From Takakia lepidozioides (Eukaryota; Plantae; Bryophyta), in assembly GCA_030704615.1 (NCBI GenBank), contig CM060734.1:14942001-15006000 (forward strand): 64,000 nt of DNA, read 5' to 3'. A program made the translations under genes and the position numbers. The notes under the pieces were generated by a model. It worked only from the letters and a program-made list of their open reading frames with translations, had not been told where the DNA came from and searched no databases. Numbering within the stretch: position 1 is the first letter of the stretch; the number at the start of each line of letters is the position of its first letter. Below, piece after piece: positions 1 through 64,000 of the stretch.

Positions 1-143
1 CATGGATTATGCCATGGCGCCCGACAAGTGGAGGGAACATTGGATCGATGGCGGCGCATTTACTCCAGCCCTCCCAACCACATCGGGAGCCACGTACGAA
101 ATGTGGGGTGGCTTGCATGTCTTACAACAACTGAATCTGTTGT

Positions 144-600
144 TTGCAAACCGTCAAACTGGAGAGCTCGAGAGGCAGTGAGGAGAGTGTTTGTTTTCAG
201 AGGAAAAAGAGAATGAAGTCATTGTACTTCACAAGCAGCAAGGCTAGGAAGAGAGCACGAGAGAGGATGAGACTGCAAACCATAAACGAAGAGGAAAAGG
301 AGGAAGAAGAGATGATGGAGGGAGGACAAGGCATTGAGGAGAGACTGGCAATGCAAACGATCTCCAAATAGATGAACAGCCGCCTATCATGCGCAGAAAG
401 GGTGAGGAAGAGACAGCATTGGAGGGCGACTCGGACCCCGAATACGACGTTGATGCTCGCCTCATGCAGAAGCACATTCTTGACAAGAGGATGGAAGAGA
501 GGTTCCAGAAAATGATCGGCGTTGAAAGCACTGTCAAGCGGAAAGTGGACCTGACGATTGGAGAGACTTTGCCTGCAGCACAAAGGATGGTAGAAGTGTT
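144..600 (+). pseudogene. 5' fragment of the ParB-like accessory gene family of the MULE-like elements
   Basis: RKKRMKSLYFTSSKARKRARERMRLQ resembles WKRRKSLYFTSVRERLRSREQM (22580 region) and RRKLRKLYFGRR..KQMRLQEE (44330, minus); both precede ParB-like exons. The rest of the gene is absent here. Confidence 0.4.
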
Positions 601-1982
601 GTCGTGTTTCTCCTTTTCTTCTTGTGATAAGTTATGCTAGGAGAGTGTGCGGCACCGCACACTCTCGCAGCTGTCTGGCCGTGTTTGTTTTCGGTTCGCC
701 TTTTGATTTGGGAGAAGCAGGAAACAATCTCTTTCATGTTTCTAAGTAGCTTGCAGGGTGATATTGCAAGTCTCCCAGAGATATAGATAATTAGTTTTCA
801 AGTAACTTTCTCTTTTCGCTGAATATCTGTGGAGTCTAGCTTCCCTTTCATCACTCATGTCCCATGTCTTTCATATCTTTAATGAGGCAATAGCCAAAAC
901 TCTCTTCTGTAGTATCTCTCGTATATGCCTGGATTTCTTTCAAGCTTTAATGCACCCTTGGCTATAGTAGAAGGCTCCGTTACCATATAACCATATGGCA
1001 AGCATGTCTGAAAAGCTGTTCTTGGTGTAAGTTTGATCCACAAAATATCCTTAGGAATCCAATTCTTTACCAGTACAAGTTCTTCATGCATATGAGTAAA
1101 AACATTCACTTTCCATTCCTCCCAGCTTTCAAACTCCACTCGTTTAATGGATAGCAATGCTATCACATAAACCAGTGTTGGTAACCAACTTGCTCTCCCT
1201 CTACAGGCCACTTGATAAATCTTTATCACTCTTTTCTCCAGACCCCACTCACTAGAAGAGAAACCGGCTTTTTCCACGGCTTTTTCCACACTTTTTGCTG
1301 TGGAATCAGCCGCAATCCACACCTGTCGTGGGTGTAAGAAACGACTAGTGCTTTCGGACACCTCGTGGACGGCCTGGCTCTCGGGTGGCCCTGTGGAAAA
1401 GTCCACGGGTGGCTGAATCCAGAGGTGGTTTTTTTCACGGGGTGAATGGCTTTTTCCACGGGCGATGTGTGCTTTGGCGAACACCGCCACGTGGATCCTA
1501 GACGTACAAAGGGTGTGGACTTGTCCATACCTACGGGAAAATTATGCGACAGCCCTGTCACCATGGCTTGACGACATCTGGGCAACAGTATGGGCACCAC
1601 GTGTATTTTTGTCAGGGCAACACGTGGCGTATTTTGGAGCAACTCTTGGTGTGGGTGTGGAGTATTTTACTGCCTATACTGTAGGTCATTCCACATAACT
1701 GTGGAGAAGACCATAGCGGGTGTGAAATATACTACGACCTACGTTGTAGGACATTCCACATAAATGTGAAGGATACCACAGTTCACCGTAGGTTGCTTGT
1801 GGTCAGTATCACGATCTAAAGACACCTAAACACAATTCCAAAGCATCACGGCAACAACCTGCTCATGACATGAAGAACTGACTAAGCATGGCCAGAACAA
1901 CAGATAGAATGAGCAGATGCAACGATAATTCAAAATTACATAAGTGCTTCAGTGCCCAAATACACTTCAGTCTGACATCAAA

Positions 1983-2026
1983 GAGTCTGAGTCTGAGTCT
2001 GAGTCTGAGTCTGAGTCTGAGTCTGA
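1983..2026. repeat. (GAGTCT)n microsatellite
   Basis: About 7 perfect hexamer units. Confidence 0.9.
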
Positions 2027-2659
2027 GGCAAAGGCCAGGTTGCACAATGCAGCCCAGCACAGAGGTTCAGCCTAAAGCTCCAAAAAATGACATTTGTTTG
2101 TTTTCCAAGTTCCTGCATAAGATGCACCAACCAACATTGCATTGTGAGACACTCACTATACTCCAAAGCTATCAGGGAAGGTTACTAAGCAACCTGCCAA
2201 GGCGGAAACACCTGAGTCTGGACCCACACTATATCCCTGCTCCTTCAGCTATCCATGCCTCTGCACAAATCAAGCATACATCCTTGCCTTGCTGCTAGCA
2301 GCTGACGATGATAGCCTAGATTTGTTCTAGGAAACACCCAACTCAACTTATCACACTAGTTTCTATGTTCAATTGCATCTGCTACTCTCTATAATCCAAC
2401 AAGCATTCACCTTCTTGCCTCGATTGTCCCACCATTGACTGGGGTCAGAAAAGTATTCATTCCACAGCTTGTCCTCGTCTCTGTTACCTAGTTCTGGATA
2501 CTTTCCTGTTGTCACATCGGCAGTATCATGTCAAAGTCACTCCAAACTAGATTCACTCAACCAGCTAACTTGCAGAATTCAACATGGAAAGTTAGGGCCG
2601 ATTCTAATAAGAGGGAAATGTAATGAAGAAGATGCTTTCATTAGAAATGCCTCTTTAGT

Positions 2660-3510
2660 TTAAATTAAAGTCTGTAGAGCCTCTTTCAGTCTGCGTGCCT
2701 CACAAGGCATCTTCACATGCCCAGAAGTGCCAGAAGAGGCTTGTGGACTCCCTCTCTTGATCCTCTTCCAGAAGCTGTGGTCTTGGTTGAGGTGCTTGAT
2801 TTTATCAACTGTGACATTGCAGCTGCTGCCTTTAGTTGACCATCTACCCATGCAGGTTTCTTGTAGCTATTGATCCTAGCTAGTGCCTTGTTCTATCAAT
2901 GTGCTGTTGCCGCTGCTCTTTCCAATTGATCATCTACCCACTTGTAGCCGTTGTGCTATTGAAGAAGGTTCCCCCTTTCCCCCATTTTTCAGAGGTCCCA
3001 GGCTTGCACACGCTTTTGCAAACACAAACACCCACGCGTGGTAAATCCTTCCAGCATTGTATTCCATGAGATCAAAGATCGTTGAGGAATTCTGTTGAAA
3101 ACTTGGTGAGCATTCATGATGCTCCCGCACTTAACATACAGGTTGACAAGGGTGTTGAGGAGAATTTTTTTTGGCGTGAGTCCACTTTGGATCATAATGT
3201 GAGTGTGCACCTGCTTTCCAGCTTCCAAACCTTTCCTCTTGATGCACTTAAGCAAGAGACAGACATGCTTATCTAAGTCTGTTGAAATTCCTCATTGGTT
3301 TAAAGTCTGTAGAGTCTCATTCAGTCTGCTTACCTCACAAAGCATCTTGACATGCCCAGAAGTGCCAGAACAGGCACTGTGGACTCCCTCTCTTGATCCT
3401 CTTCCAGAAGTTGTGGTCATGGTTGAGGTGCCTGATTTGATCATTTGTGCCGTTGCTTCCGCGGCTTCCAATTGACCATCTACCCAAGCAGGTTTCTTGT
3501 AGCTATCCTT
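2660..3510 (-). pseudogene. Captured PLS-class PPR gene fragments
   Basis: GKQVHTHIMIQSGLTP..LLNTLVNLYVKCGSIMNAHQVFNRIPQRSLISWNTML (PLS PPR motifs). The N-terminal piece VKMLCEVSRLNETL is duplicated (2660-2880 vs 3300-3510). Confidence 0.78.
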
Positions 3511-5279
3511 CCACAGGGAATCATAGGTGATCTGGAGCTTGAAATCCGGCCCGCTTCGATGAATCTCAACCCACACTCTATCCCTGCTCCTTCATTCCAG
3601 AGCTTCTCTTAGTTTCTGTTATCTGTTTTCAATACTTTCCTGTTGCCACATAGGCAGTAACATGTCAAATCAGTTCAAAACCCCGGTACCATAGATCCAC
3701 CAAGAGCTAACTTGCAGAATTCACCCGCTCGCTGCTCTAAGTCCCAGCCCTCTCTCTCTCCCTCCTGCTCGCTCGCTCTAAGTCCCAACCCTCTATTCAC
3801 AACTACTGGGATGGGCAACTTTTTAAAAAAATTAACCTTTTGCAAACCCTACAAGCAACTTTTGCAAAAAAAAATTAAACCTTTTGCACTTTGATCTTTG
3901 AACCTTTTGCACTCTGCAACAAGTTTTAAAGGTACCATGTACTAGCTCTACCCTGTTTTCATTTTACAATGTTGAATGATTCATATTTATGTCCCTGCAC
4001 TGATATGGTCACACTTAATTTGACTCCCTTCAATCATAATATGAGGACTGTTAAGCATTGCATTCGGTTTACATTGCAAAGTGCGACGACCACCTCTTCG
4101 TCTTTCCGAGGGCAGATTTCTGAAGTTCATGATTTATTCCATTTGCAGCGGAGTACTAACTAAACCCATACACCACAATCAGTAGAAATAATTGTACTGG
4201 CTCAGTCTACAGACCCGTGATAAAAGCCGTGGAATGTGCCAGGTGTGAGATGGCAGAGCCGTGGAAAAAGCCGGTTTCTCTTCTAGTGACTCTGGATCAG
4301 CATCATGCACTCTCTTAAGAATGTTTTCCTTGCAACCGTCTGGCAATTCCAAGAACCTCTGAAAGAATTGTTTGGACAATCTTTCTTTCTCAGTTCCACA
4401 GGGAATTTGATTCACATCAAATTCTTTGATTCTCCATCCACCATGATCCCACCAGATGCCTGTCACATCTGGTTGTTCTTGACTCAGTTCCCTAGTATGG
4501 TCGCCAAATGTCGAGCGGCTTTTACTCACCCATCCCTTCGCTATCCGAGGTGGAAACTCCAAGATAGAAGAGTTGGAAAAACTCGATGGGAGACGTTGTG
4601 CAAAAAGTAACTGCCTCAGCCTTGTAGAAGGAGCTATGCATGTTTTGGACGACATTTGGGTCCCGCTTCTGTCCACACATTTGTCCCGTTTTGAGTGGCT
4701 GCCGGATTGATTTAGTTAGGTAATGACAGAAATAAACGGAATTATTGTTTTGAGTTTAATTTTGGCTGTATTCATGACTTCCTGGTATTTGCCCGGTTAT
4801 CGCCTTAACAGAAAACATTGTCCATGACAGAACAGGGACAACTATCATTGGTACTCCGCCGATTTGCAGGACCTCTGCACTGAAAGCATTGTTAGGTTTC
4901 ACGTGTCTGTAAAAGTTTCAATGACATTGGATTCCGATTTTTCTGTCTTAGCCGGCTTTCCCTTATGCCGCTGCTGGCACATAACAGCTCGTATTTCCCG
5001 TTATAACAGCCGCTTCTTAAAGACTCTTTAACGGTATGGTAGTTTTTTCAATGTCTAGGAATGTGCTCTTACATACTTGGGATTTGTACAACGGTTTTGG
5101 ACATGCAAGACGATGTCAAGACGACCTGTATGCAAATTCTAGGGGCCTCGGGTACTATAGGCGCGGAATGACAGGGACCAGACATATTATCCCTTGTCTG
5201 GTTTGTTACAAGAATCCACACACAAGTGGTGGGACTCTGCACTTTGAGGCTTCATGCTAAGAGAGGATCACAATTTCTC

Positions 5280-7622
5280 TGACATATACATGAGTTCCTC
5301 TGAAGCATAGGTTCTTCTCTGACGATAAACATGTTCCTTTCTCGAAAAATGCGGATGACAATGGTTTCGCAGTTGTGCTGGAACGTGTACTAGCCACACG
5401 CTTTTAGCTCGAGAATGGCACTATCTTTCTTGAGAGAGAGGTGTACGGTGTCGACGGGAAGTTGGTGAAATCCTCATTCCAAAATCCAGATGAAACTGCT
5501 CATATCAATCAGTGGAGGGTGCCTCCAAGAAGATACAAGGTCCATGGAGATCCTAGACGGCGGTCCATCGGCTCATATGTCACACCGGGAACGACAGCTT
5601 CGGTGGTTCAAGAAAAAAGGGATGTGGTGGTGAAAATGGAGACAACAACCTCCACCCCAATCATTGAACTATCGGACTCGTCGTCGAAGGACGCCTCAGA
5701 AATTCCATGTCCGGTGCATCCACCAGTGGTTGTGGAATCTGTTGTTACAAACATCTGCAGTGTCATTCCAAAGCTGAAGTCAATGGGAGGGATGGCCGGT
5801 TTCAATAGTGAGTTGCGGGGAATTCAATGGGACGCTTTCAATATTGTGCGTGTACAGTTTCTGCCGAAAACATTTGATGGGGATATCATGTTTGAGCTGC
5901 CTCCACCTGGCGAGTTGGTCCTATTTCAAGTCTGATGCAAGGAATGGACAAGAAACACGATGGACACCCATGATATAGAATGAAAACATCCAATATTCAA
6001 AATCAGGACAACCTCGTATTCAAGAGAACGGTATGCAATGGGCACCTGAGGTGCGAGAATTTTAATTGCAGGCATTTCATTCAGTCTGGAGTTCAGAACC
6101 AGAGCGAGTGGGAGGGTATCATGGATAATCCTTTCAAGCCGGGAGTGGCGCCTCCAAGCACCGACACTTTCGTGTGCAAGTTTTGTAGGGTTGTGCCTTC
6201 TTGTCTGGCAATGTGTGGTGCAAGAATGTACTATGTGGTGCACCGTTTCAAAACCATGACTAGAGCCTGTGTACATTTTGGTTTCCACAACCATCCCGTG
6301 TCAAAGGGGATTACAAGGAAAGTGTTGAGACAGTTTCGAGGTTAAAAAAAGAGGAGCATGAAAGCAATCCAACAACCACCACTTCCGCAATTGCTCTTGG
6401 AGCAAGCAAGACCTTCTTGGAGAGCCATATTTTTGGTGTAGGTTGGTGGCAAGGGTCCAGGCAAAAGTGAGTTGATGTTGCGAGCTGCAAAAAGATCAGG
6501 GGATCCGAGCAAGATAGCCAGGGCGGTGAGCATGTATGCCGATGGAACTCCTCTCGTGTCTAGAGTTCCACATCTCGAAGGCGAGGAGAGATTCGGCTCT
6601 TGTAAGCGGAAATTGAACACCCCACCTAGTTCGGATGCGGATTCGCACATGGCAGACCGGGACAACTTCTCCACGCCGCGAGTTCCCTTGCATCAGAGAT
6701 CCATCTCCGGAACCACCACTGTGAAGGAACCTTCGTCACGACGCCATACCCCTACATCTCCCACTGTCAGTGCAATGGTGCAGGAGATTAACAGGCTCCC
6801 CGATGTGGTGGAGTCCATGTGCGCTGACGAGGTTTGGCACATAGAACACATCAGTGCTGGGTCTCGAGTGAAATGTACAGCGATCAAGGACACCAATTTT
6901 GAAAAGTGCACGTCCTCCATTTCCAGAGGCGGTGCCCAGACTCCGGCTCCGACTTTCACTGGTTTGTTCCGCCCATACGGGCAACCAGAGGCCAAGAACC
7001 ACAAATTCTGGTTCTGCATGGAACTGTGCGACCATCAGTGGTGATGAAGCCTCCTCCACCAAGCGTTTGCCCTGTGAAGGTGGGGACAGATCTCACAACG
7101 CAAGAGATTGCAATGCTGGAGGAGGCAGGCTTTTCCCTTGCAAGACAACCCCCTGTGCGTGCAGGTGCTTTGAGTTCCGCGAATTCTCGGGTCCCACCTG
7201 CAGATGCTCATTTGTGGCCAACTAGACGGAATGGAAAGCTGGTTCGGCGTTTCCCTCCAACTGCAAAACACTTCGGCAAGGTGGAGTCCGCAAGAATGCT
7301 TCAAGCTCGTGTTGCAAGCACCACGGAAGTGCCCGATCCGAGGTATGGTCGGGTGTACAAAATGATCACGTCGACATCTGCTCTGCAGGACAGGGCATAC
7401 GACATCACTGTTTTCAATTTCCCCGATTGCACCTGTCCGGATTTTGTTGGTATGCTTTCAACTAGTTTGGGAAAGAGAGGGAAATTCATACCCTGCAAAC
7501 ATCTGTATTTCATCTTCTTGAAGAGAATGGTTTGTGATCCCAAGCACGACATCTTCATTCACTAGGCTACTATGAGTTTCAACAAGGTCAATACACTCTT
7601 GCAGCAGGATACAAGCACATAG
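5280..7622 (+). pseudogene. MULE-like transposase relic (GCM-like domain + C-terminal SWIM finger; DDE core deleted), copy 1
   Basis: DKKHDGHP..KTSNIQ..CNGHLRCENFNC..CKFC..CGARMYY..HFGFHNHP; SWIM YDITVFNFPDCTCPDF..IPCKHLYFIF; stops and frameshifts; close paralog of 19945-21941. Confidence 0.75.
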
Positions 7623-10214
7623 GTAGCATCCACTTGCACTTGGTGAATCTGGAATCTGGAATCTAGAATCTGGTCATTATGGAATGTGGAATGTGGAATC
7701 TAAATTGCAACATTGAATTCAATTGTAATTGTAAATGTAGAATGTGTGGAATGGATTTCAAAGTTTTAATAGGCAAATTTTCCATTTTTGGTTTGTCATT
7801 TGTGGTTTTTTGGTTTGATGTTTCCTAAGTTAATCCACGGTCATAGGACCCTCGGGTATAGGCGTCGTATCTCTCAGGTGATGTGGCGTATGCTGACGTG
7901 GCACCACGTCAGCATACCCACACCATGTCAGCAGGCTCATATCACGCTCACGCCACGTCGGCGACATCCTATGTAGGCTCACACCATGTCACCATTGTGT
8001 GAGCGTATGATTAGGTGCTCCGTAATTGCTTGTAAATCCTCAGGTCAATCGGAGTTAAAAACCAATTGAGATGACACCCAGCCAGGTGGACTTCGTTCTT
8101 TCCGCAGACCTTATCACGGGAGGTCTCCCGTTCCCCAGGGCTCGGCGGGCGGCACTGCAACCATGCTTGTCGTCATCTCCTGGGGGCATACTAGGCCCCA
8201 TAGTCACTCCAACTTTTTACGGCCACAAGACCTTGTGGATGCATAAATGGGTACAATTTTATTTTCGGATCGTTTTTTATCCTTAGCCAGGTAGTTTCGG
8301 TATTGTACTGCCAAGACATTACAAGTTGTTAGTTATTTGGGGAACCGCTGGTGAAGCACTTATGAACTTAGATAGGATCTGAGACGGGCAACAAGTGTTA
8401 CTCTGACGTCAAAACGACAGTGGGAAGCTACAGAGACATCATAGTAGGCTACCAATTTGGTACAACTAACAGCAACTTGGAACTGTTTGAACTGTACGAG
8501 GGTGACTGTAAGGACGGGTTGCGATTTGTCTATTCTCCCTCTTCTCATATCCAGTAGGATCACACAGTGAGAGCACTTGGCAATTTAGAGTAGGAATTGT
8601 ATAGCGATGAGATATCGCAACAACAGCAGGACGCTGCATCGGGCAAGCCACGCCAGTGACAGCGAAGAGTTAGAGTGGTCTTCATCGGACAGTGAGGCAT
8701 CCTCTTCCGGTGATGAAGAGGACTGATGCAGTCCTCTTATGTGTTCTCGAGACCCTCGTGACCTTGACTGAATGCCCTTGTTGCTATTTGAGATGGCTGG
8801 GCACATGCTTTTGCACATATGTAGCTTGGAGGCTTTGAAGATGGTGGGATTTGCTTCAGCTTTTAAAGATACCATGTACTAAGCACCTACTTTTTCCATA
8901 TCCTGCCAGCAAATTTCCAGTGGATACATGACTTTCAGGCCTGGTCACAGTTGTTGGTGTTGACATACAAATGTTACATGTAATTATTGTGTGCTTTAGG
9001 CCACAATAAGCACAAACAGGTATTGTTGTATTTGCATTTTAATATTTGAAAGCAAAATGTTTGCATACATGTGGGGGTGAGTCATCTATCACCACTTCTT
9101 TGCTGTGTGCGGGGGTTTGCTCTCTTCTTTTTACTGTCTCAGCTCTTGTCTCGTTCCTGTCAGTCTTTGCACAACGAGCAGCATGTGGGACACTTTCAAT
9201 TGCACCATTCAACACTTCAGTTTTCTCACCAGTCTATAGGTACGTTGAGGCAATGTCGAGACAAACTCTCTCTCCTTCCGGGCATGATTGCAGCTGGTTT
9301 TACATGAATGGACATCATGTACTCACCCCCTACATTGACATGCATTGATGAATTCGCAAGTCATGGGCTTGCAGAAAGTGGCGCACGTAGAATATACATG
9401 CCTACGTATGTGAATTTCATTTGCAGTGGCAATTAGTTACTCCAAAGATTGCACACAATATTTTCATGGGGCTCATACTCTGATGGCAATTCAAAGCCCT
9501 ATTATTACTATCGCATTCACAAGATGAGAGTAAGTGTCTTCATTGAACCACTGTTACATAGGATTGTGTATGGAGAAGGTGATGACCCTGTAGGCTTTTG
9601 TGCGGGTTTACAAGCACACCTTTTTCTGTCATGTGTGTTTATCTGATGAATGTGTGAGCAATGCTCCAGGTCATGCACATTCTGTTCTTTGAATTTTGTT
9701 CAACATGCAAGCTCTATGATTAGGCAGACCAAGTATGTGACGAGACTGGAATCCGAGCATTATGCATAAAATGGAGACATATATTGAGAGATGTCAGAAG
9801 TTCAACAGCTCATGGTAATATTCCTGGCGACCAAGCTTGCCCCCACATTGCATGACTACTACAAGTACTTGATCCTTTTACAAATCAGGCGCATTGGTGG
9901 AGTATGCCCCTTAAGTATCCATCACCACTGTCACAAATATGATGCAACCAAAACACAGGGGGCTAGCCCTCGGCCTCAATGCATATTTGTGCCCAGCTCA
10001 GCCTCTCGTTGCCATAGGCGCTCATGTCTCCACTGCGTCACAGAAGGGGGGTTGGGTTACATGACTACACATGCAGCTTTGAAGATGGTGGGATTTCCCT
10101 ATGCTTTTAAAGATACCATGTACTAAGGCAGGACTTTTTCCATCTCATGATTCCTTGATATGTTTTTCAATACATCTGGCACTCTCTTTAACCCAAGAGG
10201 CAGTCACGTTTTTG

Positions 10215-10655
10215 CTTGAGTTGTCCCACCATTGACTGGGGTCTGAACGGTATTCATTCCATAGCTTGTCCTCATCTTTGTGACCCGTTTCTGGATACTT
10301 TCCTGTTGTCACATGCGCAGTATCATGTCAAAATCACTAAAAACTATGTCAGGTTCAGTCAACCAGCTGACTAGCTATCCATGCGTCTGCACAGATCATG
10401 CATACATCCTTGCCTTGTTGGTAGAAGCTGACAATGACAGCCTCAATTTGTTCCAACAAACACCCAACTGAACTTATCACACTAGTTCCTATGCTCAATT
10501 CCATCTACTCTCTCTATAATCCAACAAGCATTCACCTTTTTACCTCGATTGTCCCACCATTGATTGGGGTCATTGCAGTATGCATTCCACAGCTTCTCCT
10601 CGTCTCTGATACTTGTTTGTGGATACTTTCATGTTGGCATATTGGCAGTATCATG
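10215..10655 (+). repeat. Dispersed duplicate of sequence inside the CACTA element (2274-2570), present in two pieces
   Basis: TTGTCCCACCATTGACTGGGGTC and CATACATCCTTGCCTTG...ACTTATCACACTAGTT blocks are shared with 2274-2570. Confidence 0.75.
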
Positions 10656-11945
10656 CTTTCAAACTTTGCCAGTACGTTTGGTATACCCTCTCACAGGTCC
10701 CGGACTAATATGAGATCAATCGAAATTCATTCGATGGCTGAACGGATGGTTGCCCATCTGAACGAATTTGGTTTGCTTAATTCAGACTTTGCCAGTGTGC
10801 TCAATGTACCATCTAAGAGGTCCCAGAGTAATTTGAGATTAAACGAAATTCGTCTAATGGGCCAACAGATGGTTGCCCATCCAGATGATTTTCGTTCGCT
10901 TCGAGACTTGGCCAGTATGTCCAATGTACCATCTGACAGGTCCCACAGGCGTTCACGTGTCATCCAATTATTCATTGCGAAAAAAAAATCATGTCATGGG
11001 TGAACGGCCAATGCACCCATTGAACGGATGAGGTTGAGGCCCATCTTTTGCCTGCATGTGCTTGAATATGTGTGCAACATATGTGCGGAGAACCAATAGA
11101 AGCAATAAACATTTGCCTCCCCAACCACGCCCTCGCCCTTCCACCAATTTACAATTAAATTGAGTTTAAATGAATTTCAAGCAAATAAATAGGTTTACAC
11201 TGTCTTTGATTGGGGTTTTCTGCTACGTAACGACTTTATTTTTGGCTCGATGTTGTTCTCTGGCTTCAACCCTCCCACCGCTACATCCCTGCAAACATTT
11301 GGACCAAACAAAAATGTTTTTTTCTTAAAGTGTTCTCTTCGCTCACTATTGGAGAACTCTCTATGAAGAGTGCATGAAGTAGAAGACAAATCAAGTTTGG
11401 AGTGCAAATTAGAGAAGAAACTATGGTTTTGGGTCCTAACGACTTTTGTTCGTTATGAAATTTGGCACGCACGTTGCATATGCCGTCATTAGACATATGG
11501 CTAAAAAACATAATGAAAAAGAAATCATGTGCACGCGAAAGACCATCCAACAGGTCGCAGAGTAATAGCACATCAAACGGAATTCATCCAACGGTTGAAT
11601 GGATGGTTGCCCATCCAAATCATTTTTGTTTGCTTTCAAACTTTGCCAGTACGTTCAGTACACCCTCTCATAGGTCCCGAACTAATATGAGATCAATCGA
11701 AATTCATTCGATGACTGAACGGATGATTGCCCATCCAAACGATTTTGGTTCGCTTTCAGACTTTGCAGTGTGCTCAATGTACCATCTAAGAGGTCCCAGA
11801 GTAATATGAGATGAAACGAAATTTATCCAATGGGCCAACGGATGGTTGCCCATCCAAATGATTTTCGTTCGCTTCGAGACTTGGCCAGTATGTCCAATGT
11901 ATCATCTGACAAGTCCCAGAGTAATATGAGATCAATCGAAATTTT
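10655..11945 (+). repeat. ~120-bp tandem repeat blocks (10655-10950 and 11560-11945)
   Basis: GGATGGTTGCCCATCC...AATATGAGATCAATCGAAAT recurs with a ~120-bp period. Confidence 0.8.
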
Positions 11946-12386
11946 ATTGTGCTTTGTTAACTTTGAGGATATGTTCTTCATACGTACATCGAATTTTCGA
12001 TATGATTATGAAATACGAGACTAGGTGAAATTTGTCAGGAAGACGAACGTTCGTAACTCGTTATAACTTATTGGTTAACATCCATTTTCCTTGTTGCCCA
12101 TCTTTCGGAGTTCATTGCAGATACCCACATACACGTCATGACCAAATATTACACCATTGTGAATTTGAGGATGAACCACTTCCTCCCCATCACATGAGTG
12201 CAAAACCGGAAGAAAACGCGTTACGCTGCTCATGCAATTGAAATTTGCAGGTGCCGCACGTGTATTAATAAAATTGGTGCATATACAAAATTGGCGGAGT
12301 GTTATCAGTGTGTTCCATAAATTCAAGGTACAACAAAAATCCACATTGTCTATGTATTACGTTGCTACTCATTCAAATCCTCGTTA

Positions 12387-14800
12387 TCATTGTCCGGGGA
12401 CAAGGGATGTGATGTTGTGGCCTGCACTGCCAATACGGAGAGCCTGGGACCGTGATCTCGTGGTCAATGAGGGACCCAATGACATGTGATCAATTCTGGC
12501 CAGCATCCGCTTACTTTGCGGTGAAAGTTGACTTTCTTGCAGAATCTCACGACGTGGCGGAGGTGGATCGACGGTGCGTGCTCGAGTTGCACGTAAATTA
12601 GCAACGAGACCGTCCACATCTGGCAACTAAGCCCCCGAAACACGATGAAAACGGTCTGTCCATAGTCGTCTCCATTCCTCTACAACTGCCTTGATGATAC
12701 CCTTGAAACTTTCCAACTGCCTCTCGCGGGCCGTGTCCCTAATCATTGTGTCATCCCGACGAAGAGTCTGCTCGTACGTCGCCCTCAATTGACGTTGACA
12801 TATTACAACATCATCTAATTCAGACAACAACAAATGTTTCCCAATCGGTTCTCGGTTATACAATTCGTTCTGGCGCGGCACTCATGGACCCTGTGGGAGC
12901 CGGATAAACCTCGACCTTCTCTGATTCCAATGCCCTCCCAAATTGCGGCAAAACTGCTCTCTGTCCCACCAATCGGGAATGCCTCCCACACGCACCGTTA
13001 TCTCCCAGTTAGATGTGACCCATAAATACTGGGGTGATTTAACGTATGTTGGGTTTTCGGCATGTATGCCATGCATTTCTCTGTCTGCATCCCACAACAA
13101 GTTTTTGCCCCAATGCACACAATTCAGAAAATGTATGTGGTTGCCCATCCAATGGGAGGTTGTGCCGATTGTATTCAAAACCTATCGGCATCCTGTCCTC
13201 CAAGCCCACCAGCTCATAGAAACGGCGATGGATTGGTGTACGACATTTTGGGCAAGCGCTCGTCTGCAATGATTGCGGGATAAGACATGTGAGATGGAAC
13301 ATATGTCCACATGATCCAAGTACATGACATCCCTCTGGGCCGTATGGATTCCTGTACATCGAACAAACTGTGTCATCTGATATCCATGACGGCAAAATGC
13401 CTCGTGGTATTCCTTGTCGGTCGTGTTGATATGGCTGCTCATCCTTGGCGTGGTGTCTCACTCCTCCAATTCCCAATTTATGTTTTTGTTCAATCTCAAA
13501 ATTCTGTGCTCACATCGATCGAACATAAACTCCACATCTGCCCAGTTGGTGTACCCGGCGAAAATGCTTGATGCGTTGCAGAGATCGTTGTACCTTTGTA
13601 TGTTGTCATAAATGCTATCCACGCTATGGTTTGACATGCATGCGACACGTTGCAAGGCCGACAGTGTCCGCTCTACCTGTGCTTTTCTGGAGGCCAAGTG
13701 GGTCGCCCATTGTACCCAATTCTTCCAATCGCCATCCAATGGGACCCATGCTTGAATCTCCAATGCTTTTGACAACCGCCATGCAGTTGTCATGACAATG
13801 TCCCGCTCCCCTGTAACGCGATCGACATCATCTATGGTATCGGATTGAATGGCTACCCTCGAGCATTCCCCGGTTTCAAGTACTGGATCTTTTCATTTTC
13901 TACTTCTCTCATCCGCAATTCGTTGTTCTTCAACCATGCTTTCATCGGCCTCAGGGTCAAGGAAGTCCGTAATTCCGGCAATGATGCGATCAATACTGCG
14001 ATCTGACATTGTAAACTCCGCAAACATGTCCACGTCGTTCGTTCGAACGTCATTGTGGACAGTGCCTTCATTGTTTCGAGGCGTGTTTTGTAATGTACCC
14101 TCCAACTCGGCTATGCGCAGTCTTTGTCATTCCACAAGGTCCTACAGGGTTTGTACTCGCTGTTTTGTTTCCACCAGTTCATCCTCGAACGTTCCAGATA
14201 CTTGTTGCACCGGTGCCTCGGGCACGCCCAGTATCATAGCCTGAGGTACCGATGTCTCGCGCACGCCCAGTATCGTAGCCGGGGGTGTTCCAAACGTGTC
14301 CGGGATGTCGACGAAATAGTATTGCATCGTTGTGTTCCTCCTACTAGCAATTTGTCAATTCACTGGACGCAACAGTATCACCTCCATGTACAACATGGCT
14401 GCCAAGGTGTACGGGATTTGGCCCTTTAAGAGTGGTTCACTCCATAATGTGCAATGCACCTCAGTCGCCCTATGTTGGAAATGCAAGTTCATGCAAGACC
14501 TGGAGTCCGCGCAATTGTTTATGGTTTGCACCACATGCCTAGGTCTAGGTCACAATCGATTGATGTGACACCATTTCACGATTTTTTTGCATCTCGTGCT
14601 CGGCCATCTGAACTCCTCCGGAAAATCCTCCCATCCCTCTTCTGCTAGTACGCTAGGGTCATCATATACTTCCCAATTCAAGTCATGCCTTGACCCTTTG
14701 ATTTTCTTAAGAGGCGGTCCATGTTTATAGATGTCATCTCTTCCATGACGCTCATCGTCCTGGCCCTCTGTCATTTTATAACAATCAGAGATGTTGGGAA
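12387..14800 (-). pseudogene. Decayed TE-associated gene with a C-terminal RING-H2 finger
   Basis: CSMYRNPYGPEGCHVLGSCGHMFHLTCLIPQSLQTSACPKCRTP; many in-frame stops; its 5' part is repeated at 27513-27850. Confidence 0.6.
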
Positions 14801-15259
14801 GCTTATATTGTAAGACTTGTGTCAACCTTTTTCGGGCAAGATTACGTTTACTAATAAGTAATGGAAAGTTAAACACTACTGAAGCAAACATAGAAATGGC
14901 TAAGAACTAAGGACCTGTGATCTCGATCGAAAAATTACAATTGACCCTAAACCCTTAACACGAAACGGGTTTGAATAAGTGTCATAATAGTTATTAAAAG
15001 CTAATTTTGTAGAATGAAATGATCCCGGAAGCCAGAGGAGGGGCTATGGGAGCATTCTGCAACGACTTCACAGAAATTGCAACAAAAAAATCCCCCCCAG
15101 CTAATGGCCTCCTTTTCCACGTGACTACGTATCGTGGAATAGTTACATGTCACGCACACAGAAGTTGTGTGGAGAGGAAGTGAGATGAGAATGAGCCTCC
15201 ATTGGCTTATCTGCCCCCCCCCCCAATTCCTCGGTCTACGCGCAAAGCATACCTTCTAG

Positions 15260-18190
15260 AAACGACCGCCACCATGGCGGTCGCTGCATTTTAAAAAAAC
15301 AACAAAAAAAGCGACCGCCGGGGTACTGGGGGTCGCTCTATTTAAAAGATTAAACAATAAAAAACGACAGCCAGTAACGGCGGTCGCTCTATTAAAAAAA
15401 TAAAAAATAAAACGACTACCACTACTGGTGGTCGCTTGTTTAATTTTAATTTCTGAAAATGCTGCGACCGCCAGTACTGGCGGTCGCTCAATTTAAGAAA
15501 ATTTAAAAAACAAAATCGACCACCAATAAAGGCGGTCGTTTTTTAAGAAATTATTATTATTATTATTATATATTTTAAATGCGACCGCCATTACTTGCGG
15601 TCGCTGAATTTTCAGAAATTAAAAATATACAAGCGACCGCCAGTAATGGCAGTCGATCTATTTGTTTTTTTAAAAAACAGTGACCACCAATAATGACGGT
15701 CGCTCAATTTTAAAAAATCAAAAATAAAAGCGACCACCACTACCAGCGGGCATTTTCAGAAATTAAAAATATTCAAGCGACCGCCATAACTGGCGGTCGA
15801 TCTATTTTAAAATTTAAAAAAAATGATAGTCAATAATGGAGGTCGCTCTATTTTTAATTTTATTTTAAAAATGCGACCGCCATTACAGGCGATCGATGCA
15901 TTTTATGAAATTAAAAATATTTTTATATTTTAAATATTTTAAAAATAACTCGACCGCCGTATTATTGTTTTTTTTAGTATTTTTGAAATAAAGCGACCGC
16001 CATATTATGCCGGTCGATTGTATATTTTTAATTTCTGAAAATGCTGAAAATAAACAACAAAAGCGACCGCCAATAAAGGCGGTCGTTTATTATTATTATT
16101 ATTATTAAAAATAAATGCGACCTCCATTACTTGCGGTCACTGCATTTTCAGAAATTAAAAATATACAAACGACCGCCAGTAATGGCGGTCAGTCTATTTG
16201 TTTTTTTTTTTAAAAATGACCACAAATAATGGCGGTCACTCAATTTTAAAAAATCAAAAATAAAAGCGACCACCAATACTGGCGGTCGCTGCATTTTCAG
16301 AAATTAAAAGTATACAAGCGAACGCCAGTAATGGCGGTCGCTCTATTTTTTACTTAAATAAAAAAGGACCGCTAATAATGGCGGTCGCCCTATTTTATTT
16401 TATTTTAAAAAAATGCGACCGCCATAACAGGCTATCGCTACATTTTCTGAAATTTAAAATATTTTTTATATTTTAAATATCTTTAAAAAAAATGGGACCG
16501 CCATTATTTGCGGTCGCTGCATTTTCAGAAATTAAAAATACACAAGCGACCGCCAGTAATGGCGGTCGGTGTATTTGTTTATCGAAAAAAAAGTGACCAC
16601 CAATAATGGTGGTCGCTCAATTCTAACAAATTAAAAATAATAGCGACCACCACTTCTGGCGGTCGCTGCATTTTCTGAAATTAAAAATATGCAAGCGCTC
16701 TATTTGTTTTTGGTTTTTTTTAAATGACCGCCAATAATGGCGGTCGCTGCATTTTCTGATATATATACATATATATATATATATAAACGACCTCCATATT
16801 ATGGCAGTCTTTTTCTTTAAAAATATTTCTGAAATAAAGCGACCTTCATATTATGGCGGTCGCTGGTTATATATATATATATATAATAAAACGACCGCCG
16901 TAATGGTTATATATATATATATTTAAGATAAAGCGACCGCCATATTATGGCGGTCGCTGGTTTTTTTATATCCTTTTTAAAAGCGACCACTATATGGCCC
17001 TCACCTATTTTTTATATTGGCGGTCGCTTAATTTTATATATTATTGAAATTAAGAGACCGCCAATTCTGGCGGTCGCTTGTTTTTTATATATTTTCAAAA
17101 TTATGCGACCGTACGGAGGTCGCTCTTTTTCTTTTTTAAATTAGGCGACCGCCAATGCGGTCGTCAATCTTGTTTCTTTTATAAAAAAAATCTAAGCGAA
17201 CGCCATGTTGGCGGTCGCTCTTATTTCTAAAATTCCGAAATATAAAGCGACCGCCAGAATTGGCGATCGCTTTCATTTTTATATTTTTTCAAAATGTATT
17301 TGTCACCGCCACCGTGTCGGCGATGTGGCTGCTTAAGTGGCAATATTTTACCTGGTACTTTTTTTTACTAAAATATTCCTAGAACCTGACGTGACGGAGG
17401 TCTCGTCAGCGTCAGGTCTGACGTGAGCTGACGTTGACTGACGGACGTGATGCTGATAACCGGGCCCCCATCCCATTTGTTTCATTTTTCCTGACCCGTG
17501 GCACCTCGCCACGTGGCTGGCAAGGCGCCGTTTCATGATTATAAAAAATAAAAACATCCGCCACACGGCGGGTCTTTGGATTTCCAAAAAAAAAAAAACA
17601 CGCAACCGCCGCATGACAGTCGCTATATTTATAAAAACAAGAAGAGCAACCGCCACATGACGGTCGTTGCATTTTTAAAATATATATTAAATACGCAACC
17701 GCCGTTTGGCTGTCGCTTCATTTTAAAAATATATATTAAGTAAGCGACCGCCAAACGGCGGTCGTTTAATTTAAAGAATCAAAATCAAATTAAACGACCC
17801 CGCCAAGTGGCGGTCGCTGTATTGTTTATTAACAAAAATAGCGACGGCTGCAAAATGGCGGTCGCTGCATTTTTACAAAATATATTAAAGATATAATTAT
17901 TATAATATAATAAAGTGCGAGCGACCGCCAATCTAGGCGGTCGTTTCATTTAAAACATAATAGACTTCAACCGACCGCCAATATAGGCGGTCGTTTATTT
18001 TAAAATATAATAAAATACAAACGACCGCCAATATGGGCGGTCGCTTCATTTATAAATTAATAAATTATCGGCGACCGCCAATATAGGCGGTCGCTTAATT
18101 TAACAAAATATTAAATTATAAGCGACCGCCAATATGGGCGGTCGCTTCATTTAAAAAATAATAAATTATATGCGACTGCCAATATAGCCA
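15260..18190. repeat. Array of GCGACCGCC-N6-GGCGGTCGC palindromes with AT-rich spacers
   Basis: Dozens of hairpin units at roughly 40-50 bp spacing, interrupted at ~17330-17590. Confidence 0.9.
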
Positions 18191-18536
18191 GACGTATTTT
18201 TTTAAATAATTAATAAATATTAATAATTGACCATGTCTGTTTTACACCGTGGCTGCCATGTCATTATTAAGGGTAGAAATAAATCGTAAAAGTCAAATGT
18301 AAGAAAAATACATGGGTAAACGTCCGGATTCGACGTGACGTGATGCACGTCGGACGCGACGGCCGACGTGTCAGCGCCACGTCACGTCAGGAATGATAAC
18401 TAGGAATCATAGGCGTGCAAAATCAGAGCCCATCTTGCCAAACGCCCAATTAGTTCATGAGGGGTAAGTAAGGCTTTTAATGGCAAATGATGCGGCGGAG
18501 CAGCGCTCCGCCCCCATCCGTGACCTCTGCTGTTCC

Positions 18537-19569
18537 TTAGCCAACGTTTGAATTATGACTACCTGTATAGGGCTCCGCCAAATTTTTAGTTTTCTTTTCT
18601 TGTTTGCTCTCCTGTTTAGCTTCATCTGAGAACAAAGGGGTGGCAGTGTCACACCAACTTGGCAGGACTTTTTGTTCCCGGAGGGGGTGGTCAATCACCA
18701 ACATCCAGCCCCTTTTGAAATTAGAAGTATCAGGAACAAAGAACACGAGGGGAGAGTAAGCATGAGATATCACGCTTACCGCGGGAGGAAACTCCACCAT
18801 TTCCTCTGGCTGCACCAGATCTCTAAAGGTTTTGTGCGCCGCATTGGAGGACAACAACATATCAGTGTCGTTATAGAGGACCATTTCTTTCTTGTTGTTG
18901 GGCTCCATTTCTTGAGTGTTCTTGTCTTCCTTGTATGCCAGGCCTTTTTGCTTATGCAAACTTGCAAGTTCAGCGACCATCCGTTGCCCTTCTTCCAAGA
19001 TGCTGGAGCTGCGAGCCCAAGTAGCAGGGTGGTTTACCCTGCAAGACAAACCAAATTTGTCTACCCACAGCCCTTTGTTAGGTTTGTGCACAGCTTGCAG
19101 GTCATTGGAGTGGAAAATCGGGAGAACATGGATTACCTCCAGATTTACAAGGGCATCATTGTTCTCAACCGTAATGCCTATGTGTTGCATCTGAGATAGA
19201 GAGAAGGAAATGTGAGGAAAAAACTCCCTGAGAATCTGGTTTGTCAAAAGAAGGACGTTGAGTCAACCAATGAACGTGCCGAAGCTGGCACCGATTTGTG
19301 GGAGAGAAGTTAAGCATGTCGCAGGTAGAAAGGGAACCGCGATTACCCTTGGCTTCCATATAACTCCTTGCTTGTGACCCCAGTCATGGGTCCAAGGAAA
19401 AAGGAAAACCTTTGCAGCAGACATTTGGGTATTGAACCTGAGTGCCATCTCGGCTTCTACTGGAGAACAGAAGAGAACCAAGTAAAAGCCCCTGCCCATG
19501 GGTAAGCAAAAGTGCTGAGCAAGCCCTCCTTCTGCTCCCAGGTGCTCTACTATCCATTTGCGGACCCAT
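18537..19569 (-). pseudogene. LINE (L1-type) ORF1-like fragment, DUF4283-like
   Basis: MGRGFYLVLFCSPVEAEMALRFN..KVFLFPW matches the DUF4283 pattern; frameshifted. Confidence 0.45.
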
Positions 19570-19589
19570 AGCCTAAGTCTGAGTTTACC

Positions 19590-19945
19590 TAGAAAATAGA
19601 GAAGGATTCATTTGAACATCGAACGATGGGTTCACCCTTTCAATCCATTTCGATTGACTTGATACTCGACACGTACCTCTGACAAGATATGTCCAACACA
19701 CTCGCAATGTTTGAAAGCAATCAAAAATCATTTGAACATCGAACGATGGGTTCACCCTTTCAATCAATTTTGATTGACTTCATACTTGAGAGGAGCATGT
19801 GACAAGGTATGTCCAACACACTCGCAAAGATTGAAAGCAATCAAAAATTCATTTGAACATCGAACGATGGGTTCACCCTTGGAATTTATTTCGATTGACC
19901 TGATACTCCACACGTACCTCTGACAAGGTATGTCCAACACACTCG
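19590..19945 (-). repeat. ~120-bp tandem repeat (3 units), related to 10655-11945 in inverted orientation
   Basis: ATTTGAACATCGAACGATGGGTTCACCC at ~19610, ~19730 and ~19851; truncates transposase copy 2. Confidence 0.8.
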
Positions 19946-21941
19946 CATCCTTCATTGTTCTAGCATCTTTGTACTCTTTGCACAATTTACGATGTTGTGT
20001 CTGCATCTTTGGTTTGATGTCCGATTTTGTATGTTTCTCCAAAGATTGTGTCCAATGGAATAGACATGTACGCTCTCTTCCCGGCATTGGCACTTTTGGG
20101 TCGCCTGATCCGAAGACAATTCGAACTACATTGAAATTCGCCTGAGCACTATCTGCCATAAAACCAGCAAAATTTGGAGATGGCACCCCATAGCAGCCCA
20201 TAACACGTACAAAGGAATTCCACATGAGCTTCTGGGATTCTGTATCCTCGGATTGCATGTCACAAACTGCAATTGTCATAACTCGTTGGTACACTGGATC
20301 GTACACATGACAAGCCATTGTCGTCCAATCTTTCACTCGTTTCACATGATCAAACATAAGAAAACAATCCTGCAGGTCCCCAGTCTTCTGCATCCGCTTC
20401 ACGAGGCTAACCCCACTACCCTCCCCAGCAGTCGACATTTTGAAAAGAAAAATGATGGCACCTTGACCTGGAAAAACATTGTCCTGGATGTAGTCGTACA
20501 TGCTCAGTTGTTTCAATTCCAAAATGTTGTCTATGTAGCCTCTGATCCCAGAGCCCATTCTCAATGCATTGATTTGATGCCGAATGTTAGATGAACTCAA
20601 CGTGGAGAAATTATCTATGACGATGTCGAGTGCTGCACTGTCAAGTTTAGTCCCCACAGAATCCCCTTCACTCAAAATATGGCTTTCCAAGAAGGACTTG
20701 CTTGCACCAAGAGCAATTGCGGATGTTGTTGCGAATGGGTTTCTCTTGTACTCCTGTTTAATCAACCTCGATACTGTCTCAACACTCTCCCTATAATCCC
20801 CCTTCGAGACAGGATGGTTATGGAAACCGAAATGCACACAAGCTCTTGTCATGGTTTTCAAACGGTGGACAACATAGTACATTCTTGCTCCACACAGCGC
20901 CAGGCAGGTTGGTAATAGTTTGCAGAATTTACAAACGAAAGTGGTTTCCGTTGGAGGAGCAGTCCCAGGCCTAAATGGATTTTCCGCAAGACCCTCCCAC
21001 TCGCTTTGATTGTGAACCCCAGACTGAAGAAAGTGTCTGCAATTCAAATTGTCCATTGCAAACTGTTCTCCTGAAAACAAGCTTGTCCTCATTTTGAATA
21101 TTGGATGTTTTTGTTCTACACCATGGGTGCCCGTCGTGTTTCTTGTCCATTCCGTGCATCATGCTTGTTATACCTCCAACTCGCGGAGGAGGAGGCAGCT
21201 CAAATAGGATATCCCCATCAAAAGTCTCTGGCAGGAACTTCGTAGGCACCTGCTTCAAAGCTTCCCAATCAATTCCCCGCAACTCACTTTTGAAACCTGC
21301 CATTCCTCCCATCGCCCGTAGTTTTGGAATGACCCTACAAATGTCTTCTTCATCCGCTTCCACAACTACAGTACAAAGGACTGGAGTTGGAATTTCACTA
21401 ATGTCATCATCAGACGAATCCGAAAGCTCAACGATTGGAGTTGAGCACGTTTCTTCTTTTTTCACCACCACCTCCCTTTTGTCTTCAACGACTGAAGTAG
21501 CAGTCCCGGGCGTCACATATGATCCAAGGGACTTTCTCCGAGGCTCTCCAAGTACTCTGTATCTACCAGGGCGCACTCTCCACACATGAGCCGTCTCATC
21601 ACGATTTGAAAAGAGTATTTCAACAACTTTCCGTCGAAATCGTACACCTCTTTCTCCAAGAAGATGGACCCATTCAAAAGTTCAAACCGGGTAGCCAGGA
21701 CATGTTCCGTCACAAATCGCGAATCCATTGTCAAGTGCTTCTTTGGAGAAAGGCACTGGTTTGTCGTCAGAATAAAACTCTGCTTCAGAGGAAGCCATGT
21801 TACGTCCCCGAGCGGGGGGTTCTCTTTCCTCAGCTGCTCCTTTGCGAAATCAGATGATTCAGCTATGCAACACACTGGTTGCACATGAAATGAGGCGGAA
21901 GCACCCCTTCCTTGAAGATTGTGCATATTATGATATTCCAT
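19945..21941 (-). pseudogene. MULE-like transposase (GCM-like + DDE core), 3'-truncated, copy 2
   Basis: FLMFDHVKRV...CDMQSED...FMADSAQAN...TCLFHW (D..D + CxxH, MULE-type); N-terminal Cys/His GCM-like domain; frameshifts. Confidence 0.8.
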
Positions 21942-22539
21942 CTAATCAATGTGGGACGGTTCCTGACAAGTCACCGTCAAATTAACATATGTGACATGCA
22001 GTCTGTATTGTCTTCTGAGCAATGCTGACAGATAATCCATCTAGTTGTGGGGGTCTCCAAAACAATAAAAAACCGCCGACTTCCTTGAAGACAGCCTGAG
22101 GATCCCATGCAGGGATGATGGGAAGAGAATTGAAGTAATTAGTTCATTTGTCAGGCCATGACTATATCCAGTATGTCTGATCATGTGGATGGTTTCAAGA
22201 TCATGGAATCCCTGGGCCTAGAACTCTCCACGTACGCATATTCCGTTAAATCCTAAGTAGGCCTCATGGCAAGTACTTCGAGAATTCTCATCCATGACGT
22301 CCAACGGTGATATTAATGAAGCCGTCACAAAAAAGACACATGTCAAATTTATGTTTGCACACGCCAAGAACCCTAAACAACCGCGCAAAGGAACAGCTGT
22401 CCCAAATAGGTTACGCTATTTTCACTGTCACGTACGTTCAAGTATTGGACACGCAAGAGGGAATCGAACGGTTACAGGGACACTTCCAAAACGAAGGGAC
22501 CCCGGAAGAAAGCGAGTCTGTTCATCATTCTTGTTTCTT

Positions 22540-25450
22540 AGAGGAAGAGAGGAAGTCAAGCTGGAGAGGGTTCCTTGTTCGGTTTGGAAGAGGAGGAAAT
22601 CATTGTATTTTACATCGGTTAGAGAGAGGCTGAGATCAAGAGAGCAAATGACGAGGCGTCGCATGCAAGATGGTGCAGCGCTTAGGCAGCATGTGAACTT
22701 GGAAACAGATCAAGCAGAAGAGCATGTAGGAAGTGAGAGTGAGGTCGCCGCAGTCGCAGCGACGGCTGGAGCAGTGAGCGTAGGTAACCAAACAGTGCCA
22801 GCCGAGTTCATGCACGAAGACAACACAACAGAAGGAGGAGCAGTGGACGCCATACCGGGAGGAAGTCAGCAAACCCTACATCAGACAGAAATGGTGATCA
22901 TTCAATATCCGCATAATACTGTTATCATTAGTCTTGATGTTTTCCATTCCATGTGGGATCAATACATTGTTTTTTCTTATGTTCAGACCGATGAAAAAGG
23001 GAAGAGGAAAGGTGCAGAGGGCGATCCGAGCGATGTAGCCACGAAGCCGAAGAAGGCAAAGGGATCCGTAAGTTCTCTCAAACGCACTTCTCCCTCTTTA
23101 CTGATAGTCCCCCGATGTAAGAAAAGCGATGATCGGTGGCGATCATCGCTTTACAGAAGACTGTAGTTGGTGTCTTATTTCAGCAGATTCTGGAAGTCAG
23201 GCAGGCAGGAAAGAATATGTATCAAGGCGAAAGTGATGATCGGTGCCGACCATCACCTTCGCCATTGCTTTATTTAAGCAAATAATGCGATGTTCATTGT
23301 GATTCAAGAGTGACAGGGAACTAAAGACGCATCTTGCAATGACATCGAAGCGATGATCGGTAATGATCATCGCTTTGAGGTCCATTCCCTTCTTGTTCAA
23401 AACAGTTTAGAAATGGCGTGGTCGTTCAGGAAAGTGATCCGACCATCACATTTAGCTCCCATTGTCTGTGCATTCCTTGGCACTTAAATAGTGATGGTCG
23501 GTACCGATCATCACTTTCGGCAATGACTGCATGTTAACCCAAAATCCTTTCTCGCATTAGAAGCCTTTGTACAATGAAATTCTTTAGGTGGAGAAATGTC
23601 CATTCAACTTCATATTCGGAATTGGATAAACAGCAAAGTGATGGTCGGTGTCGACCATCGCCTACAAGTCCATTTCTATGCTCTATATCTCATACAATGA
23701 AATGCAGAATTTTGTTGTGAAGTGATGATCGGTGCCGACCACCACATCCAGACCTCATGGGTTGTGCTTCCCAAGGCAGTCTGATTGTGATGATCGGTAC
23801 CGACCATCACTGTTTGAACGGTTTGGCAATACACCAGAATCCATAAAAGGAGACCAAGTTCAGTGGGTGAAAGAAGGGATTCTGACTAAGAGTGATGATC
23901 GGTGCCGACCATCACACTCAGACGTCATGGGGTTCGCTTCCTAATGCAATCTGATTGTGATGATCGGTACCGATCATCACTTTTTGAACAGATTGGCAAT
24001 GCACCAGAATCCAAGAGAGGACATCAAGTTCAATGTGTGATAGAGGGGATTTTGACTTATAGTGATGATCGGTGCCGACCATCACATTTAGACCTCATGG
24101 GTTGTGCTTCCCAAGGCAGTCTGATTGTGATGATCGGTACCGACCATCACTTTTTGAACAGATTGGCAATGCACCAGAATCCAAAAGAGGACATCAAGTT
24201 GAATGAGTGATAGAATGGAATCTGACTTCTAGTGATGATCGGTGCCGACCATCACATTTAGACCTCGTGGGTGTTTGCATCCCAATGGTAACTTGTGGTG
24301 ATGTGCGGTACCGACCATCGCTTGCATCATCCTGATGGTCGGCACCGATCATCGCACTCTAGTGAGAACGGAATCAAGGTGCATTGGGAAACCAAGTAGG
24401 ATTTCCATTCCTTTGTTAGAAGACAAAGTGATGGTCGGTACCGATCGTCACTGTGTTAAAATGTCTGTTTTCCTGAACACCAGTTGAATGTTGCTGTTGT
24501 GGCGGTTTTGGGTATGCAGAAGAATGTAAAGTCCAAGCAGGCAGAAACAGATGCAAAGGGCTCTGGAGAAGGGGACGACTCCACAAAGAGTTCTGAGAAT
24601 AGCGAAGACACTGATGAGCCTGAATTGCACTACCTTGACAAGGTGAAACAACTTATGTCATATCAAAAGGTAAATTCCCAGGAGGTTATTAGGGACATGA
24701 TCGTCTCTGGAGGACGTCTTGAAATCCCTCTCTGCCGGATGATCTCCATGCCTGTTGTTTGTCCTCCACTTTCACATGACATTACCAAGTTGGAAACAGA
24801 TTTCGTGCACGGGTATAGAATGGGTGCACAAGTTTTTTACGTCTCACTGAAGGATACTAATGGTCACAGCACAAAAGTGAGCCCAGAGATTACGGACAAC
24901 TAGGATGATTGCTGGAAGGATGTGAATGACGAGTTCAAAGACTCTCTGCTGCTTGGACATAACACCCAGCAGTTCTGCAACCACATGTTCTATGTCTGGG
25001 ACGGGAACCATCGCTTGCTAGCTTGGATGGGGTACATTGCGAAACACCATTCAAAAGACAAGGACAAGCATTGTGCTGTGGAGGCAATGGTTTTGGATCC
25101 TGGGAACGACATCGCCAGACTTTTGACAGCTATGCATGACGTGAACAAGTAGGACTTCCTCATAAACCCATAGCCTTTCAAATTGCATGTTGTGCGCATT
25201 TCAAGTCCAAACGTTAAATATTTCTTACGTATGCAATGTGTATTCCCTGTTTGTAGATCGATAGAGAAATCACATGTTACTACGAGCCTGGTCCACACAC
25301 TATTCCGCATTCAGAGAATTGGTTTGATGAAGCTTGATGAGTTCCGCATAGTGCTACATCCTGATGTCATCAAGAAGTGCGAAACAGGAAGATCTGCAGG
25401 GACCTGGTACTCGTTGACCCGAGATGCATTTTTGGAGTACATGTATGCAA
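22540..25450 (+). pseudogene. Spliced ParB/Srx-like domain gene, 3'-truncated (copy 1)
   Basis: RLEIPLCRM..FVHGYRMGAQVFYVS..FYVWDGNHRLLAW; GT-AG intron 25149-25256 at the same position as in the paralog at ~42745-42818; internal stop at 24901. Confidence 0.65.
23127..24450. repeat. Intronic array of GTGATGATCGGT(A/G)CCGA(T/C)CATCAC palindromes
   Basis: Repeated ~24-bp hairpins with a higher-order ~170-bp period at 23720-24260. Confidence 0.88.
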
Positions 25451-25512
25451 TATGGCCCAAACCACTTCTTCCTATGTTATTACATACAAATTTGCAATTG
25501 TGTGTCTGCTAA

Positions 25513-27512
25513 TCCACAGGCCACTGGGCACAGCCTGTCACAGCCCCTCACAGCCCATCACAGCGTGTCACAGCCCCACGGGCCACAGGGAACAGCCCGT
25601 CACAGCCCCACAGGCCACAGGGCACAGCCCCTCACAGCCCGTCACAGCCCCACAGGCCACAGGGCACAGCCCGTCACAGCCCTATCCATGGCCACTCATG
25701 GCAATTTAGCCATTTCTCCAAGGGGTTTAGCCACGCCAAGCTAGGGTTTGTGTCTCTTGGACTCTAGGCTTCTTTGCACCGAGCTATGGCGGCTGTGAAG
25801 AAATCAGCAATGTATTCTTGCTTTTTCGGCTCCCACACACCATCAATAGTAGCCCTAAGCCATGAGGAAGATGGTTGCCACAAACCAAGCTTTCTTTCTC
25901 ACTTAGACTCCCCAAACACGCCACTAAACTCAATGGCAAACAACCAAGCCTTGCTGGTTTCCAGCCCTTATGAGCACTCATTCAAGCGTTTTCCTTGGCC
26001 ATAGCATCTGTTTTAGAGCCTATTCCAGCCCCCTACATCTGTCACTTCAAGAGCCATGCTCTATCTAGGCTTGAGGTTGAAACCCCAACTAAGAACACGC
26101 TTTACAAGTGTCGGACTATCACATAAGAGCAGATCAGCCCCAATGGACTGTAGGCATGCTCCACACATGCCCCACTCTCACCACAAGAGAATCAGCCCCT
26201 TTGCTTTCTTTCTTGCACCCACCAACCTGAAAATACAAGCTTCAGCGGGCTGGAAGCATGCTCCACACATGCCCTACATGGAAACCAGCCCCTTTCTTCA
26301 TTTCTTGCACTCCCAAACTTGAAAGTACAAGCCTTCAACAGGCCGAAAGCATGCTCCACACATGCATTGCCCTCACATAAGGGAAGTCAGCCCTTCCCTC
26401 TTCCTTGCTTGCCCTCCAAGCTTAAAGATGGAAGCTTCAATGAACTGAATACATGCTCCACACATGCAACCTCTTCACACAAGAGGTATCAGCCCCCTAT
26501 CTTGGCTCCTTGGCTCCTTGATGCTCTCTAAGACAAGACTAAGCACTCCACAGCCTTTGCCAAGCTCCTGAAATCCTAAGGCTTACATTTCCAGCCACAA
26601 GACACTCCTCTTGTGGTGCATGAGCTCTTCTTCCAAGCTCTGAAACCCTAGGTGGACATTCCATGGCCTTGTCGCACCTCTTAGCTCCTGTTCCAGCCCT
26701 GCTCTTGCCATGACAAGAGCCCTCTCAATGCTGAAGCTCGAGATTGAAACCCACTCTCAACATACTCCACAAAGTGCACTGATTTGCCCCAAGCCAAATC
26801 AGCCCTTTCGCTTGGTCTTGCAATCCTTCACACAATGAAAGCTCGCATTCCTAAGTCCAGTTCTCAGCTTTGCCACCAAAGCCACTATAACCTACTCTTG
26901 GCTGGTCCTCTTCCCAATCGTGCTTGCTCATGCATGTACACAATCTGAAACCATCAAGGTGCTCTGGAATTACCTGCAGTATGGTGCTTTCATCTCTGAA
27001 GCTGAAGATCGAATGCCAAGGTCTACCACCTCGTAACCCACATCGCCTCTGCTTCTAACAACCAAGAGCTCCACGGTGCTCTTTGCATAACAACCTGGTT
27101 TCTCTCATTCTCAAGCAAAAATCACAAGTGCTACAACTAACTCATATCTGGCACTCACAGATACGAGCTCATCTTTCTCGAGTGATAAAGAAGATGAATA
27201 CAAGCACAAGCTCATGCGAGCTCACAAAGCTGAAGCATAAACTCATGCATATATAACCTCATCACTCAAATACAAGTCAAGCCAAGTGCACCCCACGCCA
27301 TGGGGAATCCACACTACGGCACCATAGCTAGGTGCGGTGAGGCTCAACTCGAGAAAGATGAGTCCACCGCGATCTGCCGTGAAGATAACAACGTCAGGTG
27401 CCCAAACATGTATTGGCCCCTGGATTGACACTTGGGTCAATCCCAAATGTCAATATATTAAAGCTAGTTATTTCCTAGCTAAACTTCACACTAGTGGTAA
27501 AATAACTTGACA
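25513..27512 (-). mobile_element. 5' end (LTR half B + PBS + leader) of a second copy of the split-LTR Gypsy family
   Basis: Colinear with ~54100-56298; LTR half at 27183-27512 ends ...AATAACTTGACA exactly as at 56298; different flank (CACC...). Confidence 0.9.
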
Positions 27513-28200
27513 CACCTCATTCGCCATATGTTGAAAATACAAGTTCGTGCAAGACCTGGACTCTGCGTAATTGTTTCAGGTTTGCACGTCATGCCTATCC
27601 AGAAGCCACAATCGATTGATGTGGTACCATTTCACGAATTTTTTGCATCTCGCCATCGGCCATCGGAACTCTTCCGGAACATCCTCCCAGCCCTCTTAAG
27701 CTAGTATGTTAGGGTGACCAAATACTTCCCAATTCAAGTCTTGCCTTGACCCTTTGATTTTCTTAGGAGGCGGTCCATGTTCATTGGGGTCATCTCTTCC
27801 ATGACGGTCATCGTCTTGGCCCTGTGCTATTCTACAACAATCGGAGCAACACTAAATGAAGTTTTCTAAAAAGATGTAACTCTAAACCCTTCCCCCGTTA
27901 AGTAGGTTTGAGTAGGTGTGAAAATAATTCGTAAAAGCTAATTTTATAGAATAAAATGATCCTAGAAGCCAGAGGAGGGCCTATAGGAGCATTCAGCAAC
28001 GACCTCACAGAAATCGCGGCAAAAAATACCCCCCACCCAACCAATGGCCTTCTTCTCCACGTGACTACGTGTCCTGGAATAATGAAATGTCACGCACACA
28101 AAAGTTGTGTGGAGAGGAAGAGAGAGGAGAATAAGCCTCCCTTGGCTTATACCCCCCCCCCCCCGGCCCTCATTTTTCGGGCCACGTGCAGGGCAAATAT
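27513..28200 (-). pseudogene. Second copy of the 5' part and upstream region of the RING-associated TE gene
   Basis: Aligns by eye with ~14455-15260 (CACCTCA..GCAAGACCTGGA..TCCCAATTCAAGTC..GAAGCCAGAGGAGGGC). Confidence 0.75.
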
Positions 28201-28204
28201 TCAA

Positions 28205-28295
28205 AAAGTGACCGCCAACATGGCGGTCGCTCGATTTTCCGGAAAAAAAAAAAAAAAAAAACGACCGCCAGAATTGGCAGTCGCGCCATTTTCCG

Positions 28296-28331
<36 letters not shown>

Positions 28332-30900
28332 GCCAACATGGACGGTCGATTCATTTATAAAAAAAATTTTAAAAAGAAAGACCACGAACATAGACGGTCG
28401 CTTCATTTTCAAAAACTTTAAAAAAAATAAGCGGCCGCCAACATAGGCAGTCGCTTCATTTAAAAACAATTTAAAATAAATAAGTGACCGCCAGCATGGG
28501 CGGTCGCTTCATTTTCAAAACATTTAAAATAAATAAGCGACCGCCAACATGGGCGGTCGCTTCATTTTGAAAAACTTTAAAATAAATAAGCAACCGCCAA
28601 CATGGCGGTAGCTTCATTTTCAAAAACTTTAAAACACAAAAACCGACCGCCAACATAGGCAGTCGCTTCATTTTCAAAAACTTTAAAATAAATAAGCGAC
28701 CGCCAACATAGGCGGTCGTTTCATTTTCAAGAATTTAAAATAAATAAGCGACCGCCAACATAGGCGGTCGCTTCATTTTCAAGAACTTTGAAACAAAAAA
28801 ACCGACCGCCAACATAGGCGGTCGCTTCATTTTCAAAAACTTTAAAACAAAAAAAACGACCGTCTATGCTACCAGTCGCTTCAATTAAAAAATAAATAAA
28901 AAAATAAGCGACCGCCAGCATAGGCGGTCGCTTCATTTTCAAAACATTTAAAATAAATAAGCGACCGCCAACATAGGCGGTCGCTTAGTTTTCAAAAACT
29001 TTAAAATAAATAAGCGACCGCCAACATAGGCGGTCGCTTCATTTTCAAAAATTTTAAAACAAAAAAACCGACCGCCAACATAGGCGGTCGCTTCATTTTC
29101 AAAACATTTGAAATAAATAAGTGACCGCCAACATAGGCGGTCGCTTCATTTTCAAAAACTTTAAAACAAAAGAAGCGACCGCCTATGCTGGCGGTTCGCT
29201 TCATTTAAAAATAAAATAAAATAAATAAGCGACCGCTAGCATAGACGGTCGCTTCATTTTCAAAAACTTTAAAACAAAAAAACCGACCGCCAACGTAGGC
29301 GGTCGCTTCATTAAAAAAACATTTAAAATAAATAAGCGACCGCCAGCATAGGCGGACGCTTCATTTTCAAAACATTTAAAATAAATAAGCGACCGCTAGC
29401 ATAGGCGGTCGCTTCATTTTCAAAAACTTTAAAACAAAAAATCGACCGCCAACGTAGGCGGTCCCTTCATTAAAAAATCATTTAAAATAAATAAGCGACC
29501 GCCAGCATAGGCGGACGCTTCATTTTCAAAACATTTAAAATAAATAAGCGACAGACAGCATAGGCGGTCGCTTCATTTTCAAAAACTTTAAAATAAATAA
29601 GCGACCGCCAACATAGGCGGTCGCTTCATTTTCAAAAACTTTAAAACAAAACAAGCGACCGCCTATGCTGGCGGTTCGCTTTATTTAAAAATAAAATAAA
29701 ATAAATAAGCGACCACTAGCATAGGCGGTCGCTTCATTTTCAAAAACTTTAAAACAAAAAAACCGACCGCCAACGTAGGCGCTTCATTAAAAAAACATTT
29801 AAAATAAATAAGCGACCGCCAGCATAGGCGGACGTTTCATTTTAAAAACATTTAAAATAAATAAGCGACAGACAGCATAGGCGGTCGCTTCATTTTCAAA
29901 AACTTTAAAACAAAAAAAACGACCGCCAGCATAGGCGGTCGCTTCATTTTCAAAACATTTAATATTTAAAATAAATAAGCGACCGCCAACATAGGCGGTC
30001 GCTTCATTTTCAAAACATTTAAAATAAATAAGCAACCGCCAACATAGGCGGTCGCTTCATTTTCGAAAACTTTAAAATAAATAAGCGACCACCAACATAG
30101 GCGGTCGTTTCATTTCCCAAATAATTAAAATGAAAGCGACCACCAGTAATGGCGGTCGCTGCATCTCAAAAAATAACCATTACATCGACCGCCTGAAATG
30201 GCAGTCGCTGCGTTTTGTAAAAACAAAAACTGCGAGTAATGGAAGTGAGGGGAGAATGACTGGGGGCTTATATCCCCCCCCCCTTGCCTCATTCCTCGCT
30301 CCACGCGCTGGGCAGTCCTCGTAGAAGCGACCGCCACCATGGCGGTCGCTCCATTTAAAAACAAAAAAAAACAACCGCTCCAAATTCCCAAAAAAAAGAA
30401 AAAAAACGACCGCGAGTAATGGAGTTCGCTGCATTTATAAAAACAAAAAAGAACTTCAAGCGAAGTGAGGGAGAATGTCCCGGAGCTTATATGCCCCCTT
30501 CCCCCCCGCCTCACTCTTCGCTCCATGCGCAGGGCACACTTCGTAGAAGCGACCGCCACCTTGGCGATCGCTCCATTTTCATTTTCAAAACAATTCAAAT
30601 ATAAGCGACCGCCGACCGCCATAAATGGCGGTCGCTCCATTTCCAACCAAATTTCAATAAAAGCGACCGCCACTAATGGCGGTCGCTGCAATTACAAAAA
30701 ACATCAATAACGGCGACCGCCCCTAATGGCGGTCGCTCCATTTTGATTAAAAAAAACAAAAAAACGACCGCCAGTAACGGTGGTCGCTTTATTTCCAAAA
30801 TAATGACTGGGAGCTTATATGCCCCCCCCCTTCCTCATTCCTCGCTCCACGCGGAGGGCAGACTTCGTAGAAGCGACCGCCACCTTGGCGGTCGCTCCAT
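28205..30900. repeat. Homogeneous array of GCGACCGCCAACATAGGCGGTCGC palindromes
   Basis: Dozens of units, ~42-45 bp period, A/T spacers; same family as 15260-18190. Confidence 0.92.
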
Positions 30901-31199
30901 TTAAATAAAAATGAATGCATAGTTGGAAGCATGGCATAATTGTTCTCCATTCCACAAGCAAATCACCGAACACAAACATGAGCAAGTGACGGGGCCTTTG
31001 GCTGACATTTTGGCTGGTATACATATGAGCAACATTTTTTATTTTCCAACACATACACAACAGCAATACAAATACTCATAGTGACAATGATCACATTGGT
31101 ATTACTTCAGTACAAAAATATAAACATGTCCACTAAAAAGTGCTGATGCATGCCTACAGCTGTTTTGCTTCAATTCCTTCTACTGCTTCGACGGCGGGA

Positions 31200-33860
31200 C
31201 GAAGAAGATCCTAATCCTAATGCTCCAATGGGTTGAAAATCCAGGTCACCCTCGACTTCACCACCGTTGCCATGATCAATGCTGGAATCGTCCTCCCTAT
31301 CCGACCTCATATGTCTAGGTGTCGCGCACCTCACTTCGGTAAGCTCCCCTTCAAGTCATAGTTACTCGCTCCGATGCGCGCGCCTGACTCCCAACCTGGC
31401 CGCCCGGGCCAACTTGGAGCTTCGGCTGCTCACCGGGACATAACGGTCCCCCCTTCGCTTCCCACTAAACCCTCCACCTATTTGGGCCTAGGAGAATTCC
31501 CTTTGGTAGATGGCAGTCCGGAACAGCTCCCCACTCTTTAGTCGCTTTCCGGCTCGTTCGCTTACTCACTAGTTTTTGGTCACCAACGGGCTTGCACCGT
31601 TCTCGGGGTCACTACTCCCCCTTATATATACTTCTGTAGCTGTCCGCGGGGGTTTCACAACCAGCCATGCCATTTTATGGCGAACCACCACGAAAACCCT
31701 CGACTCCCGGTGATGAGTCGCGGTGAGTCTTGGCCCACTCACCACGGCCCCTCTGGACGGTGATGAGTCCCAAGACTCCCCACGACTCCCACCACGAGGT
31801 CTCCGCCCCCATGGTGAGTCCTATGCCACCCCCACTAAGTCCCGCTAAGCTACCACCACCCCTTGTGGAGCCACCCCCACCGCAACCCGGTGTGCGGGGC
31901 TCCACCTAGTGAGCGCCTCCGCCTCCTTGAGTGCCTTGGGCACTCAAGGGTGCTTCAGCCCCCCATACCTATCGCTGCCGCTGCCCCCACCACAGGGGCA
32001 GCCCCTCATGTGTCCCGACCCCCTGCCCTCAAGGCAAAGGGCCGCGACACACACCCCTACCAACAGGGAGTCGATGTCCTCATCGACTTGTCCATTTTGT
32101 AGAAACGAACATCCAAGTTGTGGCGTCCCACATCAAGGAGTTTGTTTCCGTACCATGGCGTCCCATGGCAAAGAACCAAACCCCACACTTGACTCTACTC
32201 TCCACTAGCTAGTTCGGCCGACTTCCTCCAAGTCCCGGCCAAGGGTGGAGCCTCTCCAGCTCCTCCCAGTGCACTCTTCTTGGCCTATTTCAAGGCCAAG
32301 GAACGATCCTCCCCGAGGATCGAATCGCCTTACTGCAACAACATTGCTTGCGATCGCTCATGATGCCGCTTTTGGCATCACCTTGAGCAAGGGTTCCCTG
32401 GAACCCTCTTTGACTAGGAAGATAACCTTGAACCAACCGTGCGCCCCAATCACTACAATTGGGTCCGCCTTGGAATGCTGGCCTGAGGTACGGGAACACG
32501 CCGAAGCCGCACTACGACTTCGTCCCGAGGCTACACGATTATAGTACATGAACGGAAGCACGTAGCTTCCGCGTTAGCCCGCACTACAAGGCAACCCCCT
32601 CGGTAGCGCAGTTATAGTACACGCACGCGCCAGGTGCGCACTAGCACGTGAACTCCCAAAGAAGTCGCAAGTTTCCTTGCCCCTTGGATGGGGGTCATCC
32701 GATTTTGGCACTACGCAAACACACGATTAACCCAATTTACCTCTCCCACTTTTATAAGCTAGCATGCATTCTACACACTAGCCAACCATACCATGCATCA
32801 CCATTCCAAACAAAATAGGACGCACAACATTTGGAACCCATTTCCTTTATAACAAATTTTTGTACAATACAAGTTTTTGTAATCGGATTCCTAAGCTAGC
32901 TAAGCCGGGCTAAGCATGCATTTCCTCCCCCACGCTCCAAGGTTGATGTCCCCATCAACGTTTCTTCCGCTTTTGAGATCGCCCTTCGAAAGCTGCAACC
33001 GCCTCGGATGCATTTCCCATTTCTGAGGCACGCACCCAAGATGCCTCCACATGATGATAGCCCTTCCATTTGACGAGATACTCCGTTTCTCGGTTCTTGA
33101 ACCTCCTCGACTTAAGTATTGCCTCCACCTCGTACTCAGGTTTATTTTCATGATCCAACAGCATAGGTGGCGGACGCAACACTTGATGCCGATTCGGACG
33201 CGCTTCATCTTTGAAGTAAGGCTTCAAAAGGGAGACATGGAATACTGGGTGCACCTTGCTGTTTGCCGGCAGTTGTAGGTCGGAAGGCGGTGTTCATCTT
33301 CAGCCTCGTCCCCATCTTCTTCCAAAATGCCCTCCAAAATTTACTCGTAAACTTTGGATTGCGGTCCGAGACAATATCCTTCGGGACTCCATGATGCTTT
33401 AAGACGTGGGCGAAGTAAAGTCGCCCTGTCTCCTGCACCGTTGCCGTCTCCTTGGTGGGGATGAAATGGCCCATTTTACTGAACCTATCCCCCACCACCA
33501 TGATTGCATCGAATCCTTTTGACAGCGGCATAGCAGTCATGAAATCCATCGAGACGCTTTCCCAAGTCCCCTCTGGAATCAGCAAGGGTTGTAACAGCCC
33601 CGCTTGCTTTTTGTACTTGCTCCGGTTTCGTTGGCATGTGGTGCATGTCTTGACATACTCCTCTGCCTCCTCCCTCAGTTTGGGCCAGAAATACTCTTTC
33701 TTCAAGAGTGCCGCAGTGCGCTTGGCTCCGCCGTGGCCCGCAAGCGGGCTATCATGGCATTCTCTCAAGAGGCTATCTCTGATCCCTTCCTTCGGCACGT
33801 AGAGACGCTTTTGCTTATACCGGAGCAGTCCATTTTGCAAGTGGAACTGCGATTTAACCC
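31200..33860 (-). mobile_element. 3' part of a chromovirus (Ty3/Gypsy): integrase + chromodomain, PPT, probable 3' LTR
   Basis: Integrase and chromodomain ORFs; purine tract GGGGGAGGAAA (32921-32931) followed by TG at 32920. The left LTR boundary is uncertain. Confidence 0.65.
32955..33860 (-). pseudogene. Chromovirus integrase (HHCC, partial DDE) + chromodomain
   Basis: ECHDSPLAGHGG..CTTCQR..WESVSMDF..IVSDRNPKFTSKFW; HPVFHVSLLK; EYEVEAILKSRR..EYLVKWKGY..EASW. Confidence 0.88.
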
Positions 33861-35316
33861 CCATCCTCAAGTCCAGATTGGTTGTTTCCACTGCACCTGA
33901 CGTGTTCCACCAAGCCTCGATGATAGCAAACTTAACCTCCGCGTCATCAAATGTGGGTGCATCCTTCCACGCCATACAAAGGACACGGTGTTCAGCTTGG
34001 AATGAGCTAGCAACAAATTTGGTAGTGTAGTGAGATAGACTCTGCATCCAATGGAATCCACAGGATCTCTCTTTCCCCTCCATTGGAACATTGGGGTCCT
34101 CACCGTACACATGCCGCACCGCTGCCCAGTTGGCCTGAGCATTGTGTGCCATGAATCCCCTGAAATTGGGCTCTGGCAAACCCACCCTTGTCATTTGCTC
34201 GTTTATGCCCTCCCACAGATGCATCTCCGACTGTGTGTCCTCCCCTTTCATCTCGCAGATTACAATCGGAAGACAATGAATGGTTGATGGGTTATGCCAG
34301 TCCAATCCGTCTCGTTTCTCCGCCCTCCTTTGGAAAGAAAGTGGAAGCAGGCGGGATTGAGGCACCTCAGCTTCCCCGCACAGAGGACGTATCGTACACA
34401 AACACCATCAGCAATTTTCGTGTTACTAGTCTTCGTCACAAACCAGGGGTATCCGTCATGCTTTCGATCCATGTCTGTTAATATCCCCGAGGCTTTGTTT
34501 GACGAAGTAACAGGTGGAAACTCGAAGGTGACATTGCCATCGACCTCGGGAGGCAGATACGTTACCTTCCTGACTGGAAATTTGGCATAGTCGAGAGCAG
34601 CCAGCTTGGAGCGAGAACCATCGAGGTGATGTTGCCGTAGGAGCTGCACAATGGACCGGGTTGGAGTTATGCTCGAGGGTACATGCGTAGCACCTGCAGA
34701 GACGTCCATGTTGGATTTGAACGACCGTGTGGAGGAATGGGGACCTCAACGCACTCATCTTCCTCGTCGAAAATGTCGAATATCTCCACACGAGAAGCTA
34801 TGGAGGGTCTTGACGGTCCAGGTGGGGAATGATTATCGTTGCATACCTCTCTATTGGCAGTGGCCGCCTGTTGGTTTCCCGACTCCCTTGTGGATGGTGT
34901 CGGAAGTGACTGATTCGGAAAGGGAATGGGCATTCCCACAGCTCGGTACAAGATGGATGGGATCAAAATGGATGACAGAAAGGTGAGGGCGATCTTGGAC
35001 TGGGAGCCTCCGACTTCGGTCCCGAACATCCTTCTTTTCTTCTTCCAAATAAACTGTGCCCGGTTTGAGCTTGAATTTGGAACAAAGTTTCAATCACTCT
35101 GCAAAGTCCTCCCTCGTTTGGGATCCAAGCTCTCCCAAGTTGCGGAGGACGACAAACTATAGCGTAGGAATTTGGAGCCATCGAACACCGCACAAAGTTG
35201 GCAAGTGCGAGGTTCACTATAGCGACAGACCAAGGCTCACAGGCACCACGTAATTGGAACTGCGGATGCCATCCACGATTGGAAGTTGCACATTGAAGTG
35301 GAAAAGAATGTTTCAA
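33861..35316 (-). pseudogene. MULE-like transposase relic, copy 3 (divergent)
   Basis: DRKHDGYPWFVTKTSN..CAGKLRCLNPAC; PNFRGFMAHNAQANW..ERSCGFHW; internal deletions and an inverted Gypsy fragment at ~34950-35025. Confidence 0.72.
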
Positions 35317-35569
35317 ACTACATGCATGAAGGTGGGAGGTATGATTCTATATCCAGTAAGTATGACAATGATGGCCGATTCGGCGACGAAATAACATCTC
35401 CTGACAGTTTCTCTTGAGGGTGGATCTAGCAGTATTCTCGGTGCAGACATGAACGTTCGCACTGACAAGTGCCAGGACTGTTAGTTAAAACGGTTAGACA
35501 ACCAAGTTGTGCTCATTAAGACAGGCCGCAATTGTGTTGTTTCGGAACAATGCATCCCATTGCACATGG

Positions 35570-36605
35570 CTGAACGGGAATGCGGTCCCGCATTCCAGTT
35601 CGACATCATCCTCTTGGTGATTGTGATCGTAAATGCGGCACCGCATTTCAGTCAACGGGGAAACCAAACTACTGGTGCAACGGAAATGCGGTACCACATT
35701 TCAGTCCACTGTACAAGCAGGCACATGGTGGAACGGAAATGCGATATCGCATTTCGGTCCACTGGGACTAGGAAGACACGGTAGAAAAGAATAGCGACAG
35801 CGCATTTTCATCGACTGGGACACATTGGATAGGTAGGAACGGAAATGCAGTGCCGCATTTCCGTCCGGTCTGCTACTTTCGATTGCTGTTGGACGAGAAT
35901 GCGGCACTGCATTTCCGTCCAACATGTAAGGTATGGACGACTCGGACGGAAATGCGACGCCACATTTCCGTCCGATTCTAAATCATGAAACAGTGCAACT
36001 GAAATGTGGTACCGCATTTCCGTCCATGTCGTACCTTCCGACTTTCCAGAACGGAAATGCGGCGCCGCATTTCCATTTTTCATCTAAGGCATGCAGCAGT
36101 GCAACGGAAATGCGGCACCACATTTCCGTCCAGGTGAAACCTTCATACTCTCCAGAACGGAAATGCGGTGCCGCATTTCCGTCCAACAAGTAAGGTATGT
36201 AACAGTGGAACGGAAATGCGGTGCCGGATTTTCGTTCTGATTGTAAATCATGAAACATGCAACTGAATGCGGCACTGCATTTCCGTCCGAGTCGTACCTT
36301 CTGACTTTCCAGAACGGAAATGCGGCGCCACATTTCCGTTTTGCATCTCAGGCATGTAGCAGTAAGACGGAAATGCGGCACCGCATTTCCGTCCGAGAGA
36401 AACCTTTATACTCTCCAGAACAGAAATGCGGTGCCGCATTTCCGTTCTGATTGTAAATCCTGAAACACTGCAACTGAAATGCGGCACCGCATTTCCGTCT
36501 GAGTCGAACATTCCGACTTTCCAGAACAGAAATGCGGCGCCACATTTCTGTTTTGCATCTCATATTTGCAACAGTGGAACGGAAATGCGGCGCCGCATTT
36601 CCATT
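35570..36605. repeat. Array of GGAAATGCGG(C/T)(A/G)CCGCATTTCC palindromes
   Basis: Hairpins at a ~58-60 bp period. Confidence 0.9.
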
Positions 36606-36726
36606 TTCACTCTAACTCATGAGACGTTGGGACGCAAATGCCATGGGGCGTGGAATGCGAGCAATGGCCTTCACCTTTGTCTGTTGAACACTTAATCCTC
36701 CAGGATATATCATGTGGCCCAGATAC

Positions 36727-37335
36727 TCAATCTGATCGTGGAAGAACTTGCAGTTTCAACCCGTGCGCTCTCAAGCGCTCAAACACCACCTGAACGTGTC
36801 TCTCATGCTCCTCAACTATGGCACTAAAGATGATGATATCATCAATGTAGCACCGGGCAAAATCTAGCCCTGCAAGAATCCTATCCATGACCCTTTGAAA
36901 CTCTGCAGGAGATGGTGGTGCAAGATTGGTCCACCACAACCTAGGCCTATGTGCCTGTGACCCCACTGCAGCTGCATCCAATAGCACCGCCGATCCAATC
37001 CAAGACCGCACCTGATGCACACTGGCCATAACCCTGGCCCGAGAATTCCCCATAAGAGCAACGTTCTCCAAGATGTAAGCTGGAAGTCGCACTTGCCTCA
37101 CCTGCAAGTCACGCAACACTCGCAACATCTCCCAAAATAGATGCAATCGTGCATCATGCAAACCATTACCATGACTTGCGGGAGAATGTCCTTGGCAAGG
37201 CCATCCTGCTATCACCAAGTCAATGGAACCATGCCAGCCCAAATCGTCCGCCCCCAACATGGTAATGTTTGCTGGCAAGGCATTTTGGTACCCTTGAATT
37301 GCTGTGAGAGGCATCCTCCATCCGGGAGCTGCTGC
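36727..37335 (-). pseudogene. Gypsy pol fragment: DNMT3-like C5-MTase joined by deletion to RT
   Basis: DLVIAGWPCQG (motif IV), YILENV (VI), HRPRLWWTNL (VIII), then AEFQRVMD..CYIDDIIIFS (RT YxDD). Confidence 0.85.
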
Positions 37336-37849
37336 CATTGAGCGTACTCCGCTAATCTCTTGCAAGGATGCCGTGCCGCCGCATGACTACCCTTATCATG
37401 GCCACGATTATGCGATGTTCAAACCAAAATCAGGAGACATCATTGTGTGGCTCTCTGTTTTCATTGACGCTTTTGGAATCAAGCGGGAGTCTTTGCGCTC
37501 AATGGAGTATTTGGAGGGCTATTACCGCTTTGAGCGAGGTGAGGGCGAGGGTCAATGCGGTCCATGGGTCCTGAAAATTGTTGACCTCGATATACCAATC
37601 TGGAATGGGATGCCGGACAGATCACGCACGACCTATGGAGACATTCGGCTGAGTTGCGAAGACGAATCGCACGGGCACATGAGGCCCACAGTGACCTTGT
37701 CAATGTATGATGGTGGTATCATTGATGGGCATGACATTGTCGTCAGCTCCACCAAGGACACCAGAACGACCGCATTACAGTTTACCTGGAGGTGCCGCGT
37801 CAGTCATGAGCTTGTTTTGAGGGCTATCGAAGTTCCGTCAACTTGGTGA
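37304..37849 (+). CDS. Hypothetical protein (~150-180 aa) between the palindrome arrays
   Basis: Open frame with protein-like composition and AATAAA ~70 bp downstream; no recognised domain. Confidence 0.35.
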   Translation: MRGILHPGAAAIERTPLISCKDAVPPHDYPYHGHDYAMFKPKSGDIIVWLSVFIDAFGIKRESLRSMEYLEGYYRFERGEGEGQCGPWVLKIVDLDIPIWNGMPDRSRTTYGDIRLSCEDESHGHMRPTVTLSMYDGGIIDGHDIVVSSTKDTRTTALQFTWRCRVSHELVLRAIEVPSTW

Positions 37850-38124
37850 CGCCCATGTAGAAGGCGGAAGGGCTTAGATTTGCTTGGAGCTGCTAAATGT
37901 GACAGACCGTGTTTGATCAATAAAACAACCCATCGTCCCTCACTTCTGTGTGCTGAGTTTCATTGTATTCAAGAACTGCTGTAATTGGCCCACTGTTTAC
38001 AATTTGTGATCTCATTTCTACAATGTGTCTGTTCACATCAATATATCAGAGTCCGCGATATCAGAGTCCTGAGGTGAAGGAAATCCATCTATGAGTAAAA
38101 GGAAACATGTACATGCCCAAGCTC

Positions 38125-39040
38125 GGAAATGCGGCCCGCATTTCATTTCTTTCCATGCATTGATTTCCAGAAGCTCCCACTCCGCCGTTCTGGTACCGCA
38201 TTTCCTTTCTTGACATGGCATTTCCATACTTCGAATTCGAAATGCGGCACCGCATTTCCATATTCGACCTTGAATTGTCCAAGCATGTCCAATCGCCAAT
38301 GCATGTCCATGTCCGTTTTGGAAATGCAGCACCGCATTTCCATGTCCGTCATCGAAATGTTGTACAGGACAATGGAATGCGGCACCACATTTTCGTCCAG
38401 CACCATGGAATGCGGTGCCGCGTTTCCGTCGAAGGGTCTGGAATTGGACAAACAACAATGTCCGTTTTGGAAATGCGGCACCGCATTTGCATGTCCGTCA
38501 TCGAAATTTCGTATTGGACAATGGAATGCGGCACCTCATTTCCGTCCAGCACGATGGAATGCGGTCCCGCATTTCCGTCGAAGGGTCTGGAATTGGACAA
38601 ACATCCATCTCCAAAATGGAAATGCGGCACCGCATTTCCATGTCCGTCATCGAAATTTCGTATTGGACAATTGAATGCGGTGCCACATTTCTGTCGAAGG
38701 GTCTGGAATTGGACAAACATCCATCTCCAAAATGGAAATGCGGCACCGCATTTCCATGTCCGCCATGGGAATAACGTGTTCGACCTCCGAATGCAGCGTC
38801 GCATTTCCATTTACCTCAATGGAAGGACCTGGCAATCGGCAAAACTTCCATGTCGAAAATGGAAATGTGGCACCACATTTCCGTTCGGCCGAGCAGTTTC
38901 TGATGTCCAAAACAGGAAACGGAAAATTGTTCTTGCCCCGGTTATGGAAATGCGGTGCCACATTTCCAAATGATGTATTTGCAGTGTCCACATTTCCGTT
39001 TTTCCGTTCCGACATGAAAATGCGGCGCCGCATTTCCGGT
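38125..39040. repeat. Second array of GGAAATGCGGCACCGCATTTCC palindromes
   Basis: Same hairpin as 35570-36605 but with different spacers; ~110-150 bp higher-order units. Confidence 0.9.
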
Positions 39041-39239
39041 TTTGGAAGGATGTGGTTTGACAGATGGTGTCGTTTAGAAGCACATGGGAGAGGGGACATC
39101 AACAGCGTGGAGAAATTCCTTTATATAATCTGGAAGAGAATGCAAACGTACAAAGAGTTAATTAAAATTCTACCAATCTTGAAAATCATCATCATTATCG
39201 TCATCCTGTCCTTGACTGTCCTACTCCCCTTCCACCCCC

Positions 39240-42200
39240 TCATTTGCCTTTCTCATGTCCAGCAGACTGCTCGTTGGCGAGGTTTTCAAAAATCCCATCT
39301 TCCCCTTGCGGAACTGACCATCTCATCTCCGTTGGGTCGTCGTCCTCCCTGTCTGCATCGCTCTCTTCCGCTGAATCACATATATACTTTCGCACCCGTC
39401 TACCTGTCTCAGCTGCTGCCAACTCTTTCCTTATCCTTCTATCCTCCCTAGCCCTCTCCAAAATCAGCTCTACTTTACTGGGATTCTCACATCGTCTTAT
39501 CGCTGTATTTGCAAGTTTAGCTGCATAACTAAGAAGGGAGTAGTCCTTCACCGGGCTCTTCATGAAGTCGGTCCTCGCAAAGAATGGGACATTCTCCCTG
39601 GCAAGAAATGTAGGCGCCACTGGTTTCGACCCGGATCTTGGAATCCTGCACATAACAATCACCCACGAGACCAATGAGAACCACAGTCCGGAAATGCGTG
39701 TAACAAAAAATCACCCAGAAGGCTTTGCAAACTTACAATGTTTGCACTCACTCGTATTCCGGGTTCTCCTTGGCATCAATGTCCACTGTCTCTTCCTCCA
39801 AGTCCGACGAATCATCCGAGGAATCTTTGGCTGCGATGGGAACCTTCACATTCCGTTGAAGCCCTTCCAGATGGGATCCCCAGATGGATGTGTCCTCCTC
39901 GTAGGCAAAGAGGTGCCGGTCGGAAAACCGCCCAGCCCACATTGAGGCACCTGTTAGAATGGCATCCACTCATTAAAACATGGCCCTTCAGATATGGCAA
40001 ATTTGAACATAATGAGAATTCACAGAACAACATAGTACAAGAATCTGCATACCTGTTCCACAGATGAGGTCCAGCACTCTGCCCTCCAGGTCAGTGCATG
40101 CCTCCATAATTGTTTGGATGAAGGCAGGGCTCCGAGTCCGTGAATACCGCAGGGGATCCGTTGAAGTGAGGCTATGAGGGAGGAGTTCCGTGGGAACGTT
40201 GTTGAACAGGACGTCGTAATCGATGGGGTCGCAGTTCGGGTCAACCAACAATCCATCCTTCCGAAAAGCAAAGGTCGAGTTCTCCTTCACAAAGCGATAT
40301 GCATCGAACTGCTTTGTCTGCATACACAGTGGGGAACGATTAGAAATCGAATGCGGCACCGCATTTCAAAACAGCTTACAAAATGAAAGGACGAGTGCCA
40401 ATGTCGTAATTACCTTCTTCCCTTCCGACCGAAGGCCCAATGTGTTGATGCACGTCCATCTCTTCTTCAGAATTGGGACGGCGCTCTTGCGGGTCCACTT
40501 CGCAATTCCTGCCTCCGTGTTTTTGCCTCTGCTCGCCAGGACAACCACACAGCCTCTGTCGTCCAACACCATGCGGGCGAGCCCGAATCATTTCTTCCAA
40601 AAGTCCTCGGAGTACCTCCAAGATGGCAAAGCTTGCAGTCCTTCCACAGGCTCTCCGTCCGGAATATCCAAGATGATCATATCGCAAGACCACTCGGTGG
40701 CTTTTCCGCCCCTCCTGCAATCCTTCCCTGCACACACCTTCTCAAAGAACGAGACTATCTTCAGAAACCCAGGGGTGTCGGAAGGCTCTTCGGCAGCCGC
40801 CTTCTTCAGTGCTCTGCCCTTCAGAGCCTGCATGGTCTTGATGTATGCTAACTTGGCTGGCCATCCATCCAAAGCCGCCAAGAAACTCTCATTGACACAC
40901 TGAACTACTGTTTCTGGCTCCACTTTCGGCCTCTTCATTTCCACCGGCTCGAAAGGGTGCCCCCTCGGGGGGTTGAAGAGTGTCTTCTTTGCCGAGCCTG
41001 TTCTCGTCCCTTTCGTGACAACGGTGGGCATAGGGGATTTTGGCTGCGTTTCGGGGGGTGGGCTGGTTGCAAAGTCTCCATCGGAGTCCTCTTCGTCACC
41101 CTCTTCCTACTCTTTCTGTTTCTGCTTCTTCGTCTTCTTGGGTGTCACAACTGCTCCTCCTTGCTGGCGAGTCCTCTTCTTCGACCCCTTCTGTTGAGCC
41201 TGCACAGCTGCATCCACCGTCTTCTGTGCCATCTCAGCTGCCTTTCTAGATTGTTCCAGAGCAACAGTGTCCTTTGCCAACTCACGCCCAGCAGGGACAC
41301 GTCTTTCCTTTCTCTTCTCCTCCGCTTTCGTGTGCAAATCTTTCTCCGATTCGTCAACAAGTCCGCCAGACATGTCCAGGTACCACGGGCATCCAACGAG
41401 ATGCGCGGCATGCCATTGTTTCTACATCTCAGGTGTGTAGACACAGCTTGGGCCCGCCACGGTCCAAGCCATGAAGAACGGGGGCTCTTGAGCCAGGGCC
41501 CCTGTCTTAAGAAGCACGTATTTCATATACTTGCAAGACAATCAACATGCGTGAGCACAAGTTATGACCAATATATTTGCAGAGTGCAACCAAAAACATA
41601 AAGTGCGAATGCGGTGCCGCATTTCCCAGGCAAACCTCATTACCCAGCTTTTGTATACAACGGGAGCTGGGCTTCAGCTGTACACAATTCGCATTGCAGC
41701 TTTTCCCGCCCCCTCTTGATGTGTAAACTCCACGCTCCTTTTTGCTGTCTGCAACTCCCTGGCGAAGAGGTTGTCCTTGTATGCACGCGTCACGTAGTCT
41801 TCCAATGTTTGTGTTCCATTCCATTACCCGTACAAGCCGAACGAATTTGTATGCATTACGACTTGCTCCTTCGCATTCGACATTACCTACGTTTCCAACA
41901 TGCATTGTCACATAGCAGTTCAAGGAATTCATTCCAACAAAGCAAATCGGGGGAAGTACCTTGAATTACTTGGAACCACCAAGTCACGCGGTTGAGCCAC
42001 ACATCCACTGCAGGGTCGGAAACTTCAAGTGGAAAAGACCACATGGTCCTTATACTCTCCGATGCATTCCAGATCGACAGCCACCGTGTTTGCCATTTCC
42101 GATCCAATGTCAGGAGCAGGAAGTAGATTGGCTATTGCTAGGAAGGAACTTCAGTGCATGGAAACCTCAGCTTCTCTTTTGCCTCCACACATGCCGTTGA

Positions 42201-44460
42201 GAGGTGATGCAGTTTCTCCAACTGCATGGTCGGCTGCATGGCCCGAGAATAGTGTTTTGCAATCTCGGGGATGAAGTCTTTTCCAAGTGTCGGATCTGCA
42301 ATGGCCACCAGCTTCACAAGCTTTGACTTGTATTTGGTTCTGGACTTGACCCCGGCTTCCTTCAAGTCTCAGTCAATGACTGCAACGTTTTTAACTGCCC
42401 CTCACTTTCCATGAAGAAGCGTTTGGTATGGGCCAAATCCAGCTTGATGTTTGACTGCCAAGAAAAACATGCAGAAGCATTACATTCGATCCATGTGGAA
42501 AGGTGACTGGAAATTGGGGAAGGATGAGCAGAGGAAAATGGGAGGACGACTTACTTTGTATATCACCTCCACCATTCCATCCATAGTGAGGCGATACCAT
42601 GTCCGGTTTGTTTTTGCCACGGCTTTTTGAACGAGCTCGGGCTCCAGCATTTCGGCGAACATGTGCGGGTCAGTGAGACCAATTTTCCTCACCCTGTACA
42701 ACATATGTGCCATGTGGGTATGCACATAAGCATTTTCAGTGACCTTGCAAGGCACACTCTCCAGTTCAGTCCACTGAAGCACGGAAACAAAACTGATTGG
42801 AGGGTATGAGAATCTTACGAGTTGAGGTCCGCCATGGCATTCTTGAGCAGGGAGGAGTCTGCCGCCTTCACCTTGAGCATGACACACTCCACCATGTAAT
42901 GCCAGCCAATATGCTTGGCATGGTTCTGCTTGATGTACTCCCACCAAGCAAGAAGTCGGTGATTCCCGTCCCACACAAAAAACATTTTGCCCAACATATG
43001 GCCGAAGTCTGGATCACCCTTCAGCATTGTCTCGAATTCGTCGATGCGAGTGTGCCAGTGGATATCCCATGCTAACAATTCATCCGCAGTGGGTCCACGA
43101 GTTTTGCCGTCCTCATTCTCAATGGAAACGTAGAAGGCTGGCGAACCAAGATGGTACCCTTCTCGAAATGCGAACTTGAGCTTATCCACATCTCCTGGAA
43201 GAGCCTGCCTGATGATGGGAAGGGAGACCGTGCGACAGAGTGGAATTCGAAGAGTCCGCTAGAATACCCTGTTGCCCAGAACTCTGCCAATGTTACTGTG
43301 TGTCTCCTCCAACATTGTATCCACTGCACTTTGGAATTCCTCCGGAGACATTTCTGCAGGTGGCGGTAGGGGCTGAGCAGCTGGAGCATCCCCAACTGCA
43401 GCTGCACTCTGGGGAATCTTTGCGGGAAATTCTCGCATTGCAGAGGCCTCCTCCGGGCCTGCAATATTCTGAAGTTCTTCCTCAACGGTGGTGAAGTCCT
43501 GCTGTGAACGTTGAGCAACAGCACTCTCCTCCGCTGACAGATCGACGAAATCGGTCGATCCCGTTGCCTTCGCTGCAGCAGAGACGCCCCCAACATCACC
43601 TTCCTGGAAATCAAGTAAGAACTGGGCTTCAGCTCGTGGAATTGGTTTTGCGGGAGACTGCTCCGCCCTCCCCCTGATTGCCTTCTGCTTCTTGATTCTT
43701 GCAGGTGAAGGTGTCTGCTGCATTTGAATCTGCACTGCACCCTTCTGCTTCATTCTCTTGGGGGGGGGTGGGGGGGGGGGGGGGGGGGGGGGAACGGCCT
43801 GGTCTGGTTCAGAAACCAGTTCAAGGACGGCCTGCTTCTTTGCTGGAGAAGGGCCTGACCCCTGCTGGCGATTCTCCATGACCTTCAAACGCGAGTATTT
43901 CTCTGGGGCTTTGAACTGCAAAGACGTGCCTTTCCAAGCCGCGTCCTTGTAACACACAGGGCTAGGCCCGGCAGGAAGACCCTTGCTCGTGGATCGGTTG
44001 GGTGTGCGTGCTGCAGCTAGCTCCACGGATTCTTCTTACGGCTCTTCGGATTCCTGCGATCCCTCCACCACCTCCACCGTTCGAGTTAGGCATGCAACAT
44101 CTTCTACATTCAAGTGTCCTATCATACAGTCTAAGAATTGCACAACGAAAATGAGGGAGGGTTTCGGTGCTCGATCAGCTGCGCGCATCCCGATAGCACA
44201 GAGCTCTTACTGGGGGCTAGGTTACCTGCGTTGCCTGCTGCTGCGAGATGACCATCTCCTCCTGAAGACGCATCTGCTTCCTCCCCTTCGGCATTGGCCT
44301 ACGTCCAAAGTACAACTTACGGAGCTTGCGACGATGTCTCTTCTCTGGTGCACGAACTCCCTCCCTCTCAAGTTGGAGCATACGAAGAACGAGAGACACG
44401 GGAAAGGGGCAAAGAGTGCAGATGGAAAAGGCGTGAGAGGGGTGACTGAGTAGACACGAC
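39240..44460 (-). pseudogene. Multi-exon gene: ParB/Srx-like domain + beta-class N4C/N6A DNA methyltransferase-like domain (copy 2)
   Basis: FFVWDGNHRLLAW (42960); DMIILDIPDG (motif IV-like), RMVLDDRGCVVV (VI-like), RSPAFIQTIMEACTDLEGRVLDLICGTG|ASMWAGRFSDRHLFAYEED (X-I-II), split by a GT-AG intron at ~39951-40052; some stops and frameshifts. Confidence 0.65.
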
Positions 44461-44679
44461 AAAAGAAGATGAAACGGTGGTGATGCACCACTTGGGTTCG
44501 AAAGGCTGGGATGAAAGTGTCTCCTCGTGGACTATGCGTCATTATAAAATTTGAATCGTCAAAGGTACGCCTGCCGTCCGCAAAATAAACATCATTAACC
44601 AACGGTCAGGCCGCGCCGCCTCCTGCCACTTCAGCCAGCATGAGTGCAGACATGAAAATGTGGTGCCGGATTTCTGTTG

Positions 44680-45836
44680 GTCCACGTGTTCATGTAAGCA
44701 GAGTTCGTGCTTTCATGGGGTTGGCAAACTACTATCGTCGGTTTGTCAAGGGATTTAGCAGCATTGCGAAGGCTCTTACCAAGTTGACCAAGGTGGGTTA
44801 GGAGTGGTAGTGGGAGGAGGAGTAGGAGCAAGCCTTTGAGGAACTCAAGGCTCGGTTGACTTCTGCGCCTATTCGGGGGCGGCCTTTCAAGCTACATAGG
44901 GATTACAGTATGTTGGGGATTGGAGCAGTGCTCACGGGGTGCTCACACAGGTGGATGACGAGGGAAGAGAGTTTGTAGTGGCATATGTCAGCCGCTCGAA
45001 CAATGATGCCGAGGCGAAGTATAGTTCATATGAAGGGGAGTGTCTAGCTGCAGTATGGGCAGTGACACATTTCAGATGCTACCTCTATGACAATCTCTTC
45101 ACCCTTGTCACGGATCACCAACCATTGAAGTGGTTGATAGAGTCAGACAAGCTTACAGGGAAGCTTGCACGGTGGGCACTTATGCTTCAAGAGTACGACT
45201 TCTAGGTGGTGCATCGAGCTGGTATAGTCAATCGGGATGCAGATGGGTTAAGTCGTAATCCATGCACAAGCGAGCATGATGATACTGGAGCTCAGTGACA
45301 TGGTGAGACGGATGAGGAGATAGTGCCAGGATGACATGCATCTGCCTTTTTGTGCATTCTAGCAATGGGAGCTCTGCAAGCTGGTCCATCCCATAGGATT
45401 GGTCATGTAGATGGTATGCATGACGATCCGGAGATCAGTGAGGAGCTTAGTGGTGCCAAGGATGTGAATGAAGATGCAGCACTATTGGCCTACCTTCGTA
45501 CCAGAGAGACAACAGCCAGTGTGACTGCTAAGGAGAGAGATCGGATCCTACAACGAGCCAAGGAGGTTCAAGTGGGAGGGGATTCACCTACTCCGTGTAT
45601 GGGAGAATGGACGAGTGAGGATTGTGCCTCACCCAACATAACGAGTGCGATTGGTACGCCATACCCATGAGGAGTTGGGGCATTTTGGGGTGCGGCGCAC
45701 TCATAGTTTGCTGCAAGGACAGTGTTGGTGGCGGGGCATGCACTCGGATGTGCAGCAGTTAGTGGCAAGGTGCATGATGTGTGATAGAGTGCAGGCTTCT
45801 TTCAACGCACCTACTCCACAATTGCATCCTTTACCC
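44680..45836 (+). pseudogene. Older degenerate Gypsy pol (RT connection, RNase H, integrase Zn finger); target of the split-LTR insertion
   Basis: FMGLANYYRRFVKGF; YSSYEGECLAAVWAVTHFR..TDHQPLKW; HEELGHFG..CMMCDRV..TPQLHPLP continues as IMDFGYRW after 56298. Confidence 0.88.
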
Positions 45837-46025
45837 TGTCGTGCGCATACATATCGCTACACAACTACATCGCTGTCCAAAACCACACAACACATGTGCA
45901 CACCACCCACTAGTATACCACTAGTCCACCACTAGTCCAACCACTAGTCCAACCACTAGGCTACAACTAGTCAGTCACTAGGCTGCCACTATGCTGCCCA
46001 CTATGGCAGTCACTAGTCCACACAA

Positions 46026-46542
46026 TGATAAAGAAGAAGAATACAAGCACAAGCTCATGCGAGCTCACAAAGCTGAAGCATAAACTCATGCATATATAAC
46101 CTCATCACTCAAATACAAGTCAAGCCAAGTGCACCCCACGCCATGGGGAATCCACACTACGGCGCCATAGCTAGGCGCGGTGAGGCTCAACTCGAGAAAG
46201 ATGAGCCTCCCGCGCTTGCCGTGAAGATAACCACTCCAGGGCCTAAATCTGCCTTGACCCCTGGATTGACACTTGGGCCAATCCCAAATGTCAATATGTA
46301 AAAGCTAGCTATTTCCTAGCTAGTTTCACAGTAGTGGTAAAATAACTTGACAGCTGTCGTGCGCATACATATCGCTATACAACTACATCGCTGTCCAAAA
46401 CCACACAACACATGTGCACACCACACACTAGTATACCACTAGTCCACCACTAGTCCAGCCACTAGTCCAACCACTAGGCTACAACTAGTCAGTCACTAGG
46501 CTGCCACTATGCTGCCCACTATGGCAGTCACTAGTCCACACA
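46026..46542 (-). repeat. Complete 517-bp 3' LTR (TG...CA) containing the central palindrome GACAGCTGTC
   Basis: Minus strand TGTGTGG...TTTATCA, directly after the PPT; palindrome at 46349-46358. Confidence 0.88.
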
Positions 46543-46554
46543 ATCGCCCCCCTA
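46543..46554 (-). promoter_or_regulatory. Polypurine tract
   Basis: TAGGGGGGCGAT immediately 5' of the LTR TG on the minus strand. Confidence 0.75.
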
Positions 46555-46802
46555 GCTGGTGCTTAGGTCCCTCTAAGTCCAGGTAGCCACAAGATGTGAT
46601 AGTGACCATAGCCTCACTAAGTCCTCCACCATTATCCCTACTACACTCAAACTCGATAGATCAAGAGGCCGGGTGCAAGAGTTGCCCCATCATTAGTCGC
46701 CGTCTTGCAACCTGTGAACTTGAGCTTGGGATCTCATGTATTGACTCCTATGAGCTTGGCCTCCCATGTCTTGTTAGCTGCCTCCAGTCATGTCCACTGC
46801 CA

Positions 46803-48113
46803 CTATCCCAAGCAGTGTGGACACAACCAATCTCCGTCAGGAACCTTCTCAAGAGGTGGTGGCAAGCATCCCATATGCCAACCCCTTGAGCATCGATCAC
46901 ACACCAGCATGGTGGCTGCCCCTTTGGCAAACCCACAGAGCATGCACCTCAAACCTGCAGGTACCACTGCCAAGTTTGGGTCAACTCTACCATCGACATT
47001 AGGAAGGTGACATGACGCACAATTACGCACATGGTCCTTCCAAGTCATGCCATCCCGACCCTCCAAGATCAGGACCCCTGAGGGCAACACCTCTCGAACC
47101 CTCAGAATAACACGCCCTGCAGTAACATCCAGAGTCGTAGGAGCAGTCTGCTGCAAATAAACATAGTCACCAGGGCTAATCCTTCGAACCCCAGGATGAT
47201 ATCCTCCACCACGTATAGTGGCATACCTCAACGTATCACGATGCTGTGCAATGGCAAGGTTCTCAAAAGCCATGGGCATGACTTTCTTGAACAACTCTGC
47301 ACGCTGATCACATGCACGTACCCACACGTCCGGATCGTCAAGGTTAATGACTTGAGCAGTGTCCCTACGAATGGCTGTAGGCAAATCCGGCTCTCGGCCA
47401 AAGAGAAGGAAATATGGTGAGAAGGAGGCAAGTGATGCTTGTTTGCTGAACCTGTAGCCCATGGTTAACCAAGGAACATGAAGATCCCAATCTCCTAGGT
47501 GTCCCTTCTGCAAGCCATACTTGCGCAAACCCCTCTTCACCGTCTGAACAACTCTCTCTGCCAAGCCATTGGCCTCAGGATGATCCCGAGAAGTGGTGCG
47601 GTGGTCTATCAAGGCTTTATTACACAAAGCCTGAAACTCCCCCAAGAACTCTCTCCCTTGGTCCGTGAGTACCTCAGCTGGAGCACCAAATCGGCTAAGC
47701 ACACGATCCAAGAATGCATACGCAGCCCCCTCACTAGCCTTGTCAGGCAATGGAACCAACTCAATCCACTTGGAGAAGTGCTCCACCATCACCAACACAT
47801 ATCTGTGGTGACGCATAGTCAGTGGCAACGGTCCTGCGAAGTCAAGACTCCACCTGTAGCCCAATCCCATGATTGGTAAAGGATGCAACTGTGGTGTAGG
47901 GGTGTTGAATGAAGCACGCACCCTGTCACACACCATGCACCTAGCCACGAACTGTTGCACCTCTGTATGCATACCACGCCACCAATACTGCCCCTGCAGT
48001 AAACTGTGAGTCCGTCGCACTCCAAAATGCCCCAACTCCTCATGGGCATGCCGCACTAACCGTGCACGCTGTGTGGGGTGAGGCACAATCCTCACCCGAC
48101 CATCCTCCCACAC
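46803..48113 (-). CDS. Gypsy integrase with C-terminal PHD finger
   Basis: HEELGH..CMVC (HHCC); LDFAG/TDQG/AER (DDE); CMLC..VCDRC..WHMGC..WLCPHC (C4HC3 PHD). Confidence 0.93.
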   Translation of the reverse strand: MWEDGRVRIVPHPTQRARLVRHAHEELGHFGVRRTHSLLQGQYWWRGMHTEVQQFVARCMVCDRVRASFNTPTPQLHPLPIMGLGYRWSLDFAGPLPLTMRHHRYVLVMVEHFSKWIELVPLPDKASEGAAYAFLDRVLSRFGAPAEVLTDQGREFLGEFQALCNKALIDHRTTSRDHPEANGLAERVVQTVKRGLRKYGLQKGHLGDWDLHVPWLTMGYRFSKQASLASFSPYFLLFGREPDLPTAIRRDTAQVINLDDPDVWVRACDQRAELFKKVMPMAFENLAIAQHRDTLRYATIRGGGYHPGVRRISPGDYVYLQQTAPTTLDVTAGRVILRVREVLPSGVLILEGRDGMTWKDHVRNCASCHLPNVDGRVDPNLAVVPAGLRCMLCGFAKGAATMLVCDRCSRGWHMGCLPPPLEKVPDGDWLCPHCLG

Positions 48114-48531
48114 TCAAAAATAGGTGTATCCCCTCCCACTTAAACCTCTTGGCTCGTTGTAGGATCCGATCCCTCTCCCTGGCAGTCACAGTGGCTGCCG
48201 TGTCTCCCGTGCGGAGGTAGTCCAACACAGCCGAATCCTCATGTATATCTCTGGCACCACTTGGCTCATCACTAGCCTCAGGGTCCTCAGACACTCCGTC
48301 TACAGTCATCCCTGTTGTAGGTCCAACCTGACCTCCCGATGCCAAGATACACAAAAATGCAGATGCGTGCCATCCCAACATCATCTCCTCGTCCGTCTCA
48401 CCATGCCACCGAGCTCCAGTGTCATTTTGCTGGCTCGTGCGTGGATTGCGACTCAATCCATCCGCATCCTTATTGACCAAACCCGGTCGATGCACAACCT
48501 AAACATGTCTCTCATGCTCCTCCACCGTAGC
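48040..48531 (-). pseudogene. RT/RNase H deletion junction and RH-IN linker
   Basis: ATVEEHERHV (RT) fused to VHRPGLVNKDADGLSRNP (end of RNase H). Confidence 0.75.
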
Positions 48532-48724
48532 ACAAGAGGCAAAGCAATTCCTGCAAGCCTCAGGAACCGCCGTATACGTCGTCTCTCTCCTCTAGTGACA
48601 ATAGGTCCAATGTCAGGCTCTCAATTGTCCTCCGTAACTGCAACCTTAAGTCCAGCAGACTTAGAGGTAGAGGACGCGTCCCGTGGTTGCTATGCTGCAA
48701 CCTCTTGAGCAGTACTCTCTACCT

Positions 48725-49216
48725 ACTCAGTCAATGTTGCAGTAGTTAGTGGAGCCTAATGCTGACAAGCATGAGCGAGCAATGGGTTTTACCACTGGTA
48801 CCACGGCGGTGTCGTCTCTTTCTGAGGCATCACGTCGTCAAGTGTTGGGGCAAGCAATGGATCTCAATTGCTTGACCTGGATTATCAGCTTGTCTATGGC
48901 TAAGCAACGCAAAGTGCGGAGTACACTTCCCTCGATGGTCTCTCTGCCTACCGAGACGGTACAGGCAGTGAGTGGGGGCGAGCTGGTGAGGACCACATGG
49001 CGAAGTCATCCATGGCACACGTGGGAGGTGCTCGAGGTTCAGAGGGAGTTGGCAACCAAGGCAGCTGTGGTAGATGAGGTTGGGGATTCTTCTCGGGTTG
49101 AGGAGGTCCTCAATGATGAGATGATGGGGCAGGATGAGGTCTTGATTACCTACACTGCTCAGCTTCCCAGGATCGCATGCTTTCCGGGATAGTGGACCTG
49201 GCCTCCTGTGGGATGC
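48725..49216 (+). pseudogene. Inverted, scrambled C-terminal part of the DNMT domain
   Basis: EPNADKHERAMGFTTGTT..RRQVLGQAMD (motifs IX-X) and SFPGSHAFRDSGPGLLWDA lie on the + strand, opposite to the element. Confidence 0.7.
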
Positions 49217-49981
49217 TGCTCGTGGTTGACCTACCTTGTTGACCACTGCCAAAGGCGAACGGTCATCGTGTCTCATACACTGAGACTGCCTCCTTGTGTC
49301 CAGAATGCCATCCACTATGAGATGTGCTGGCCGCTGCACCCCATCAAATGCACGCTTGAGCAGTGCGGGTGGCATCAAGTTAGTCCACCATAGCTGTGGA
49401 CGATGAGCCCGTGACCCCACTGTAGCTGCATCTAGCAACACTACTGACCCAAGCCATGACCGGACTTGATGCACACTGGCCATCACCCTAGCCCGAGAAT
49501 CGCCCATCAGTGGCACATTCTCCAAGATGTATGCTGGAGATACAGCTTGATGAAGCTGCAAGTGGCGCAAAACCCGCACCATCTCCCAAAACAGACCCGA
49601 CCTCGAGTCTCGCAATCCATTGCCATGCCCGGCTAATGAATGCCCTTGGCAGGGCCAACCTGCCACTACCAGATCAATGGAGCCAACCCGCTCCAAATCC
49701 TGCGCCCCCAGCAACGAAATGTCTGCTGGCAAGGTCTGCTGATATCCATGAATTGCAGACACCAACAACAACTCAGGGTACCGCTGCACCAACTGAGCAA
49801 CATGGCAACGTGAAACGCGTCGTGTAGTCTCATCCCTCTCCACATACAGGTAACGTCGAACTCGTACACCTGCCTGTAACACAACAGCCAATCCGGTGCT
49901 GATCCCGCCAAACAAGTCCAGAAGACAAATGCCTTCATCCGGATACTGCCACACAATAGGTGTGGTGTCCAATGGAGACAA
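49217..49981 (-). CDS. DNMT3-like C5 cytosine DNA methyltransferase domain of the retrotransposon pol
   Basis: LDLFGGISTG (I), YVERD (II), DLVVAGWPCQG (IV), YILENV (VI), HRPQLWWTNL (VIII). Confidence 0.9.
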
Positions 49982-50991
49982 CTGAGGTGGTCCTGGTGCA
50001 ATCCCCGCACTCTCCTCCTCTCCTGACGGTACAAAGCCTCCACCCAGGCTTGTTGCACCCGTCGATCAGCATCCCGTTGCACATCCTTGCTCGTGCCCCA
50101 CAATGGAGTCTGAGCAACCATGGTAGGCAACTCCGCCATACCATACATGTCATCCTGCTCTCCCGGAGGTGGCACATCCTCTGAATGAGCGTTGCCCTCA
50201 AGCAACTCTCTAGGCCAACTCACTGCCGCTGTGAATGCTGCTAGTGTCGGCATCTTGCCTCGCTGGACAACCGCAACTCCTCCTATGAACGTCACAGGGA
50301 GCTGCACACGCCGGCCCTCCCTTGACTGCCATGCAGGCCTATAGGAAGCTGACTCCTCCCAGAAATCCAAGGTGAAGCTCATGGGGTACAACACTGCCCC
50401 GCTAACCAGGACATCATATGAGACCGCGTCTGTCACAATGGCCTTGGCTCGCATCACTGAGCCCTCTGTAGGGTGATCCGGCCGTAGTCTGATAGCCAAC
50501 TCACGCAGTGTCATGCCGCGAGCCTGCTCCGATCCTCCCAGAGACGTCTGTATCTGGAAAGGACAAGGCTCCATATCCGCCTCCGTGAGGCCCAAGCCTG
50601 CAATAGCAGCTCTGCCCAGCATCAATGGCTGAGCTCCCGAGTCCAACAAGACCCGCAGTGGCCGGTACCTCTTGCCTGCTGGTCCACTCAAACAGAAAAT
50701 GCCATCCTGGTTGTATAACATGACAACTCCAGGTGTCACCATGGCGCGCTCAATGGCTGGCCTAGCTGACAGCTCCATCAACCTGGCAGCTGCAGCTTGC
50801 CATGGCGCCGCCGTGGCAGTCTTGACCCTCAAATCCGAGGATCCCTCCGGCACTACACCTCCCACTATCTCCGCAGAAGATGAAGTAACCTCCCCACTCT
50901 CACAGAATGTAGCTGCCAGCCTGAACACCTCAGCTGGTCTTACCCCCAGCGTCGCAATCATGGTAGCCGAGAACAATAGAGCCTGGCACAC
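49982..50991 (-). CDS. Retroviral-type aspartic protease region
   Basis: RVLLDSGAQ catalytic motif; YDVLVSG downstream. Confidence 0.8.
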
Positions 50992-52826
50992 AGATGTGGC
51001 CGCACACTAGTTGTCGTAGCCTTGGCAACATTAGGTAGTGGTGCTACCCGTGTAGCTCTCCCCAATGGCATAGTAACCTCCGCCTCGATAACAGCCGGGC
51101 GAGAACTAGGTGTCATGGATGGCGTCGACACTGTCTCCGCCAATGTGAATGACTGAGGAAGCCTAGCCTGACGGCTTGCCTCCCCACGCTGTGGATCCAA
51201 CTCCACCTCTGCACCTCGTGGCTCAGGAACTCGTGCTCCTCGAGTCACGGCTGCAGCAGACTCCACCTGCACTAGTGGTAGTGCTGCTCCACACATGAAT
51301 CCCATGCCTCCCATATCTCCTCCCTCAGGAGCAGGAGGTGGACCATCCGGCCTTAGAGCCGGTACTACCTGAGCTGTAGCCATGGCAGCGAGCCTCTGCT
51401 CTAGCTGCTGAAGCCGGTTGGCCATGCCTTGGTCAACCCCTTGACCTCCGCGTCCTTGGCCATGTTGAGCTTGCCCTTGGCCTGCACCTCGTCCTCTCTG
51501 GGCTGCTCCACCTCGCCCCCGGCCACCATTGTTCCCTTGGAACTGGCCTGGGCGCAACTTAGGATGCAAACCATAACACTGGGCCTCTCGATGCCCGTGC
51601 TTGCCACAATGCCCACACTGCAACTGTGCAGGCTGTGCATGTGCCGGCCCTTTGCCTCCCTCTGGGCAATCCTTCTTGACATGGGGTCCTCCACACGTCC
51701 AGCACACCACATCCGCCCGTTGTTGCCCAGCAAATGAAGGGAGAGACCCTTGCATCTGAGGTCCTCTCTGCCCTTCCCTGAGCTTCACCTGAGCCCCCTT
51801 GTTACGTTGAGGTAGTGGTTGGCTAGGAGCACCACTACCCCGTGGTGTCTCCTTAGCAAATCCCACCATGACCACTCGTTCCTCCACCATGTTGAGCTCT
51901 ATCCGCTCTGCCAGCAAAAACACATTTGCTAAGGTGGGTTGGGCCGCTTGTAGGAGAGTTGCATCCCGCACCCTTCTCCTCAGCTCCTTGTCCAATATCC
52001 CATACCAGAATTGGACTGCCTGAGCTTCCGTAACCCCTTGGGTTACATTTATCAAGCGCCTCATGCGAGTGAAAGCCTCCCTCAAGCTCTCAGTCGGCTT
52101 CCGTTGGAACTCTTGCAAGCTCCGCAACTTCTCTGTCCTCACCCCTTGGTAGTTCCCTCTCAACTCTTCGAAGAACTCCACAACAGGGTTGAAGGCAGGC
52201 ACGGGTGCTAGTGCTGGTGCGGTAGTGGCTTGGGTGGACGTCGTAGCTACTGTACCACCAGTCCCACTAGTCCCACTGCTACTTGCTGAAGCTGCCGGTG
52301 CAGCGGCAGGTGTAGCCACTGCCCTCGTGGCTCTAGTGCCCCTAGTGATGGAGACATAGTCGGGTGACCAGTACATCCTCCACTCCTCGATCTCAACCTC
52401 ATGCCCCCGCCTGAACTCATGGTAATCATCCATAGGCGGCCCCTCAAGGTGCTGAAACAGCCCCTTCCATGCCATGAAAGGCGTAAATAGTTGTGGATTG
52501 CGCATTTGCTGCAAATCACACCAACTATCAAACTCTTGGATAAAATCATCCAACTCGATGGTGCCCACCGCCCCAGAGTACCCTCGTGGCCCCTTGGTAG
52601 CTCCATACATCTCCTCCATTGTGTCCCACAACAATGGCAAAGAAACAACTTGCACCGCCGGTATGAGTCCTCTTGATTCACAATCCGAATCAGAACCTTC
52701 AGTAGAAGACACAGGAGGTGAAGGTGGCCTAAACCGCACACCTCGTCTCGTGTACCCACTAATATTGCTAGTGCTCGAACCGGCACTGTCCCCAGCAACT
52801 AGTGGCACCTCCGTGTTGACACTCAA
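50958..52826 (-). CDS. Gag with two CCHC zinc knuckles
   Basis: Retrotrans_gag-like LRSLQEFQRKPTESLREAF; CWTCGGPHVKKDC and CGHCGKHGHREAQC. Confidence 0.88.
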   Translation of the reverse strand: MSVNTEVPLVAGDSAGSSTSNISGYTRRGVRFRPPSPPVSSTEGSDSDCESRGLIPAVQVVSLPLLWDTMEEMYGATKGPRGYSGAVGTIELDDFIQEFDSWCDLQQMRNPQLFTPFMAWKGLFQHLEGPPMDDYHEFRRGHEVEIEEWRMYWSPDYVSITRGTRATRAVATPAAAPAASASSSGTSGTGGTVATTSTQATTAPALAPVPAFNPVVEFFEELRGNYQGVRTEKLRSLQEFQRKPTESLREAFTRMRRLINVTQGVTEAQAVQFWYGILDKELRRRVRDATLLQAAQPTLANVFLLAERIELNMVEERVVMVGFAKETPRGSGAPSQPLPQRNKGAQVKLREGQRGPQMQGSLPSFAGQQRADVVCWTCGGPHVKKDCPEGGKGPAHAQPAQLQCGHCGKHGHREAQCYGLHPKLRPGQFQGNNGGRGRGGAAQRGRGAGQGQAQHGQGRGGQGVDQGMANRLQQLEQRLAAMATAQVVPALRPDGPPPAPEGGDMGGMGFMCGAALPLVQVESAAAVTRGARVPEPRGAEVELDPQRGEASRQARLPQSFTLAETVSTPSMTPSSRPAVIEAEVTMPLGRATRVAPLPNVAKATTTSVRPHLCARLYCSRLP

Positions 52827-53479
52827 CCGGTCATGAACATGTCCCTAACCCCCTCTCCACAAGGTAACCGGGTAGAGAACCTGGTGCGGCTTAGGGTTTG
52901 GAATACTAAGTTCCTAACATAGCCTACACCTGTACCTGCATCCACCGCAAGCACTCCTATGGTTGGCTGGTCATCACCTCCAACCTCACCACAGGAGAAA
53001 CAATGATGGTCTGGCTGGTCATCACCCCAGCCTCACCATCGACAGCATGCTCTAGGACTGGCCGGTGATCAAATCCGGACCAATCACCTATAAAAACAAG
53101 CGCCCACACAAAACTAGCATGGCGCACAGTCAAGCATGCAGGTATGGAGGGGATCCAAACACAAGAAATCAAAACGACAACTCCCCCACACCAAAAACAA
53201 CTCCACGGTGCTGCTCCTGCAAGGACACCCCAGCCCAAAACCCGGACTGACTCTTACCTCCACCTACGGAAAGGTCTTGGCCTAATGAGAGGGTGGAAAC
53301 TACGAGGAAGAGAAGCTAAAGCAATGCCTAACCCCAGCATGCCCTCATCCCAACACTCTTCCTCTCCTCTCTTCCCTCACTTGCATGACCATGGGAATAT
53401 CATGAAGATACTCCTCAAACCGCCCTCCACGAGCTTCAAAATTCGGCCTTCAAGACCACATACCAGTCCTTATGCAGTC

Positions 53480-54405
53480 CACCAGTGCCTCCACAAGTCA
53501 GCACAGGCCATCCACAGGTCAACACGGGCCACCACAGACCAGCACAAGCCCACACAGCTCACAGGCCACAGCCTGTCACAGCCCTACACAGGTCACAGGG
53601 TCACAGCCCCAAAGGCCACATGTCACAGCTTGTCACACCCCATCACAACCCCAAAGGCCACAGGCACAGCCTGTCACAGCCCTACAAAGGTCACAAGGTC
53701 ACAGCCGCAAAGGCCACAGCCTATCACAGCCCCTCACAGCCCCATAGGCCACAGGGCACAGCCTGTCACAGCCCGACACAGGTCACAGGGGTCACAGCCC
53801 CAAAGGCCACAGCCCCTCACAGCCCGTCACAGCCCCACAGGCCACTGGCCACAGCCTGTCACAGCCCCTCACAACCCCTCACAGCTCGCCACAGCCTGAC
53901 ACAGCCCGTCACAGCCCCACAGGGCACAGGGTACAGCCTGTCACAGCCCCTCACAGCCCGTCACAGCCCCACAGGCCACAGGGCACAGCCTGTCACAGCC
54001 CCTTATAGCCCGTCACAGCCCCACAGGCCACAGGGCACAGCCTGTCACAGCCCTTCATAGCCCGTCACAGCTTGCCACAGCCTGTCACAGCCCGTCACAG
54101 CCCCACAGGCCACAGGGCACAGCCTGTCACAGCCCCGCACAGCCCGTCACAGCCCCAAAGGCCACTGGGTCACAGGCCCTCACAGCCCGTCACAGCCCCG
54201 AAGGCCACCGGCACAGGCCCTCACATGCCCTCACAGCCCGTCACAGCCCGAAGACCACCGGCGTAGCCCGGCACAGCCCGACACAGCCCGTCACAGCCCT
54301 GAAGGCCACCGGCACAGCCCCTCACAGCCCCGAAGGCCACCGGCACAACCCCTCATAGCCCGTCACAGCCCCCAAGGCCACAGGGACAACCCGTCACAGC
54401 CCCAT
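53480..54405. repeat. CACAGCCC/GGCCACAGG minisatellite in the 5' leader of the Gypsy element
   Basis: Degenerate 10-11 bp units; the same array occurs at 25513-25683. Confidence 0.9.
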
Positions 54406-55955
54406 CCATGGCCGCTCTGGCAGTTTAGCCATTTCTCCAAGGGGTTTAGCCATGCCAAGCTAGGGTTTGTGTCTCTTGGACTCTAGGCTTCTTTCCACCG
54501 AGCTATGGCGGCTGTGAGGAAATCAGCAAGGTATTCTTGCTCTTTCGGCTCCCACACACCACCATAGTAGCCCTAAGCCATGAGGTGGTTGCCACAAACC
54601 AAGCCTTCTTTCTCACTTAGCCTCCCCAAACACGCCACTAAACTCAATGGCAAACAACCAAGCCCTGCTGGTTCCCAGCCCTTGTGAGCACTCATTCAAG
54701 CACTTTCATTGGCCATAGCATCTGTCTTAGAGCCTATTCCAGCCCTCTACACCTGTTGCTTCAAGAGTTGCGCTCCCTTCAAGCTTGAAGTTGAAACCCC
54801 AACTCACATAGGCCCTACAAGTGCTTTTCTTTCACTCCAAGTGGAAACCAGCCCTAGACCTTCCGTTCTAGCTCTCTAAGGCTTGAAAACAAGAGCCTCA
54901 ATGGGCTGAAGGCATGCTCCACACATGCCCCACTCTCACCATAAGAGAATCAGCTCATTTGCTTCATTTCTTGCACCCACAAACCTGAAAATACAAGCTT
55001 CAGCAGGCTGAAAGCATGCTCCACCTGCCCTACAGGGAAACCAGCCCCTTCCTTCCTTTCTTGCACTCCCACACTTGAAAGTGCAAGCCTTCACCAGGCT
55101 GATAGCATGCTCCACACATGCATTGCCCTCACATAAGGGAAGTCAGCCCTTCCCTCTTCCTTGCTTGCCCTCCAAGCTTGAAGATAGAAGCTTCAATGAG
55201 CTGAATACATGCTCCACACATGCAACCTCTTCACACAAGAGATATCAGCCCCCTATCTTGGCTCCTTGGCTCCTTGATGCTCTCTAAGACAAGACTAAGC
55301 ACTCCACAGCCCTTGCCAAGCTCCTGAAACCGTAAGGCTTATATTTCCAGCCACAAGACACTCCTCTTGTGGTGCAAGAACTTTTCTTCCAAGCTCTGAA
55401 ACCCTAGGTGCACATTCCATGGCCTTGCCGCACCTCTTAGCTCATGTTCCAGCCCCGCTCTTGCCATGGCAAGAGCCCTCATATCGCTGGAGTTTCAGAT
55501 TGAAACCCCAACTCAACATAGCCACAAATGCATTGGCTTGCATACAAGAGAAATCAGCCATCTCTTTTCACTCATACCTCCTTATGAGCTTGAAGTTGGA
55601 GCTCCCGATAACTGTGACTTACATTTAACACCCTCGCAGCTCCACATTGCTGCAGCTCCTTAACTTGGCCTGCAGCTGAAGAAGACGACCACCAGTTCAC
55701 CCACTCGAGACCAGCATCTCCCCCGCTTCACACTAGAAGCCCAAACTTGGTTGCCATAGCGTTGAGCTATGCAACGCCGCTCTTCAACATAGGCTACCCG
55801 CCTCTCTATCCATTGCAAACCTGCAACCTGTTCGCCTTTGCACTCTATCCACTTTGGATAGGCTCATGCACGGATCCCTGCACTCTAGGCTGAACCGCTT
55901 CTCATGAAAACACAAGTGCTACAAAGCAACTCGAACCTGGCACTCACAGACTCGA

Positions 55956-55971
55956 GCTGATCTTTCTCGAG
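55956..55971 (-). promoter_or_regulatory. Self-priming-type primer binding site
   Basis: No TGG tRNA PBS; CTCGAGAAAGATCAGC pairs with an LTR segment at 56137-56152 (15/16; 15/15 in the copy at 27168-27182 vs 27348-27362). Confidence 0.7.
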
Positions 55972-56298
55972 TGATAAAGAAGAAGAATACAAGCACAAGC
56001 TCATGCGAGCTCACAAAGCTGAAGCATAAACTCATGCATATATAACCTCATCACTCAAATACAAGTCAAGCCAAGTGCACCCCACGCCATGGGGAATCCA
56101 CACTACGGCGCCATAGCTAGGCGCGGTGAGGCTCAACTCGAGAAAGATGAGCCTCCCGCGCTTGCCGTGAAGATAACCACTCCAGGGCCTAAATCTGCCT
56201 TGACCCCTGGATTGACACTTGGGCCAATCCCAAATGTCAATATGTAAAAGCTAGCTATTTCCTAGCTAGTTTCACACTAGTGGTAAAATAACTTGACA
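55972..56298 (-). repeat. 5' LTR half (B) forming the right terminus
   Basis: Near-identical to 46026-46352 (one mismatch seen); stops exactly at GACA of the palindrome. Confidence 0.92.
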
Positions 56299-57077
56299 AC
56301 CCATTATGGATTTCGGCTATCGTTGGACTTGTTGATTGTCCATTGCATACTTGAGCATGTGAGCAAATCTTTTCTGTGATCCAATTTGTATAAAATGACT
56401 GATATTGTTGGTTGAAAATTGTGGCAACTTAGCCAGGGATACTTGTAAATTATAGGTGTGGCAGATCAGATGAAATGGTTGTTGGTGTGGTGGAAAGTGT
56501 GAACATTCTGGTTAACAGCAATAGCCAGCTAGTGTGCTCTGATGTTGTTGGTGCCTTGAAGATGCGGACATATTTGAGGTAACATATACGAGTTCCTTAT
56601 TTGTGTTTTCTCACTTTCTGGTCAACAGCGATCGCCAGCCAGTGTGAGCACTCTAATATTGTTGGTGCCTATAAGATATGTACATATTTGAGGTAACAAA
56701 TACTCCTTGTTTACTATGTAAATAACGGATGCACCAAAACTGAAGAACACTTCTTCTTTTACTGCCCTCTTTACTATGAGATCCGTGGGAGAAACCCAGT
56801 ATCTCACAACAGTCTTCCACTATGATGGCAGCTTATCTGCATGAAGCTTTGATCTTATGCAATCCCTTGAGCAGTAGTTGCTTTTGGGCTGTCTTTTATT
56901 CTGTTTCTTGTTTCTTGTCTTCCTTTTGTCCCATGTAAGCTCTTCAGCTTTCTGCGGATGTTATAAAATTCCATTTCATTTCTGCATGAATTTCATTCAG
57001 TAATTTCCCTCGAAGAGGAGCTGTGAAACTCTACGAGTTTGTATTGAAGTTCATCAATGGGTGGTAGGTTCCTACAG

Positions 57078-58128
57078 TGGAATGCCAGAATAAAAGCTTG
57101 GCCTGAACGACCGGGTTTTGTTGGAGGCACAAGGGCGAGCAATGAAAGGGAAGGCAATTGATGTTGATGACATCAAATTTCACCAGTATGTGTCTTGCTA
57201 TTCACCTTTTTACTAGTGGGATGTATCGAATCTCGTGGTATGCAGGGCACAAGAAGAAGCACTTGATCATGCTCTGGCTCCACTTCCACGGGGATACAAA
57301 TGAGGCAATTCCTATCCTCAGGGGTTCCATATCTCAACCCTAGAGTGGGGGGACCGGCTCTGAAATTGCCCAAAGCCCTTGTGAGGGATGTGGAGAACAT
57401 ACACTTGGAGTGCTAGGAAAGTGTGACGCGGTTGTCTTGATTGATGTCCAATGAAACTGAGACCTTCTCTGAAGAAAGGGATTCACAAGGAGTTTATGGG
57501 CATCATGACCCTGTGTCACGGGCCTGTCATAGGCAAGGTGTCCACCCTCACCTACATTGTCTGGGATCTACATTGAGGCTCTCCATGTGCTAGGTTATAT
57601 ATCCCAGAATTTCTGGGACTACACATAAACCTGAAGGAGATGAACATTTCAGTCTTCAACACTACAAAACACATGATACAAGACAAGATTGCTTCCCATA
57701 TGCACGACAGGAAATCAAGATGATCTTCCTGGACAAAGTCAAATCGCCCCAGACATTTACTGCCAGCAAAAGCACTCTATAGGACTTGCCAGTATAAAGT
57801 CAGAAACTTGTTGGTAGAGGAGTTCTACTGGTTGTCCCCTGAGATGAATTGTCTACAAACGACTGTCAACTTGTGATACAGGGCCCTTAGAAGCTAATCA
57901 ACCATGATCCTAACTCATGTGCACCGGAAAGGGGGGCCCAGCAAAGCTTTACTCTAGGCTTTGTCTCTTAATATATTGACCCATAATCTCCTTGAGCTCC
58001 CCAGTGGACGTCTTTTCTTTAGTATCCTGTTCAGGCCCACTTATGTCTGTAAGGTGACATTTGCTTTGTGCAGGTGTGTCAGATTGGCTCGGTTTGAGAA
58101 TGACCGAACAATCTCTTTCATACCTCCC
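57078..58128 (+). pseudogene. AP1M: AP-1 adaptor mu subunit gene fragment (two exons + intron)
   Basis: GMPE*KLGLNDRVLLEAQGRAMKGKAIDVDDIKFHQ (57078-57185), GT..AG intron, CVRLARFENDRTISFIPP (58074-58128); in-frame stop. Confidence 0.85.
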
Positions 58129-59305
58129 ATTAAAACTGGTCTGCATTTTAGCTTTCATTCTTCTGGTGCCACGGTGTCCATGTTACCTTATTTTACTGGT
58201 TCAGTGGGAACATATCCTGGTGCAAAGAATGATGGCCGACACCCGAAGTGCATCCTATCTTGGATAGCTTGCTCCACAAAGAAGCAGTGCATCTCCTTCA
58301 ATGGATAGTCCCCTCACTCAAGCCAGCTTTAAGAAACTGAATTCCACTGCAACACCCACACATTTCACTCTCAACATTCTCCTCAAAATCAGGTCTGCTT
58401 TCCATCTTGCTTTGTCACCAGACTGAGACTCTCCAATCTGCCAAGGCCCAAATATTGTGTGAATACCTGTCTCACTCTCATATGCATGTAAAAGCACCTC
58501 TAGCACTGGCATATGGAATGAAAAAGCTGTCAGTATCATTCAATTGAAGGTCACAGATGATTACCGGGAACAAATTCCCTAAGATGGCTTTTGACAAGAA
58601 GCTCTGTAGTTTCTTCGTTGCGTGCATGCTATGCAGACCTCACCAGCACTCCAACTTGACCGAGGATCTTGTCACAGCATGATCGTCTGAGTAGTCCAGT
58701 AGAGAAGCCAGGACAGCTTCATGACAGAAACCCCAAAAAGTACGCACACTAACCAAGGTGTGTGGAGGCAACGCTCCCATTTCCAACTGCAGTGCCAATG
58801 GTATGCTGCACTAGCCATCACCTCCTCAGTATCATTGTCATCATTTACACCCATGACAATGGTGTTGCAGTTCATCATCGATGCTAGAATATTACCTTAA
58901 AATTCCATGCCACAGCATCCAGAGGAGAAAGCCGGAAGAAGGAAACATAAAACTACTTATAACAAGCAGTTAATGGGACTCCATGGCCTACCTTCCACCA
59001 CTGACCAACTTGTAAATCAATGCCACTGCAGAGGAAGAACTGCAAATGCCCCCAAGCTGAGCCACGAAAGGCGCCAAGAGCTCCCCTGCCGTCACAGACG
59101 CACATCACTTACGGTCACTCTTACTCTTGCGGCACCTGTGCAACTCAAAACAGCTCAGAAGAGCTATGGCATTCTTAGTTTGTTACAAGATCTTGGCTTT
59201 TTGTGGATGTCCCGAATTGCCTTGTTCTTGGTTCCTTTGCCCCTCCCCACAAAATTAACCCATACTCAACCACAGAAACATAATTATGGAGTATTCCTGA
59301 TGTAA

Positions 59306-62300
59306 CTATTTTTCAAGCACAGGGATGTTGGAAGTACCAAGGCTGGCTGTCTCAACACCTAGCTGGGACACCAAGGTCTCTGTTTGATCCTGTGGCTCCA
59401 TATGTGGTAACACAGAGCTCTGAACTGAGCTGTGTGTGCAAGTGAGCTTGAGCAGTCCAACCGGATCTCTTTGTCCACCTTGCCCTACTTCCTCACAATG
59501 GCCCACAACTCTATGAGGAGTATCATGCCCATCGCAATGCCCAGTTGCTGACAGGGATGGCAAGGAGTCCAAAGAACTGTTCGATTGTCCCTCTTGAACT
59601 ACATGCAGAGTCCGGAACCATATACCTGATGGAAATCTTCTGGGCTGAACAAACCAGATAGCCACTTGCGCATATGGAAATGACTGAAGAATGAGTATCA
59701 AATATTGCAGGCACAAGCGAACAATGGAGAGGACCGAGTAGACAAGGGTGAAGAATGTATAGAAGACAGAAGTGGTGGGCAGCAGAAGTAGCAAGGGTGT
59801 GAACATGAGTGAACCCACTACCAGCTGCTCCACACTACAGTCATAAGTGTCCAGCCTCCCTCTTAATGGGTTGCGCTTCCTTGCCCTGCTCATTTACACG
59901 CACATACAAAACCCTTGCCCATTCAGTTCTGCCACAAATGCCCGAGGAACTGAAAAGGAAGCCACGGGCTTTAGCAAGGAGTATAAAAAGCTCGACTCCT
60001 GCCGAATCAAGCAAGAAATAATGGTATCACTTCACCCTGAAGGACTACTTCCTTCTGTTTGGAAGGTGGACACCTTGTAACGGCCGGAACTGGTACAATG
60101 AGGTTGTCCAAACCTCCCCCAAGGACTCTCCCCAGTTATTAGGTGACTGGTTAACCAGCAAACCCCTTTTTATAGCTGGGTTGGCTATAATGGGTGACAT
60201 CCAACATACACCTAGGCGGTTTGAACCCACGACCGCTTATAAGGCAGCGTTGTGCCCTAACCAGTGGGCCATCTGTTGGATGCAGTATCAACAATTATAC
60301 TTAAGGGGGGAACACCACCCATCCTGCCCCACCCAAGGGGGGGCTCCAAGCAAAGCCGGGTCATTGTTTTCCTTCTAAGATAGAAATCAAGACAAATGTG
60401 TAACTTTTAAGAACATCGCAGCCACATAAAGTGAGAATCTCTCAGCCCAAGGCTGGCAAACCTTCAACCTACACCACAGCACATACCTGAAGAGGCGCCA
60501 GAGAGCAGCCAAAGCACGAAGCTGACTGGCATATAAGAAGGCAGTGGCTTGGTGGAGGGCTGCAACATGGATGGTCGCCAATAACAGGATGTCCACCAAC
60601 ATGGCTGCTGGCACAGTGAGTCCCAGTAACATAGCAAGCAGTGCTGATGCAGGTAGCAATGCACGGAGCACTGGCCACACCAGGGCTCCCACAGTGGCCC
60701 ATGTCTGAATAACATGCAATGATAGTGTCCCCAGCCGGGCTGCCAGCTCATCATTGAGCTTGAAGCCAGCAGGCACGCCCATCAACCAGATGCAACCAGT
60801 GCGCAGTATGTCATTGGTCAACACCTGCACCATTCTTTGAACATATTGTGCAATGTCCACTTCATGCCGTAAAACTACAAGACCTGCCACTGCTCCCATG
60901 GCCATATCCACCACTACAGCTGTCCACATCGCATGTCTGCTTTGTGTTGATCGATGTGCCATGGATACATTGGCTTGCTCAGGCCTGCATCCAGAACAAG
61001 GATGGACTTTTTGTTTGTTTAGAGAAAACCCACTTACTCTTGTTTGTTTGCTAACAGATATATGACGAACAGGACTCCCATCTAATCACCTGGTTCCCAA
61101 CCATTGTACGAAGCGTAAATTCTAGGCGCTTGTTCAAGAAACTGGACACTGGAACATATGGGGAGAAAAGGGAGTACCCAGTGCCTCCCCAAGCCAAAAC
61201 AAAGGGCCATGCCAGAAGCTGATGGAAACGAAGTTGAAGAGCATGCCAAGTGTGGCTCATATGCTGCACACAACCCATATATGGAAGGACACAGAGCCAT
61301 TTATCTAGCACCGCTGCACCTGCAGAGGCCAGCACATAGAGCACTGTGCCACCTGATGCTACCAAGGCTGCAGCACTATGCCACCACAAGCTGCCAGCCA
61401 TCCACATCACCCCACCTTGTCTAACTTAGAACACAGCTGTGCCTTTGCCTGTCCTTGCCCAACTGTGTGTCAGCCACTCTGCGCTCTAGGAAGTTACAGC
61501 ATTGATGAATACACGAATGCACTAACACCTCATCCTGATTTTGGCATATCATAACAATGACATTCCGACAGTCTCCTACCTCACACTCCTGTATAGGTAG
61601 AAATAATTCATAAACCTAAGTTTGACTACAGTAGGTATTGAACACAGCCATAAAAAGTATGAGGATATGCATGGGGGTCTATTCAGCACCGAACAATGAC
61701 AGGAGCCATGATTCACTATTTAATGTCAAAACCATGAGGTCATCACTTGACTAAGAGCTAGTGTATAGATAGGCTAGTAAATGTAGCATTTTGACAATCT
61801 AGGACCAGTTATTGTGAAAATGTTGAACATTACCCTACAGTATGTTAAAAAAACCATTGCCTTACGTGGACAGATAGGAAGGCTGCACACAAGAGGTGCC
61901 TACACATGATGCTACTGTCTTCGCGACGAAGGCACCACAATTGAGCAGCTCCACCACTCTTTCCTGCAACCGCACCTCCCTAAGTCAATCAATCTGTTCA
62001 TAGATAGCAAAAACCCAAGGTCTTGGTTCTGCATCCGACAACCCTCCTATGTCCTTGAAAGTATGCATGCACATTGGGCATATGGGTTCTTGTTCCCAAC
62101 CCTGACATAACAGTTCATGGGTAAGAGCTAGCTGGTGTCAAATTGACCCTATGCTGAAAGTGAGAAAGACTTTTGAGGTACGACTCGGATCCCCTTTTTC
62201 TGGCCAAATCTAATCTACTGTCTTACTCCAAGACTTGCCCTATTTCAGAGTAATCTTGCTTCTATAAAGCTCATTTCCCTTTCATTTGGTGCCAAAGCCT

Positions 62301-64000
62301 TTGCCTCAGTCTGAATTGGAAACTGGTCAGAGGTGCCCAACCTTCAACGAGATTTTCACACATGGAACATAAACCCCATGCAACTGTTATGTTGTTGGTC
62401 TTGAACTCTTTCCAGGTTTGATACTTAGCAGTCGTCCATCATGGTGAATTCTCCTGAGACCTACTCAAGGCTGTGAAATGTTGCTAGAAGCCGTCTCTAC
62501 ACGATTTGGTCACTTCCTCTGCTGAAATTGCGAACCTATAAAAGCTAAATCCTTCACCCGACTGGAGTTCCTCTGTAGAAAGAAATTTAGTACATCCTAG
62601 CTGAAACCCATCAATGAAATTCAGAGAGACACAGAAAGAAAGAACAAACCTTTATGATGTCCACAGGAAACTTAAGAGCTTATGGACGAATCAGAGAGAA
62701 ATAGAGAGAGAGAACAGCTTACAATATCAGGAGCTAACTGCTGCTGCTGCTCCAAGGAAACCATCCAGTTTGGCTTGGTCAATGTACTTTTGTGTTCTTG
62801 ATTTGCATGAAGAGCTGAGGACCAGGTGCGGCATGATAAGTGGCCCCTACCAAACAGAGGCTGCTCATAAATTACAATCTGCCAATGACCCCTACCCTTT
62901 GTTAGCAGATGTGAAATTCAAATGTCCAGAATGCTCGAGACTGCAGCCTGCCTGGTTATGATGCAATGCCTAGTAGTTGTAGACTGTCCAAGCATATATG
63001 CAGTTTCCTACCAACTCTTGTAGCTGGCCACTTACATGAGTGTCGACAGTATAGTGAGTTCCTTTGACTGCCACATAACACACCCTTGGCCAACAGCCAC
63101 CAGGCTGTGCCCTACTGGCTGTCACAGCTGCCCACACAGAAAGATTCCTCTTGCACTCATTGGTGAAAACACAAGCACACCTGCTTCCCTCACTGGGAAT
63201 GGCATTACAGTGTATTACTCCAAATGAGCAGGACAGTAGCCCACTTCTATCCCTGCCACCACATTTCTCATCACTGTCATCAGAGGTGCAGACAGGCAGG
63301 TACTGCCCCACCAAATACGGGGCATAGGCTGTTGCAGTTGGCAGCTGGCTCTCCAATCTTTTCTCTGCCTTATTCAGAACTGCCTCCAATGTCTGCACAC
63401 ATGGAGAGCGTGGATGCATTCAGAAAACCCTCAATCCAACCTTTATTACCAGGACCCTCAAAAGCATTGATGACAAGCGTACACCATATCCTTCCAATGA
63501 CCGTGCACGCTTGCCCAAGACAGCAACTTGGGCATAGCATTGGCAATACAATCTCTCACGAGAAAGCATTGCTACTGGGCCTCTCAGGAAAAAGCCGCAC
63601 ATAAAGGTGCATCATTGCTATGTGGTGGATAGGCAGGTGGTATCACTAATGGTTGCATCCGCACCAAAACCTCTTCAAACCCACTTTTTGCGCCTCACAC
63701 TCTCACACATGCTCCTCCAGCCCGTTCTCAAGACAGAGCCGAATATTATCACGCCATCTCTTTGTAATAAAAACCCACAATTCCGAAAACGGCTCATCAG
63801 TGGACATTGGAGAACAGAAAGGAACTGCAGCCCCGAATGCCCCGGCCTATTCTAACCAGCACAATGAGATAAAGGGAAAAAAAACACCTGGATTGATGCA
63901 GCGGAAGGCACAGGACATGCGGCCGCAACAATAACATCAACGCAAGTGTTGGTGGAGGGGGAGGCCCAGCCTAGCAGCGCCATTGGTCCCACTGGGTAGG
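59306..64000 (-). CDS. PIGQ: Phosphatidylinositol N-acetylglucosaminyltransferase subunit Q (GPI1/PIG-Q); multi-exon, 5' end outside the window
   Basis: WLMGVPAGFKLNDEL, LWRLFR|GRKRNPLRGRLDTYD..QLVVGSLMFTPLLLLLPTT (Gpi1 domain); N-terminal LLGW..DVIVAA exon at 63888-64000; GT-AG junctions. Exact exon set and stop codon not fully resolved. Confidence 0.88.

Follow-up and report, generated by a model that had tools for sequence, protein, structure and literature searches.

The window analysed in this work is a stretch of 64,000 nucleotides from Takakia lepidozioides (contig CM060734.1), and it contains on its minus strand a Ty3/gypsy retrotransposon (45837-56298; all coordinates are + strand numbering) whose features are summarized in Table 1. 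Read in its own orientation, the element has the order B-PBS-gag-pol-PPT-[A-GC-B]-T-A, in which A (188 nt), the dinucleotide GC and B (327 nt) together make up an LTR of 517 bp with TG..CA edges; this order, the LTR and the T junction had been described in an earlier note on this DNA, and all are correct to the base. The junction T is flanked by CA (46026-46027) and TG (46023-46024), and an identical T at 46543 separates the PPT from A1, as expected if the left end of the cDNA retains one nucleotide from the PPT side. The termini of the element are TGTC...GACA, with a 4-bp target-site duplication (TSD), ACCC, on both sides, and they are the two halves of the palindrome GACA-GC-TGTC with the central GC lost, as the same note had maintained. 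The outer end of A2 (...GCGCACGACA) is the insertion boundary and falls precisely at the palindrome's GACA half.

Table 1. Positions of the element's parts, its insertion target and a second copy within the window
Feature	Position	Strand	Remarks
B of second copy, truncated	27183-27512	-	8% diverged; begins TGTCAAG; unrelated flank
Insertion target: RNase H and integrase N-terminus of an older related element	44856-45836, resuming 56303-56330	+	
TSD, left copy (ACCC)	45833-45836	.	Identical to right copy; one copy restores host integrase frame
A2, terminal partial LTR (first 188 nt of LTR)	45837-46024	-	98.4% identical to A1 (3 mismatches)
Junction nucleotide x = T (LTR-LTR junction)	46025	-	U5 end ..TATCA on one side, U3 start TGTGTGG.. 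on the other
B2, last 327 nt of complete internal LTR (rest of U3, then R-U5)	46026-46352	-	99.7% identical to B1
Palindrome GACAGCTGTC, GACA-GC-TGTC	46349-46358	.	Inside complete LTR; proposed internal att site
Central GC of palindrome	46353-46354		
A1, first 188 nt of complete LTR (5' part of U3)	46355-46542	-	
PPT AGGGGGGCGA	46544-46553	-	Just upstream of LTR
Integrase ORF (H2C2 zinc finger, DDE core, C-terminal PHD finger)	46803-48113	-	PF17921 5.6e-17; PF00665 5.6e-14; PF00628 1e-9
RNase H C-terminal remnant	48118-48498	-	tblastn with a relative's RH: residues 119-254 only
Cytosine-5 DNA methyltransferase (DNMT) ORF inside pol	48830-49981	-	PF00145, E = 1.7e-12; matches streptophyte Gypsy-Dnmt3 type
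Protease-containing ORF	49666-50991	-	LLDSGA motif; weak Asp_protease_2 match (E = 0.0027, below curated cut-off)
gag ORF with zinc knuckles	50958-52826	-	CX2CX4HX4C motifs; weak Retrotrans_gag match (E = 0.0031, below curated cut-off)
Array of ~55 ten-bp units CACAGCCCGT	53532-54403	.	Long 5' untranslated region
PBS CTCGAGAAAGAT	55960-55971	-	Adjoins B1; exact complement of B positions 151-162
B1, sole LTR part at 5' end	55972-56298	-	Starts TGTCAAG at insertion boundary
PBS-complementary segment ATCTTTCTCGAG inside B1	56137-56148	-	12-nt pairing; likely transcript 5' end (self-primer)
TSD, right copy (ACCC)	56299-56302	.	Matches left copy

The insertion cleanly splits the integrase ORF of an older relative (78-82% nucleotide identity) that lies in the opposite orientation. 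Removal in silico of the element and one ACCC rejoins ...PQLHPLP/IMDFGYRW, and the rejoined ORF aligns without gaps to the family's own integrase (TPQLHPLPIMGLGYRW), in agreement with the earlier reading that removal restores the target ORF QLHPLP/IMDFGYRW.

The DDE integrase of the element is intact, its D, D and E motifs being readable in the translation (viz. SLDFAG, TDQGREF, and HPEANGLAER), and domain searches found no tyrosine recombinase in the family. The gag and pol ORFs that had been noticed are present, but the pol of this copy is without a reverse transcriptase (RT): a tblastn search with the RT of a relative gave no match inside the element, whereas relatives have an RVT_1 domain between DNMT and RNase H. 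The RT upstream of the RNase H remnant is deleted in the window copy, which is non-autonomous. The element is a young, RT-deleted member of an old streptophyte Ty3/gypsy lineage that carries a DNMT in pol and a PHD finger on its DDE integrase. Its array of ten-bp units also occurs in a second copy of the family in the window, at about 25514-25700.

This second copy, with which the window's own genome is represented by two copies, has directly after its B the same PBS as the window element (27168-27182), and its flank (27513-27846) has a paralogue (14457-14790) that runs on past the insertion point. It is an independent copy that begins at the same base as the window element. A PBS had been noticed and is indeed present after B1, but it is not a tRNA site; its complement is a stretch within B. 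This pairing extends over 12 nt in the window element, 15 nt in the second copy and, with a different sequence at the equivalent position, 16 nt in Sphagnum copies. Such covariation between window and Sphagnum copies suggests self-priming of the Tf1 type, so that a 5' end consisting of B only could still be transcribed.

Termini and TSDs were tabulated for the second window copy, for relatives in four genome assemblies and for one metagenome set. The sequence CGACA-GC-TGTCA at the A/B boundary, together with a terminal A ending in GACA, is found in Riccia, Calypogeia (two families), Sphagnum fallax and Klebsormidium nitens, where loci of the same layout are present (viz. Riccia L003, Calypogeia L002, Calypogeia family 2 L090, S. 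fallax L087, and Klebsormidium L084 and L088); about 24 metagenome contigs or loci share the termini and have unique flanks beyond GACA. The palindrome core CGACAGCTGTCA at the A/B boundary of all these relatives, including those from the metagenome, is an island of identity within LTRs that are otherwise unalignable, and the PPT motif CTAGGGGGGCGA is likewise common to the window element and its relatives. As had been predicted, the relatives have TGTC...GACA ends, which lie at the internal palindrome and lack its central dinucleotide, take the form B-int-AB-x-A and are flanked by 4-bp TSDs, which are perfect in 9 of the 10 copies with both ends visible (chance per match 1/256). The TSDs are ACCC in the window, ATCT (L087), AAGG (L011), CATA (L066), TCTC (L010) and ACCT (L077), and those of three B-int-A forms are TACA, TGTG and TACA; one solo B-x-A in Calypogeia is without a TSD. 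The permuted ends are invariably TGTC..(G/A)ACA, unlike the LTR edges, which often depart from TG...CA (TG..TA in Riccia and Calypogeia; not TG..CA in Klebsormidium and L077). A conventional complete 5' LTR is absent from all of at least 13 5' ends. The other form that had been predicted, B-AB-int-A, did not appear: none of at least 12 5' ends has B-x-AB-int-A, against 7 complete B-int-AB-x-A copies. About 21 metagenome loci have B-int-A only, which could be the product of a 1-LTR circle, of linear cDNA processed at both palindromes or of recombination between A1 and A2, or could reflect collapse of the repeat in short-read assembly.

The two A segments show no class-specific differences and subfamily variants are common to both within a copy, which indicates that A1 and A2 are both made from one LTR in each cycle. 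The junction nucleotide is the same as the one that follows the PPT, and some copies have junction indels, including a PPT-derived CGAG and a 17-nt insertion, that resemble end-joined 2-LTR junctions. By chance alone, about 0.5 palindromes of 10 bp are expected in an LTR of 517 bp; the non-random part is that both insertion ends map to the palindrome and that it is conserved across lineages.

The view that split direct repeats are confined to tyrosine-recombinase elements is out of date, as the legend to Fig. 4c of de Mendoza et al. (2018; PMC5890265) gives the repeat layout of the Klebsormidium Gypsy-Dnmt3 element as 'the same as that of a DIRS retrotransposon'. KnitGypsy-Dnmt3 of K. nitens and the window element share a Ty3/gypsy set of domains in which pol also encloses a cytosine-5 DNMT, K. 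nitens proteins are 55% identical to the element's integrase-PHD, and two K. nitens copies carry an identical palindrome and the A-B-A block; the window copy differs in being RT-deleted and a recent insertion. That paper treats the family from K. nitens only and contains no analysis of termini, TSD, palindrome, PBS/PPT or mechanism, and a 2026 preprint mentions 'streptophytes (Gypsy-DNMT3)'. We found no literature describing the palindrome, duplications or mechanism. The PAT-like, Ngaro and TOC1 elements of the DIRS order have the same A1-internal-B1-A2-B2 topology, and their inferred intermediate is likewise closed or circular, but they rely on a tyrosine recombinase and leave no TSD, whereas the present family combines a DDE integrase and 4-bp TSDs with a canonical PPT and PBS around a true LTR. 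With conventional Ty3/gypsy elements (Metaviridae) the family shares the zinc-finger and DDE integrase, the PPT, a short TSD and, in relatives, the order gag-PR-RT-RH-IN; it differs in its partial 5' LTR, its full 3' LTR followed by the missing part, integration ends internal to the LTR, and the added DNMT and PHD domains. As in the self-priming Tf1/sushi elements, the PBS is complementary to a part of the element's own LTR and not to a tRNA.

The family is always inserted "rotated", its ends lying at a conserved palindrome within the LTR and not at the LTR edges, which implies that its ordinary DDE integrase cuts joined, probably circular, DNA. It is very probable that the family uses the internal palindrome as its dedicated site of integration. 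For the whole chain of events, in which joined cDNA, as a circle, is cut at the palindrome by integrase and then inserted, we estimate a probability of about 0.6. LTR-type reverse transcription, with the PPT before the LTR and the self-priming PBS after it, would produce cDNA with two full LTRs (A-GC-B), whose ends would be joined as U5-x-U3, most simply in a 2-LTR circle. Integrase would then cut CGACA/GC/TGTCA about 190 bp inside the 5' LTR, 3' of each CA, leaving recessed CA-OH ends with 2-nt GC overhangs; insertion of these ends with a 4-bp stagger and loss of GC during repair would give B-int-(A-GC-B)-x-A. This product would stay replication-competent, since a transcript starting inside B (about position 151) would leave the B-only 5' end with ~150 nt of upstream sequence, where the core promoter would lie, and the internal full LTR would provide an entire U3 and, for the following cycle, a new palindrome. 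Integrases of HIV-1 and foamy virus cleave the palindromic 2-LTR junction (PMC1905944; PMC1180852; also PMC4372172), and integrase cleavage of this junction in circles is the model of Panganiban and Temin (1984; reviewed in PMC11054761). There too, the proposed action of the DDE integrase is cleavage at a twofold-symmetric CA...TG site in circular cDNA, which gives integration-competent ends. The retroviral palindrome, however, is the U5-U3 junction, so that a cut there does no more than regenerate the usual linear genome, by a route that is minor or disputed, whereas here the palindrome lies ~190 bp inside U3 and the inserted element is circularly permuted, by what appears to be the family's normal route.

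The circle is the simplest way to obtain a U5-x-U3 junction, judging from the structure of the copies; the sequence data nevertheless fit equally a linear substrate, in which integrase cuts the palindrome of the 5' LTR, both halves are held in one intasome and the host ligates the cDNA ends in the chromosome, or in which end-to-end cDNA concatemers supply U5-x-U3. Such a substrate predicts an identical integrated structure, TSD and junction heterogeneity, and linear cDNA cut at both palindromes would yield B-int-A copies directly. We consider it unlikely, although the most probable of the alternatives: each successful linear insertion would need two free cDNA ends to bridge a break in the chromosome. 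A circle with two equivalent palindromes should give B-x-AB-int-A as often as B-int-AB-x-A, and the absence of the former speaks against a simple circle model, but it is no better explained by linear DNA. Strict orientation would follow naturally if the split repeats were encoded in the template, as in PAT, Ngaro or DIRS elements, with the whole of B-int-A-GC-B-x-A copied from the parent by an unconventional mode of reverse transcription and the DDE integrase inserting linear cDNA that already ends in TGTC/GACA; the topology is identical, and the junction is CAG in most Sphagnum copies. This reading is more doubtful still. The PPT adjoins A1 and the PBS adjoins B1, the arrangement of ordinary LTR replication, by which x-A2 cannot be copied; the palindrome has neither a purine tract nor a primer site, and a tyrosine recombinase and an internal complementary region are both absent. 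The lack of class-specific substitutions between A1 and A2, and junction indels that differ among close copies, also argue against it.

2-LTR circles are usually considered dead ends and palindromes of this size are not rare, and the window copy by itself might have been a single aberrant insertion of such a circle, or its end a chance pseudo-end. The second window copy with the same 5' end, and the recurrence of these termini and this palindrome in five or more species or lineages and in dozens of independent insertions with TSDs, refute this reading, which we regard as extremely improbable. Equally so is an assembly artefact duplicating part of the LTR: repeats of this size can be misassembled, and the block may have collapsed in some metagenome contigs, but B1 and B2 differ at 1 of 327 sites and A1 and A2 at 3 of 188, which marks them as separate copies and not a duplicated assembly block, the TSD and host ORF are clean, and the A-B-A block recurs in independent Sphagnum, Riccia, Calypogeia and Klebsormidium assemblies. 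If integration from joined cDNA cut at the internal palindrome is the correct reading, a joined or circular cDNA route long held to be a dead end would be the normal integration route of a plant-lineage Gypsy family.

The layout that the earlier note proposed for the window element, B-PBS-gag-pol-PPT-[A-GC-B]-T-A with ends at a palindrome (GACA-GC-TGTC) and the target-site duplication (TSD) ACCC, was confirmed by repeat finding and direct reading of the minus strand. The long terminal repeat (LTR; A + GC + B) of this element is 517 bp in length with TG..CA edges, A being its first 188 nt and B its last 327 nt. Instead of a complete and identical TG..CA LTR at each end, the element has only B at its 5' end and A-GC-B-x-A at its 3' end (x is the junction nucleotide), and both of its termini lie at the palindrome inside the LTR. 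The two B segments are 1 base apart and the two A segments 3, hence these are genuinely separate repeat copies. A polypurine tract (PPT) before the 3' LTR and a primer-binding site (PBS) after the 5' end are present as in Ty3/gypsy elements. The element inserted into an integrase gene belonging to an older element that is 78-82% identical and in opposite orientation. When the insertion and one ACCC are removed, this target reads PQLHPLP-IMDFGYRW, which aligns without gaps to the family's own PQLHPLPIMGLGYRW; the restoration of the target reading frame claimed from the sequence is thus borne out, and it indicates a clean insertion, the element ends lacking the GC at the centre of the palindrome.

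Positions of the features discussed (window coordinates unless a fetched locus, L, is named)
Feature	Position	Strand	Sequence or remark
TSD	45833-45836 and 56299-56302	+	ACCC
5' boundary and B1	56298-55972	minus	flank-GGGT, then TGTCAAG...TATCA
Segment of B complementary to PBS	56137-56148		B positions 151-162
PBS	55971-55960	minus	CTCGAGAAAGAT, directly after B1
Ten-bp repeats, 5' untranslated region	53532-54403		about 55 units, CACAGCCCGT
Cytosine-5 DNA methyltransferase	48830-49981	minus	PF00145
Inverted piece	48113-49400 region		about 170 bp
Integrase	46803-48113	minus	zinc finger, DDE core, PHD finger
PPT		minus	AGGGGGGCGA-T, before A1
A1	46542-46355	minus	TGTGTGG...CGACA, then central GC
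B2	46352-46026	minus	TGTCAAG...TATCA, then junction T
A2	46024-45837	minus	TGTGTGG...CGACA, then GGGT-flank
Piece of related Gypsy element	36684-37308	minus	methyltransferase-RT
More distant Gypsy fragment	33337-33798	minus	28%-identical integrase
Tandem array	28155-30200		53-bp period, about 40 units
Related short arrays	15200-16700
Copy 2, flank	27513-27846		85% identical to 14457-14790
Copy 2, B segment	27512-27183		92% identical
Copy 2, ten-bp repeats	about 25514-25700
Copy 2, truncation	about 25514
L010, junction insert	10838-10858		same locus as L014
L087, PBS pairing	3474-3489		16 nt, at B position 164
L090, solo B-x-A	1660-2233	minus	Calypogeia fissa
Full LTR, then inverted B	L054 3361-3878, L055 1412-1929, L069 1283-1798		one Sphagnum-type locus, three samples

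The integrase (IN) region encodes an H2C2 zinc finger (PF17921), an rve DDE core (PF00665) and a C-terminal PHD finger (Pfam). As in Gypsy-Dnmt3 elements, a cytosine-5 DNA methyltransferase (DNMT; Pfam E = 1.7e-12) is also present, and by tblastn it lies between PR and RT/RH. The gag and aspartic-protease matches in the window element are weak, both falling under the Pfam curated cut-offs, and no Phage_integrase match indicative of a tyrosine recombinase was found in any of its ORFs. The relatives carry RVT_1 and RNase H between the DNMT and the integrase and have pol arranged as PR-RT-RNase H-IN, the integrase being of DDE (rve) type; in the window copy, which was analysed unmodified rather than as a consensus or repaired element, the RT is deleted (a relative's RT used as the query gave no match) and RNase H is reduced to its C-terminal half. 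The window copy is non-autonomous and, since its repeats are nevertheless nearly identical (98.4% between the A segments, 99.7% between the B segments), its mobilisation was probably recent and in trans. One piece of this copy is inverted relative to the Calypogeia relatives.

The IN-PHD region is 55-56% identical to the Klebsormidium nitens proteins KFL_005000010, KFL_015960010 and KFL_001420210. The DIRS-like A-coding-B-A-B arrangement of Gypsy-Dnmt3 is found in the window element, and the same block occurs in two K. nitens loci (L084 and L088). Within the streptophyte Gypsy-Dnmt3 lineage, the window element represents a new member of liverwort type. At its integrase C-terminus a PHD finger replaces the chromodomain, as in the streptophyte Gypsy-Dnmt3 type. 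Its topology matches the split direct repeats (A1-int-B1-A2-B2, int being the internal region) of the order DIRS (PAT/Ngaro), whose members differ in possessing a tyrosine recombinase rather than a DDE integrase and in making no TSD, whereas the window family makes 4-bp TSDs.

Our own-genome sample consists of two copies, both within the window. The B segment of the second copy has the same TGTCAAG start, where it adjoins unrelated DNA, and the PBS that follows it is also the same; the likeness between its flank and a paralogous stretch ends exactly at the insertion point, beyond which the paralogue runs on, supporting only the 5' boundary of this copy, the 3' end and TSD of which are lost. 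No 100% protein match was found in the protein collection. Close homologues of the integrase were identified in liverworts (viz. Calypogeia fissa, Riccia sorocarpa, and Marchantia), Sphagnum, Klebsormidium and many metagenome proteins, and an integrase scan of viral contigs gave no match. In the DNA around these homologues, a shared 3' structure (PPT, A...CGACA-GC-TGTCA...B, x, A...CGACA, unique flank) was found in Riccia (L003), Calypogeia (L002), a second Calypogeia family (L090), the Sphagnum fallax reference (L087), the two K. nitens copies and about 24 of 80 metagenome loci, the flanks of which are all different. It is also present in a distant family with an integrase identity of only ~52%, where the centre is GT (L078) or AC (L077), not GC.

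All 7 informative 3' ends in long-read or reference assemblies are A-B-A, and no complete LTR was present at any of the 13 or more 5' ends. Perfect 4-bp TSDs, short as in Ty3/gypsy elements, flank 9 of the 10 copies with both ends visible, both in B-int-AB-x-A copies (the window element, L087 ATCT, L011 AAGG, L066 CATA, L010 TCTC, and L077 ACCT) and in B-int-A copies (L015 TACA, L056 TGTG, and L083 TACA); the TSD of L006, a short derivative, is imperfect (GGTT vs TGTT). This tabulation of termini and TSDs, the test that the earlier note had proposed, supports the claim that the family as a whole ends at the internal palindrome. The 5' B of L002 is truncated through a partial duplication and its TSD is unreadable, and Calypogeia L089 has a PPT-A ending GACA/TAAG, interrupted by another young repeat, with no B1 within 10 kb. 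Calypogeia L001 (partial A only) was rejected as a degenerate copy, and the homologues from Marchantia (L085) and Haematococcus (L086), in which no A/B repeats and no palindrome were found, were set aside as uninformative, since degeneration or domestication is possible in both.

Between these lineages the LTRs cannot be aligned, and their edges read T-TGTGTGG...TATCA (window), T-TGTAG...GATTA (Riccia), T-TGGTG...TTGTA (Calypogeia), G-TTGTGG...TTTTCA (Sphagnum), ATAGTG...TTCAC (Klebsormidium) and ACATGAG...TTCAAT (L077). The sequence CGACAGCTGTCA, or a one-transition variant of it, is located at the A/B boundary in all of them, part of the signal in the core-conservation table being built in by its anchoring through pattern search. 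DDE retroviral-type integrases need CA-3' at both ends, and because the LTR edges vary among lineages, this feature is constant at the permuted ends only. The palindrome (GACAGCTGTC) is the putative integrase substrate; cleavage of both strands 3' of CA (CGACA/GC/TGTCG) would produce recessed CA-OH ends with 2-nt 5' GC overhangs, a condition identical to that of a retroviral end after 3' processing. The missing GC at the element ends may be due to loss of this overhang in gap repair.

The position of the PPT directly before A1 and of the PBS directly after B1 means that ordinary LTR-type reverse transcription should yield A-GC-B at both cDNA ends and is unable to copy x-A2. The nucleotide x is identical to the one that separates the PPT from U3, which is T in the three liverwort families and G in Sphagnum. 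In some copies the junction carries indels, among them retention of the PPT end (CGAG or CGAA), 17 extra nt in L010 and an additional AC in one Calypogeia copy. Such indel heterogeneity is known for 2-LTR circle junctions. No class-specific substitutions distinguish A1 from A2, and subfamily variants are common to A1 and A2 within one copy; the comparison relied only on these two observations, as own-pair identity against other copies is uninformative for the old, star-like Sphagnum copies. The identity of x, the junction indels and both A1/A2 observations fit a junction that is remade in each cycle by joining of the two cDNA ends. The L010 insert resembles the end of B and is followed by CGAG from the PPT; this junction looks like an imprecise end-joining event.

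The integrated product shows a U5-x-U3 junction within the element, and its ends lie at the palindrome. Judged from this arrangement, the simplest carrier of the junction would be a 2-LTR circle, i.e., a circular intermediate. Concatemers, or cutting followed by joining, would lead to the same integrated product, and we regard them as less likely. A circle carries two identical palindromes, and a cut at the 3' one would give B-x-AB-int-A. Both products were predicted in the earlier note; B-int-AB-x-A was found as 7 complete copies, B-x-AB-int-A at none of at least 12 5' ends, and this asymmetry does not fit the simple circle model. Our most far-reaching reading, to which we assign a probability of roughly 0.55, is that this Ty3/gypsy lineage integrates obligatorily from joined-LTR (circular) cDNA, its DDE integrase cutting a dedicated att palindrome in U3 in a restriction-like manner, and that the lineage is at least as old as the Klebsormidium/land-plant split unless it has spread horizontally.

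About 21 metagenome loci are B-int-A only, without a full LTR (L015, L056, L083, L006 and ~17 others), and three of them have perfect 4-bp TSDs. They may be genuine and dead on arrival, possibly as products of 1-LTR circles, of linear cDNA cut at both palindromes or of A x A recombination, or they may reflect collapse in short-read assembly. The 'A-only' metagenome loci were not counted as a separate class of evidence for 1-LTR circles, short-read collapse of the B-x-A loop being possible. The solo B-x-A of L090, with the AC insertion at its junction and no TSD (GAGT vs ATTC), may be the family's solo-LTR equivalent, derived from recombination between elements. At one Sphagnum-type locus the full LTR is followed by the inverted first 180 nt of B, not by x-A, possibly as an aberrant product of head-to-head or hairpin-like form.

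Related and more distant Gypsy elements are nested in the window, which also contains a large tandem array with units of 60-85% identity and, elsewhere, related short arrays. Within the long 5' untranslated region of the window element, many of the ten-bp units read CCTGTCACAGCC and resemble half of the putative att palindrome; these units might be integrase-binding repeats, or the resemblance might be due to chance.

The 12-nt PBS of the window element is self-complementary (to the LTR) rather than of the tRNA type, being the exact complement of a segment of B. The match is 15 nt long in copy 2, and a different 16-nt sequence pairs in the Sphagnum copies; by simple arithmetic, the chance probabilities are ~2e-5 (window) and 8e-8 (Sphagnum). 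This covariation of PBS-B pairing between liverwort-type and Sphagnum copies suggests Tf1-like self-priming, with the paired segment as the transcript start. If transcription starts there, R-U5 would be the last ~175 nt of B, B1 would keep ~150 nt upstream of the start, where the core promoter is expected, and the next cDNA would receive its complete U3, palindrome included, from the internal full LTR.

In the textbook account, LTR retroelements integrate the two ends of a linear cDNA and circles are dead ends. The dozens of independent insertions from several plant lineages described here end inside the LTR and contain an LTR-LTR junction. KnitGypsy-Dnmt3 was described in K. nitens, where its DIRS-like repeats were already noticed (de Mendoza et al., 2018; PMC5890265); our literature search did not find this name in other papers, and a 2026 preprint mentions streptophyte Gypsy-DNMT3 without structure. 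Split direct repeats have otherwise been described for tyrosine-recombinase elements without TSDs. Cleavage of a palindromic 2-LTR junction by integrase is documented for foamy virus and HIV-1 (PMC1180852, PMC1905944), and the Panganiban-Temin circle-junction model has been given up for retroviruses (PMC11054761). Our literature searches found no LTR retrotransposon described as integrating through a palindrome or a circle; as far as found, the new features are the putative att palindrome within the LTR, TSDs of 4 bp, the junction between LTRs, a putatively self-priming PBS and the Klebsormidium-moss-liverwort breadth. If the circle route is true, the abandoned circle-junction model would have a functioning natural counterpart in this family, in which palindrome-directed cleavage at an internal site by a retroviral-type integrase could readily be studied. 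Split direct repeats, elsewhere associated with tyrosine recombinases, would then be possible without such an enzyme and would have an independent, convergent origin here. Extrachromosomal circular retrotransposon DNA could be a productive intermediate, and it would become clear why such elements of bryophyte and charophyte genomes are misreported by LTR finders, in solo-LTR counts and in LTR-based dating.
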